Shown here one piece after another: positions 1-64,000 of a DNA stretch of 64,000 nt. The stretch spans positions 1 to 64,000 of the forward strand of contig JAUCBJ010007234.1 in assembly GCA_032718475.1 (NCBI GenBank), read 5' to 3'. Positions within the stretch are counted from its first letter, which is position 1; the number at the start of each line of letters is the position of its first letter. Made by a program: the position numbers and the translations under genes. The notes beneath the pieces are model-generated. The model worked only from the letters and a program-made list of their open reading frames with translations, had not been told where the DNA came from and searched no databases. The stretch comes from Nemertoderma westbladi. Taxonomy: Eukaryota > Animalia > Xenacoelomorpha.

Positions 1-758
1 GGTACGGTTACCTTTCTTTTTGAAAACCATTAGATTTAACAATTAATAGAAGTCTAGGTCGCGGCGAAAAATAATAACGCAAATTAAACAACCATACAAT
101 CGGCCTACACACTTTTTTATTATTCGAAATAAATTCGCTAACAGAAAATATCTAAACTAATTTATTTATTTACTAATTAATCTAAACGAGAAGGTGAACA
201 ATTGTTTCTACACAATTAATTATGACGACTTTTATGGGATATGTAATATTTACTGTTCAATAATAATTTACAATCTCCCATTCCAACACATTCCCAGTGA
301 GTAATAATATCATCAATATAACAAACTAAGTGGATTATAATTCGATTTCTTCAGCCAAGTCCGATAGCTATTTTTCTGAAATTTATATTGCTAATTTAAT
401 TATTTGGCATATTCTGTTTGTGGCGCAGACTATAATAATAATAACATTGTTGACATACAGTCTTTGAACCTTTCAGTCTTTCTCAGCAGTACTTTGTGGC
501 TCGTCCCACATAATAAAAACTGAAACTTTGCTATGACAACACACCCGGTTCTTTTAAATTTGCGTGATTTGATTTATGCTCGCACCACTATTTGTAAGAA
601 ATATTAAAACTTATCTTACAGTATGCCAATGTAGTAATGGTATTAAAATATAATTAAATTAATTTACACTATTAATGCTTCAGCTAAAAAATCGTTTCAG
701 CTAAAAAATCGTATGTAATAAAAAAAATAAGAATATTTTTAATATGTGTATATGTAAT

Positions 759-1413
759 ATAGGTATTACTGCTAAGTTAGGCAGTAGGCCAGAGCGGGCT
801 CCTTAAATACATGCAACTACTGTATTATAGTGTAGGTCGACTATAAAACATTTTGCAATCCACAGTGAGTATCGACTGCAATAGGACACAACACACTGCT
901 TTGTGTAACTAAAATTCATTCTCCTGATCCACCCCCTAACATAGCAGAGTGAGTAACCTTATTGTAGATATACCCTTAGGAAGCACTGGGAGAGCAATCA
1001 GCTTATGGGGTAATACATTAGAAACCAACAGCTTATGTGTGAGTAAACATTGCCTTTCCTTATAGCCTACTAGTAAAACTTGGCAACCAACACGTTTTTC
1101 TATGACTGTGTATAACATATTAAGCCATATTTCATCATGAACACCAGCTGTTATTTTACCATTGCTTTTAATTTCGCGACAAAACAATGTCAAAAAACTA
1201 AATATATCCAATACCACACATACTGTAGAATCGATCTGAAATTTTGTAACGCGATTATGAACCTCAAAAGCAATGTACTTGCAAAATTTCATCAAAATCG
1301 CCAGGCAGGAAGTGCCTTAACCTAGATAATTATCAGTCAGTCAGTATGTCAGTCAATGTAATGTATCCTGAAGATTCTTACAGTAAGTATCCCGCTGTCA
1401 AGCGGGCTCCTAA
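759..1413 (-). mobile_element. Helentron-associated (HINE/DINE-1-like) non-autonomous element
   Basis: GCGGGCTCCT occurs at ~794 and ~1402. Hairpin CCCGCT-gtca-AGCGGG at one end and TACTGC...GCAGTA stem-loop at the other. (CAGT)n microsatellite at ~1333-1354. Boundaries approximate. Confidence 0.45.
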
Positions 1414-1880
1414 TAATGAGTTTAGTTTAGTGCCGGTAGTTTACTAGTTAGTTTAATGTGTTGGGTACAGCGGCCCCCAGCCTAATAAGGTTTATAAGAC
1501 AGCACTACACATTAGTTAACAGAAAACAACTTAGTACACAACTTAGAACAATACTAAACACCAGATATACTGCAAGGTAACTGCACCGCAAAATAACAAC
1601 AAATAATGCGTACCACCCGACTTTAAATTTATTAATTACGACCAATTTTCAAATAACGTGGAAATTATTTGCTGTTTTCGGCTGATATAAAATATATCAT
1701 TATAAAATTGTTTTGGTTGATTTTTTTGCTTTCAATTTTATTAGAATATATAATTGAATAATAATTTTTGCTATATATTATATTTACTACATGCACATAT
1801 ATTAATCATATTTACCGTGATATTACTGTATCTCTAATTGATCAGTCTCCATCTTATTCGATTGTAAACATATCTTACAG

Positions 1881-2097
1881 GTTTACAAAGACGACGAATC
1901 TCCAGATGGAACCGCCTCTCCTTTCGGGGTTGTTCAGTGCATCCGTTGTTCTTGCGAACTCGGTAAAACTCTCTGTAAACGTCACAAATGCGAGAAAAAT
2001 AGACCCCAGGAGAAAATCGGTTGTCTGAGGAGGAAGGAGTCCGTCCTTGTCTACACCGGTAATGGTGAACCTGGGCAGAAATCCTTTGTTGCTTCGG
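1881..2097 (+). CDS. CHRDL: Chordin-like protein, internal exon (degenerate VWFC/CR domain)
   Basis: Acceptor cttacag at 1874-1880, donor gttagt at 2098. Translates VYKDDESPDGTASPFGVVQCIRCSCELGKTLCKRHKC..., resembling the chordin-like CR motif PFGxxxCxxCxC. Confidence 0.75.
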
Positions 2098-2309
2098 GTT
2101 AGTATTTTATTTATTAATAATTATATACTGTATATACAGTAATTACTCTCCCGTTATCCCAGTGATTACATACAATAATGGGGAACAACCTGGGGGTGGG
2201 TGGGGGGGGGGGGTGGGGTGGGGTGGGGTGGGGTGGGGTGGGGTGGGGTGGCAATACAACAAATAAGTAGGCCTACAGTATTTGCGGTATAGACCCCCCC
2301 CCCATCACT

Positions 2310-2465
2310 ATACTCCCCTGGTACTCATTTAGCTACCTTTAATGAGGCAAGGCAATGCGGCAGGGTTAGCCACTTTAAATCATTCAGGCAGAGAAGTAAA
2401 CCTTCCTGGCTGGAATTGAACATACGACATCCAGTAAGCTCTGAATTAAAGTCTACCGACTAACT
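2310..2465 (-). mobile_element. Degenerate tRNA-derived SINE in a CHRDL intron
   Basis: Minus-strand B-box-like GTTCAATTCC at ~2412-2421 plus the common SINE core motif CCTGGTACTCATTT at ~2317. Confidence 0.4.
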
Positions 2466-2602
2466 TTTTATACATTTTTGCTAAGTCCCTTGGCATGGCA
2501 GTGCAAAAAATCCTTAATAAACGTACCAAGTACAATGGTAGTACTGTTAATTTATTTTAATGTTAATTAATTAAGTTAATATTTTTGTTGTTTAATTTGT
2601 AG

Positions 2603-2782
2603 GAATAAAACGAGTTGTATTTGCGTTGGAGAATATTTCCAGCCGCTCCGTTGAGATACATTCGTGGGTGGTTGAGGATAATTCTGTGTTGGAATTCCAC
2701 ATAAACAGAGTTACAGCGGATGAGTTCCATTCGGATTCTAATGGAAAAATCCGATTCCAGCTGATCGGAGCTACTAAAGAAT
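2603..2782 (+). CDS. CHRDL: Chordin-like protein, penultimate coding exon (CHRDL C-terminal domain)
   Basis: Acceptor tttgtag, donor gtaagt, phase 1-1. GIKRVVFALENISSRSVEIHSWVVEDNSVLEFHINRV...FQLIGATKE resembles the vertebrate CHRDL1 tail (RKIALE..VEVHVW..HFHIEKIS..FKLV). Confidence 0.75.
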
Positions 2783-2992
2783 GTAAGTGTTAACAAGTTC
2801 ATAGTTGTCATTGATTAGCTTATTATTATCAGTACTACCTGTCTTTGTTTTTTAGACTATTTTTAGATCTTTACCGACAATTAGGCCTACATACTGTAGC
2901 CTTCTTAGTAACAAACAATTACCGGATACTTGGTAATATTTCTCTACAACTCTACAACATTAATAATTTCAATAATTTCTTTATTTCCCCAG

Positions 2993-3144
2993 CTTTCCTA
3001 AAAAAATTACAGAAAAAGGAGAGAAAATTATACAAAAGGTGCCAAAGTCGTTGTCAACAGAAGGCGGAGAAATTGGTGCAAAGTATGAAACCCAAGTCGC
3101 TTAGCAACAGACGTGAATGTGCTACCAATATGAACTCAATATAA
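2993..3144 (+). CDS. CHRDL: Chordin-like protein, terminal coding exon
   Basis: Acceptor ttccccag, phase compatible with the previous exon. SFLKKLQKKERKLYKRCQSRCQQKAEKLV...EC ends at TAA 3142-3144; Cys spacing resembles the CHRDL1 C-terminus. Confidence 0.75.
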
Positions 3145-3479
3145 CAAGTTCCCTTGATAATTAAACCAAGTCCTAAAACTGAAATATAATTATTGTACGT
3201 TATATTTGAGCTACAAGATAAATGAACTCTTACAGACATTTACTCTAGTATGTTGTTGCCTATTATATTGTATTATTGTATATTGTATAGGACTACAGTA
3301 ATTAATTTTTCACATAATATTTGGCATAATGTTTGAACAGGAATATTGCAGTATTAAAATTTATAAATAAAAAAACAACAATTGTGAATTCTTTCTTGTA
3401 CAGTTGTTTTACCATTTAAAAATTGAAACGATTGGTGAATGTGTGAAATACAAAACACCTGAGGCAACCCGAAGTTTGC

Positions 3480-3762
3480 TCTCTCTTGGCTGTTACCTGT
3501 AAGTCTGAGAGGGCGCCACACTAACTCCCACTGTTGAGCTCTCCATAACTACTGTATCTAAACCTTTCTTTACTTCCAAAAAAAAAGCCAGGTTTCCAGT
3601 GTACCGTTTCGTTTGCGTATAAGCACTAATGTCTAAAGTGTTATTGCTTAAGGACACACAACAGTGCGAAATTTATAGCCTTTAGTCGCATTTGAACCTG
3701 CGCCGTCAAAAAACTATTGTTAAAACAGTTTGGACGTTGTCTCCACTCAGACACTGCCGGCA
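3480..3762 (-). mobile_element. tRNA-derived SINE
   Basis: The minus strand reads A-box-like GTGTCTGAGTGG, B-box GGTTCAAATGC, then GTGTGTCCTTAAGCAATAACACTT, similar to the conserved metazoan SINE core gtgtccttgggcaagacactt. Confidence 0.5.
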
Positions 3763-4140
3763 GTGACATTTACTATACGTTATGATGTAGATTTGTAAAT
3801 TGATCTGTAGCCTAATATCATGGTTGTTCTTACAATACCAATACCGGTATTATAGTTGTATACACTTCTGCACTTGCAGACTTGGTCTACAACACGTTAT
3901 ACATAGAATCTACTGTAGAAATTGGACACCTGCGAGTTCAGATGGTAACATAACACCGAACCAACGGAAATACTTTTTATTCTTTAATATTGACTAATTG
4001 AAGTTCAATACCTGTTAATTAATTAAAATTCAATACAGGTTTAACGAATGGAATGGTCATCGGGTTGCCATGGAAATTGTGCGGTCGGGGTTGCCAGGAG
4101 TTGCATCGTGATTAAGATAATACCAAATGAAAATCATAAT

Positions 4141-5989
4141 GTGGTAGACGACTCGGAAATTTTTTTTCGAGTTTTCGTTGGTTTCATGTGAAAGAGCATG
4201 TGAAAAAACCCAGAGAGCAATTTTACTTCAAAAAAATTAATATTTGCCGAGTTATAGCAATTTTAAAACGCAAAATTAGCAACATCGAAAAATCAGGCCG
4301 TTTCAGAAAACTGCACGAGTGACGTCAGCCATAACACAGCAACAGTTGTCAAGCGCAGATGATTGGCTAATATAAAGTATAATATTGCAGTATCTAAAAT
4401 AAAACAAATAATAAATGTAGCTAAGTATTTATTTGGATGTGTATTTATGTTGTGTTAAGAATCGATTATAGGATAGCGGTATGGAGGCAAATTATTCATA
4501 TCAAGTTAATTATTCTAGAATAATATTTATTTCGCCCATACCTGTACCGTAGAGCTGTAGCTAAAAATAAATATAGCTAAGCTAAATACTGCCAGGCGAA
4601 TCTATTTTTTTTATTGTTTTTACAGCGAACAATGCGGGATGGGTAGATTAGCACTACAGTAGATGGAAATTATTTAGATTTTTTGTCAGTTCACTGTAAA
4701 GTGTTACTGGAGGTACTAGTGTTGCACGTGTCCCCATTATTCTGCCTTTCATAATAGCTGTTTTTTGGTTTGACATCCAAAAATATCAAAATACCAAAAA
4801 ATACCAAAACATAATGTTTTGGGCTATAGGTTTATGTTCTTGACATATTTTGGCTAGTTACATGTGAAAAAAAAATGTTTTAAAGAAAATGAAAACAAAT
4901 GTTTGTGGTAGCTAGTGTTTTCAATGGTATGTACTGTTTTAATATTGTAGCTAGTGTTTTTATAAAATACCACAAAATCTTATTTTTTGATGCCATTTCA
5001 GATGCCATTACACCAACGCATGTGGTAGAAGTAAAATGTCCAACATCAAAACATGCCATTCAAAAATCTTATCTTACACAATCGAATATCGTAAGCGCTA
5101 AATTCATGTAACAAATCCAACTTCAAATGCTTCTTTGCAATAAACAATGGGCCTTGTTTAGCGTCGCAGATCCATCTTTTGAAATAAATGGCGAAGTGAA
5201 AATAGTTGAAGTATCATATGATTCCATATACATGCAAAGTTTACTGAAAAGTAGTAGTAGCTTCTACAAGAAATATATATTTCCCAAAATTGTGAAAAAA
5301 TAGATAATTAAAAAATGTAAATTTTACAGTAGTTATAGTTCAACTAAATTCTGATTAATGCTGATTGTATTGAGATGGCAGTTGAAGATACTACGTCATC
5401 CATTACAGTTACATGGACTAACTATCAATGCTTTTTGGAATTCAATAATTTAACTTGTATAAAAATAATTACAATCGAAAAAGTGCGAATCCACAATCCG
5501 TATCCGAATCCGTAATCTAAGTTTTGAAGCTGAATAAAACATCAATAAGCTACTGGATTTCTACCACCTGGCAGTTTTAGCTACAAAATATGTTTTATTT
5601 TTATAGCTAACAACTGTATAGTTTGGGAAAAATAATTATTATTCTGGAATAATTAACTTGTCATGAATCAATTTCCACATTAAGATATCAAATAATGTAT
5701 TCTTAACACAACACATAAACACACCAAATAAATATTAGCTACACAATTTATTTTAGTTACTAAGAGATTTATATTGTATGAACATTTACTGCTGCACTAG
5801 TGACGTCACTAGTGCAGTTTTCTGAAACGGCCTGATTTTTTGATGTTGCTAATTTTGCGTTTTAAAATCGCTATAACTCGGCCAATATTAATTTTTTTTA
5901 AGTAGAATTGCTCTCTGGGGTTTTTTCACATGCTCTTTCACATGAAACCAACGAAAACTCGAAAAAAAATTTCCAGAGTCGTCTACCCC
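4141..5989 (+). mobile_element. Non-autonomous TIR DNA transposon, probably ISL2EU/Harbinger-related
   Basis: ~190-bp near-perfect TIRs (GTGGTAGACGACTC... / ...GAGTCGTCTACCCC) with degenerate extension inward. Flanked by AT/AT. Internal YqaJ-like nuclease remnant. Confidence 0.75.
4999..5303 (+). pseudogene. YqaJ/lambda-exonuclease-like PD-(D/E)xK fragment
   Basis: DAITPTHVVEVKCP...KFM*QIQLQMLLCNKQWALF...YIFPKIVKK: EvKCP and QxQxQM motifs with one in-frame stop at 5109-5111. Confidence 0.7.
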
Positions 5990-6921
5990 ATTAGGGTAAG
6001 TGTTCGGTGTCTTGTGTGGCAGTAAAAAATTAATGTCCCAGTTGCTTTTGGCATTTGTTACGAGACCCATAACCAACTGATCAGATTTAGAATTACATCA
6101 TGTTTAAGGATGGATGTGCATACTTTACCCCCCCCCCCCCCCCCGCCCCCCCAATTAGCGGAAAAGCAACACTATTTTTAAATGAATAGACTACAATAAC
6201 GAGATACTCCCACTGACAGACTTTTTCCAAGTAAATAATAAATAACACGCACCTGTTGCGCATAAATAATTAAAAGATTTAGTCAAAATTTATACATATT
6301 AACAAGTCCATGACTGCTTTTTTCCTGCAAATATGCATAATAAACACCTGTTCTATTAAATAATTAGTAATAAAATAAATAATGAATGGTAACCTCTGTT
6401 CATTATATTATTGCTTTGAAGCAATATTTGAAATAACCATAAAGTTTTTTGGTTGTTTATTTGGTTAGTGGGAAATACATTAGGAAAACAGTGAAAAACA
6501 GATTGGAAGAAGCAATTTTGAATCAATCAATCATTCATTCCTCCCCAGAGGAAAATCGACGCAAATAACAGTTGATTACTTCCAAAAATAAAACTATAAA
6601 CTACGGAGCACGGGAGGGGACATAAAAAAAACACGAACCCTCGTGTTAACTTACACGAGGGCCCGTGATAGAAACAACGAATCGGGTTGGCGAATACAGG
6701 GAACAAGTAATATGTAGGCCTATTTGCGGGAAATTCAAATTTGTGTTATTTTAGATTGCCTGTTCTAGTTCTATACGCGAAATAAACAATACCCTAGGCC
6801 TATACTGAACAGAAAATTAAGAACCACTGAGATACAACTTTAATTTCCCTCCAATTTAGTTTTCTATGTTACAGTACAACTAATCAAACAACTCCAAATT
6901 GTGTATTATTAACGTAAATGG

Positions 6922-7527
6922 TCGTGTTAGAGCTATCACGAGGGATCGTGTTAGAGCTATCACGAGGGATCGTGTTAGAGCTATCACGAAGGCTCGTGTT
7001 AGAGCTATCACGAGGGATCGTGTTAGAGCTATCACGAGGGATCGTGTTAGAGCTATCACGAAGGCTCGTGTTAGAGCTATCACAGGGATCGTGTTAGAGC
7101 TATCACGAGGGATCGTGTTAGAGCTATCACGAGGGATCGTGTTAGAGCTATCACGAGGGATCGTGTTAGAGCTATCACGAGGGATCGTGTTAGAGCTATC
7201 ACGAGGGATCGTGTTAGAGCTATCACGAGGGATCGTGTTAGAGCTATCACGAGGGATCGTGTTAGTTAACACGAGGGCTCGTGTTAGTTAACACGAGGGC
7301 ACGTGTTAGTTAACACAAGGGCTCGTGTTAGTTAACACAAGGGCTCGTGTTAGTTAACACGAGAGCTCGTGTTAGTTAACACAAGGGCCTGTGTTAGTTA
7401 ACACAAGGGCTCGTGTTAGTTAACACAAGGGCTCGTGTTAGTTAACACGAGGGCTCGTGTTAGTTAACACGTGGCTCGTGTTATTTAATACGTGGCTCAT
7501 GTTATTTAACACGAGCGCTCGTGTTAG
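6922..7527. repeat. Two adjoining tandem arrays of quasi-palindromic units (24 bp then 22 bp)
   Basis: About 14 copies of CGTGTTAGAGCTATCACGAGGGAT, then about 12 copies of CGTGTTAGTTAACACGAGGGCT. Confidence 0.95.
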
Positions 7528-8037
7528 AAAAATAGATATATCTACATCTAATATCTACTATATAATTGTCTTTAGTTTATTGTTTTTGGTAGAATAACGT
7601 GCAACTGTAGGCCTACAGTAACCTGCTCCCATTCCCTAATTTATTAATTGAACATTGAGACGATGTATGCGATTAAGACGGTAAATAGGCCTATATTGTT
7701 GACTTTTTATTGTCTTATTACACTATAGGCCTAGTGTGATAGATAAAGGTCCAATTCGCACGGACTAAAATTTTTTTCGATTTGGTAATGATACAGAATG
7801 AAATGAAAAAAAAAGTACTGAAACTTTGTCAAAGCTGCTGATTATTACTTCCAATGTTATACCGTTATTTTCCTATGTTTTACTGTTTTACTAATGATTT
7901 CACTTTTTTCCTAATGATTTACTGGTGTACATTACAGTAGTTGAGTTTTCATTCGTTTTATTTTGTGACGGTTTATACAGTATTCATCGTTATAACTCGG
8001 AATAATACGATTTTATAATTTCCATCATCGTTAGAAA

Positions 8038-8660
8038 ATGTCTAACATTAACAATGATTCGTCAAAGACGCGAAACGGGTTGCGTTTATTAAAGTTTGAT
8101 CACGTTCGTTTATGGGTCGGAAACGCGATGCAGGCTGCGGCTTTCTATTGTCTTAGATTCGGATTCAAACCCTACGCGTACAAAGGAATGTATACCGGAT
8201 GTAAACACACAGCAGCCCACGCTGTCAGACATGGAGACATTATATTTGTTCTGGAATCCGTGATACGACCGGGAAGTTCTGAGATTACGGAATTCTTGAA
8301 GGAACACGGGGATGGAGTGAAAGACGTCGCATTTACTGTGGATAATGTCGATCTTGTTCTGGAAAAAGCAGAGTCTCGGGGAGCGAAGGTTGACGGTCCT
8401 TGGGAAGAGAAGGATGGCGATGGAGTTGTTAGGTTCGGGAGAGTGCAGACGTTCGGGAATGTGGTGCACACCTTGGTACAGAGGGGAGACTACAAGGGTT
8501 TGTTCCTGCCGGGTTTCAGGGCCCCCGTTTGGGGGGATGCGTTGTCTAGCTCTCTGCCCGATGTCGGTTTGCTGAGAATCGATCACGTTGTAGGCGGTCA
8601 GGGATTGGAAGGCATGATAGAAACCTGCGATTGGTACATGAACAAATTGTTGTTTCACAG
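8038..8660 (+). CDS. HPD: 4-hydroxyphenylpyruvate dioxygenase family, exon 1
   Basis: FDHVRLWVGNAMQAA, HGDGVKDVAF, TFGNVVHTLV, IDHVVG (Fe ligand His). Donor AG|gtaaca at 8661. Confidence 0.93.
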
Positions 8661-10463
8661 GTAACATAGTTTTCACATTTGTAAATGATATACAGGGTGT
8701 CCCCCAAAATTTGACACGGTTTCGTTTTCAAATAACTCCGCCGCACCTTAATAAAATTCGGGATTATTGGTATCATTAGAAAGCAAGAGTGTTAACTTAA
8801 AGAATGAAACTTGTTGGAAACAATTGTGTTGCTATGGTAACCCCCAGCGACAGTGCATAATGAAACAAAGGTTTTTGGAAGGTGCGTTAATAATTAATTT
8901 TAAGAGTAAAAATTTTAACATGTTAAAGCCTTTAAAAATTTGTAGTTTGTTAAGGAATTACACTAACTTAAGATTGCCTGGGTCTAGGTTGATTTCGTTG
9001 CAATGGAAACCTCTTGCTATTAGTGTCTCCAAATATTTTCATTTTCAAGTTTTTTTTTAATTCCCTATGGTATGTATGTATCATTGCCTTTGAAGAATAT
9101 TTTGGAAAATTGCTACATTGTTTTGAGATTTTGGTATCATTAGAAAGACATTTTTGAATAGTAAACTAGTCATACTATATTTGATTTGATTTAGCTGGAC
9201 TATACACAAGTTATACCACATAACAACTAAGTCTCACAAAATTTGTGTCCCAGAAAATTAGATCCGTTTTCGTTTTCAAATAACTCCGCTGCACCGTAAT
9301 AAAATAGAGTTGAGGTAGCACCCAAAGAATTGCAAAACGGTCAGAAGTAAACGGAAATTTAAACCATATAAAATTCAAACTATCCATGGTCTAAAACCTT
9401 CTGATTACCCCACAAGAGTTGTCGCCGCTCGAGAATCTCTCAGACTTTGCAGAACAATGACTTAGAAGGAGTCTTCTTCAGATACGAATACACATTCCAC
9501 CTGAATGGCCAGGTTAATCGATGGAACTGGATGCAATCGAAATGAAAACCCCCATAAAATAGTGGAGCATTTTAGAGACTCTCCTATGGTAACAGTGTGT
9601 GCTGCAATGTATTCCGCATACTGGCTAAGGTTCAGAATGGCGTCGGAAGACAAATTGAGGTTTACAGCTAAATCAAATACAGTATGACTAGTTTACAAAT
9701 TAAAATTGTCTTTCTAATGATACCAAAACCTCAAAACAATGTTGAAATTTTCCAAAACATTCTTCAAAGGCAATAATTACAAATGTGGGGCGAGCCACGA
9801 AGTGAGTGAGCCTTAGCGTAGTGGTACCATTAATCAACCTGTCGTTCTGTCGTTCTGTCGTTCTGTCGTTCTGTCGTTCTGTCGCGTTTTTTTTCAGTAT
9901 TTGATTTTAAACGTTAATAACTCGGCCAATCCTTGATGAAATCTATCCAAACTTGGTACACATGTTGTTTGGCAAAAGTTTGAAAATTTTCCAAGTAGAA
10001 TTTGCGTGGGGCCTTCGTGCAGCATCAGTGTAACTGTTATTGCAGTTATAATAAATTTATTTATCCAAATTTAAAATGCGTTAAATTATTATTACTGTAG
10101 GATAAATCAGCTGTGTTTCTAACAAATTTTGCAATTCTGCATGTACCATGTGTACCGGTACTGTCAGGCTGTACTCAATCCCTGAATCGAGAATCTTGCA
10201 ATCATTCAATACTGCAATACTGGTCAACCGGTACCATACACTGCAGACATGCCATATCATGCAACCCTTGCGGTGATTATAGTTTAGGCCTAATTCAGTA
10301 ATTAGCCCAGTAGGCCTACCGGCTGACCGGCTGACCGGCACCGGTAATAATAATACTGTAACATAGGCCTAATAGTTTAGATAGTTACCGCTAATCATTC
10401 AGTCATTGGCACGGTACACCGTATTGCTGCACTGCCGTTGTAGTGCGCACCGTAGGTACCACC

Positions 10464-12308
10464 GATGGCCTACTACTACTTTGCTGTGAAATTAGCGTAG
10501 GCTGACTGTGCTGATTATGGTACTGTCAGACTGTGGTACCTAAGCTATATACTGTTAGGTATATTGCTGTATTGGGGTGGGGTTAGGAATAATCCATTTG
10601 TTTTAGCATTGAACTGTTGAATCCCCTTATTTATTATAAAACCATTGGAAATATTCGCAAATGCCGCTCCATTACTGTCTGAAACGCTCCCGACAATCCG
10701 ATGCTGCGATGTATCTGGACCCGAGCAGCCGAGTTGCTTCAAGAGGTGATTAACGGGGGAATACTACGGAATTGCTTGTTTGTCAGTACGATTCTATTTG
10801 GGTATTTACTACACTCAGACACTGGGAATACGGCGGTCGGTCAGATCGTAATGCGGGCCACTGCCAAGTTCCTCATGCCTCACTCCGGTCACCCACCTTG
10901 GAGTGCGGTGGGAAGAGTCCCACTTACTGACTTACGTCGACGACTGGACGAATCGACGAGGATTGCGATCTGGGTTTAGCGGCGGCCCGGATCCTGGGAT
11001 CGCTGGGGGAAATGGTTGAACGTTGGGCAGACGTTATCGCACTGGATTACGTTCTCTGTTCTCTGAAGTGTGAAGCGAATTCGTTGTCGAATTGGGTCGG
11101 AAGCTGCGGGAATTCTACTGTTCTACGGGAGTAAACCGCAGCGGTCCGGTTACTACGGACGGATACTACTGGGATAAGCATGTATTTCGATCGAGTTTCT
11201 CGTATTCTCGATGCTCGAGGCGGATAGAGAGTTGGTTGTGTTGGGCGGTGTTGTTCAATTCTATCAAACATATTAAATAATTGGTAAAATAATAAAAACA
11301 CACCAGATAAAGATACTGAGCTTATGGTAAAGAGATAGGCCGAACTTACAATTTCCAAATAGATTGTTCATATAATAAATATATTTTTGGTATTTGATTT
11401 CAAGATAGCTGCTATTTAGGGGGCTATAGGGCTGGACGCAATAAAAAATCATCCCTCTCCAGGGGAAATTGGACGCAAATAACAACAGCTGATTTCTCTC
11501 AAAAATAAAACTGTAACCTGTTCTATTGTGTTTACTTTATTGTTTTGGTTAAAATAACGTGCAACTGTAACCTGCTCCTTTCCCAAAATTGAGAAATTAA
11601 TATTGAAGCGGGATATTAATTCGCCAAGATGGGATTTGCGTCCAGTCCCACCCCCTCCTGTCTCTTGATTTCAATAAAAAATAGAATACATTGCATTTTA
11701 CTGTTATAATTACTGTATTGAATAAAATAATTAATTGATTGTTTATTTAACCGTGCTAAGCACGTTGAACTGGAGCTCTAATAATTCCCCACTAGCGGCA
11801 GACAGGAACTGTAAAAGTCTCTGTAGAATTTCTAATTAAGCAATGCTCTTAGGTAACTACTACTAAATTTCAGATGAATCTGATCGTTGGTTCTATAATT
11901 ACAGCTATTTTTACGTTTCTGTTAATTCGCCCCCTAGCAGCAGACCGGGGAACTGTAGAAGTCTGTCTGTGTGTAGAATTTCTAAATTTTTTATAGACTA
12001 CAAGTGTACCAAGTTTGGTTCCATTTCGATTTCATCCATGATTGACCGACTTATTAGCGTTCAAACATTCCTGCCACAAACATAGCCAGAGGCAGCCACA
12101 AACGAATAAAAGCTGCAGGAACTCGAGCGATAATTAGTTTATTAATTATTAAATACTGTTTCAATTAAATTCTTTACGAAAATCTAGTCATCTTCTTTTA
12201 AATATGGACCCTGCATTCATGGAATATATAATATTTGATAATTCATCAGTCAGCCTACGCTAATTTCACAGCAAAGTCCTTTTCATGGCCTGTGTGTAGT
12301 AGGCCATG
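10464..12308. mobile_element. hAT-like non-autonomous element
   Basis: TIR (G/C)ATGGCCTACTAC and a sub-terminal inverted repeat CTTTGCTGTGAAATTAGCGTAGGCTGACTG. 8-bp TSD GTACCACC (10456-63, 12309-16). The empty site is visible in copies 2 and 3 of family X. Confidence 0.8.
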
Positions 12309-12588
12309 GTACCACCCTACTACCGGCTGACCGCGTGACCGGTGGCAACTAGCACTTCAGCACTTGCACAGCAACAGCACTACCGGCGATACACAGGTTG
12401 AAATTTATGTAGAGTTTGCTCAACAGTACAGATATAAAATAGTTATCTAAATTATATATATTACTATTGACAAGTATTGAAATATATACCGTTATTCGTG
12501 TTATCAGTATTTGCAACATCTGACATTGAAGAGGTGAGAGAAGAAGAATACCGGCACTAAACATAACCAACGCTTATCACAGGTCGGC

Positions 12589-13002
12589 ATGGTTACCTCG
12601 AAACCGGCGCGACTGTCCACTCGAATACAACTTCAAAACACAAACGCCAACAATAAACTGAAAGCGAATCGAACGTCTTCAGAAGAATCTGTCATTGGGA
12701 CGAAGAAAAGGAAGCCGAAACCACGGGAATGGACCACAGCTAAGATTGAATGCTCCCATTGTCAGAGTTCCTGGACCGAAATTGAAACACCAATTGCCGA
12801 TGGGCTTGATCTCTCAAACCAAAACTTCCTCTGCGGGGTTTGCGCGGCAGTAAAGATTGAAAGTCTGGAAGCTGACATCCCTAGGTATTATTATTATAAA
12901 GAGCGTCAGCCTGCGTTTAATAAATATATTTTAATACAAAACAGGTCGAACGCAAAAAGGCTTATAATGAAGACGAGTACTGCATTGATTATATTCCTAT
13001 AA
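12589..13002 (+). other. Repeat-borne ORF with NLS-like basic patch and CxxC...CxxC (likely captured LINE ORF1 N-terminus)
   Basis: KKRKPKPR...CSHC...CGVCAAVKIESLE. Open in all three family X copies (also 14927-15385 and 43079-43537). Confidence 0.45.
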
Positions 13003-14039
13003 ACCACCTGGCTTTGCATATTGAACGTGCGTTTGGAAATAAGTTCGTGCTACCCTTCCGTGGGTGGTAGATGTCGCGGTTATGTATTGGTGGGTGGGGG
13101 AGGGGGGGGGGGGGGGGTGCAGATTAAAGGGAGTGAACACGTGCTGTCCCCCTTTCTTTGATTAATTGGTGGTGTGGGTTAATCTCTCATAACCTGATTT
13201 TGTGATACAGTCGCACAATTTTAATTTGTATCTCATAACTGGGCCTCGTGCTGCGCGAAGGCCCCACGAACGTGTCTCATTTATACTGTACCATATGGAA
13301 TTTATATAAACTTGAAAATGAAAATGTTTGGAGACACTAAAAGCAGGTGCAACGAAATCATTCAAGACCCAGGCAATCTTAAGTTAGTGTAATTCCTTAA
13401 CAAACTACAAATTTTTAAATGCTTTAAAATGTTAAAAAAAATTTACTCTTAAATTAATTATTAAATGCACCTTTCGAAAACCCTTGTTTCTTTATTGATA
13501 GTAACAATGTGTTGGCAAGCTGTATTTTTCGAGGTATTTGTTATTATACATTTATTATAGGAAGGGATCTAGGGGTCTTAACCTCGAGTGATAAGTTTAT
13601 TTTACCGAAAATAACTTATCTTTTATTGGCGCAATTGTACGACTGTCCTACAATTGCGCCAATAAAAGATAAGTTATATTCGGTAAAATAAACTTATCAT
13701 GCACTGCCGCTGGGGGATACCATAGCAACAATAAGTTTATTTATTTAAGTTAGCACTGTAGCTTTCTAATTATACCAATAATCCCGAATGGTGCAGCGGA
13801 GTTATTTGAAAACGAAACCGTGTTAAATTTGTGGGACACCGTGTACTTTAATTTTAGTTATTAGTTATTGTTTCTGCATCCCGTGTTTTAAAATAACAAG
13901 CCACCATTAATAACTTATTGGATTTATTTCTCGTTTATTCACAGTTTTGTTCTGCGCTGCACAATTTGTACCTTGATGAATATTTATCTTGCAGGTCCAA
14001 AAATTATTTCTCGGTCTGAAAACGATTTTTTTTGGAATA

Positions 14040-16692
14040 TGGGGCGAGCCACGAAGTGAGTGAGCCTTAGCGTAGGGGTACCATTAATCAACCTGTCGTT
14101 CTGTCATCCTGTCGCGTTTTTTTTCAGTATTTTATTTTAAACGTTAATAACTCGGCCAATCCTTGATGAAATCTATCCAAACTTGGTACACATGTTGTTT
14201 GGCAAAAGTTTGAAAATTTTCCAAGTAGAATTTGCGTGGGGCCTTCGTGCAGCATCAGTGTAACTGTTATTGCAGTTATAATAAATTTATTTATCCAAAT
14301 TTAAAATGCGTTAAATTATTATTACTGTAGGATAAATCAGCTGGGTTTCTGACAAATTTTGCAATACATTGGGGCTGTCTGCTAATCTGCATGTACCATG
14401 TGTACCGGTACTGTCAGGCTGTACTCAATCCCTGAATCGAGAATCCTGCAATCAGTCAATACTGCAGTACTGGTCAGCCGGTACCATACACTGCAGACAT
14501 GCCATATCATGTAATCTAATTAAACATGGCCCCGGCAACCCTTGCGGTGATTATAGTTTAGGCCTAATTAGCCCAGTACCGGCACCGGTAATAATAATAT
14601 AATAGTTTAGATAGTTACCGCTAATCATTCAGTCATTGCTGCATTGGTACGGTACACCGTATTGCTGTACTGCCGTTGTAGTGCGCACCGTAGGTACCAC
14701 CCTACTACCGGTACCGGCTGACCGGTGCCAACTAGCACTTCAGCACTTGTACAGCAACAGCACTACCGGCGATACACAGGTTGGAATTTATGTAGAGTTT
14801 GCTCAACAGTACAGATATAAAATAGTTATCTAAATTATATATATTACTATTGACAAGTATTGAAATATATACCGTTATTCGTGTTATCAGTATTTGCAAC
14901 ATTTGACATTGAAGAGGTGAGAGAAGATGAATACCGGCACTCAACAAAACCAACGCTTATCACAGGTCAGTATGGTTACCTCGAAACCGGCGCGACTGTC
15001 CACTCGAATACAACTTCAAAACACAAACGCCAACAATAAACTGAAAGCGAATCGAACGTCTTCAGAAGAATCTGTCATTGGGACGAAGAAAAGGAAGCCG
15101 AAACCACGGCAATGGACCACAGCTAAGATTGAATGCTCCCATTGTCAGAGTTCCTGGACCGAAATTGAAACACCAATTGCCGATGGGCTTGATCTCTCAA
15201 ACCAAAACTTCCTCTGCGGGGTTTGTGCGGCAGTAAAGATTGAAAGTCTGGAAGCTGGCATCCCTAGGTATTATTATTATAAAGAGCGTCAGCCTGCGTG
15301 TAATAAATATATTTTAATACAAAACAGGTCGAACGCAAAGAGGCTTATAATGAAGACGAGTACTGCATTGATTATATTCCTATAAACCACCTGGCTTTGC
15401 ATATTCAACGTGCGTTTGGAAATAAGTTCGTGCTACCCTTCCGTGGGTGGTAGATGTCGCGGTTATGTATTGGTGGGTGGGGGGAGGAGGGGGGGGGGGG
15501 GGTGCAGATTAAAAGGGGTGAACACGTACTGTCCCCCTTTCTTTGATTAATTGGTGGTGTGGGTTAATCTCTCATAACCTGATTTTGTGATACAGTCGCA
15601 CAATTTTAATTTGTATCTCATAACTGGGGCCTCGTGCTGCGCGAAGGCCCCACGAACGTGTACTGTGTAACTGCACAATGTTAAGAATGCCAGTAAAAGG
15701 AGGGCTGCTTAGTAGTCAACGGTAGCGGCAGCCAATGTCGTAAATATTCATTCCAGAACATGTATTTATTAAACTTGGAGGTGTATACGGTTGGGTGCAA
15801 TCTTCGCCCGCGTCCAATCTTCGCCCGCATCCAACCTTCGCCTAAGGGAAACTTCGCCCGCAAGGCAATCTTCGCCCGCTAGCAACCTGCGCCCAATACG
15901 ATTTGTGTTAGTAACCATTTTAGATACCAATTGAGGGAATGGAGTTACAGAGACGGCTTTTTCTAATAGTAGGGTGAGTGAGGGAGACTTGAACCCCAAA
16001 AGTTATAATCGCTCTATAGAAGAGATAAATGAATTTTTCAATGCCGTTTTAACTTTTTCACATTACATTTATGATTGCTACCATTAGAGTTGGAGAATTT
16101 CAACTCTTAAACTTTTTTAATTAAACCAATTATTCGTATTTTCGAAAAAGCGTCAAGTCTCCCTCAATGGGGGGGGGGGGGGGGGAGAGACTTGACACCT
16201 AGGGTGTGAGACTTGAACCCCACCTCGCATACTTGTAAATTCGTTAAAAAACGCAGAAGTGTAATAATTACATGTTCAACATGTCTATTTTCTAGTAGAG
16301 CAAAAAAAATTCAAAAAATGCGATTGTTAAATTGTTAAATTATTATCCAAAATTTGATACAAATTTAGGTGGTCGTTCACATGGTTCTCCCAACAAGAAC
16401 TGAATAAATAATAGTTCATTAAAATCGCATTAAAATTTAACGCGTGAAGGTACTTTTTATTAATGAATATCTTTTATAATTTTCAATCCAGGCATATATT
16501 AATTGTTTTTCTGTAATTCTATTGATGTAGTGGGGTGCAGATTAAAAGGGGTGAACACGTACTGTCCCCCTTTCTTTGATTAATTGGTGGTGTGGGTTAT
16601 TCTCTTATAACCTGATTTTGTGATACAGTCGAACAATTTAATTTGTATCTCATAACTGGGCCTAGTGCTGCGCGAAGGCCCCACGAACGTGT
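14040..16692 (+). mobile_element. Repeat family X copy 2 with 3' extension and a second 3' terminus
   Basis: Core 14040-15661. Segment 15675-15969 is shared with copy 3. The terminal ~160 bp is repeated at 16531-16692. Confidence 0.8.
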
Positions 16693-17028
16693 TATAATTA
16701 CATGCAGTACCACAGTAGTCATAAAGTAGCACTTTATGGCACTACCAATTGACCAAAGTGTGTTTTAAGGAAATAGACTGTAATAGAGGCAGATGCTGCT
16801 GTATAAGAGTGGTAGGCCTACTCTCGAATCCATCCAAGCACTACAGTACTGTATGTTGATTTATGTTACAACTTTATCGGTTTAGCATACAGTAGTGTTA
16901 TTAGTTACTTGGCAACACTATCACTATGGGATTGCAAATTGATACTGTAGTTAACACATGCTACTACTGTAGACTACGGTATAGTTGCAAATATGTAGGA
17001 AATACAACTATTTATTCTATACGTCTAG

Positions 17029-17575
17029 ATTTTACTCTTTGGACGACAAACAACTAAACAGTCGGTATTCCGCAATGCGAAGCATCGTAATGGCAAACGA
17101 AGAGGAAACAATAAAAATGCCTATTCTAGAACCGGTTGCCGGGTTACATAAGAGCCAGGTAGAAGAATTCGTGGAATACAATGGTGGTCCAGGTATACAG
17201 CACGTTGCTATGGAGACAGACAATATAATCGAGGCGGTGGACTTGTTGCGAAGTCGGGGAGTTCTTTTCATGAAGGCACCTTCGACCTATTATATGATGT
17301 TGCGTGAGCGATTATCTGTATCGAAAGTGAAAGTATTGGAGAGTTTGGATGATGTAGAGCGTTTAGGTTTACTGCTAGACCATGATGAGGAAGGATACAT
17401 TCTGCAAGTGTTTACTAAACCAGTGGAGGATAGACCAACATTGTTTATGGAGATTATCCAAAGGCATAATCATACGGGTTTTGGTGCTGGGAACGTGAAA
17501 GCTTTGTTTGCTGCCGTGGAAATGGAACAGAAGCTGAGAGGTACATTCTTGAACACCGCTAGTAGCAGTGGGTAA
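17029..17575 (+). CDS. HPD: 4-hydroxyphenylpyruvate dioxygenase family, exon 2
   Basis: Acceptor ctag at 17025-17028 joins in frame (HR-FYSLDDKQ). GPGIQHVA, LQVFTKPVEDRPTLFMEIIQR, GFGAGN. Spliced protein is 389 aa. Confidence 0.93.
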
Positions 17576-18477
17576 ATCAATAATTATCGCTTATTATTGA
17601 TTTAAAATTGGTGCAGGTGCCACTCAATACATGTATACTAATTAATCCTCTGGTGCATTAGATTATCGCGAAATATATGTTATCCACTGGAGAATGATGC
17701 GCAAATATACAACTGCAAGTTTCATTTATTACAGTAAGTCCCCTTAGCGAGACCTCAGTTGCACTAGACATAGACTCAGACTTATGTAAGACCATTAATA
17801 AGGTCTACTCATGTATGAATGTATAAGGAATAAGTAAGTCTGAGACTATATAAGACCTCAGTATTAATATTAATATTATTGATATTGTAATTATTTTTTA
17901 AAAATTAATGTTTTTAACAGGCAAACCAGAGATTAGGCCTACACTCTTATTACTTTAGGCACGACACCAGGGTCGTTATGGTAATTACCTGTAGAATAAT
18001 GATAAAAATACCAATGAAATATAATCTAATTTCAGTTTAAATAAAGTTTTTAGGATAACTAATCGCGCCTACATACTGTACAAGGCGCGATTATGGGCAA
18101 TGTTACGATAAAGGCATTAGTTAGAGAATAAAATAAATAAAACATTTGTATTGAAATAAAACATAGTTTTATTCTAGTATTAGTTTGACTACAAAATTGA
18201 AATTTGAAATTTATTCCATATTGGTATATTAAATTCAAAATTATTCCTTAAATAACGGTAGTACTGTATGTAGGCATAGGTACGGTAGGTAGCATGGTAG
18301 CCAGACACATTGGAATACTGTAATAACTATTTGCCTATTATATATAGATAAATATAATAAATAAAAATAAATAAAAATAAATAAAAATAAAAATAAATAA
18401 ATATAATAAAAAAATAAATAAAATAATAAAAAATAAATAAAAAAATATGATTTTCTAAGTGCAATACAATTTAAATA

Positions 18478-18615
18478 CTAACATACTTGTGTGTAAAGAA
18501 GCACTTTACAGTGTGATGATCTGAGTGCTTTGTTACACGAACGAACGTTAGTGAGTGAGTCAAAATAAAGCCACGAGGATCAGAACACTGTAAAGTACTT
18601 TGCAACAAGTATGTA
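18478..18615. repeat. Imperfect inverted repeat (MITE-like)
   Basis: ACATACTTGT...ACTTTACAGTGT..GATC and GATC..ACACTGTAAAGT...ACAAGTATGT. Confidence 0.5.
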
Positions 18616-18954
18616 TGTAGTTTTATTCCAAAATTTTAACATTACGAAATGATTGTACATATACATTATAAGTGATAGAAACTGCACAAATTATATTAGT
18701 TGCTGTATAAATAAATGTAAAAATGACATAAATTATGTTATTAATAAGCTACAGTAGCTTATATCTATGGTGGCGTTTGGAGCCATGTTATAATAACGCA
18801 ATAATTTGTATTGTCCGTTTAAATCACCCATGATGTCCTTTTTTTTTGACTTTTTATGTCCTCCAAAAATTTACCGTTAGGTTCCATGCTACCGGTTTCT
18901 CTACTGCTGTACTCTCAGTCTATCAGTACCGGTATTAGTATATAGAGCACTATT

Positions 18955-19617
18955 ATAAGCATAAGCTCAAAGGATGGTATGCTTGAACATGTCGACGACT
19001 TCTGTTACCTGGGATCATGGATCCGGAAGTCAGGTGAGGACCTTCGAATACATAAGGGAAAGGCATGGGCAGCCTTGAATAGGCTTTCCAGGATTTGGAA
19101 GTCACCGAGAATTAATCGGAAACTTAAGGTCCGATTATTTAGAGCAGCAGTAGTTCCAGTACTCCTCTACGGGAGTCCATGCTGGGCTCTAACTGCTGAG
19201 GACACCAAATCTCTGGATGGCACATTCACAAGAATGCTACGCCGGGTTCATTGTGTCAAGTACAATGCACACATCTCCAACCAGACACTATATAACATTG
19301 GAGGTGTCTCATTGGTTCCCCCAAGCTTGACACTAGAACAAAATCGCCTCCGCTTTGCAGGACATTGCTTTCGCCGTGAGGACCAGCCAGTGCATAATCT
19401 TGTACTTTGGCAGCCTCATGGAGTGAATAAGCATGGTGGACAGCCCATGACTTTCTTGAGACGCATCTTAAAGGACACTGGCCTTGAAGATGCGGATGAT
19501 CTAGCAAATGTCATGGGTGATAGGGAGTTGTGGCGGTGCAATTTTGTTGACAAGCCGGCACAGCATTCTTAAAAATGCAGCTGCAATGCAGCATGCCGAT
19601 CCTAGTAGTAGTAGTAT
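18955..19617 (+). mobile_element. RTE-clade LINE 3' fragment (family A)
   Basis: VDDFCYLGS, KVRLFRAAVVPVLLYG, RLRFAGHCFR; short 3' UTR and a (TAG)n tail at ~19605. Confidence 0.9.
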
Positions 19618-19779
19618 TTTGCAGTATTGCTGTATTGTATGTACAGATGTAGGTACAGTATAAAGCAGGTATTTTAGGTATTTTAGTACCGGTACCGGCA
19701 CCGGTACTGCTGTAGGCCTACTGTGAAGCCTACCATTTAAATACGGTAATGGTAGGCCTACGGGCTGACCGGTTGTGCT

Positions 19780-20530
19780 AATAAATAGAAAATCCCCCCT
19801 ATATAACCTGCTCCTTTCCCTCGATTAGTTAAGTGATCATTTATTGTTTTGGTTAGGAAATCCCGCCTATGTAACCTGCTCCTTTCCCTCAATTGTTAAA
19901 GTGACCGTATATTGTTTTGGTTAGAAATGCCCGCCTCTGTAACCTGCTCCTTTCCTTCATTTAGTAAAGTGACTGTTCATTGTTTTGGTTAGAAAATCCC
20001 GCCTCTGTAGCCTGCTCCTTTCCCTCAATTAGTTAAGTGATATCGTTTATTGTTTTGGTTAGAAAATCCCGCCTCTGTAACCTGCTCCTTTCCCTCAATT
20101 AGTTAAGTGGTCGTTTATTGTTTTGGTTAGAAAATCCCGCCTCTGTAACCTGCTCCTTTCCCTCAATTAGTTAAGTGATCGTTTATTGTTTTGGTTAGGA
20201 AATCCCGGTCTGTAACCTGCTCCTTTCTCTCAATTGGTAATGTTATCGTCTATTGTTTTGGTTAGAAAAGACCATCTATGTAACCTGCTCCTTTCCTTCA
20301 TTTGGTAAAGTGATTGTTTATTGTTTTGGTTAGAAAATCCCGCCTCTGTAACCTGCTCCTTTCGCTGATTTGGTAAAATGACCGTTTATTGTTTTGGTTA
20401 GAAAGGCTAGCCTAACCTGCTCCTTTCCTTCATTTGGTAAAGTGACTGTTTATTTTTGTTTTGGTTAGAAAATCCGGCCTTAACCTGCTCCTTTCCATCA
20501 ATTGGTACTGTAATTGTTTTTGGCTATAAA
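19780..20530. repeat. ~68-bp minisatellite, ~11 copies
   Basis: Unit TTTATTGTTTTGGTTAGAAAATCCCGCCTCTGTAACCTGCTCCTTTCCCTCAATTAGTTAAGTGATCG. Confidence 0.92.
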
Positions 20531-21000
20531 ATGAGTGTTTTGCTACGTCATGTAGTAATCGATTATCGACAACAACCACAAACTATTAAATTTAGAGTCT
20601 TTTACCACAGGCGCATATGGAAATCTATCCCATAGTCTATAAATCAACAAATTTTGAATGTTTTGGCATAGGCATAGTGAAACCAACTGTCTGACAGTCC
20701 AGAAATCAACAGTCTGACAGTTTGAAGAAATACATACATAAAAAGTCATTAAAGGACAACAAAAGTCATTAAAGGGACAACAAAAGTCATTATGCACAAT
20801 TCGTAAAAAAAGGAGGACAAAAAGTCAAATGAAAGGACATAAAAAATCACTGCCTTAATAATATAGCTAGGCCCTACTGGTTATTAATAGCTATACCCCG
20901 CCTACCGGTAGGTAATGCTGTAGGCCTATCTGGCTGTCAGGCAAATTTCCGCCTATTGTTTACGTGGTAACCAATAACGGCGTTAAGTAATGTCCACTAA

Positions 21001-21187
21001 GGCCGCGTTCACACTACCGAGTCAAAGTCAAAAGAGACAAAATTTAAAAAAGATAACAAGAAATTTATTTTTTTCTAGAACGCCCTAATTAGGCCTATAT
21101 AATGTATTATTATTTATTATTGCTAGCTACAGTACTGTAGCTTTATTTATTTTATTTTGACTTTGACTCGGTATTGTGAACGCGGCC
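21001..21187. mobile_element. PIF/Harbinger (Tourist-like) MITE
   Basis: TIR GGCCGCGTTCACACTACCGAGTCAAAGTCAAAA; TAA TSD on both sides. Confidence 0.85.
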
Positions 21188-22004
21188 TAAGGGGACATTA
21201 CTTTACGGATAACACTACATACAATACTAAATGTACAGGCCAATACAATGCTGTAATGTCCTCAAAAGTTGTAAAGTGCTAAATAACAACTCACAGTTAA
21301 TACAGTACTAACGGCGTTGAGTACAGTAATGTTACAATTTTGGAATAAAATACATTACATATAGTTTTATCAATTCTTAGATAAAATACGATACGAAAAA
21401 AACACGAATCATTTTTTGTATTTCGTATCGTATCTTGGATTTTTCGTATCGTATCGAATTTTCCCAAAATTGCATTCGTATCGTATCGTATCATAAAAAA
21501 ACGGTTCGTATCGTATCGTATCCTGTCCCTATGGTAAACGGACACAGCTACAGTATCTGGTAGAACTGGAGTATTGACTACAGTATATACTAAAATAGGC
21601 CTACTGTATAGCTTTTTTGCTTACTGGTATACAGGGTGATGGGCTGATTGTACTATACTGTTACTCCGCTGTCTCTTATTAATTATCTACATGCTGTATT
21701 ATGCAGCAAGTTGTAACGATATTTTAGTGAGATATACAGCGTATCATATAATTAATTCAAAAATAGAATTAATACAGACGTCAGACCTACAGTATTATTA
21801 GTATAATACCGGTTCAGTATTATGCATGCATATACGCAATATAAAGTCCTCTCGTTTAAGGGCGATGACTGTCTGTATTTTTTTACGTAAAAATTGTAAT
21901 AAATTATTATCGCAATTTAATATATAATTGAACTGGAAAAGGCAAACTACAGTATAACGATATAGTATTTAATTAATTAATCTACTGTACATTAAGTATA
22001 TGAT

Positions 22005-23078
22005 TCAGCCCAGTACCATTGTGTGTATCTTAGCTGACGAGGGCGGGAAAGGCATAGGAACGTGACGCACTAGTCTATAAACCGACCCTGGATGGTCCTC
22101 CGTGTAGAAGGAGCCTCGAGATTTATCCATCGGCGCGGTGGAATCCGAGGAGAACTCGCCACTCAATCTCTCCTTGTTCGCCGCCACCCATTCCCTAAAA
22201 CTCATGACACGAGGGTTGAGCACTCGTGTTGTCTCCATGTTGTACTGTTGATCAACTCGAAGGAAAAACTCAAACATATTGGCTACATCGAGTGCTGCGG
22301 GGTCTTTACCTGCGTAAGCATTGCGGTATTCTTCTACGGTGATTTTAGGATCAATAACTCGTGCGTTGGGTGACAAAGCCTCGCTTAGCGCTTCCGCGTA
22401 ATCAGCCACCGTGAGTTTATCTGCGCTGATTGCAACCGTTTTGCCAACCCAACGGGAACCTTCATCCAATACGCCCCGTACCACATCCCCAACCTGAGCG
22501 ACACTGACACCATCCAATGGAGTAGACCCCATCGGTATCTCTAGACGATAAACGCCATTCGATTCCCTTGAAACTGGTTTGAATCCCCCGAATAAACTCT
22601 CGTACGTAAACGGCAGCAGTAATCCGGTTTTAGGAAGACCCAGTCCGTCTGCGTATATCTCGATTTCGTGTTTGGCATCGAGATGTCTACACAGAATTCC
22701 GATTGTTTTTTCTACAGATCTCCCGGTGTTTAGCACTAAATGTTGGATCCCCGCTGCACGGCAACCGTCCAGTATTGCCTTCCCTTGTCTCACTTCAGTC
22801 AACTCGAAATTTTCTTCATCGAATGCTGTAAACGTAGTTAGAAACACTCCATAAACATCGGTTAGAGCTTCATGTATCGAGTTCATATCGTCTAAGTTGA
22901 CGTTTTTGATTTGAGCGCCTCGAATCTCCAGTTCTTCCAAGTCTGATGAATTTCTTTCTTTTCGTGTTAAACAACATCTGATGATGTAATTATCGGTGCG
23001 GTGACATAGAGCCCTAGCCACTGACGCACCCAAATCGCCCTCACAACCAAATACAGCGATGGTGCGTGGGGGTGACAT
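22005..23078 (-). CDS. NMRAL1: NmrA-like family (NMRAL1/HSCARG-like) atypical SDR, single coding exon
   Basis: IAVFGCEGDLG (GxxGxxG), VYGVFLTT, EVRQGK, HLDAKHEIE, PMGSTPLDGVSV, ANMFEF, LNPRVMSFREWV. First ATG at 23078, just downstream of a ttttacag acceptor at ~23103. Confidence 0.85.
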   Translation of the reverse strand: MSPPRTIAVFGCEGDLGASVARALCHRTDNYIIRCCLTRKERNSSDLEELEIRGAQIKNVNLDDMNSIHEALTDVYGVFLTTFTAFDEENFELTEVRQGKAILDGCRAAGIQHLVLNTGRSVEKTIGILCRHLDAKHEIEIYADGLGLPKTGLLLPFTYESLFGGFKPVSRESNGVYRLEIPMGSTPLDGVSVAQVGDVVRGVLDEGSRWVGKTVAISADKLTVADYAEALSEALSPNARVIDPKITVEEYRNAYAGKDPAALDVANMFEFFLRVDQQYNMETTRVLNPRVMSFREWVAANKERLSGEFSSDSTAPMDKSRGSFYTEDHPGSVYRLVRHVPMPFPPSSAKIHTMVLG

Positions 23079-23658
23079 TATTGCTACCGAATTCAAGTAT
23101 TACTGTAAAAAATATTGATTACAGATATTATTATGTTAAGTAAAAATTCAAATCTATCGAAAAGATTAAATTACAATATTATTTTCAAAAAATTGTTGAC
23201 CAGGTACTGAAAGTATGGTAATAAAACTGCAGGCGAAATATTTATATGTATTTCTACATTTTTATTGAAGACTTTGCCTTATTAACACGCATTAATAAAT
23301 GTGATGATAATAACACATTGCTCGCTCTCAACTAATTTATGCAATGTTTTTTCCGTTGCTACAGGGCAACGGCTAATTATACTCAAATAATAATAATATT
23401 TGGCACCAAACTACTGAAGGCCTACAGTACACAATTACTGAGAGTTTTCAGTATCACACTAACATTTACAAGAAAAGTCGGTTTGTTCGATACTAGCAAA
23501 GGCCAAGATACATTATTTATACTTATACGCATTTTATTAAATTCTTGATGCTTACGATATGATTTAACATTTATTGAGGAAATATTACAAAAATATAACG
23601 ATAATTCGAAAATAACTAATGTATTATAATTAGGCGCGTATTGACAACTTACTTTATA

Positions 23659-24612
23659 CAGCCCTCCCAGCCAAAAAAATCGATGAAAAAAAGGAAAAAA
23701 GGAATTTATATTTTCAAAAAAAAAGGAAAAAAAGGATAGGATGCTGTTCAAGTTCAGAAAAAGGACAAAAAGGATCGGATACGGTTCAAAAAAAAAGGGA
23801 AAAACTGAATTGATGTTATCTTTAAAAAAGGATAGTAAGCATTATATTTCATTAACCTTATATATATAGGCCTATTAAGAAACGTCACTGTATGTTTCTA
23901 ATTTTCACCTTTTTGCCTAGTTATCAGAGATGGTTGAATTCGGCCTATTGATGGCCATTGATAGAGGTTTATCAAACGCTTGTAAATAGAACTTTAGTTT
24001 GAAAGAAATATAAGGCCCAAAAACTTTGGTACGGATTTCTGGTCGTGGCTACATTTATATAAATAACAAAAATACTTTTAGACTCAATCAAAATTCATCC
24101 ATCTCCAGGGGAAAACGGATGCAAATAATAGGTGATTATGAGCAAAAATGAAACTATAACCCTTGTTATAGGCTTTACTTTATAATTTTGGTTAGAATAG
24201 ACTACCACTGCAACTTGTTCCTTTCCCTAAATTAAAAAACAACAATATTAATTCACCAAGGCGGGTTTTGTGTCAATCATAATATATCCCCCCCCCCCCC
24301 CCCCCCTCAGAAAATAAATAAATTTACAGTTCCCTCAACTGCTACATTTTTATGGTAGCTTAGCTTGTGATTTTTGTCAAAATAAACATACTCAAAATAA
24401 AAAACGGCATTATTATGCCCGTCAATCTCTGTTATAACCTTGTCAATATCAACAGCAAGCTGAAGTTGATCTTCTAAACCAAAAAAAGAGGAAAAAATGT
24501 GTGAAAATGGACAAAAAAAGGAAAAAAGGAAACGTTCTAAATAAAAAGGAAAAAAAGGAAACGTTCTAAAATAAAGGAAAAAAAAGGAAAAAAGGAAACT
24601 CTGGGATGCCTG
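23659..24612. mobile_element. Possible MITE with short TIRs and AAAAAAGG sub-terminal repeats
   Basis: CAGCCCTCCCAG / CTGGGATGCCTG imperfect TIR, flanked by TTTATA on both sides. Confidence 0.4.
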
Positions 24613-26139
24613 TTTATATTGTGAATATCAGTAGGGCCTTACCATATATTATGGTGAATAAAAACCATTCAGAAATATAAAATAGAAATATAAAATAATT
24701 CATCCGTTCGTTTAAGGAAAAATAAAATATATTAAATTATAACATAGTAAAAATGTTATCCCTACATTGATCCATCCTGTAATATCATTAAGACGAAATT
24801 TTAATTCGCCCCCCCCCCCCCTCCCCATCTCTTAAATTAATAAATACATTCATTGTCCGGAACATTTTGTTTATGTCATAACAGTAGTAGCTGGACAACA
24901 ACCATCAATCAGTTTACAGCTTTCCTCTGTGGTTGCCGATCAGCTAGATAGGCCCTACGCCAAATGCAAATACGCTGTGACGATTGTCCACAGCAATGTA
25001 GACAATTAATAGCTCCCTGTAACGAATATATTACAACTAATCATGACGAAGGCCTAATGAAGATACTATAGGACTACTAATCATATATACAGTATATTGT
25101 AATTGTTCATTGTAAATTTCAAAGTATAATCGCAAGTATTGAGCGCCGCATACCTCCATGATTATCCATAAATTTTGAACGAAATATCTCAGCAATTTTC
25201 CAACGAAATTAATATTATTGGGTTACATATTTGGCACGGCCAAAGCTTTCCATCGGGACCAATAAATCACTTCAGGCCTACATTAGTGTTGAAGAATAAC
25301 TGCGGTATAAATGTTGCAATATCAACTGAGACACCTTTTTCAAACGCCTGTAGCTAAAGAATGAAAACGAAAATAAATATTCGACTCACCCACCCAGTAA
25401 GGAGGTTGAGGTGGAACTATCTCTATTTCAAATTTCATGCATTCTAGTTAAGATTTGAAGAAAAATTGAAGAGAAACGAGGCAAGTAACTTCAGTCCACT
25501 CAAATACTGTATGACACTACATACTGTAAATTCCTTGACATGGTGGTGGGTGATAAGGCTATATCTAGCCAAAACCTATCTCTCTTTACCTGCCATCCCG
25601 CCACTTTGAAAGTGCAGATCTCAGCTATCACACACTGAGATGATCCGCCTGTATTCAACATCGTATTTTGTTAACCTCTTGGTTTGAGTTGCTGATAACG
25701 AAGCAAATTAACTGCAAGCAGAGAGTTTGCATTATCCTCTGAAGATAGATTCAATTAGATGGCGTCGAAAGGTGCAATTAAAATCCCCCCCTCCCACCTC
25801 TATCTGGTCAATACGGTGACGTTCCTTAGATTTCTTCTCAAGTACACATGATTTTAGAACATCACCAAATTTTGAAGGTTTACGGCTGGCTGAGTAACTA
25901 TATATACTACAGCATGTGCACGTCATGTATTTTAGCCCAGTTGTAAATACTTAATATTCTATTTAGACGGATCGTACTTATAGAGCAACACGATCGAACA
26001 CAGTCGAAAATACGACAAACACACCCCAAAAACTGCCGAACACAATCGAACACAGTCGAAAATAGAAAGAGCACTAAAAAAATACGACCATCTTAATAAA
26101 GATAATATTAATAAAGATGGGGTGATGGTAACACCCCCT

Positions 26140-26620
26140 ACTGGCACAATAAGTAGAGGAATTCCAGCAAAGTACTTTTCTGATGTAGACTTTGCTGATG
26201 ACATATGGGTACTGTCAGAATCACTAGAGGGAGCCTAAAGGCTCTTCAGCTCATTGGAGCAGGTTGCTTATAGTGTTGGTCTTTTTGTATGTTCCAAGAA
26301 GACCAAAATCATGACAGTCAACCTAGACAGCCTTCAAGAAATGTCTGATCGCAAGGGCATAAGCTCTAAGGATGGTTGGATGACTTCTGCTACTAGGGAT
26401 CGCGGATCAGAAAGTCAGGTGAAGTACGTAAGACTTCGTATACGTGAGGGGAAGGCATGGGCAGCGTTAAATAGTCTGAACAAGGATTTGGAAGTCCCAT
26501 AGAATAAAAAGGAACCTTAAGGTTCGATTATTTATGGCAGCAGTAGTACCGGTACTCTTACTGTATATGGGAGTCAATGCTGGGCTCTAACTGCAGATGC
26601 CGATCGTAGTAGTAGTATAA
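26140..26620 (+). mobile_element. Decayed RTE LINE fragment (family A) with internal deletions
   Basis: PAKYFSDVDFADDI RT motif and GKAWAALN; ends in a GATCGTAGTAGTAGTA tail. Confidence 0.8.
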
Positions 26621-26894
26621 GTAAATCGCTGAAATTATTGAATAAATTGTCGCGAAATTAAATGTCCATTCCTTATCAGATCTGCTAATGGTATCTTGTA
26701 TCATGTCGCCTCCGGTAGGTTGGTAACCGCTCAATTCTAAATTTGTTGTGTACTGCCGTGCTGTACAACAAACTATGTAGGGAAGCCTACCGGGTACCTT
26801 TCACAGCAATAATGGGTTAGCTAATAGGCCAGTTTGCCTTGAATTGGATTAGCTTGGGTTGGGACTACTGATTGCTGAAGATATGAATTAGGAA

Positions 26895-27020
26895 ATTAAC
26901 TCAAAGTGAACTCAAAGTGCTAACACCAAAATAGTGCTAACTCAAAGCGCTAACACCAAAATAGTGCTAACTCAATGGGCTAACACCAAAATGTGCTAAC
27001 TCAAAGTGCTAACACCACTC
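26895..27020. repeat. Short ~30-bp tandem repeat
   Basis: GTGCTAACTCAAAGTGCTAACACCAAAATA, about 4 copies. Confidence 0.8.
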
Positions 27021-28059
27021 AGAAAATGAATCCTTAATGTCAAATTTATATATTTTTGAGGTCAAAAAGGTATGATCCCACATTCACCAATTCGGCAACT
27101 TTTGAAAAAGTGCACAGATTCAATGTGTCCTCTAGCAACCACATTGGGAACTCTAGGTCACTATATAGCTATAATCCTAACAGTTAGTCCTTTATGAAAA
27201 CTACTGACCGTAATGAACTTTATTGCCCATAGTCCTAACATTCGCCTTGTTAGCATTTTATAAAAAACGTGGGTATTATTATATATTATTTATACATTAT
27301 ACTAACTATTTATTATATTGCATTCATTTACGTATGTCTTTGTCTGACGCCGATCCGCAGTGATATTATTTTCATGGTCGAGCAAAGCGAGTGAGTTATA
27401 AATTAAAACGAGGGACAGAAGTGAGATTTTAAGGGAACAATGTAGGACTAATGTTGTTTCCTAATTTCCTGTATCACTTGATCATGGCCGCGGATTGTTT
27501 ATGCAACATAAACTATTTATGAGCACAAAATTCAACATTAAATCAAATAGAACATCCGTTCATGCTAATCAAAACCCCTGCAAAAATTAAAGCAAATAAT
27601 AAAAGTTTCATGAAATTTTCAAAGTAGGCCCACTACAAATTTACAATTTTCTGTCTAACTATTTGTTTTTCCTTCAAGGGAAGAGAGAGCATTTCAAAAA
27701 TTCACATAAGGGACATATTTGCGATAATAGAAATGGCAATTTTATCATAAGCCGAAGATGCCCCTTTGGTGTAAATAATAAGGCTCGTGTTAGTTTTTAA
27801 ACATCGCAGTACTTAGTGGTTTATTGAGGCTCATTAATTAACTTGGTTTAACTTGTAATTATAGAACGCTATTGTTCTAAATGTAAAATCTTGTGGGACT
27901 GAATGGATATATTCGAAAATTTAAATATGCTGCAACTATGCAGGTAGAACAGGATCTGTATTAAGAAAACATTTATCAGAAGTGTAACTTTATACCCGAC
28001 TTGAAAACAAAGGGAAACGTAATACCACTGGTGATACATTATGCCTTTAACGTAATACT

Positions 28060-28375
28060 TTATGCTCTTTCTGACCTCTATAAGGCGCAGAAAGAGTCCC
28101 GATTCAAACAGACTACAGCGGCCAAGAATGCAGTTAAGGCTGCATCTAGGTCCCTGAACAGACAGTACTTTGTTAATCTACAGGAGCTTATAAACCAACA
28201 GGTTGATGCCATCAATGATGGTGACGACAGCAGGCAATGATCGCAGGCATGGAAATCGATCAACTTGCTTACTGGGCGGAAAAACCAATCAACCACCAAG
28301 GTTAAGGCTGACTCACCAGCCGATCGCCTCAATGGTTGGAAGGCCCACTTTGAAAAGCTTCTCAATAATGACATT
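28060..28375 (+). mobile_element. Decayed RTE LINE internal fragment
   Basis: Frameshifted AWKSINLLTGRK...KADSPADRLNGWKAHFEKLLN, homologous to the TWQTVNEVSGRK..KADSPEERVGKWKNHFSNLL segment of the 46246 ORF. Confidence 0.7.
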
Positions 28376-28559
28376 ACATGTAGGTCAGAATAGAGTGGTA
28401 CGATTTATTAAAGACTACAATCCTAGGCATTACCTAATTCCAGATGACTTTTCTGAATCTGGATTACTTATCTTAGATAGTAGAGTTAAGCAGCTACGCC
28501 TTAACCATGTACAATTGTACATAAAGTGTATAATGGTTAATGGTGAGTGTCCCATTTAC

Positions 28560-28822
28560 CTAACTACTAGGATCGGCATGCTGCATTGCAGCTGCATTTT
28601 TAAGAATGCTGTGCCGGCTTATCGACAAAATTGCACCGCCACAACTCCCTATCACCCATGACATTTGCTAGATCATCCGAATCTTCAAGGCCAGTGTCCT
28701 TTAAGATGCGTCTCAAGAAAGTCATGGGCTGTCCACCATGCGTATTCACTCCAGGAGGCTGCCAAAGTACAAGATTATGCACTGGCTGATCCTCACGGCG
28801 AAAGCAATGTCCTGCTAAGCGG
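28560..28822 (-). mobile_element. RTE LINE 3' end (family A)
   Basis: Near-identical to 19350-19610 in reverse orientation. Confidence 0.9.
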
Positions 28823-29269
28823 ATTTACCTAAAACAAAAACTTCAACAGTGTGCGTGATACACACTCGTACAATTCCTAAAGGTAGTACTTCAAACTTTC
28901 ACTATATAACTAGTATATGATACTTTAATTTTTAACGGCATTAAAAGCTCTAGCCTAATGAAATAAAAAACCTAGATAATCAACATTCTTCTAAATCTGC
29001 AGTTAAATCTCACCACGGTGTGCAATGTAAAAATAGGTACAATAGTCCAACAGTAAGTTATTAGTTTATTAATTATTTACTATTTATACTGTAATTACGT
29101 TTTATAATAAATTGTTCTTTGCATAGTTAGGCCTTCATCTTTATCGTTGAGTCGGAGCATTGTCTCGTTCTCGGTAAAAAGTTGTATGAGTGTAAATTAC
29201 GTTTTATGACAAGCGTAAAATCGCACTACACAGTACAACTTACTATCTGTGGGGAATGGGAGAATAGGG

Positions 29270-29800
29270 AACAATTTGAAAAATAAAAGACTAATATGTG
29301 CGTTTAGGCAACCTCCTTCACTAAAGGGCATTTTGGGCCGTCAAAAGAAAGATAACTTTCCTGCAGATGCACCAATGTTGTATACGTCATGTATTGTCAG
29401 AAATGCCCCGAAACTTATATTGGTCAGACCATGGACTTCAGCACCGAATTAATCTCCACAGAAACCAAATACTCAATGACTGTTATAGACATTTTAGGTG
29501 TAGCAAACACTTTCACAACTGCGGGGAAAACCAATTTAAAGTGGACCCATTCTTCTGTTGTCGACATGAAAACTTATTAGAAGGCTACGAACAACATTTC
29601 ATTGATAAATACCAACCTTCTTTGAACAGCCAACAATAGCTAAGAACCAATTGGTGTAAAGTGGGCCCAGATTTTGTCGATCTCATAAACTATATAAACC
29701 TTATTGAGTTTCCAATAATGTTACTTTATTTTTTTTGAAAACCAGACGTTCTGAAGATATTGAAATGCATTAACGTGTTTAATATCTGGTTTACTTATTT
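29270..29800 (+). mobile_element. Penelope-like element remnant: frameshifted GIY-YIG endonuclease and 3' region
   Basis: NVVYVMYCQKCPETYIGQT, frameshift, then HRINLHRNQI...SKHFHNC...EQHFIDKYQPSLN. Confidence 0.8.
29741..29790 (+). ncRNA. Minimal type I hammerhead ribozyme motif
   Basis: ACGTT-CTGAAGA-tatt-GAAA-TGCA-TT-AACGT. Stem I extends through ACCAG/CTGGT; stem III is palindromic. Lies 100 nt after a Penelope GIY-YIG. Confidence 0.6.
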
Positions 29801-30217
29801 ATTTGTTTTTAATTATTTTTAATAATTTAATGTTTAATAAATCCTAATAATATTGCCATGTAACTTTTGAATTTTTCAACTATTTAAACCGGAATATAGC
29901 CAATTCTAACTCAATTTAAACCTCCATTGTTAGGTGTATACAATGTTTCGTGTTTGTCATTGTTTTTTTCATAATCTACTGTACATATAAACAAATCTAT
30001 AGGCCTATTGGCTGGCAGTCATACGAACTTTGGGTGTGTTCTCCAGACCAGAAACTCATAACCCAAACCTTGGAGCCGCACTGCAGCACTCCCAGTAAAT
30101 ACGGCGAATGCCTGGCGCATTCGGGATTCGAACATCTTCAGCATGCTACCAGCATTCGGAAATGAAACATAGTGGCGAATGCTAGAAGAATGATGAATAC
30201 CGAATTCCAGGCGCATA

Positions 30218-30640
30218 ATTCATTCGAACCCCGAACCTCTCACGAATGTCTGGCGTACAATTCATTCGAACCCCGAACCACTCACGAATGTCTGGCGTAC
30301 AATTCATTCCAACCCCGAACCTCTCACGAATGTCTGGCGTACAATTCATTCGAACCCCGAACCTCTCACGAATGTCTGGCGTACAATTCATTCGAACCCC
30401 GAACCTCTCACGAATGTCTGGCGTACAATTCATTCGAACCCCGAACCTCTCACGAATGTCTGGCGTACAATTCATTCGAACCCCGAACCTCTCACGAATG
30501 TCTGGCGTACAATTCATTCGAACCCCGAACCTCTCACGAATGTCTGGCGTACAATTCATTCCCCCCTATACCCCTCGCGAACGTCTGGCGTACAATTCAT
30601 TCTCCCCTATACCCCTCGCGAACGTCTGGCACACAATCTA
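30218..30640. repeat. 42-bp tandem array inside the EnSpm-like element
   Basis: TCATTCGAACCCCGAACCTCTCACGAATGTCTGGCGTACAAT, about 8 copies plus variants. Confidence 0.95.
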
Positions 30641-31764
30641 TTCCTCTCAGAAACGTCTGGCTTTTATTCTGAGACAGAACTTTTGGCGAAACTTTGGCGA
30701 ATCATTTCAACTTCCTTATTTACAGTAGCCCCAATGCAATGAGTTACACTAATAATCTCTCTACAGCTCATTGATTGTCGATAACCAGAGTCGCTGTTAT
30801 TGTGTGGTCTACATACACAATTCTGCCAGCAGACTTATCATTTATACTCCCAAATATACCCAAATAATAATGAATTAGTTTCAATGTAGTAATTAATTCT
30901 TAACGTTTATTTCAATAATAATGTATGATGAACTGTTATATATAATACGTACATAAACACAATAATTAATATTCAGAATACTATCAATGATTGGCAATAT
31001 TTTGTTAAAATTCAAATAGATTAGATTACATTCAGTATTATAATTTTACTCAATCCGCTCAGTAACTATATTATTAAAATCAATTTGACTTTCATTTCGC
31101 ACTCCAAAAGGAAACATGAAGTTACAAATGAAATCACAATACTATCTGCAGATGACACATTGGACAAGAATATAATATTTACGTAATAATTACATTGATT
31201 ATAAACAGCAATAAAGCATAACACAATCATATTGAAGCAATAAGTTTACCGGTGATGCAGACCTCCTCCCCGCCTACTTGCGGTGTCCTGTAGTCTTGCG
31301 CTAGGATCATTCGCGCAATAAGCCACCTCTCTAGAACTGTACACACGTATAGCTTTGTATAGGGCCTACAGTGCAATTCGTACTATTTATACGATAAATA
31401 ATTAACTTACTTGCATGATGGCCATGGTGATCACCAATTGTTTTCGTGTTTTTTTTGCCAGCTTTTCAAGTTCACACGCATTGTAGTCGGTTCTCATATA
31501 CTTGACGATTAAACTTGACTCCTTGACTCTCCTCGTGATACTTGGTGATATCTTTATTGCACTTTCCCTTTCCAGTATGACAAGTTACATTATGTACTGG
31601 AAATGTTTTACTGCAAAAATAATATTTGAAACAAAAACACCTCAACACAAGCACTATACTGTATATATACTGTATATTGTACCCGCTACATTCACAAATT
31701 AAAATTATTAATTTAAAATGCAGCATCAGTTGTTGTACCTCGAATAATAAGGCTACAATAATGA

Positions 31765-32030
31765 ATACTACTACTACTACTAGGTCGAGCGAACTCGGAC
31801 AAATATCTTTCAGTTGCGGGAGTAAACCGCTTGTGGTCGCAACTCATACAAGCGTCTTCGCAGCAGGTCGCGGTTGGTTGATTACCTTCCGCCGACCTTG
31901 TCAGCATGTCTAGCCGTTGGTTGATTACCTTCCGCCGACCTTGTCAGCATGTCTAGCCGTTGGTTGATTACCTTCCGCCGACCTTGTCAGCATGTCTAGC
32001 CGTTGGTTGATTACATTCCGCCTATCCATG
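31765..32030 (-). mobile_element. RTE 3' tip (family B) with a 43-bp tandem triplication
   Basis: ACTACTACTACTAGGTCGAGCGAACTCGGAC is identical to the 3' end of the 46237 element. A 43-bp unit is repeated ~3.4 times from 31874. Confidence 0.7.
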
Positions 32031-33794
32031 GCCTACAGCCCTGCTGCCGACTGTAGGGGTCCTTTTGTTACACCCTGAACCAAGTGTGCCTCCTGGGTTA
32101 GGTTACCTAACACTGGTAGAGGAGCATGCCAGTATAGACAGGGCGGGGCTTGTATCATCTCTAATGCAGATGCGTATCAAGCCTTTGCCTTCAATGGTGC
32201 CCTAGGCGCTATAGCCCTCAATGACTTATTTAGTTGACGATAATTACAATTATAATAATTAATAAAATAGTAAAACTACATAAATGATACCGTATCAAAC
32301 AATATTACCATTCTCATAAAATGGACTACAGTGAATTTAAAAAATTGCGCCCAAATTTAAATATATCTAAGTTTAGTCCTGTGTTTAACCAGATAACAGC
32401 GTGAGTGATGAGTAGCCAGACTGTTAACCCAACAGTTCCAGCCATACAGTACAGTGCTGCAGTGCTACAGTCTATCTAAGAAATCCGCGAAAATTATCCT
32501 GACCAATGTTATTCGCAGACAAGCATTCCCAACCCATTCACCACGCATGCTTGGAATTCGATGGATAAATCATTCCTGTTAATGAAATTCTTAGTATGCG
32601 CCTCGCTCTCCTGGCGCTTACGGCTTACCTGAAAACTATTCCCAGACAAGAATCTTTGGCGAATCTCTCCCGCCCTCAAGAAATGTACCAGAACGACTGG
32701 CGAACATGTCGTTCACCACATATGCGCCTAGCACGCTCGTTGTTTACTGGGCTGTACCTGTACCATGTCTGCATGTAGGCCTACCTGCGTACTGGTACTG
32801 TAACATGTATTACAGTACTGCATTACTGTCTCCTCTCACTGTATTTATTATGCATAGCAGCATACAGGCATAGATAGAGGCATACAGGCATAGATAGGGC
32901 CATGCAGTTCAGCATAGTTTCAGAGTTTATTGTTTAGGCTTATTACAGTAGGAGTAGGCCTATTACAGTACGGTATGACTGCAGACTGTATTACCGGTAG
33001 TTATTTCTGTATTCGGGTATTCTATGAATACTGGCTGACTGGTACCGGTACTTTACAGCTTTACCCTTTCTGCCTTTATACAGATAGGCCAATAGCCATA
33101 TAGGCCTAATTGTTCACGTGTGATGTGCACCATACGCATACTGCACACCACATACAGACATAGGCCTATCAGTAGGGAACATACCCTTAAATAAGCTCCA
33201 AAACTGGGTTCTTATTTAAGGAAAATGGCTCTTATTTAGGGGTTTTTGGGCCTTTTTTGGATATTTTTTCGACATAATATGCAAGAACTTGTTTCCGGTA
33301 AAAATACCGCATAATTTTATTTCACAATATAAAAGTTGGGTCTTTCTTGAACATAATGCAAAAAACCAGAAAACATTTCACCGTCCGGTTTTTTTTCTAC
33401 AAGCGTTTTAAAATTGCATCAAAAATACGACCAGTTCCTAATAAGAGGGATTTTTTAAATTTACCTTATTTAAGACATCGAAATTGTACACATAAATACT
33501 AAAAGTCCTTAAATAAGAACTTTTTGACATGGGTTTCATATTTAGGTATACAATTTCATTCCAAAATCTGCATACTCCTTAAATAAATTAAATATTTCTC
33601 ATTTCTCAAATATTAAATTAAATAAATTAAATATCCTTATATAATGTCTCTTATAACCTCGTCTCCCAGCCCCGTCCTCCTTCTGCCCTTAACTGCTTAT
33701 GACAGTTATGACCTCCTAACTGCCTAACCTTTACAGGACATTGCAAGATGCCGAGATAAGGGAGCTTCTGAGCTTAATTTGATAGGTGCAAAAA

Positions 33795-35030
33795 TGCACA
33801 ACGAGCAACAATGACCAACAACGAGCAACAAATGAACAATGAGTAACAAAACAACGAGCAACAATGAGCAACAACAAGTAACATTGAGCAATACTAAAGT
33901 GGTGAAAGTACAACAACGAGCAATAATGAGGAACAACGACTGAACGAGCAACAATGAGCAACAACGAGTAACAATGAGCATCTACAGAACTACGAATACT
34001 GCGAGTAACATTGAGCAACAATGAGAAACAATGAGCAACAACGAGCAAAAATGAGCAATACTGCAATAATAAAGTACAACAACGAGCAACAATGAGCAAC
34101 AGCGAGAAACAACGAACAACAATGAGCAATAATGAGGAACAACGACTGAACGAGCAACAACGAGCAACAATGAGCAACAACGAGTAACATTGAGAGACAA
34201 CGAGCAACAATGAGCAATAATAAAGTACAACAACGAGAAACAATGAGCAACAACGAGAAACAACGAGCAACAATGAGGAACAACGACTGAACGAGCAATA
34301 ATAAAGTACAACAATGAGCAACAACGAGTAACAATGAGTAATAATGAGCAACAATGAGCAATAATAAAAGTACAACAACGAGCAACAACGAGAAACAACG
34401 AGCAACAATGAGGAACAACGACTGAACGAGCAATAATAAAGTACAACAACGAGCAACAACGAGAAACAACGACCAATAATTAGGACATGAGGAACAACGA
34501 GTAACAATGAGCAACAATGACAATGAGTAACAACGGGTAACATTGAGCAATAATAAAGTATAACAACGAGTAACATTGAGCAACAACGAGCAACAATGAG
34601 AAACACTGAGCAACAATGAACAATAATAAAGAACAACAACGAACAACAATGAGCAACAACGAGAAACAACGAGCAATAATGAGCAACAACGACTGAACGA
34701 GCAACAACGAGTTATATAGAGCAACAATGAGCAATAATAAAGTACAACAACGACTGAACGAGCAGCAACGAGTAATATTGAGCAACAATGAGCAATAATA
34801 AAGTACAACAACGAGAAAAAACGAGCAACAATGAGGAACAACGATTGAACGAGCAATAATAAAGTACAACAACGAGCAACAATGAGCAACAACGAGCAAT
34901 AATAGAGTACAACGAGCAACAACGAGCAATAATAAAGTACAACTAACGAGCAACAATGAGCACCAACAAGCAACAATGAGAAATAATAAAGCACAACGAG
35001 CAGCAATGAGCAACAACGAGCAACAAACTG
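33795..35030. repeat. Degenerate 10-bp satellite (ACAACGAGCA/ACAATGAGCA)n
   Basis: About 1.2 kb, strongly A/C strand-biased. It is the source of the spurious Cys/Leu-rich minus-strand ORFs. Confidence 0.95.
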
Positions 35031-35047
35031 CGTCGAACCGGGTTGAA

Positions 35048-35388
35048 TGTGGGGGAGAGTCACGTTCAAGTGAGCGAAACCTTAGCATATGGGTGCTATT
35101 AACGAATTGTCTGTCGTCGTTGTAAATTTTTTATCGCTAATAACTCGGTCATTCCTTGATGAAATTAAACGAAACTTGGTATGTATGTAGTCTGTCAAAA
35201 GATTATAAATAATCTGAAGTTTGGTAAAAAAACAAACGAACGCAATGAGGCAAATTAAGGAGACGAGTATTGTGTTGAACGACCTCTGACTAACGAAAGA
35301 CAACATGTTAATGGGGTGGGGCCCCTATCAGCTAGGGCTAGCTAAGGCTTTGCTCACTTCATGCTGCGTAAAGGTCCCACGAACGTGT
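35048..35388 (+). mobile_element. Short divergent relative of repeat family X
   Basis: TGTGGGGGAGAG start, AATAACTCGG..TCCTTGATGAAAT..AAACTTGGTA core, and AAGGTCCCACGAACGTGT end. Confidence 0.7.
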
Positions 35389-36749
35389 CCCACTGCTGCC
35401 TGAGCCAGTTGAGCCAAAAACGTCACCCAGTCATCATCTTTAACCTTCTAACGTCTATCAGCTGCCCGACGGAACCATATTTGTGCCTGCCTATTGACAT
35501 GACATTGACATTGGTTTTTTTTCACACCTTTCAAGTACAACATTGTGGACAATCCATCTAAGTGGGGCGTAATGCGGAGCAGAAGAGGAAATGCAGGACA
35601 CAAGTTAGTTTTTCGAAACTGTGCGGCGATGTCCAGTCCAGTTACTTGAGTATGTCTCATCGAAATACGTGACAATGTATGTGCGCTCAGATGGGCGATG
35701 GCGATGGGCTATTCTTTTGAATATCAAAGGGCTATTCTATGCTACCGTGTGAGGTAAGAATGCCAGTGCTAGCAACTTCATTATGATACGATATTCTACA
35801 GAGGATTTATAGAGTGCAGTGCAACCATTGTCCTTATCCTTAACCCAACAATTAGCAATATTCAGACTGACATAAATCAAAGAATTATGAAAGAAGTGTA
35901 ACATATACTGTAAGGAATAAGGAATATTTATTTTATTTAAGGAATGTGCAGATTTTGGAATACAATTGTATTCCTAAATAAGAAGCCCAGGTCAAAAAGT
36001 TCTTATTTAAGGACTTTTAGTATTTATGTGTACAATTTCGCTATCTTAAATAAGGTTAATTTAAAAAATCCCTCTTATTTAGGAACTGGTCGTATTTTTG
36101 ATGCAATTTTAAAACGCTTGTAGAAAAAAAACCGGACGGTGAAATGTTTTCTGGTTTTTTGCATTATGTTCAAGAAAGACCCAACTTTTATATTGTGAAA
36201 TAAAATTATGCGGTATTTTTACCTGAAACAAGTTCTTGCATATTATGTCGAAAAAATATCAAAAAAAGGCCCAAAAACCCCTAAATAAGAGCCATTTTCC
36301 TTAAATAAGAACCCACTTTTGGAGCTTATTTAAGGGTATGGGGTATGTTCCCTACTGCCTATTGCAGTATTGCCTTAAGACAGTAAGCTGATAGGCCTAA
36401 GCCTGTACAGCTGTAAGCTTTGTTGTTTGTAACGGTAGCGATTACCGGTCCGGTAACTTACCTGCTTACTGACTTATTGATTTAACTTCTGAACTTGCAT
36501 ATAATTCCTGAATTCAGTACATAGTAGGCCTAATTGGCAGATTGGTGACGTGATCCATGATCAGACCTATACCCAACTGAAGCCCTGCAATACCGGTACC
36601 AGGTACATGCGCTAGGCTGCTGGGTAGGTCCGCTGTCAGCTGTTCGGCCTACCTGCTCAGCTCAGCACTCCTCCAACCAGCCATCGCAACAGCGCCTGCT
36701 GCCTGCCCGTCGCAGCTCGATCCAGCGCTTGAGGATATTGTGAAATTTA

Positions 36750-37046
36750 ATGACGTCAATTTCTAAAATGGTGTTGTCGGATAATTGGTTCCTATGTTTT
36801 TCCTGTTGCTGGAACCAGCAACCTCATCAACCAAAAAAGAAACCGATTGATCGGAACATGATAGGAATGCCAACAAACTTTGAACACACCAGCCACCTGG
36901 GCTCTACGGATGCTGGATCAAGCAGTCCTATGCAAGACTTATCACAGAGAATGAGTGGTAAAGGCGGCTATCTAAGACAAGTAAACTCCCCAAGCAGTGA
37001 CTCTCTAACTACCGGTAGAGAACATAATGTTTTGGTCTTGAAGTGA
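36750..37046 (+). CDS. CDC42SE: CDC42 small effector protein (SPEC family, CRIB motif)
   Basis: W..CFSCC N-terminus, IDRNMIGMPTNFEHTSHLGS CRIB motif and MSGKGGY. Start is 36750 or 36768. Confidence 0.88.
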   Translation: MTSISKMVLSDNWFLCFSCCWNQQPHQPKKKPIDRNMIGMPTNFEHTSHLGSTDAGSSSPMQDLSQRMSGKGGYLRQVNSPSSDSLTTGREHNVLVLK

Positions 37047-40000
37047 TAATCCATTATGATTGTTTTCTTGTAGGCCTAATGTCTATATAATTTGGATGCT
37101 CAGATCTTTGTTTCCATAGTTTTGCAGTTTTGTAATTCATAACACATAAAGTTACAATTACAGAATTACCGGTAGCAGATTTTTTATATGCTACTTTTTG
37201 ATTTAGACAATGGTACCGGTACCGTCGGACAGAGGTATAACTGTATCACTGAATGAGGTATGATAGGCCTGCCTATTGCCTATGTCTAAGTGCCGATGCC
37301 AAACTATGCCAAACCCCTATCCCATTACAGTATCCCCCTAATGCTTCAAATAATTATTGGGGCAGTATTGCTATTGCATTGCATCAAGTATGTTTGTCAG
37401 TTGTTTTGACTACCGGTACCGGTAATTCAATTTATTATTATAATAATACCTGAATACTACAATACCAGAATACGTTCTCGGCACTGCTCGAGTTCTCGCT
37501 TAAAGTTTCGGTCCGCAGTGATATCGTATACAAGATGACCATTTATATTGGCCCATTATTAGCAGTATAATTAATTGTTTATAGTACCGGAAGGTCTATA
37601 TTGAAAATCACCATGTGGAGTGGCCACAAACCATCTCTGCATCTAGTCGTATTTAAACAGTTACCTGTAAATCGAAATTGAAATCATACGGTATATATAT
37701 ATAGCTGTATGTATAGTACTAGTAACCATAGTAACAGTAACCAAAATAATAGAAAGTAAGGCCTTTACAGAAGTAGTACGATACGGTATTATACAGATAT
37801 ATACAACTCATATGTTCCATAACGTGTACCCGTATCCCCTTCCTTTACCTACAGGCTAGTTAGCTGACCGGTAACTATTATCATCATTTTACTCTACTGC
37901 TCCATACTGTCATATTTATCTTATATTTGTTTGGGCTATTGCCAGATATCAGCTAAAGTTTGGGACTGTGGGTGCCACACGAACATCTGTTAAAAACTTA
38001 CTTCGGTGTAGTTAATATTAATAGAGTGTGATTTATATGATATATATGGACGCGTTTGTTACGCACCAGTACGCGTCAGATAGTGGCGCGCATTGACCAC
38101 AATTGTAATAAAATAATCTTCGGCGTAATTTGGTAGCATATGAACAGATGCAATACCGGTAATTGTTTATTGTTTTGGTTACAAAAGGCCGACACAGTAT
38201 ATAATCTGCTCTTTCCCATTAATGATTTAAATTAAATTAAGTTTCTAAACCCACTACTGTAAACACATTATTTGATGATTATTATATATTATTTGATGTG
38301 AAATTTGCGCCATTAACTCCTCCTATACGCTTATATAAATGTAAAGATGTGTGACGGGATGAGTGTGTGTGCTGCTCACTGGTGCAGATCGTAAATCGTT
38401 TTTAACAAATAATTTTTCAAACAAGTATGTAAACGTAGATATGATTTCCAGTATATTATCAACATACTTGTCACTAAAATAGCTTAACTTGCTTTATGTG
38501 ATATTAATAATTAATTACAGTTAAATACTAAATTTCCATACATGTTTAATATTATTTACATATATATTTCAGTTCGTCGATTTTATATTGTATATCAACG
38601 ACAACATCACGATTTAGCCAATGGATATGACAATTTGCCTATTTAAATATTATGGGCATTAATCCGCCTAGTGAATTCCCCATTTTCCCCAGCTACGGTA
38701 TGTATTTTTTAAATTAGAATAATCTACAGAATCATTTTTAATTTATATGTATTTTATTTTTATAGTTTTTACTTATGATTTATAGACATTCTGACAGTAA
38801 AATATTACCATACCATTGTCGGTCGATAACAGCACATTAAAATTTATTCTGATTAAATTCGTGGTATCAAATTACATAGCAGTATGATTCTGTTTTTAAA
38901 TTGAATCCGGTATATATCTTTATTGAGAATATTAAAATATCACTATATTTGTTAGAATTAGTAGAATTATGATTTTGTTAATATCATTTTAATCTTAAAT
39001 TTACGTTAAAACAATATTATTTCCATCATCTGAATCCAAAATCTCGCTAATTTACTTTATAAATAATAAATACTAATAAATTTCATCCCTTCATTTTGTC
39101 TGAATGGTTTTTTTTGTTTACTTAATATTTCTATAATATTGTGTGCTATTAATACATTATATTAATTAATTCCAATTCAATTAGTACTTCACTATAATTA
39201 CGAACGAATACTAATTTTATTTAACATTAAAGAACAATTGAGTAAATTTGGTTTGATAGTTCTCGGATATCAAAAAAAGCCCCTAACCCTAAAAGAATAT
39301 ACAGTTGTAGCCTATTTACTACTATTACGTGTTTTGGGTGGTAAATATGTATATATATCAGATATTCGTAATAATAGGAGATATTCTAGATGATGTTAAA
39401 AATACATAACTACTGTAGTTCTTTTAGTTAATGACGAATATTCAGTTCAGATATTAAATTTAAAAAGGGTATATAATAAATTAATTTACATATATTTAAA
39501 TTGGCTAAGTGCCAACATTGTAAATAATGCTTAAAGTAAAACACTAAGTGATATAACTAACACATAGTACTACTGTTCTGGGATTATTGGCATTGTTGGA
39601 TACATAATTAACTTAACGAACTAGTTTGATAATTTGCACCAGTAATACAATTATACAGTTTAGATTAGAGATGAAACCAGTGGGGTTCGCCATCTAATTT
39701 ACGTAATAATTGTACGTTTTATATAATTAGTAATTATTGACGTCCCATTTTGTGGCGTTACGATTTTTATTTTTTAAATTTATAACTTTTGTTCATAATT
39801 CATAATTACAAGTGGCGTTTATACTGCCGAACTGATTGTGTACGTACTTTACTAAATGTAAAACAATTATGTAGTCTCCCTCGATCTACCCTATAACGGT
39901 CTGGAAAAAATGTGAATTAACCCTGCCTGATATATTAGTTGGTGTCAGAAATATATTATAATTCTTAGTTATTTTATAAAATTATGATTGTAGGTGCTCT

Positions 40001-40233
40001 GTAGTAGTCAGTGTATAATTCGTAATTTCATAACATTTAATTTCATATCTATATATTTAATGGTATGATATTGAGTTGTATACTGTTCAGGGCTTTTGTA
40101 ACATTTCGTTTTGAATATATATTATATTTGATTCATATACATTTTATTTATAAATCTATAAGGTTAATAATTTTAATAATATAATTGTATGGAGTTAAAT
40201 TAAAGCGTTATTTTTCTTTTTAATTCATAATCA

Positions 40234-40890
40234 CAATCACTCACATAACTTATATTTACCGCTCGCACAACTTTATATCCACTCAAACAACTTTATATGC
40301 CGTCTCGCTCACACAACTTTATTTGCCACTCACATAACTTATATTTACCGCTCGCACAACTTTATATCCACTCAAACAACTTTATATGCCGTCTCGCTCA
40401 CACAACTTTATTTGCCACTCACATAACTTATATTTACCGCTCGCACAACTTTATATGCCTTATGCTGCCTCACTCTCACTACTTTATATACCACTCAGAC
40501 AAATTTATTCGCTGCTCACACAACTTTATATGCCTTATGCTACCTCACTCTCACAACTTTATATACCACTCACACAAATTTATTCGCTGCTCACACAACT
40601 TTATGCTGCCTCACTCTCACAACTTTATATACCACTCAGACAAATTTATTCGCTGCTCACACAACTTTATATGCCTTATGCTACCTCACTCTCACAACTT
40701 TATATACCACTCACACAAATTTATTCGCTGCTCACACAACTTTATGCTGCCTCACTCTCACAACTTTATATACCACTCAGACAAATTTATTCGCTGCTCA
40801 CACAACTTTATATGCCTCCCCGCACACAAAACTCGCCGCTCACAAAACTTTATTCGCCGCTCACACAACTATATGTGACGCTCACAATTA
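40234..40890. repeat. Complex tandem repeat of CACAACTTTAT-based units with higher-order duplications
   Basis: Repeated CTCACACAACTTTATAT variants; an 89-bp block and a longer block are duplicated. Confidence 0.9.
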
Positions 40891-41551
40891 ACTCGGAAAC
40901 ATGAAGGGATGTGGGGAATTAATGCAAATCCCATCTCGTTGACTTAATTAATAACTCGTTGACAATGTTTACTATCAACGATTACATGTTGCAGTTTAAT
41001 TTTTTAGTGTAATCGGTTGTTACTTAGGTCGTTTTTCTTGGAGAAGCGTCAATATCAATCGATTTGTTTATTGCAACACTATGTATAGTATAGGCTTAGC
41101 GAAACGATACTTGTAATTAACAACATAAAGGATACAAATACTGCGTTACATTTTAAAATATTATGTTTAGCAGTGTTGTCTAATTAATACGAAAGAGTCA
41201 TGAAAGGTACAGAAATTAATCCACTCATCAGTAATCGAATTTTTCAATGTGTAAACTCGACTGTAAAGTTCAAAATTTACTCGCCAATAAGTCATAAAGA
41301 TTTATGTAGATTACGATTTATTGTTATGTAATTTTTATGTTAATATTTGCTAAGTAAGTAATAGTGTAGTTGTTAAAAATCGAAAAAATTTTGACATATT
41401 AATTTGTATGCAATCATATTTAATTTTTTATTAGTAACTATTAAATATCGCTTGCGTACCAAATATAAATTATGTAGATTTTTATTCTTGAGGATCAAGA
41501 AAAATATATTAATTTTGACCAAGGATTATTTTATTACTCCATTTTTCTGAG

Positions 41552-41900
41552 TTGCTACGCCGGGTTCACTGTGTCAAGTACCGGTACAATGCACACCAGA
41601 CACTATATAACATTGGAGGTATCTCATTTGTTTCACCAAGCTTGACACTAGAACAAAGCCGCCTCCGCTTTGTAGGACATTGCTTTCGCCGTGAGGACCA
41701 GCCAGTGCATAATCTTGTACTGTGGCAGCCTCATGGAGTGAATAAGCATGGTGGACAGCCCATGACTTTCTTGAGACGCATCTTAAAGGACACTGGCCTT
41801 GAAGATGCGGATGATCTAGCAAATGTCATGGGTGATAAGGAGTTGTGGCGGCGCGATTTTGTCGACAGGCCGGCACAGCATTCATGAAAATGCAGCTGCC
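41552..41900 (+). mobile_element. RTE LINE 3' fragment (family A)
   Basis: Close match to 19235-19590. Confidence 0.9.
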
Positions 41901-42208
41901 TCAGAGATAAATATACCTCGGAGTAGGAAAGCCTCGGCTTCGTCTCGGATAGTCGTCTACGCTCTACCGGAAACAACAAAACAACCGGGAAATAATTGCA
42001 TGTTATCTAGCCCATGTTATAAAATAATATTCATTCCAGAACAATATTTATTTAACATGGGGTGAATCAGTCAGCTCGTAGTGGCAGAAACTAAAGTGGG
42101 TTGATTCTATTGGTTGTCTGGCAACTGGAGTAGCCTGCTGACGATTGGGGAAGCCTCATCATGTGTGGGCTGGGCTTCCATCCAATACTATATCTTGTAC
42201 TGTGTAAC

Positions 42209-44080
42209 TGTGGGGCGAGCCACGAAGTGAGTGAGCCTTAGCGTAGGGGTCCCATTAATCAACCTGTCGTTCTGTCGCGTTTTTTTTCAGTATTTTATTT
42301 TAAACGTTAATAACTCGGCCAATCCTTGATGAAATCTATCCAAACTTGGTACACATGTTGTTTGGCAAAAGTTTGAAAATTTTCCAAGTAGAATTTGCGT
42401 GGGGCCTTCGTGCAGCATCAGTGTAACTGTTATTGCAGTTATAATAAATTTATTTATCCAAATTTAAAATGCGTTAAATTATTATTACTGTAGGATAAAT
42501 CAGCTGGGTTTCTGACAAATTTTGCAATACATTGGGGCTGTCTGCCAATCTGCATGTACCATGTGTACCGGTACTGTCAGGCTGTACTCAATCCCTGAAT
42601 CGAGAATCCTGCAATCAGTCAATACTGCAATACTGGTCAGTCGGTACCATACACTGCAGACATGCCATATGTAATCTAATTAAACATGGCCCCGGCAACC
42701 CTTGCGGTGATTATAGTTTAGGCCTAATTAGCCCAGTACCGGCACCGGTAATAATAATATAATAGTTTAGATAGTTACCGCTAATCATTCAGTCATTGGC
42801 ACGGTGCACCGTATTGCTGTACTGCCGTTGTAGTGCGCACCGTAGGTACCACCCTACTACCGGCACCGGCTCACCGGTGGCAACTAGCACTTCAGCACTT
42901 GCACAGCAACAGCACTACCGGCGATACACAGGTTGAAATTTATGTAGAGTTTGCTCAACAGTACAGATATGAAATAGTTATCTAAATTATATATATTACT
43001 ATTGACAAGTATTGAAATATATACCGTTATTCGTGTTATCAGTATTTGCAACATCTGACATTGAAGAGGTGAGAGAAGATGAATACCGGCACTCAACAAA
43101 ACCAACGCTTATCACAGGTCGGTATGGTTACCTCGAAACCGGCGCGACTGTCCACTCGAATACAACTTCAAAACACAAACGCCAACAATAAACTGAAAGC
43201 GAATCGAACGTCTTCAGAAGAATCTGTCATTGGGACGAAGAAAAGGAAGCCGAAACCACGGGAATGGACCACAGCTAAGATTGAATGCTCCCATTGTCAG
43301 AGTTCCTGGACCGAAATTGAAACACCAATTGCCGATGGGCTTGATCTCTCAAACCAAAACTTCCTCTGCAGGGTTTGCGCGGCAGTAAAGATTGATAGTC
43401 TGGAAGCTGGCATCCCTAGGTATTATTATTATAAAGAGCGTCAGCCTGCGTTTAATAAATATATTTTAATACAAAACAGGTCGAACGCAAAGAGGCTTAT
43501 AATGAAGACGAGTACTGCATTGATTATATTCCTATAAACCACCTGGCTTTACATATTGAACGTGCGTTTGGAAATAAGTTCGTGCTACCCTTCCGTGGGT
43601 GGTAGATGTCGCGGTTATGTATTGGTGGGTGGGGGAGGGGGGGGGGGGGGGTGCAGATTAAAAGGGGTGAACACGTACTGTCCCCCTTTCTTTGATTAAT
43701 TGCTGGTGTGGGTTAATCTCTCATAACCTGATTTTGTGATCCAGTCCACAATTTAATTTGTATCTCATAACTGGGCCTCGTGCTGCGCGAAGGCCCCACG
43801 AACGTGTACAATGTTAAGAATACCAGTAAAACATTAAAATAGGAGGGCTGCTTAGTAGTCAACGGTAGCAGCAGCAGATGTCGTAAATATTCATTCCAGA
43901 ACATGTATTTATTAAACTTGGGGGTGTATACGGTTGGGTGCAATCTTCGCCCGAGGGGAACTTCGGCCGCAAGGCAATCTTCGTCCGCTAGCAACCTGCG
44001 CCCAATACGATTTGTGTTAGTAACCATTTTAGATACCAATTGAGGGAATGGAGCAGGTTACAGAGACGGCTTTTTCTAAT
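42209..44080 (+). mobile_element. Repeat family X copy 3 with 3' extension
   Basis: Core 42209-43807 is near-identical to copy 2; 43807-44080 matches 15675-15969. Confidence 0.8.
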
Positions 44081-44883
44081 TGTACATTACAACCTCGAGT
44101 TCAACTCAATTAAATTATAATACATGTAGCTGTTGGTGGTGGTCGCGTATAGCAATAATGCAATAATAATTAAATGTTAATAAAGTGACGCGTGTGATGT
44201 ACTGTGTAGTAGGTATATCAGCTGTAATAGCTTGAAAGATGTAAGTACAGAATATTATACCAATATAGAAAAGAAGGAGACAATTAAATTTGCACACTAA
44301 AATGATTTCAATTATTTTCTCTTGTGTAGAACCAAGGAAAGTTCTTACATTGGTAAAACGGAACAATTAAATTGATTTATTAATAATTTACATTACTTTT
44401 AAAATTGTAAATCTTAATATCAATTAAATTTTGTTTATAATATATTGCATACTCTCACGACCAGATGTTTGCAATGCCTTCAAAGAAATCGGAAATAATT
44501 GATGCACTGAAGTTGGAAAACCCATCGACTGTGGAACTGGTCCTGAAAAAGATAGTTCCGACGTCAACAGAACCTCTCCAACAACAACAACATCAAGAGC
44601 CAAAAACACCAATAAAGGTACGTCTTCTCGAATTTTTTCCAAAAGATGCTCGTGTATGGTTCCAACAAGTCGAGGCTAAATGTAAATGATACCTTTGAAA
44701 CAATCAAACAAAACATAATCACACACCTAGCTAAAAGCGACGATGAACGCCTGCGTCAATTGCTCGCTTAACAAACCCTTGGAGACAGAAAGCCATCTGC
44801 TGCTTTGCGTCAGATGCAAAGATTGGCCCATGGAAATGACCAAGTAATCCGATTGCGATTTCTAGAAATCCTACCTGAAACTG

Positions 44884-45527
44884 AAAGATTAAACGTTGAG
44901 ATGGTACGGCAGGCCGACATTAGTGGTTGTTTGTTCATCATAAGAAATATAATCGAAATATTCTGGACGATGATGAAAATGTGTAACTTGTTCGTTTCGT
45001 TGATTATTATATTATATTAAAATATTGATGCATATAATTATAAAGTAACAAAATATATTTCAATGGCTAAGGGCCAACATTGTCAATAATCCTAAAACAG
45101 TAATACTACTATTTTATTATGATATAACTCTGTAAATACCTATAAAATTGAGATGTGATTGTATGATAATATAATAATACCATTATTGACCATGATATTG
45201 ACAATGTTGGCCCTTAGCCATTGAAATATATTTTGTTACTTTATAATTATATGCATCAATATTTTAATATAATATAATAATCATAAGAAATATAATTAAC
45301 CGCTGGGGACTCCCCTGAATACTAAACAAGTTAGAGTTTACCGATCGAACATTTATTGAACATTGGAACATTTATTATGTAACTAAATTGTAACAATGTA
45401 ACGTGTAAATATTAATTTGAATTAATTTGATACCTTGATAAAGGGCCGAGTGCCAGAAATCGATCAGTAAACTCTAACTTGTTTAGTATTCAGGGGAGTC
45501 CCCAGCGGTTAATTATATTTCTCATGA
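44884..45527. mobile_element. Insertion with two adjacent inverted repeats; probable Penelope-like pLTR remnant
   Basis: Perfect IR 45001-45087/45196-45282 and near-perfect IR 45281-45348/45459-45527. Bounded by direct repeat TGAAACTG. Contains a hammerhead-like motif. Confidence 0.6.
45431..45469 (+). ncRNA. Type I hammerhead-like motif, U3-A8 core variant
   Basis: TACC-TTGATAA-agGGCcgagtGCCa-GAAA-TCGA-TC-AGTA. The inverted partial copy (~45339-45348) has GGTA, which restores stem I. Confidence 0.5.
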
Positions 45528-46236
45528 TGAAACTGTAAGCATCGCACTGACCAGCTTGTCTGACCTCGGTTTAGATTGACTAGCTGAAATAGCAGACAAG
45601 ATGGTGGAACAGCGAGAGCTCAAAACCCAACATCAGGCCAAACAGCTGCCTGTGAGATTACACATGTGCAGATATTAATAGCATTCTAGAATCACAGAGA
45701 ATGCTACAACAATCCCATCAACTCCTGGTTGATCAAATGTCACAAATTACTGCTCGAATGATGGAGTTATCTTGTAAAAGGATGGAGGTCACTTCTCACG
45801 ATCTAGAACACGTTGTCAGTATCAGCCTTCTAACTCAAACTGCAAATTTAGAAACAACAAACCATCTAATCACCAGTGAAACGGGAGCACTCTGCCATAG
45901 GTGCGGCTCTTGGTAGAGTTAGAGCCATATACGTCGCATGGATCATCAAAACGATCGCCTAAAAACTCTAATACATAGCTACAGTACAATGCGGTTTTTA
46001 AAACTCCGTTATGCGATGAACCAATTCTGCACCCTGTTGAACATTTCATTACAACAACTGGCGCCCCATGTTATGCACGCCCACGCCGTTTATCTAGGGA
46101 CAAGTAAACAACAATAAAGAAAGAATTTTAAAGTACTCCAAGATACTGGCACGATAATTCGCACAGAATCACCACGGGCTTCGCCTGTACATGTCGCCTA
46201 CAAACCGGATGGCTCAATAAGACCATGTGGTGATTA

Positions 46237-48497
46237 CTACTACTACTAGGTCGAGCGAACTCGGACAGTGGAAATGAGATCCTTCCAGGCTTCCCGATTC
46301 TCCATAGTTGTCGCAATTTCGTTTCTCCCAAGTTCAGTATCCCTTTCAAGTTGATCTATATATGTTATGGCCGGTCGTCCACGACTACGCTTTCCATGAG
46401 TTGGTTGCCAGAGATGTAGATCTGGTATGACCTCATCTTTACTTCGCCAGCAGTGCCCACTGAATCTTAATCTGCGTTCACGGAGGGTGGTTGATACAGG
46501 TGGTATTGTACCATAAAGCTCGGCGTTTGTCATGTGTTGTCTCCAGCTGATGTTTAGGGCTGCCCTTAGTAGTCTTGTGTAGCAACCATCTATTCGTTGT
46601 TCAAGTGATTTAGTCAGTGTCCAGGTCTCACCCCCGTATAAAAATACACTTTCCACTGTGGCTCGAAAGAACTTAGTCTTCAGGTGCCTGGAGAGATCTG
46701 ATTTCCAGATGGTATCCATTTTTGATAGAGCTACCCAAGCCTTTGCTTTCCTAACTTCTATGTCCTTTTTGCTACTCTCTATCCATGATCCAAGGTACTG
46801 GAAGTCATCAACCTTCCTTAGTTGATTATTATCAATGGTTGTCAAGTTCCCATCAACATTAAAGGTCATGAATTCGGTCTTTGTAGCATTTATATGCAAT
46901 CCAACCTCCTTAGCAGCCCTCTCCACTTTATTTAGTAGAAGCTGTGCATCTGCTAGCGTATTAGAGAGCAGGGCGATGTCATCCGCAAAGTCGGTGTCTG
47001 TGACTGTAGTTGCCGGATATCTACTACTTCTGCGTTCTTGAAGTGTGAATCCCAGATCTTCACCCTTTGTGGCCGTCCTCATTGCGTAATCCAGCACAAT
47101 TACAAATAGTAATGGTGCTAATGTGTCACCTTGCAGTACGCCAGCCAGGATTGAGAAAAACTCAGTTTCACCATCTGGTGAGAGTACCTGCGCTTCTGTG
47201 TCACAATATAACAATCCAATGCCAGCAACAATTACTTCTGGTATTCCATAAGCTCTTAGGATTTCAAGCATTTTACCTCTATGGATGGAGTCGAATGCCT
47301 TCTTGAAGTCCACAAAAGTCATGACTGCGGGGAGATTCTTTGACTTAATTCCTTCAATCAGTCTCCGTAGTGCAAGTATCTGAGCTATTGTTGATCTACT
47401 TGGTCGAAATCCGTTTTGGCTCTTACGCAGTAGTTTCTCTATGTGAGGCCTAATCCTATATAGAATCATTTTATTGTATATTTTGGCAGCTACCACAAGC
47501 AGACAGATCCCACGATAGTTTGTTGGTATGCCGAGGTCTCCTTTCTTGGGGAGAGGCTTTAGTTGACCTTTAGTCCAAATTGGTGGTGGCTTTTCCCCTT
47601 TTAACATCCGGTTGCAAACATTCAATAATGGTCTGTTTAGCACTCCGGTTTTCCATACCTCCGCTGGGATTTCATCTAATCCACTCGCTTTATTATTGGA
47701 CATGCTTTTAATGCTTCTTTGGAGTTCGGCAGGTGTGAAGTCCCCTGTTTCTATAGGTAGTGTCTTGTCATATATTTTCCTTGTAGGGCTGACCTCGATG
47801 TTTGGTGGCTGCCCAAGCAAGTTGCTGAAGTGATTTTTCCACTTCCCAACACGTTCTTCAGGACTATCGGCTTTGAGGCGCCCCTTTGCACAACTTTTCC
47901 GACCAGATACCTCATTTACAGTTTGCCAGGTAAGTCTTGATTGTTGCTGTATGTGAGCAGTTGTAATTGCTTCAGTTTTATCCTGTATGTACTTTTCCTG
48001 GCTGATGTTGTAGGCCAATTTAAGATCGTCCTTAGCTTTCTCAACCTTGTTAATGTTTTCAGTTGTTGGTTGTTCGGTTTTAACTTTGTAGGCTATCTTA
48101 AGATCTTCTCTCTTACAAGTAACCTCAGAGTTTTGCCATGGCACATACTGTTTTCGTTTGGGTTTCTGGGGGATATGCCTCTTAGCTGATTCCTTGTGGG
48201 CTGTTATTATATTCTGGTATATTGAATCGGTGGATTGGTCTTCATCCATTGACTGAAGTGCTTCAAAGCGGTTTTGAACTTCTACTGTATAAGCATCCTT
48301 TACAGCATTGTCAGTTCTGAGTTTCTCCCAGTCATAGTTGATTTGCTTGCTTGTCCTGGGTTTGCTGGCTCTCAAACTGAGTCTTATCTCTGCAGTCACA
48401 ATTCTGTGGTCCGAACCAATTAGGTTGAACGAGCTGTATGCCTCGCAGTTGATCATGCTGTTTCTCCACTTTTTGTTTATAAGGATGTAAAATAACG
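46237..48497 (-). mobile_element. 5'-truncated RTE-clade LINE (family B) with intact RT ORF
   Basis: APE C-terminus (YILI...SDHRIV); RT motifs PKKGD, NYRGI, QNGFR, DFKKAFDS, GVLQGD, DFADD, YLGS. (TAG)n tail and 12-bp TSD ATGTGGTGATTA (46225-36, 48498-509). Confidence 0.95.
46246..48490 (-). CDS. Non-LTR retrotransposon reverse transcriptase (N-terminally truncated)
   Basis: Uninterrupted ~745-codon frame with RT motifs. Confidence 0.9.
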
Positions 48498-49694
48498 ATG
48501 TGGTGATTATCAACAACTAAATCGACAGACAAAACCTGACAGATATCCTATGCCTCATATAGCATATCATCAGCTGGCCGGATTAATGATTTGGCGGCCC
48601 GGATGCACTTTTGACTTTTTCACTAGCCCCCCCCCCCCCCCCCCCCCCCCCCCCCCAGTATTTATATTAAGCATTTTCAACTTAATAAAATTAACTAAAT
48701 AAGATAAATTGAAAAAGAAAGTAAAAAATCTACTTTTTTCCCATGTAATACGTAATGACATTCTTAAAATTGGTACTTTTTCGTTGCTTAACCCTATTTG
48801 GCCCGGGGGTGGGGAAGTCATTTTTGTTAGGATCACCCTTGGACCTAAGAGGCCTTGAAGTAATGACGGTTTCTACTGGTAATCTGTCCGGACCGTAAGT
48901 GCAGAAAAGTCTACTGCTGTACCTATATGGAATACTGACAAAAAGCGCGCCACACGCGTTCTGGTTAAACGAAAATCGCGCCACCCATGATATCAAATGC
49001 GCGCCAAGCCAACAATTGACTATGAAATTTTGCAGTAATTGCTTAATTGTAATAATTTATCAGTTTATAATGCTGTAGCCCTACAGTATTTTAACATTAA
49101 AATGCGAGTGTAGCGAGCAAGGAAATTTTCCAATTATATCTGATTATGTTAACATAAATACAGTCTGACAGTAATAGTCAGATAGTGCTGTATAGTTGTA
49201 GTAGTAGTAGTAGTAGGTAAACGTCAACTGACTGTTTTTAAATGCAGATGTGATCAAGATGCGAGCGTAGCGAGCACGAAAATTTTAACATTTCAGCATT
49301 TAAAGTAGGCAAAGCGACTGTTTTCAAATGTCAAATGCAGAAATGCAGATGTCATTAAATTGCGAGCTGGCGAGCGTAGCGAGCACGGAAATTCTGCTGA
49401 ATCATGCAGGCTGTCATGGTTTTATTGGTTTGAAGAATCTGACAATTGAAAAACTTTTGAAACAAGTCATGTTTTTAATGGTCATGCTCAATCCGTCTGT
49501 TTCCATTTGTCCACAGCCAGACAGTGCTAAGAGTAGGTTTACAGTATAAACGCGAGCGAAGCGAGCGGACATTTTTCAATCTTTTTAAACCTATAGAATA
49601 ATTTCAAATAGAGCTGTAGAGTGGGATGTGTTGCCAGTGCACTGCTCTGCTACGCTACCTCCTACTGTCCTAACCTAACCCTACATCCATATTC

Positions 49695-49815
49695 GCGCCA
49701 GGACCGCCAGGATCCTCAATGCGCGCCACACGCCCCTGTCACTACGCGCCAGGATCCTTAATCCGCGCCACACGCCCCTGTCACTACGCGCCAGGATCCT
49801 TAATCCGCGCCACAC
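49695..49815. repeat. ~42-bp GC-rich tandem repeat, about 3 copies
   Basis: GCGCCAGGATCCTTAATCCGCGCCACACGCCCCTGTCACTAC. Confidence 0.8.
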
Positions 49816-50021
49816 ATGTTGAGCAAACTCTACATAAATTCCAACCTGGCTGCTGTACCGTGGTACTGCAGTACTGTAGTACTCTGTAACCGGTATATCA
49901 TGCCTACCGGTGTAATTGTGTTATGTAAAATATATCTGATTGAATATATGTCGGACAGTCAGGAGTGATAAATTAATAGTCATTATTTCATGGTAGCAGA
50001 GCGTGGTTGTTCCTCAACAAA

Positions 50022-50445
50022 ATGGCCGAATCAGCAGGTGTAGCAAGTTATAAAATACCCCCCAAAATGCGTGCAGATCTTTCCTATGACGACTGGAAAA
50101 AGGAAATAGAAATATGGCGTTTAGTAACTGATTTAAATAAAAAGAAACAAGGTCCGGTGTTGGCGTTATCAATGAGCGGAAAAGCGAGGGAAGCTACAGT
50201 GGATATACCAATTGCTGAATTAAGTGGTGAAGACGGACTAGAGAAAGTAATAACTAAGCTAGACGATTTATATTTAAAGGACAAGGAACTGTTGGCATTT
50301 TGTGCTTATGAGAATTTTGAGAAGTATATACGCCCAGTTGGGATAACCATGGAGGAATATCTGGTGGAATTTGATAATTTATATTCAAAAGTAAGGAAAC
50401 ATGGTATGGAGCTGCCAGATGGGGTGATTGCATTCAGACTTTTAA
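50022..50445 (+). pseudogene. Copia gag, first segment (continues 51536-51988 and from 63792)
   Basis: Frame is continuous across the TTAA and GAGTA insertion sites. Confidence 0.8.
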
Positions 50446-51531
50446 CCCTCCCCCGGTAACGTGGGGTAAAATAATACCCCAAGGGGATTACTTTTGATAT
50501 TTTTCGACAATCTCTCATATTATGTATGTCCAACTTCATAGTATCTTCCAAAAAACTTGTAATCTAATGATTGTGTGGGTCAAACCCATAAAATTTTGTT
50601 TATGAAAAATGTTATGGGCCCTTAATTTGAAAACAACTTAGTTAGGTAAGATGGGGTATAAAAATACCCCATAACGTTATGGTGCTCGTTTAGTGGTGCT
50701 TTGTGACTCATTTTGGTTTCATTGGTACCACAATGGTCGATTTAGTTGTACTAGACAGCTAGAGGCATGTTTTAACTTTGTCCTTTAAGACCAAATTATC
50801 AGTATTATGAAGCTACTGTATTGTGTATGGCCTGTATTTCACAAGCCAAGACTTCGGCCTAATCGCGATGCGATAGATTGCTAAGTATATGTGAATAATT
50901 CTTATTGTGTAGGCTTTCTTAGCGGTGTTCTGGCCTTTTGGGTCTCATTTTGGGTTCATTGAAACTGCAATGTATAATTTAGTTGGACAATAATCACATT
51001 TTATAACCAAATCATCAGTACTTTTGCAGTCATGGTGTATATTTCATATTACAATTCAAGATATTGTGCTATTGCAGTATTGCGAGGTGATATATCTGTA
51101 TATATATATATATATCACTTTGTTGACTTTTAGTGGTGGTATTTGACTCATTTTATGCTTATTGGAACTGCAATGGTATACTTCAAGGTGTACTTGACCC
51201 CTAACACCACTAAAAAACCTAAAATGAGAAACACTCTCACAGCTAATGCTTCGCTATGATAGTATCTTGTTGCAAAACGCCCCATCGCGACGTTAATGAT
51301 GATCGCGATTGGAGTGGGATAACTTTTGTGCCCGCCATTGAGCGTTGGGTAGACTTCAACTAAATTGAAAAAAAAAATTCACAACTTATTTTTTCACCAT
51401 TTGGCAAATTCTGGGAGGGGGATTGCAGGTGTTTTTCTGTTTAATGTAACTTAAAATGTCTTATCAATTTGGGGTATAAAAATACCCCATGTTACCGTTG
51501 AAGGATAATTTTTTACCTTACCGGGGGAGGG
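50446..51531. mobile_element. piggyBac-like non-autonomous element
   Basis: TTAA|CCCTCCCCCGGTAA ... TTACCGGGGGAGGG|TTAA, with internal GGGGTATAAAAATACCCC palindromes. Confidence 0.9.
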
Positions 51532-51988
51532 TTAAAGAGCGCTGGACTGTCACACACAGAAGAACAACTTGCAAGGACAACTGTCCCTGTTTTAAGTTTC
51601 AAAGGTATGCGAGACACCTTGAAGAAAATTTCAGGGAAGAGAAGTGAGGTTTCATCAGGATTAGGTGAGTTGGATATAAAGCAGGAAGCTTTAGTGTGTT
51701 CGGATGAAATAGGTGAAGATGAGGTATATTTTACTGATAGAGGATTTAAAGGTTACCAGCGTGGAGGAGGAGTTGGTAGGTTTAATTATCGAAGGCCGAA
51801 TCAGTATTCCCGTGGTCAATATAGTGGACATAGTGATCAGTTTGGTCGATGTCAGTTTTCAGATCAGCTTGGCAGAGGTCGGGGTTCTTCATATCAGTTT
51901 GACCGAGGACAAAGTCGGGGTTCTGGTGCAGTAAGAAATCCCCTGGATCGATATGGTAATATAACTAAATGTTTAAGGTGTGGGAGTA

Positions 51989-53185
51989 TGTTCGCGCTTT
52001 CAGACCTTTGGCAGTTTAACCCACCAAATTAAGATGTCTTCTAGATATTAAATCGGTTTTTAGTCTATGACAAGTATTTGATTCACTACACTAGTCGAAA
52101 CCAATCTGTGCGCGATCATTCACCCGCTGGATATTATTCCCAGGAGATTGGGTTCGACGGTTTAATTTTATTGCTATGTAAGCCTAATGTATTATTCGAC
52201 TGACAGTACTATATAATCTCTGACAATATTATTCACCTTCGGTAATATTAACAGTTCCTTTAGGACGTGGCGCTTTATCTATATAAACAGAGTTATGACT
52301 TAAACTACTCACAACGATCTGGCTTAATTATAATTCACATATATGGCGCATTCTTTAGGAATTGCTTCTTTAACAGACTCACTCATACACAATGCTGCAC
52401 AATACTGCACACTAATCTGCCAATCTTCACTGATTTTAGTCACATATAAAAGGAACACAGACTGACTCATGTAGGGTTTATCAAATAACATTAGATTCAC
52501 TTCAAACCACTTTAACATAAGTCACAATCGTTTATCTGTAACCCTTCTCTCTTACCTTTGGTATATCAAGAATATTGGGTTTCGGGGTTATTTATCGTTA
52601 TTCCAAATATAATAATTCATCAACCATATTATGAAGAACTGACGGTAAATAGCAGTATAAAACAACAATGAAAACACTGATTGTTATGAGTTTGCAATGT
52701 TTCAGCAGTCAGTATGTATGATCAGTTAGCAGTTAAAGGATATATGTCCTTGTAATTAAACCTACTAGTGTAAGACTAAAAACTGAAACACGGAGGTGCC
52801 AAAAGCCGGTTCTTAGGCTCTGAGCAAAAACATAACACTGAACTACTGAGTTTCTGTATATACCTCCAACACAGAGATAACAAACGCTCTGATTGGTCAA
52901 CCTGAACAACGAGAGAACAGAGAAACAAAGAAACGTCGACGTGGCAATATCAGCTGCTAGCCGTCGTCATGGTAGCGACACTGTTTTCAAGAGTATCGAG
53001 CTTTTACGTCACGGAATTACGGATTATGTCCTCTAAAGTACAAATACAGAAGAAATAGCTTTTATGTCCGCTAAAACACCAGTACAGCAAGGACACGGCC
53101 CTTTTATGCCTGGTAAACCAACTACAGAGTATTTTACGGGAAAAATAAGGAAAAATAACCGGACAATTCAGCAAAAGCTTTTACA
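51989..53185 (-). repeat. 3' LTR of the BEL element
   Basis: Direct repeat of 62582-63786. Confidence 0.95.
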
Positions 53186-56100
53186 CCGCTCCCAGAAAAT
53201 GGGATTTTCAGTCTATAAAATATAAAAATCACAGTTTCTAAAACATAAAGATACTCTAAACAGTTAGTCTTTCTTGCGCGGACGGCGTTTACGCAGTTTT
53301 TTAAAGCTAGCAAGAGTCATTTTCTCTTTGGGGGAAGCCACTTTACTAGGAGGGCCATAACTCCTGGGTGAAGGGTGCAATATGATTGCATTAAAAGGTT
53401 TGGGTTTACGGTCGGTGTCTCGTCCATTTCGATATGCTTCTCCTCGAGCTGATTTTCCTCCGCTTGTCATGGGATACGTTCGTCCAAAACTCTCGCAGAG
53501 AATAGGGTTTTCTAAGCTTGATATCTTCTTTGAGATTCGAGGTTTCCCAATCGAACTGAGATAAGGCCAATTTGTTTATCGATTGGACTTACTGTTGTAA
53601 CTTACGTTTATCTGAACAAACGCAGGTTTCTTTTTGATCTTTATAGAATAGCGTTTAACTCGTTTCGTACAACGCTCTCCTTCACTTTGATGAAGGGTTG
53701 TATCGCGTTAAACGGGACGACCATACGGTTGGATAATGATATTAGGTGTCTGCGTCATAATCCAGCTAGGTAAGATGGGCGGCTAGCTAGAAATCACTGT
53801 CGGAGTGTTACCGATTAATTGTTAGGGTAGCACTAGATCTTTGAACAGTGAATACAGTCCGCGAGGATCCGCGACACCACCAGGATCGCAGGTCTGAGGT
53901 CCAACTAAGGAATGAGGAGGTTTGACCGAGTATTCCGGGACTCTGATCGTAGGTTTACTCCAGGATCGTTCGAGCCGAGTGAGCATAGGTGATACGTCAA
54001 CAAGTTTCGGTTTACATGGATGTTTATGTCTTTCCGTTTATTATTTGGGTCTAGGGCGTTTATCGTAATAATACCAAAGACGCACGTCTGGTAGGGTAAA
54101 CGCGGGTGACATTTATTTGTTGTTACAATGCTTCTATCAAGAATTCCAAATATACTTTGGAGTTACCGCGTCCATTTGTTTCTTTAGTGTCTTTTCTTTC
54201 GAGCCGATTTCGAATAGAATTTTCGCATTCGAATTTCAGTTTATGGTTCCGACTCCGCTGGGCAGGATATATAGTCGACATAGTCCGTATTGTGTAAATC
54301 GATAGGATGACCAGTAGTTAAGAAGACCATATACGTACCATTACGCTGCGTATATCGAGCAGCGAATTTTCTATAGTCCAACTCGCGCGCGGGCTGCTCT
54401 TGGGACATTGGCGGTTCGATATAACGACCATAGTCCTCCGCAGCAGTTGGACTAACGTCGCCGCGTATTAAGCTATCAACAAACGCTTGCAAAAATAGAG
54501 TATATCGCTCCCCGATACCAAGACCATCTTCTATCAACTCCGTCATATCTGCTATATATGAGTTTATCCATATTATAATGAGTTTATATTTAGGCGAGCG
54601 GGCGTCGCTGCCTACCCCAATCAACCCCGGACAGTACGAGATCCTCAGCGCCGATGTGTCGTCGCCGCTGTACTTTCGCCAACGACGTAGCCGCACAACG
54701 ACAACGACAACCGACACAAGTCACTCGACTGTCCGTCCCAAAGACTTAGATGTACTTCAGGTTTTCCTTGGAGAGTTAGGTTACTTTTACGATTGCGACT
54801 AGCTACTGTAAACACACCTTAGCAGTAACATTCACCTATAAACTCACAAATACCACACACACAACTTGTCACAAATTACACACATTCGGGCCATTTGTCC
54901 GTTAGTCAATGCCTTCCAGAATGTCACTGTATTATTATGTATCCTTGGATACTAGTGCACTATTTATTCCCTATGCTATTCAATGGGACAAGCTTTCTAT
55001 TGTTCTTTTAACTCAATTCTAATTCTAGCGTGGTTGTTGCTATGGTGACATTATGCAAAGCTAGCGGTAGAATTAGAGCAATTCCAATGCATACAGATCT
55101 GGGATGTTATTTAATAGTATTCTTTAATAGTCAATGTTCTGTTTTATACATGACTTTATGAATTTTATCGGCTATTGACTATGTTTGGGAGACTTTCGCA
55201 CACTCATACACATAATAAGATAAATCTCCGCTCCCTTGATCTATTAATTAATGGAATTTTGGGAATGTTATAAATTGCGTAAAAATGGCAATTTATTAAA
55301 TTCATTAAAAGGCATGAATTTAAATTTATTCCCTGAAATTTTATTATTTGATAATTAAATTGACATATTTTGATTCTAGAATATGTCTGGGGACACAAGA
55401 TCCTTAATTCTATGACAATTGTCTTTTTAAGAATATCGGTAAATGCTACGATATCTTAATTGACTAGAATTGCTGAAGGATCTGAATTTTACAGATTTTG
55501 ATTTATTAGATTTGCAAATATTAAATAATTAATATTTGAGATGGGCACCGATTTATTCCAGAACTTGTCTGGGGACGTTAACCACTGATTCTAGAATTTG
55601 TCTTTCAAGTATATCGGTGGGTGCCGCGATATCTTAATCGACTAGAATTACAGATGGTCAAAGGGTTTAACAGATTTATTTTGCGTTATACGCTACTGTT
55701 AAAGGGACATCACGCTACTATATGTATTATTTAATATACGGTATGAGAGCAATATCGCACGAAGCAATGTCAGTGTGAAGAGGCAAGTCGTTTCCAAGGT
55801 CTACCCAGAGCTTGATTTAGCCGAGACACGAGGATCTGAACTTTGCATTCCTAATACTCTGCCTACCAATAATACTTAAATATAGTAGTGGCTTTATTGT
55901 ACTTTAATAAGTACGGACATTTCATCTTACTGTAGTTACGTATTTATAATAGAATACGAGCAGTAAGGAAAGAGAAAAATAATTATTTCTCGCCGTCGCA
56001 CTAAATATAATATAAGTAATTACGTACGCAATAAACACGAATATATTGCACTATTCTACTAAATAATCGCTAAATAATATTCTACTGAATAAAATTAAAG

Positions 56101-56198
56101 AAAACGATTATAATAAAATTACATAGTAATACATACAGAAATATAAAAATAATAAAATAATATAAAATAATAGAGTCACACACCCACTCCATATGTTG

Positions 56199-57323
56199 TT
56201 ACGTTATGGAGTCCCTAGATGTTTGAAGGATTAGGGAGGTGGTCGTGGGAAGAGAATCTTGCCTTCCACAGTTTCCGGAGAGTCCTCCATTCCCTTCCGA
56301 TAAACACAAACGACCGACTGGGTGATTGAGTCGCTGCATCCTGAATACAATTCCAGGTTTCCTCTTCGTCCTGGAATAGTGACGATAGAAACATCGCTCA
56401 AAGTATATGACGGCGTCACAAAGCCGATTCCAGGAGCTATAGTGGTCCGTCGCTCTCTGTAGGAGAGGTGAGAGTCCCTGCGAGACGTCTGATGTTCCAG
56501 AGCTCCAATCGCTCTCTCTGATCTTCATGAAGGATCCACTCGCGGAGGGGAGGCCCAGATCCACGGCGTCGTCCCTGGCAACATGTAATACCGACAGATC
56601 TATCCCGGGTTCAAATAACTCCGATCCACCCGTCCGGGTTTCAGGTTCGACTTTCTCCGCTCCCTTGGCTGGTCTAATCTCAGTCGGAGTAAGATGGGGA
56701 GGCCATTCATTCTCCTTACTCAGGAAGTCGGGTTCACCTAACCGATCTATAGTATCTGTTAGTTCTTGAGGAGTTGCTCCTCTGGAAGCGATGTCCGTTG
56801 GATTAAACTTCTTGGGGCAATATCTCCATTGATCTACATTGGAGCTAAGATTGTCATTATCTGAGGAGTGTGGTGTTCCCTCAGTTGGGTCGTCTCCCTC
56901 ACTAGTATCGTCTTCCCATTCACTCACCTGGCAGACGCGATCTTGAAGCAGTCTTTCCCTGAGCGTTCTACGGGAAGGTCCAGTAAGGTACCAACCTACT
57001 CTAGTTCTTACCGCATAGGTCTGTAGTGGCTGCGGTTGAGCAGGCCGTTTCTCTAATGTCTCCAGCGCCTCATGCGCGTTTTGGCCGATGAGTATTTGCA
57101 CTCCAGGATAATCAGTCTGGAATCGAGGTATGCTAAGATGTTGGATGCTCTCATCCTCGTCCCAATTATAAAGGTCTGCTTGAGTAGTAGCGAAGTTCTT
57201 TATAGCCACCATTTTCACTGACCTTATGCTATGTTCTCCTAGTTCGTCCTGGGGGGTGGACAACTCACCTATATAATAGTCGGCAGCCACAGCAGATTTC
57301 CAAACCTGCATGATCCCTGACAT
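56199..57323 (-). pseudogene. BEL pol remnant lacking RT, RNase H and integrase cores
   Basis: ILIGQN..RTRVGWYLTGP (post-protease) is followed within ~50 aa by WRYCPKKFNPTDIASRG (post-RNase H motif) and later YSSWNRL. Confidence 0.75.
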
Positions 57324-60300
57324 GTTTAGCTTGGTTCGGAACTTGGGTTGTCCAGCAAAGATGTGCTAGTTCTTTATCGATGAATGTTCCTGTGCTACCG
57401 GAGTCCAGGAGGGCGTTCACTATATAGCTCTTCTGAGGTCCGTGGACCTGTAACTGGACTACAGGAAATTCTCGGATTCCTATATTGGAAGTTGGAGCTT
57501 TCCAAGATGGTTGTTGATCGGAAGTAGTTAAGGTAAGGTCGCTGTCTGTGTCTTTCTCATACACAAGTGCTCGATACACTGCGGTGGTGTTTATTAGGTA
57601 ACAGGATTCGTTTTGGTCGGAGAACTCGTCCGTATAGAATCCTTCCATCTCAGATTGATCAGTGTCGTTCACATCACTGAATTGGACATGTAGTTCGGAC
57701 TCACTTACCTGACTCGGGCTGTTTCGTTCGAATTCCGTGTGCAACAAGATATGATGTTTTGCGCCGCACTTTGCACACCTTGCGTCGGAGTTACAGGTTC
57801 GCCGTTGGTGTCCTCGTCTGAGGCAATTATAACACAACCGCTTATCCCACATGACTTCACGTCTATCCTTTAGTGATTTCCTCAGGAATTTATCACACGC
57901 ATTTAAACGGTGGGGCCCGTCGCACAGCACACATTTCGGCTTGATGTTACTTACTTTAACCTGTGCTATGTGGTGCACACTTGTTCTTTCCTCGGGCTTT
58001 CTCACCTGAATTCTTTTAGGAGACGTAGGAAGGGTTTTTTGTACCGGTTCCCTTCTGTCATTGGGTCGAGACTCGGATTTACTTACCTGATCTTTAGGCA
58101 TTTTATTGACATAATAAGATCTGTCAGTGTCTTTCCCGCTGTCCTCTCCTTGAGAAGTTTGGCTTTCACCGTCGTCGGTATAACATACTGGTGTTACCCT
58201 TCTCCTAGAAACGGGTTTCTCACTTACCTTGTTTTCCAATGTCTTCTCTCTGGACTGCCTTAGGAGCTGTAATTTCACTTCTCCATCTAAGAATGACATG
58301 AGATCAGCCATGGTAGGGTCTCGTCGTCGTTGTTCCATCATATATAACACTTTCTTATCCCAGCGTGTACCTACTCCACCCTTCGGTAAAGCAGAAGCCA
58401 CTGCTCTAATAACCATAGCACTCTGATACTCATGAGACTTACCTAGCCAATCTAATTGTCTGCAGATCTCCTGAATTTCATCGGAAAACTCTATAATCCC
58501 GCTGCTAATAAACTTTCGGGGCGCTACCAACTTTGCATACAAATACCCAGCTATGTTATTCCTATTACCATACCTGATGTTTAGTGTATCCCAAACTTGT
58601 CTTAATCCGTCTGGATGTCCAATAAACCTTAACGCCATTAACTTGGGAGATCCTTCCAAGCACTCGATGAGGTATCTAAGTTTTTCTCCATTAGATAGTA
58701 CAGAGTTCTGTATATTATCTTTGTAATATTCATTAAAAGGTAACCATTTCATCTCATCTCCATTGAACTTAACGATCTCTCCCACCTTTACCGCTTGCCG
58801 GGCTTCGGTTCTAGCCATTTGACGCGTAAAACTTTCTTGAACCATCGTGTTATTTAATATCGAGTTATCGGTATATAAATTTCTCGGATTATGATCAGTT
58901 CTATAGGGAATGTCATTATCAACAGGTCTATAATTACCCTTAATAGGGTTCACTATAGGAGTTTCTACTTCGCTAGCAGTATATATGCGTGTAGGCTCCA
59001 CACCTTGCGCATGCGATACTTCAGACCTAACAGGTTGACACATTGTTACAGAGGGTGGTGGTATACCCCTTTGAGTATTTACTAATTTATCGCGTTCGAG
59101 CGCGATACTTTGCTGCACTTCTTGCAACTCTAGTCTACTTTCCCTTACTGTGCCCTTGAACTGCTGGACAGTCTCCTGCATCTGTCCGAGCAGGATATCC
59201 ATCCCCCGTCGTCTCTCGTCCACCCATTCGACCGCCAAAGCGGGAGTCGCCAACGTTGTAGCGGGCGGACGAGGGACAACGGGCGACAAATCTGGAATAT
59301 TTCGCTCGGAGTCCAGGGTATGCACTGTCTCATGGACTGTTCTGTTGGGCACAGGTAGCTTAGTGCTGTGCAAAGGGAATTGAGAAGTAGGTTCAGGGAG
59401 TACAGGTGTCTCTACGACCGAAAGGGTAGCTTCGGGAACAGGCCTAATTATTTCAGGCTCATCTACTATAGTAGGGAGTCTCTCTATTGTAATTATTTGG
59501 TCTGTGGGTTCTGTACTACCTACTTTGGTGTTATTTAGTTGCCTTCTAACAGCTGGAGGCAAATCAGGCAATTTCTGCCGGTGGAATGTTCTTTTACGTC
59601 TGCTTAGGCGAGATCGATTTCTTCCGCCTTCAGTGTCGGTGGTATCGCCTTCCTCAGATGATGTATATCCCTGTCTTTTGGGATTAGATCGATTCATCAT
59701 CTGCATATTACTAGCTGTTAACTGTTTATTTATGCAGTCTTGATTCTCCTGAATGTTTTCCAATTCTAATTGGGTGGTTTCTTCAGCCGCTTTCCGTTCT
59801 GCTTCTGCCACTTTTGCCTCTGCCGCTGCCTCTGCCTCTGCCGCTGCCTCTGCCGCTTTTGCCTCTGCCGCTGCCTCTGCCGCTTTTGCCTCTGCCGCTG
59901 CCTCTGCCGCTTTTGCCTTGGCCGCTGCCTCTGCCGCTTTTGCCTTGGCCGCTACCTCTGCCGCTTTTGCGTTGGCCGCTACCTCTGCCGCCTTTGCCTT
60001 GGCCGCTGCCGCCTTTCTTTCTGCTTCTGCAGCTACCACTGCTGCTTTCTTTCTGTCTTCTATGCGTTTTTTCTTTACTTGCTCTTCTTGGACTCGTGTC
60101 AGGCGGAGTTGTTCATCAAATTTGGCCTGATTCGCAGCCCTCATTTCCACATCGATGGCATCCAACACAAGCTTGGTTCCTTCACTATTAGGGCTAAGTC
60201 CCTCTAACCTTCTCCTCAACTCGTCATCACCTAAAAAACGTTGATAGTCTGACAGATAGATGTCAATGGCATCCCTCTTATGCGGTTTCTCTGCTGTCAC

Positions 60301-60357
60301 TTCGCTCTCGGTTGTATCTAGTAGACTGTCTGACAGGTTCTGCTTTGCGTCAGACAT
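57265..60357 (-). CDS. BEL/Pao Gag-protease polyprotein
   Basis: KFNGDEMKWLPF..EKLRYL (DUF1759-like), triple BEL Zn knuckle (CVLCDGPH..C, CYNCLRRGH..C, CAKCGAKHHILLH), aspartic protease ALLDSGS. Frameshift near 57340. Confidence 0.9.
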   Translation of the reverse strand: MSDAKQNLSDSLLDTTESEVTAEKPHKRDAIDIYLSDYQRFLGDDELRRRLEGLSPNSEGTKLVLDAIDVEMRAANQAKFDEQLRLTRVQEEQVKKKRIEDRKKAAVVAAEAERKAAAAKAKAAEVAANAKAAEVAAKAKAAEAAAKAKAAEAAAEAKAAEAAAEAKAAEAAAEAEAAAEAKVAEAERKAAEETTQLELENIQENQDCINKQLTASNMQMMNRSNPKRQGYTSSEEGDTTDTEGGRNRSRLSRRKRTFHRQKLPDLPPAVRRQLNNTKVGSTEPTDQIITIERLPTIVDEPEIIRPVPEATLSVVETPVLPEPTSQFPLHSTKLPVPNRTVHETVHTLDSERNIPDLSPVVPRPPATTLATPALAVEWVDERRRGMDILLGQMQETVQQFKGTVRESRLELQEVQQSIALERDKLVNTQRGIPPPSVTMCQPVRSEVSHAQGVEPTRIYTASEVETPIVNPIKGNYRPVDNDIPYRTDHNPRNLYTDNSILNNTMVQESFTRQMARTEARQAVKVGEIVKFNGDEMKWLPFNEYYKDNIQNSVLSNGEKLRYLIECLEGSPKLMALRFIGHPDGLRQVWDTLNIRYGNRNNIAGYLYAKLVAPRKFISSGIIEFSDEIQEICRQLDWLGKSHEYQSAMVIRAVASALPKGGVGTRWDKKVLYMMEQRRRDPTMADLMSFLDGEVKLQLLRQSREKTLENKVSEKPVSRRRVTPVCYTDDGESQTSQGEDSGKDTDRSYYVNKMPKDQVSKSESRPNDRREPVQKTLPTSPKRIQVRKPEERTSVHHIAQVKVSNIKPKCVLCDGPHRLNACDKFLRKSLKDRREVMWDKRLCYNCLRRGHQRRTCNSDARCAKCGAKHHILLHTEFERNSPSQVSESELHVQFSDVNDTDQSEMEGFYTDEFSDQNESCYLINTTAVYRALVYEKDTDSDLTLTTSDQQPSWKAPTSNIGIREFPVVQLQVHGPQKSYIVNALLDSGSTGTFIDKELAHLCWTTQVPNQAKHVRDHAGLEICCGCRLLYR

Positions 60358-61714
60358 GCTTATGTGTACAGTTGAATGTCTACTGCTGTATTACAGTCTG
60401 AGCAAGTCTAGTAACTCAGTATTAACTGCTAGCCTAGTAATTAATTACCGGTACTGCTACTCAGTGTAGCGTGATATATATATAATATATTAGAATACCG
60501 GTATGCTTATAGTATATATAACTATTATTACAGACTAGGTTTATCACAGAATACCGGTATAATTTTAGCACAAATATATATAAATATATAATAGGCCTAT
60601 CGGAATACCGGTATACAGCTTACTGTTTGTAGTATATATAATTCTAGAATAGAATTAATTACAAGTACCGGTATAATTTCAGCCTAGATTTATAGAAATA
60701 AGATAATAGGCCTATCGTAAATACCGGTATATCAATTATTTTAGAATAATTGAATTTCTGAACTTTAGGGTTACTTGGTTACTTTAACTTACTTTATTAC
60801 CGTTATTTAAGCAGTAATCCAACTGATATTGAGACCTAATGGTTTTATGGTAGGCCTACTATTTATAAATCGTTAGATTTGATTTATAATGTATTTATAC
60901 CCGTTTTAATGGGTTTAGTCAATGTTTGAAATAAATGTTATTATTTCTGGGGTAATCACTACACAAAGCGGTGCGCTTTTTAGTGAAGTGTTACGTATAG
61001 GACACTAAAACAAATAATTCTAATTTACCTAAGTTACTTAATACTACAAATTACGTACAATTCGGGTGAGATTACAATCTCTAAATAAACACAAAAATTT
61101 ACAAAAAAAAAACACAAAATACGAATTTTTAGGGTAATTTTACAAGAAGTCTACAAACCAGCCTAACAAAGGGTTAGATAACCGGTTATTACAACGGACA
61201 GGGTACTACGGTATTTGAAATAATAAGTAGTAGTAAATACACTGCGTTGTCTAGATAGGAAAATACTACCGCCTGACGACCTATAGCCGTATCGCTATAG
61301 GTTCTACATTATGTATCACGGAGTGTTCCTACCTAGAAGTTAATAGAGCTAATCGAATGTGCCTATCAACCACTTTACAACACAGATATAATGTCTACAA
61401 TAATTACTTCGGAAAGTACTGTACACTAAACCCTAAATTAGGTACGAGTACTTGTACAACAAATAATCAGTAGTTAAATATACTTGAACAGCTAAAAGAA
61501 CCACGGCATCTGCTGGAGTGACCGATGCACAAAATCACCAGTCTTTACCTACGCCGAGCAGCCCGTGTAGTACCGGGGTTAATTTAACTATAGCGGTATG
61601 TATAACAAACACAATTACTGTAGGAACAAACTTGGGGAATGAATGTTGCGGATAATCGCATAAACTCTGAATAATAAATATTACGCTACGCGTACAAACC
61701 ACTCAAACAAAATA

Positions 61715-62240
61715 CAGACCGAACACTGACAGACTACTATCAAGCCTAAACAAACTACGGTATATGCAGACTCCGAAATGATTAGGGAGTATGCGCTCTA
61801 ACCCAGTAGGGCGACTTATTCTTTAGTTGGGGGTTTACCTTACAGCGTTCGCTGCCCCTACTGCCTAACCGTACTTAATCGGACAGATGATCTACACACG
61901 CGGCAATCCGTTCAGACCTAATAATAGCCAGACAACTATCCAGCCTACAAATTATCTAAGTAAAATTATACGCTACCCGTACAGACTTACACAAACAAAG
62001 TACAGACTAAACGATGGCAGACTACTCTCAAGCCTAAATAAACTACAGGACATGCAGACTCCGAAATGATTAGGGAGTATGCGCTCTAACCCAGTAGTGC
62101 GACTTATTCTTTAGTTGGGGGTTTACCTTACAGCGTTCGCTGTCCCTACTGCCTAATCGTACTTAATCGGACAGGTGATCTACACACACTGCAATTCGTT
62201 CGGACTTAACAGCAATCAGACAACAGCTCAGCCTACAAAT
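61715..62240. repeat. ~288-bp direct repeat in the long BEL 5' leader
   Basis: CAGACTCCGAAATGATTAGGGAGTATGCGC... at 61767 and 62055. Confidence 0.85.
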
Positions 62241-62581
62241 CGTCTGTACAATCTGATCAGGCTTACACGCCTTCTGTTCAATACTGGCCTACAAATAAAT
62301 AAAACTTGACAGAAATAAGTAAAATCTCAATAAAAAATCAGGGCGGCCGTTCCCTGATTAAGTACTAAGACCTACCGGTATACAACAATCAAATCAAATA
62401 ATACTAGTGTACTTATACGGAAGTACCGGTTAGGACAGCTAGGCCTACGGAATACAGAAGTACCGGTTCTAGCGGTTGGGCCTACTGACTACTGACCTAC
62501 AGATGTACCGGTTCAGGTTTACCGGTTGACCGGTACTTTCAACTTTATTGCTTACTGCAACAAAGAAGCTATATCCTTTAA

Positions 62582-63786
62582 TGTTCGCGCTTTCAGACCT
62601 TTGGCAGTTTAACCCACCAAATTAAGATGTCTTCTAGATATTAAATCGGTTTTTAGTCTATGACAAGTATTTGATTCACTACACTAGTCGAAACCAATCT
62701 GTGCGCGATCATTCACCCGCTGGATATTCCCGGGAGATTGGGTTCGACGGTTTAATTTTATTGCTATGTAACTATGCTATTGCTATGTAGTATTATTCGA
62801 CTGACAGTACTATATAATCTCTGACAATATTATTCACCTTCGGTAATATTAACAGTTCCTTTAGGACGTGGCGCTTTATCTATATAAACAGAGTTATGAC
62901 TTAAACTACTCACAACGATCTGGCTTAATTATAATTCACATATATGGCGCATTCTTTAGGAATTGCTTCTTTAACAGACTCACTCATACACAATGCTGCA
63001 CAATACTGCACACTAATCTGCCAATCTTCACTGATTTTAGTCACATATAAAAGGAACACAGACTGACTCATGTAGGGTCTATCAAATAACATTAGATTCA
63101 CTTCAAACCACTTTAACATAAGTCACAATCGTTTATCTGTAACCCTTCTCTCTTACCTTCGGTATATCAAGAATATTGGGTTTCGGGGTTATTTATCGTT
63201 ATTCCAAATATAATAATTCATCAACCATATTATGAAGAACTGACGGTAAATAGCAGTATAAAACAACAATGAAAACACTGATTGTTATGAGTTTGCAATG
63301 TTTCAGCAGTCAGTATGTATGATCAGTTAGCAGTTAAAGGATATATGTCCTTGTAATTAAACCTACTAGTGTAAGACTAAAAACTGAAACACGGAGGTGC
63401 CAAAAGCCGGTTCTTAGGCTCTGAGCAAAAACATAACACTGAACTACTGAGTTTCTGTATATACCTCCAACACAGAGATAACAAACGCTCTGATTGGTCA
63501 ACCTGAACAACGAGAGAACAGAGAAACAAAGAAACGTCGACGTGGCAATATCAGCTGCTAGCCGTCGTCATGGTAGCGACACTGTTTTCAAGAGTATCGA
63601 GCTTTTACGTCACGGAATTACGGATTATGTCCTCTAAAGTACAAATACAGAAGAAATAGCTTTTATGTCCGCTAAAACACCAGTACAGCAAGGACACGGC
63701 CCTTTTATGCCTGGTAAACCAACTACAGAGTATTTTACGGGAAAAATAAGGAAAAATAACCGGACAATTCAGCAAAAGCTTTTACA
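62582..63786 (-). repeat. 5' LTR of the BEL element
   Basis: Direct repeat of 51989-53185. Minus-strand CCAAT (~63492-96) and TATA-like TATATACA (~63455-62). Confidence 0.95.
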
Positions 63787-64000
63787 GAGTATTTATCACT
63801 ATGCAGCTAATTGCTTTCAGAGGAGGATTGGAGTTGACGACAATGAAACCGCCCACTTCTGTGATGGTCAAGGGGAGACAGTCAGTGAGGAAGTTGATGT
63901 TCTTCTTACAAGTTACAGAGACATTTCAGGTATGTTTAATGATAAGGGGATGATTTTGGTGAGAGTGATGATGTGTATGTTTTAACAGCTGAGACCAATG

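Follow-up and report, generated by a model that had tools for sequence, protein, structure and literature searches.

A primer-binding site (PBS) without a match to a tRNA is reported for chromoviruses of the Ty3/gypsy superfamily, namely Tf1 and Tf2 of Schizosaccharomyces pombe, Tj1, Tf1/sushi and Tcn1, in the accessible sections of three sources (PMC7175516, PMC4600332, PMC6317226). For plant Ty1/copia elements of the TAR lineage (Houba, Osr-1), self-priming has been predicted, with an LTR-PBS match of at least 10 nt at an offset of 0-5 (accessible sections of PMC6317226). In the case of BEL/Pao, the ICTV description of the Belpaoviridae gives an 18-nt PBS for tRNA-Arg or tRNA-Gly and calls replication poorly understood (PMC8742986). 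The words 'PBS', 'tRNA' and 'priming' do not occur in the accessible main text of the Sinbad paper (PMC554778) or of the BEL/Pao surveys PMC3118150, PMC6238403 and PMC8556966. A search of the literature outside subscription journals and Repbase notes returned no description of self-priming or of a splice-built primer in BEL/Pao; the self-priming literature found, in its accessible parts, concerns Tf1-related Gypsy elements and the plant Copia lineage only.

The window (the whole 64-kb stretch of DNA analysed) contains a BEL/Pao insertion spanning 63786-51989, the features of which are collected in Table 1. As in other BEL/Pao elements, the LTRs run from TG to CA and the insertion is flanked by a 5-bp target-site duplication, the presence of which on both sides fixes the LTR ends independently of the PBS. 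Across 1210 aligned columns, the two LTRs show 3 substitutions and 4 indels; these few differences, together with the duplication, indicate that the insertion is young. LTR depth far exceeds flank depth in the genomic contigs of three sequencing runs, consistent with a high-copy family, depth not being the same as copy number. The 3' LTR is preceded by the polypurine tract-like GGGAGCGG, and a GGGGCCGG-type tract is present in most of the relatives whose 3' LTR is complete. Within the 2.2-kb 5' leader, 61701-61957 and 61989-62245 form a duplication with 288-bp spacing and 88% identity. The element is inserted within the gag of a Copia-like host element, which we take to be Copia/GalEa, and splits its Cys-His knuckle; Pfam gave no match for two pieces of this gag. 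The host gag is broken again at 50459-51500 by ~1 kb of AT-rich DNA, perhaps a DNA transposon.

Table 1. Features of the BEL/Pao element and its insertion site (window coordinates).
Feature	Position	Strand	Remarks
5' LTR	62582..63786	minus	1205 bp, TG...CA
3' LTR	51989..53185	minus	1197 bp
Target-site duplication TACTC	63787..63791, partner 51984-51988	minus	5 bp, on both element sides
PBS TTAAAGGATATA	62570..62581	minus	no TGG; abuts LTR end ...GCGAACA at 62582
12-nt PBS complement	63334..63345	minus	in 5' LTR; contiguous; candidate 3' part of the primer
Same 12-nt PBS complement	52733..52744	minus	in 3' LTR
CCAAT (63497) and TATA-like TATATA (63463)	63458..63497	minus	motif scan, consensus matches only
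Candidate polyadenylation signal AATAAA	62757..62762	minus	implies a long R region
Predicted extension helices	63348..63362	minus	63354-63348/62560-62566 (7 bp); 63362-63358/62550-62554 (5 bp)
Block common to diverged relatives	63331..63372	minus	both flanks different; loose ends and short pieces, 4/4 runs
gag-protease ORF	57265..60357	minus	1030 aa from ATG; DUF1759, Cys-His knuckles, DSG motif
pol remnant ORF	56199..57365	minus	post-protease connector fused to late RNase H piece
159-codon ORF	54241..54720	minus	unknown kind; in 3-kb 3' internal region
Polypurine tract-like GGGAGCGG	53186..53193	minus	before 3' LTR
Copia-like host PBS TGGTAGCAGAGC	49991..50002	plus	TGG-type

The gag-protease ORF matches PF03564 in Pfam (E=1.5e-11), and its homologs are BEL/Pao polyproteins with Peptidase_A17 and DUF5641. 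Indeed, all protein matches of the element are to BEL/Pao, as opposed to the Ty3/gypsy chromovirus polyprotein of Tf1/sushi. When long BEL/Pao homologs were used in tblastn, matches were confined to 56700-59043 of the window and no RT or integrase match was obtained in the element; of a complete PR-RT-RH-IN pol, the matches cover only the protease, the connector and a late piece of RNase H. This identifies the element as a non-autonomous deletion derivative of BEL/Pao, which, as RT and integrase are missing, would need the enzymes of a partner. A word search with the pol remnant gave no longer homolog, and the 159-codon ORF has no match in Pfam or Atlas. The N-terminal region of gag contains a tandem repeat rich in Ala, Glu and Lys (59759-60067). 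Elsewhere in the window are a 756-codon non-LTR reverse transcriptase ORF (46246-48516, minus; RVT_1 E=5.6e-35), an NmrA-like ORF of 364 uninterrupted codons (22005-23099, minus; E=8e-29) in a repeat-rich animal-like region, two uninterrupted glyoxalase/dioxygenase-like ORFs (8035-8664 and 16985-17575, plus; E=1e-6 and 2e-5) and a microsatellite array with a 10-bp period (33180-36340) between 284-nt inverted repeats.

The query used to collect relatives was an alignment of the five full-length proteins with the best matches. The best 80 of 481 confirmed metagenome loci and 9 genome-contig loci were sorted into 51 families, in 19 of which (18 clade families and L088) the LTR ends were defined by repeats alone. 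None of the 89 loci is a nucleotide-level relative of the window element, and a scan of viral contigs yielded no relatives. In the tree (FastTree, rooted at the midpoint; 94 rows, from which low coverage excluded two families and short proteins), L088, which has a TGG site, lies outside a clade containing every other tree locus (support 0.97). The best connector and RNase H matches of the window element fall within the clade, and its connector segment scores a median of 35 bits there and at most 23 outside it; the short protease piece gives its top score with L088, and the remaining segments are non-discriminating. Judged by the connector alone, the RT being absent, the element likely belongs to this clade, which we call Sinbad-like from motifs read by eye, Sinbad itself being absent from the tree. 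Several relatives (L081, L083-L087 and L089) are BEL/Pao elements in contigs filed as bacterial genomes, probably host animal DNA, and L088 is located in a Wolbachia chromosome record. Near-identical complete LTR pairs are present in L083 and L085, and in two families (L060:9478 and L077:91) the LTRs end in TA rather than CA.

On the coding strand of the window element, the 5' LTR is followed directly by TTAAAGGATATA and not by the TGG of a site for tRNA-Arg or tRNA-Gly as in the ICTV description. An earlier sequence-only reading of this DNA had pointed to this site and to a normal TGG-type PBS, TGGTAGCAGAGC, in the Copia host, and we found both as described. It had also claimed that the LTR holds an exact 12-nt complement which would place the primer end at the U5 boundary. 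Such a complement is indeed present in both LTRs, and it forms a helix of exactly 12 bp that begins with the first base past the LTR; as for Tf1, the PBS complement thus lies in the element's own LTR with the helix at the LTR boundary. TATATCCTTTAA occurs three times in the window (63345-63334, 52744-52733 and the PBS itself) against 0.04 expected in shuffles. ARAGORN detected 0 tRNAs within the 64-kb window. Since 10 of its 12 bases are A or T and it was picked after the fact, the 12-mer could be a chance match in an AT-rich LTR. Against this, a helix of at least 12 at offset 0 was reached in 7/20,000 dinucleotide shuffles of the LTR (9/20,000 for offsets 0-3), and within the 9.4-kb internal region a complementarity of 12 nt is attained at only 2 positions.

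A further argument against chance comes from the relatives. A test for contiguous complements mostly failed on these, and an intron was therefore considered: any GT...AG segment of 30-800 nt was removed from the LTR, with GTRAG and polypyrimidine features left out of the search. Among the 18 clade families (drawn from the best 80 of 481 plus 9 loci), 17 have a leader whose first 5 nt contain no TGG, and in 14 an 11-14-nt complement to the PBS appears only after removal of a GT-AG intron from the LTR. In each of these 14, a best junction combines a GTRAG donor with a pyrimidine-rich YAG acceptor; tied alternatives exist in two. This main feature of the clade, the usual assembly of the complement through removal of an LTR intron by splicing, had been absent from the sequence-only reading. 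Contiguous complements like that of the window element occur in 2 of the 18 (L013, 12 nt; L084, 11 nt). Family L064 reaches 10 nt only; its donor is weak, and a TGG is present at +2. L055, a decayed copy, fails (6 with the 3' LTR; 10 with the 5' LTR, at a weak junction only). The TGG element L088 scores 4. Of 1,000 control leader windows, 15 reach 11, none does so contiguously, and 1 reaches 10 at strong splice sites. In a blind search without defined ends, 13 of the 19 end-defined families and 10 of 27 further readable families matched (5 more were too short), compared with 1 of 51 on the opposite strand.

It was found that the PBS and its LTR complement change together over at least 10 different PBS cores, which is the covariation that had been proposed as a check across related families. 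As many of the loci derive from a small number of record series and five families have one core in common, the 14 families are not independent and about 10 cores is a fair count. The sisters L083 and L085 illustrate the pattern, three PBS differences being matched by three differences in exon 1. Scores of 11-12 were obtained for 23 of 380 cross-family pairs, which leaves some room for chance, although most of these pairs are families with a shared core. The pairing might alternatively be structural or regulatory (a switch in packaging, dimerisation or translation that is controlled by splicing), while the primer is a host RNA, for instance a tRNA half. Such a role for a host RNA would agree with the tRNA-Arg or tRNA-Gly that the ICTV gives for the family (PMC8742986) and with the one clade family that has a TGG at +2. 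We nevertheless consider it improbable: 17 of the 18 families have no TGG, the helix in the relatives always starts 0-5 nt past the LTR end, the position required of a primer, and the cores each track their own LTR, which a fixed host RNA would not follow.

Some LTRs lack precisely the segment that splicing would remove. In L079, a 117-nt segment is exactly missing from the 5' LTR, which has a 14-nt contiguous complement, and present in the 3' LTR; the record may be an assembly chimera or RNA-derived, the intron-less form existing regardless. L026 has a full LTR with genomic flank, without the exact segment that is retained in L061 (406 nt, donor GTACGT), L070 and L020. Exact loss at GT-AG ends is what splicing and subsequent reverse transcription would be expected to leave behind. 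The published Sinbad sequence (supplement 1 of PMC554778, the part of that source inspected by eye) has a 386-bp LTR followed by a non-TGG site, and removal of positions 199-233, a 35-nt GT-AG segment with a non-consensus donor, creates an 11-nt complement to 391-401. The exact intron losses at the predicted junctions, together with the controls (1/1,000), refute chance as an explanation for the clade as a whole, and we regard a chance match as extremely unlikely. The DNA thus shows complementarity, covariation, the signatures of splice sites and exact loss of the intron, and the comparison among families strongly supports element-encoded, tRNA-independent priming.

The window element differs from most relatives in several respects. 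Its helix has an offset of 0 (common only to L022) as opposed to 1-5, has no closing G-C pair, and lies 752 nt from the LTR end compared with 44-293 nt. In addition, its complement is contiguous rather than splice-built. An upstream intron was considered on account of acceptor-like sites at 63383 and 63376 and rejected, as there is no GTRAG donor upstream. The sequencing data consist of contigs only from 7 runs (one guessed to be RNA), and these contigs, which cannot reveal transcription starts, show no splice joint at the complement site and no intron-bearing sibling of the element. Donor-like sites with similar upstream bases are located in R at 63156 and 62838 (minus) and could give a PBS-skipping subgenomic mRNA; no joint at either was seen in the contigs.

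The sequence-only reading had placed a CCAAT/TATA-like promoter ~110 nt upstream of the complement. The motif scan agrees, with the TATA-like box 118 nt away and initiator-like consensus matches at 63450, 63442 and 63387; a TATA-like box at 63463 would put the start ~90 nt upstream of the complement site. Duplex prediction extends the pairing beyond the 12-mer by two further helices (shuffle p 0.056). At 63353:62561, frequent family variants would together turn the C-G pair of the window into U-A, and at 63361 the variant changes U-G to C-G, with pairing kept in both cases. The U-A version amounts to 85%/91% of summed contig depth at 63353/62561 in run X1 and 85%/96% in run X3, while the variant at 63353 makes up only a minority (23-28%) in runs X4 and X5, where that at 62561 is fixed (100%), the two positions being scored separately throughout. 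Substitutions listed in 63280-63420 number 3, two of them within the extension helices; with only 3 substitutions in 141 nt, their absence from the 12-mer carries no statistical power. As a general feature of the clade the extension helices are not supported, performing better than shuffles in just 2 of the 18 families. A diverged version of the complement site is present on one loose end in run X3. Since pairing and conservation run up to 63354-63372, the partner of the PBS is probably an internal RNA segment as opposed to the first 12 bases.

This bears on a strict Tf1 arrangement, in which the RNA would start within a base of 63345 and its capped first 11-12 nt would be the primer. The helix of exactly 12 bp, flush with the LTR end, is what such an arrangement would give, and folds starting at 63344-63346 showed the most stable pairing. 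There is, however, no TATA ~30 nt upstream, the TATA-like box being 118 nt off, conserved and paired sequence continues beyond the 12-mer, and the relatives require an upstream exon; we therefore give this arrangement little credence. Of the Tf1-like self-priming put forward from the sequence, the element-encoded and tRNA-independent part is borne out by the covariation, whereas the capped first 11-12 nt probably do not serve as the primer.

Folding of the RNA gave a helix probability of 0.7-1.0 in 7 of 18 combinations of start and end and ~0 in the other 11, which include every start at 63440-63448 and every end at 62300. A primer supplied in trans deserves consideration: a short LTR transcript, or a second packaged genome, would be cut to give the primer, the transcript being spliced in intron-bearing families and ended at the AATAAA of the LTR itself. 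Complementarity and covariation fit a trans primer equally well, both here and in several relatives the LTR contains a polyadenylation signal downstream of the site, and a cis helix would have to close a 752-nt loop and is unstable in long folds. On the other hand, Tf1 provides a precedent in cis (accessible part of PMC7175516), the shorter folds predict cis pairing, and L079, in which the 5' LTR is intron-less and the 3' LTR is not, looks as a cis template would be expected to look, though the record may be a chimera. A trans primer is on this evidence somewhat unlikely, and we lean towards the window element priming reverse transcription with its own RNA in cis, in place of a tRNA.

For the lineage as a whole, we consider it probable that an animal BEL/Pao lineage including Sinbad has replaced the tRNA with a two-exon LTR primer assembled by the spliceosome, such that splicing licenses reverse transcription, and that the window element is a processed, intron-less escapee. 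Transcription would start tens of bases upstream of the complement site; as the primer of the relatives straddles a splice junction, a first exon must be located upstream. In most families, the host spliceosome would excise the LTR intron near the 5' end of the RNA and thereby create an 11-14-nt stretch that pairs back to the PBS. A 3' OH would be freed by cleavage where the helix ends, which by analogy with Tf1 would be the work of the RNase H of RT, and for the window element the cutting RT would be supplied by an autonomous partner. Strong-stop DNA would then copy U5 and R back to the cut and jump to the 3' R. As sequence upstream of the cut would not be included in it, the intron would normally be re-copied from the unspliced 3' LTR. 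Occasional splicing of the 3' copy would produce intron-less LTRs such as those of L013, L084 and L026, and the window element may represent a ready-made form of this kind. The 0-5 unpaired bases between LTR and helix in the relatives would presumably need trimming by integrase.

If correct, reverse transcription would be initiated in a novel manner, by an element-encoded, splice-assembled primer in a third superfamily, and cDNA synthesis would be coupled to host splicing. Such elements could possibly be freed from the tRNA supply and from tRNA-fragment silencing. It would also explain the failure of PBS finders on BEL/Pao relatives, and offers a simple annotation rule.

Reportedly, the C. elegans BEL element Cer7 has been proposed to provide its own tRNA-like primer; this is said to involve a tRNA-like fold for a TGG-type site, as opposed to an LTR complement or a splice junction. 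The window element shares with the Sinbad-like lineage of the Belpaoviridae a DUF1759 gag, Cys-His knuckles, TG...CA LTRs and a 5-bp duplication. Sinbad itself, read by eye in the accessible part of PMC554778, has the same type of non-TGG site with a split complement, in contrast to the contiguous complement of the window element. The plant TAR elements are Copia; their complement is contiguous, and the accessible sections of the source mention no intron, whereas in most of the BEL/Pao relatives the complement is split. The Tf1/sushi type, as described in the accessible sections, resembles the window element in its non-tRNA PBS at the 5' LTR and its 11-12-nt complement within its own LTR, but belongs to Ty3/gypsy and hence to a different superfamily from BEL/Pao.
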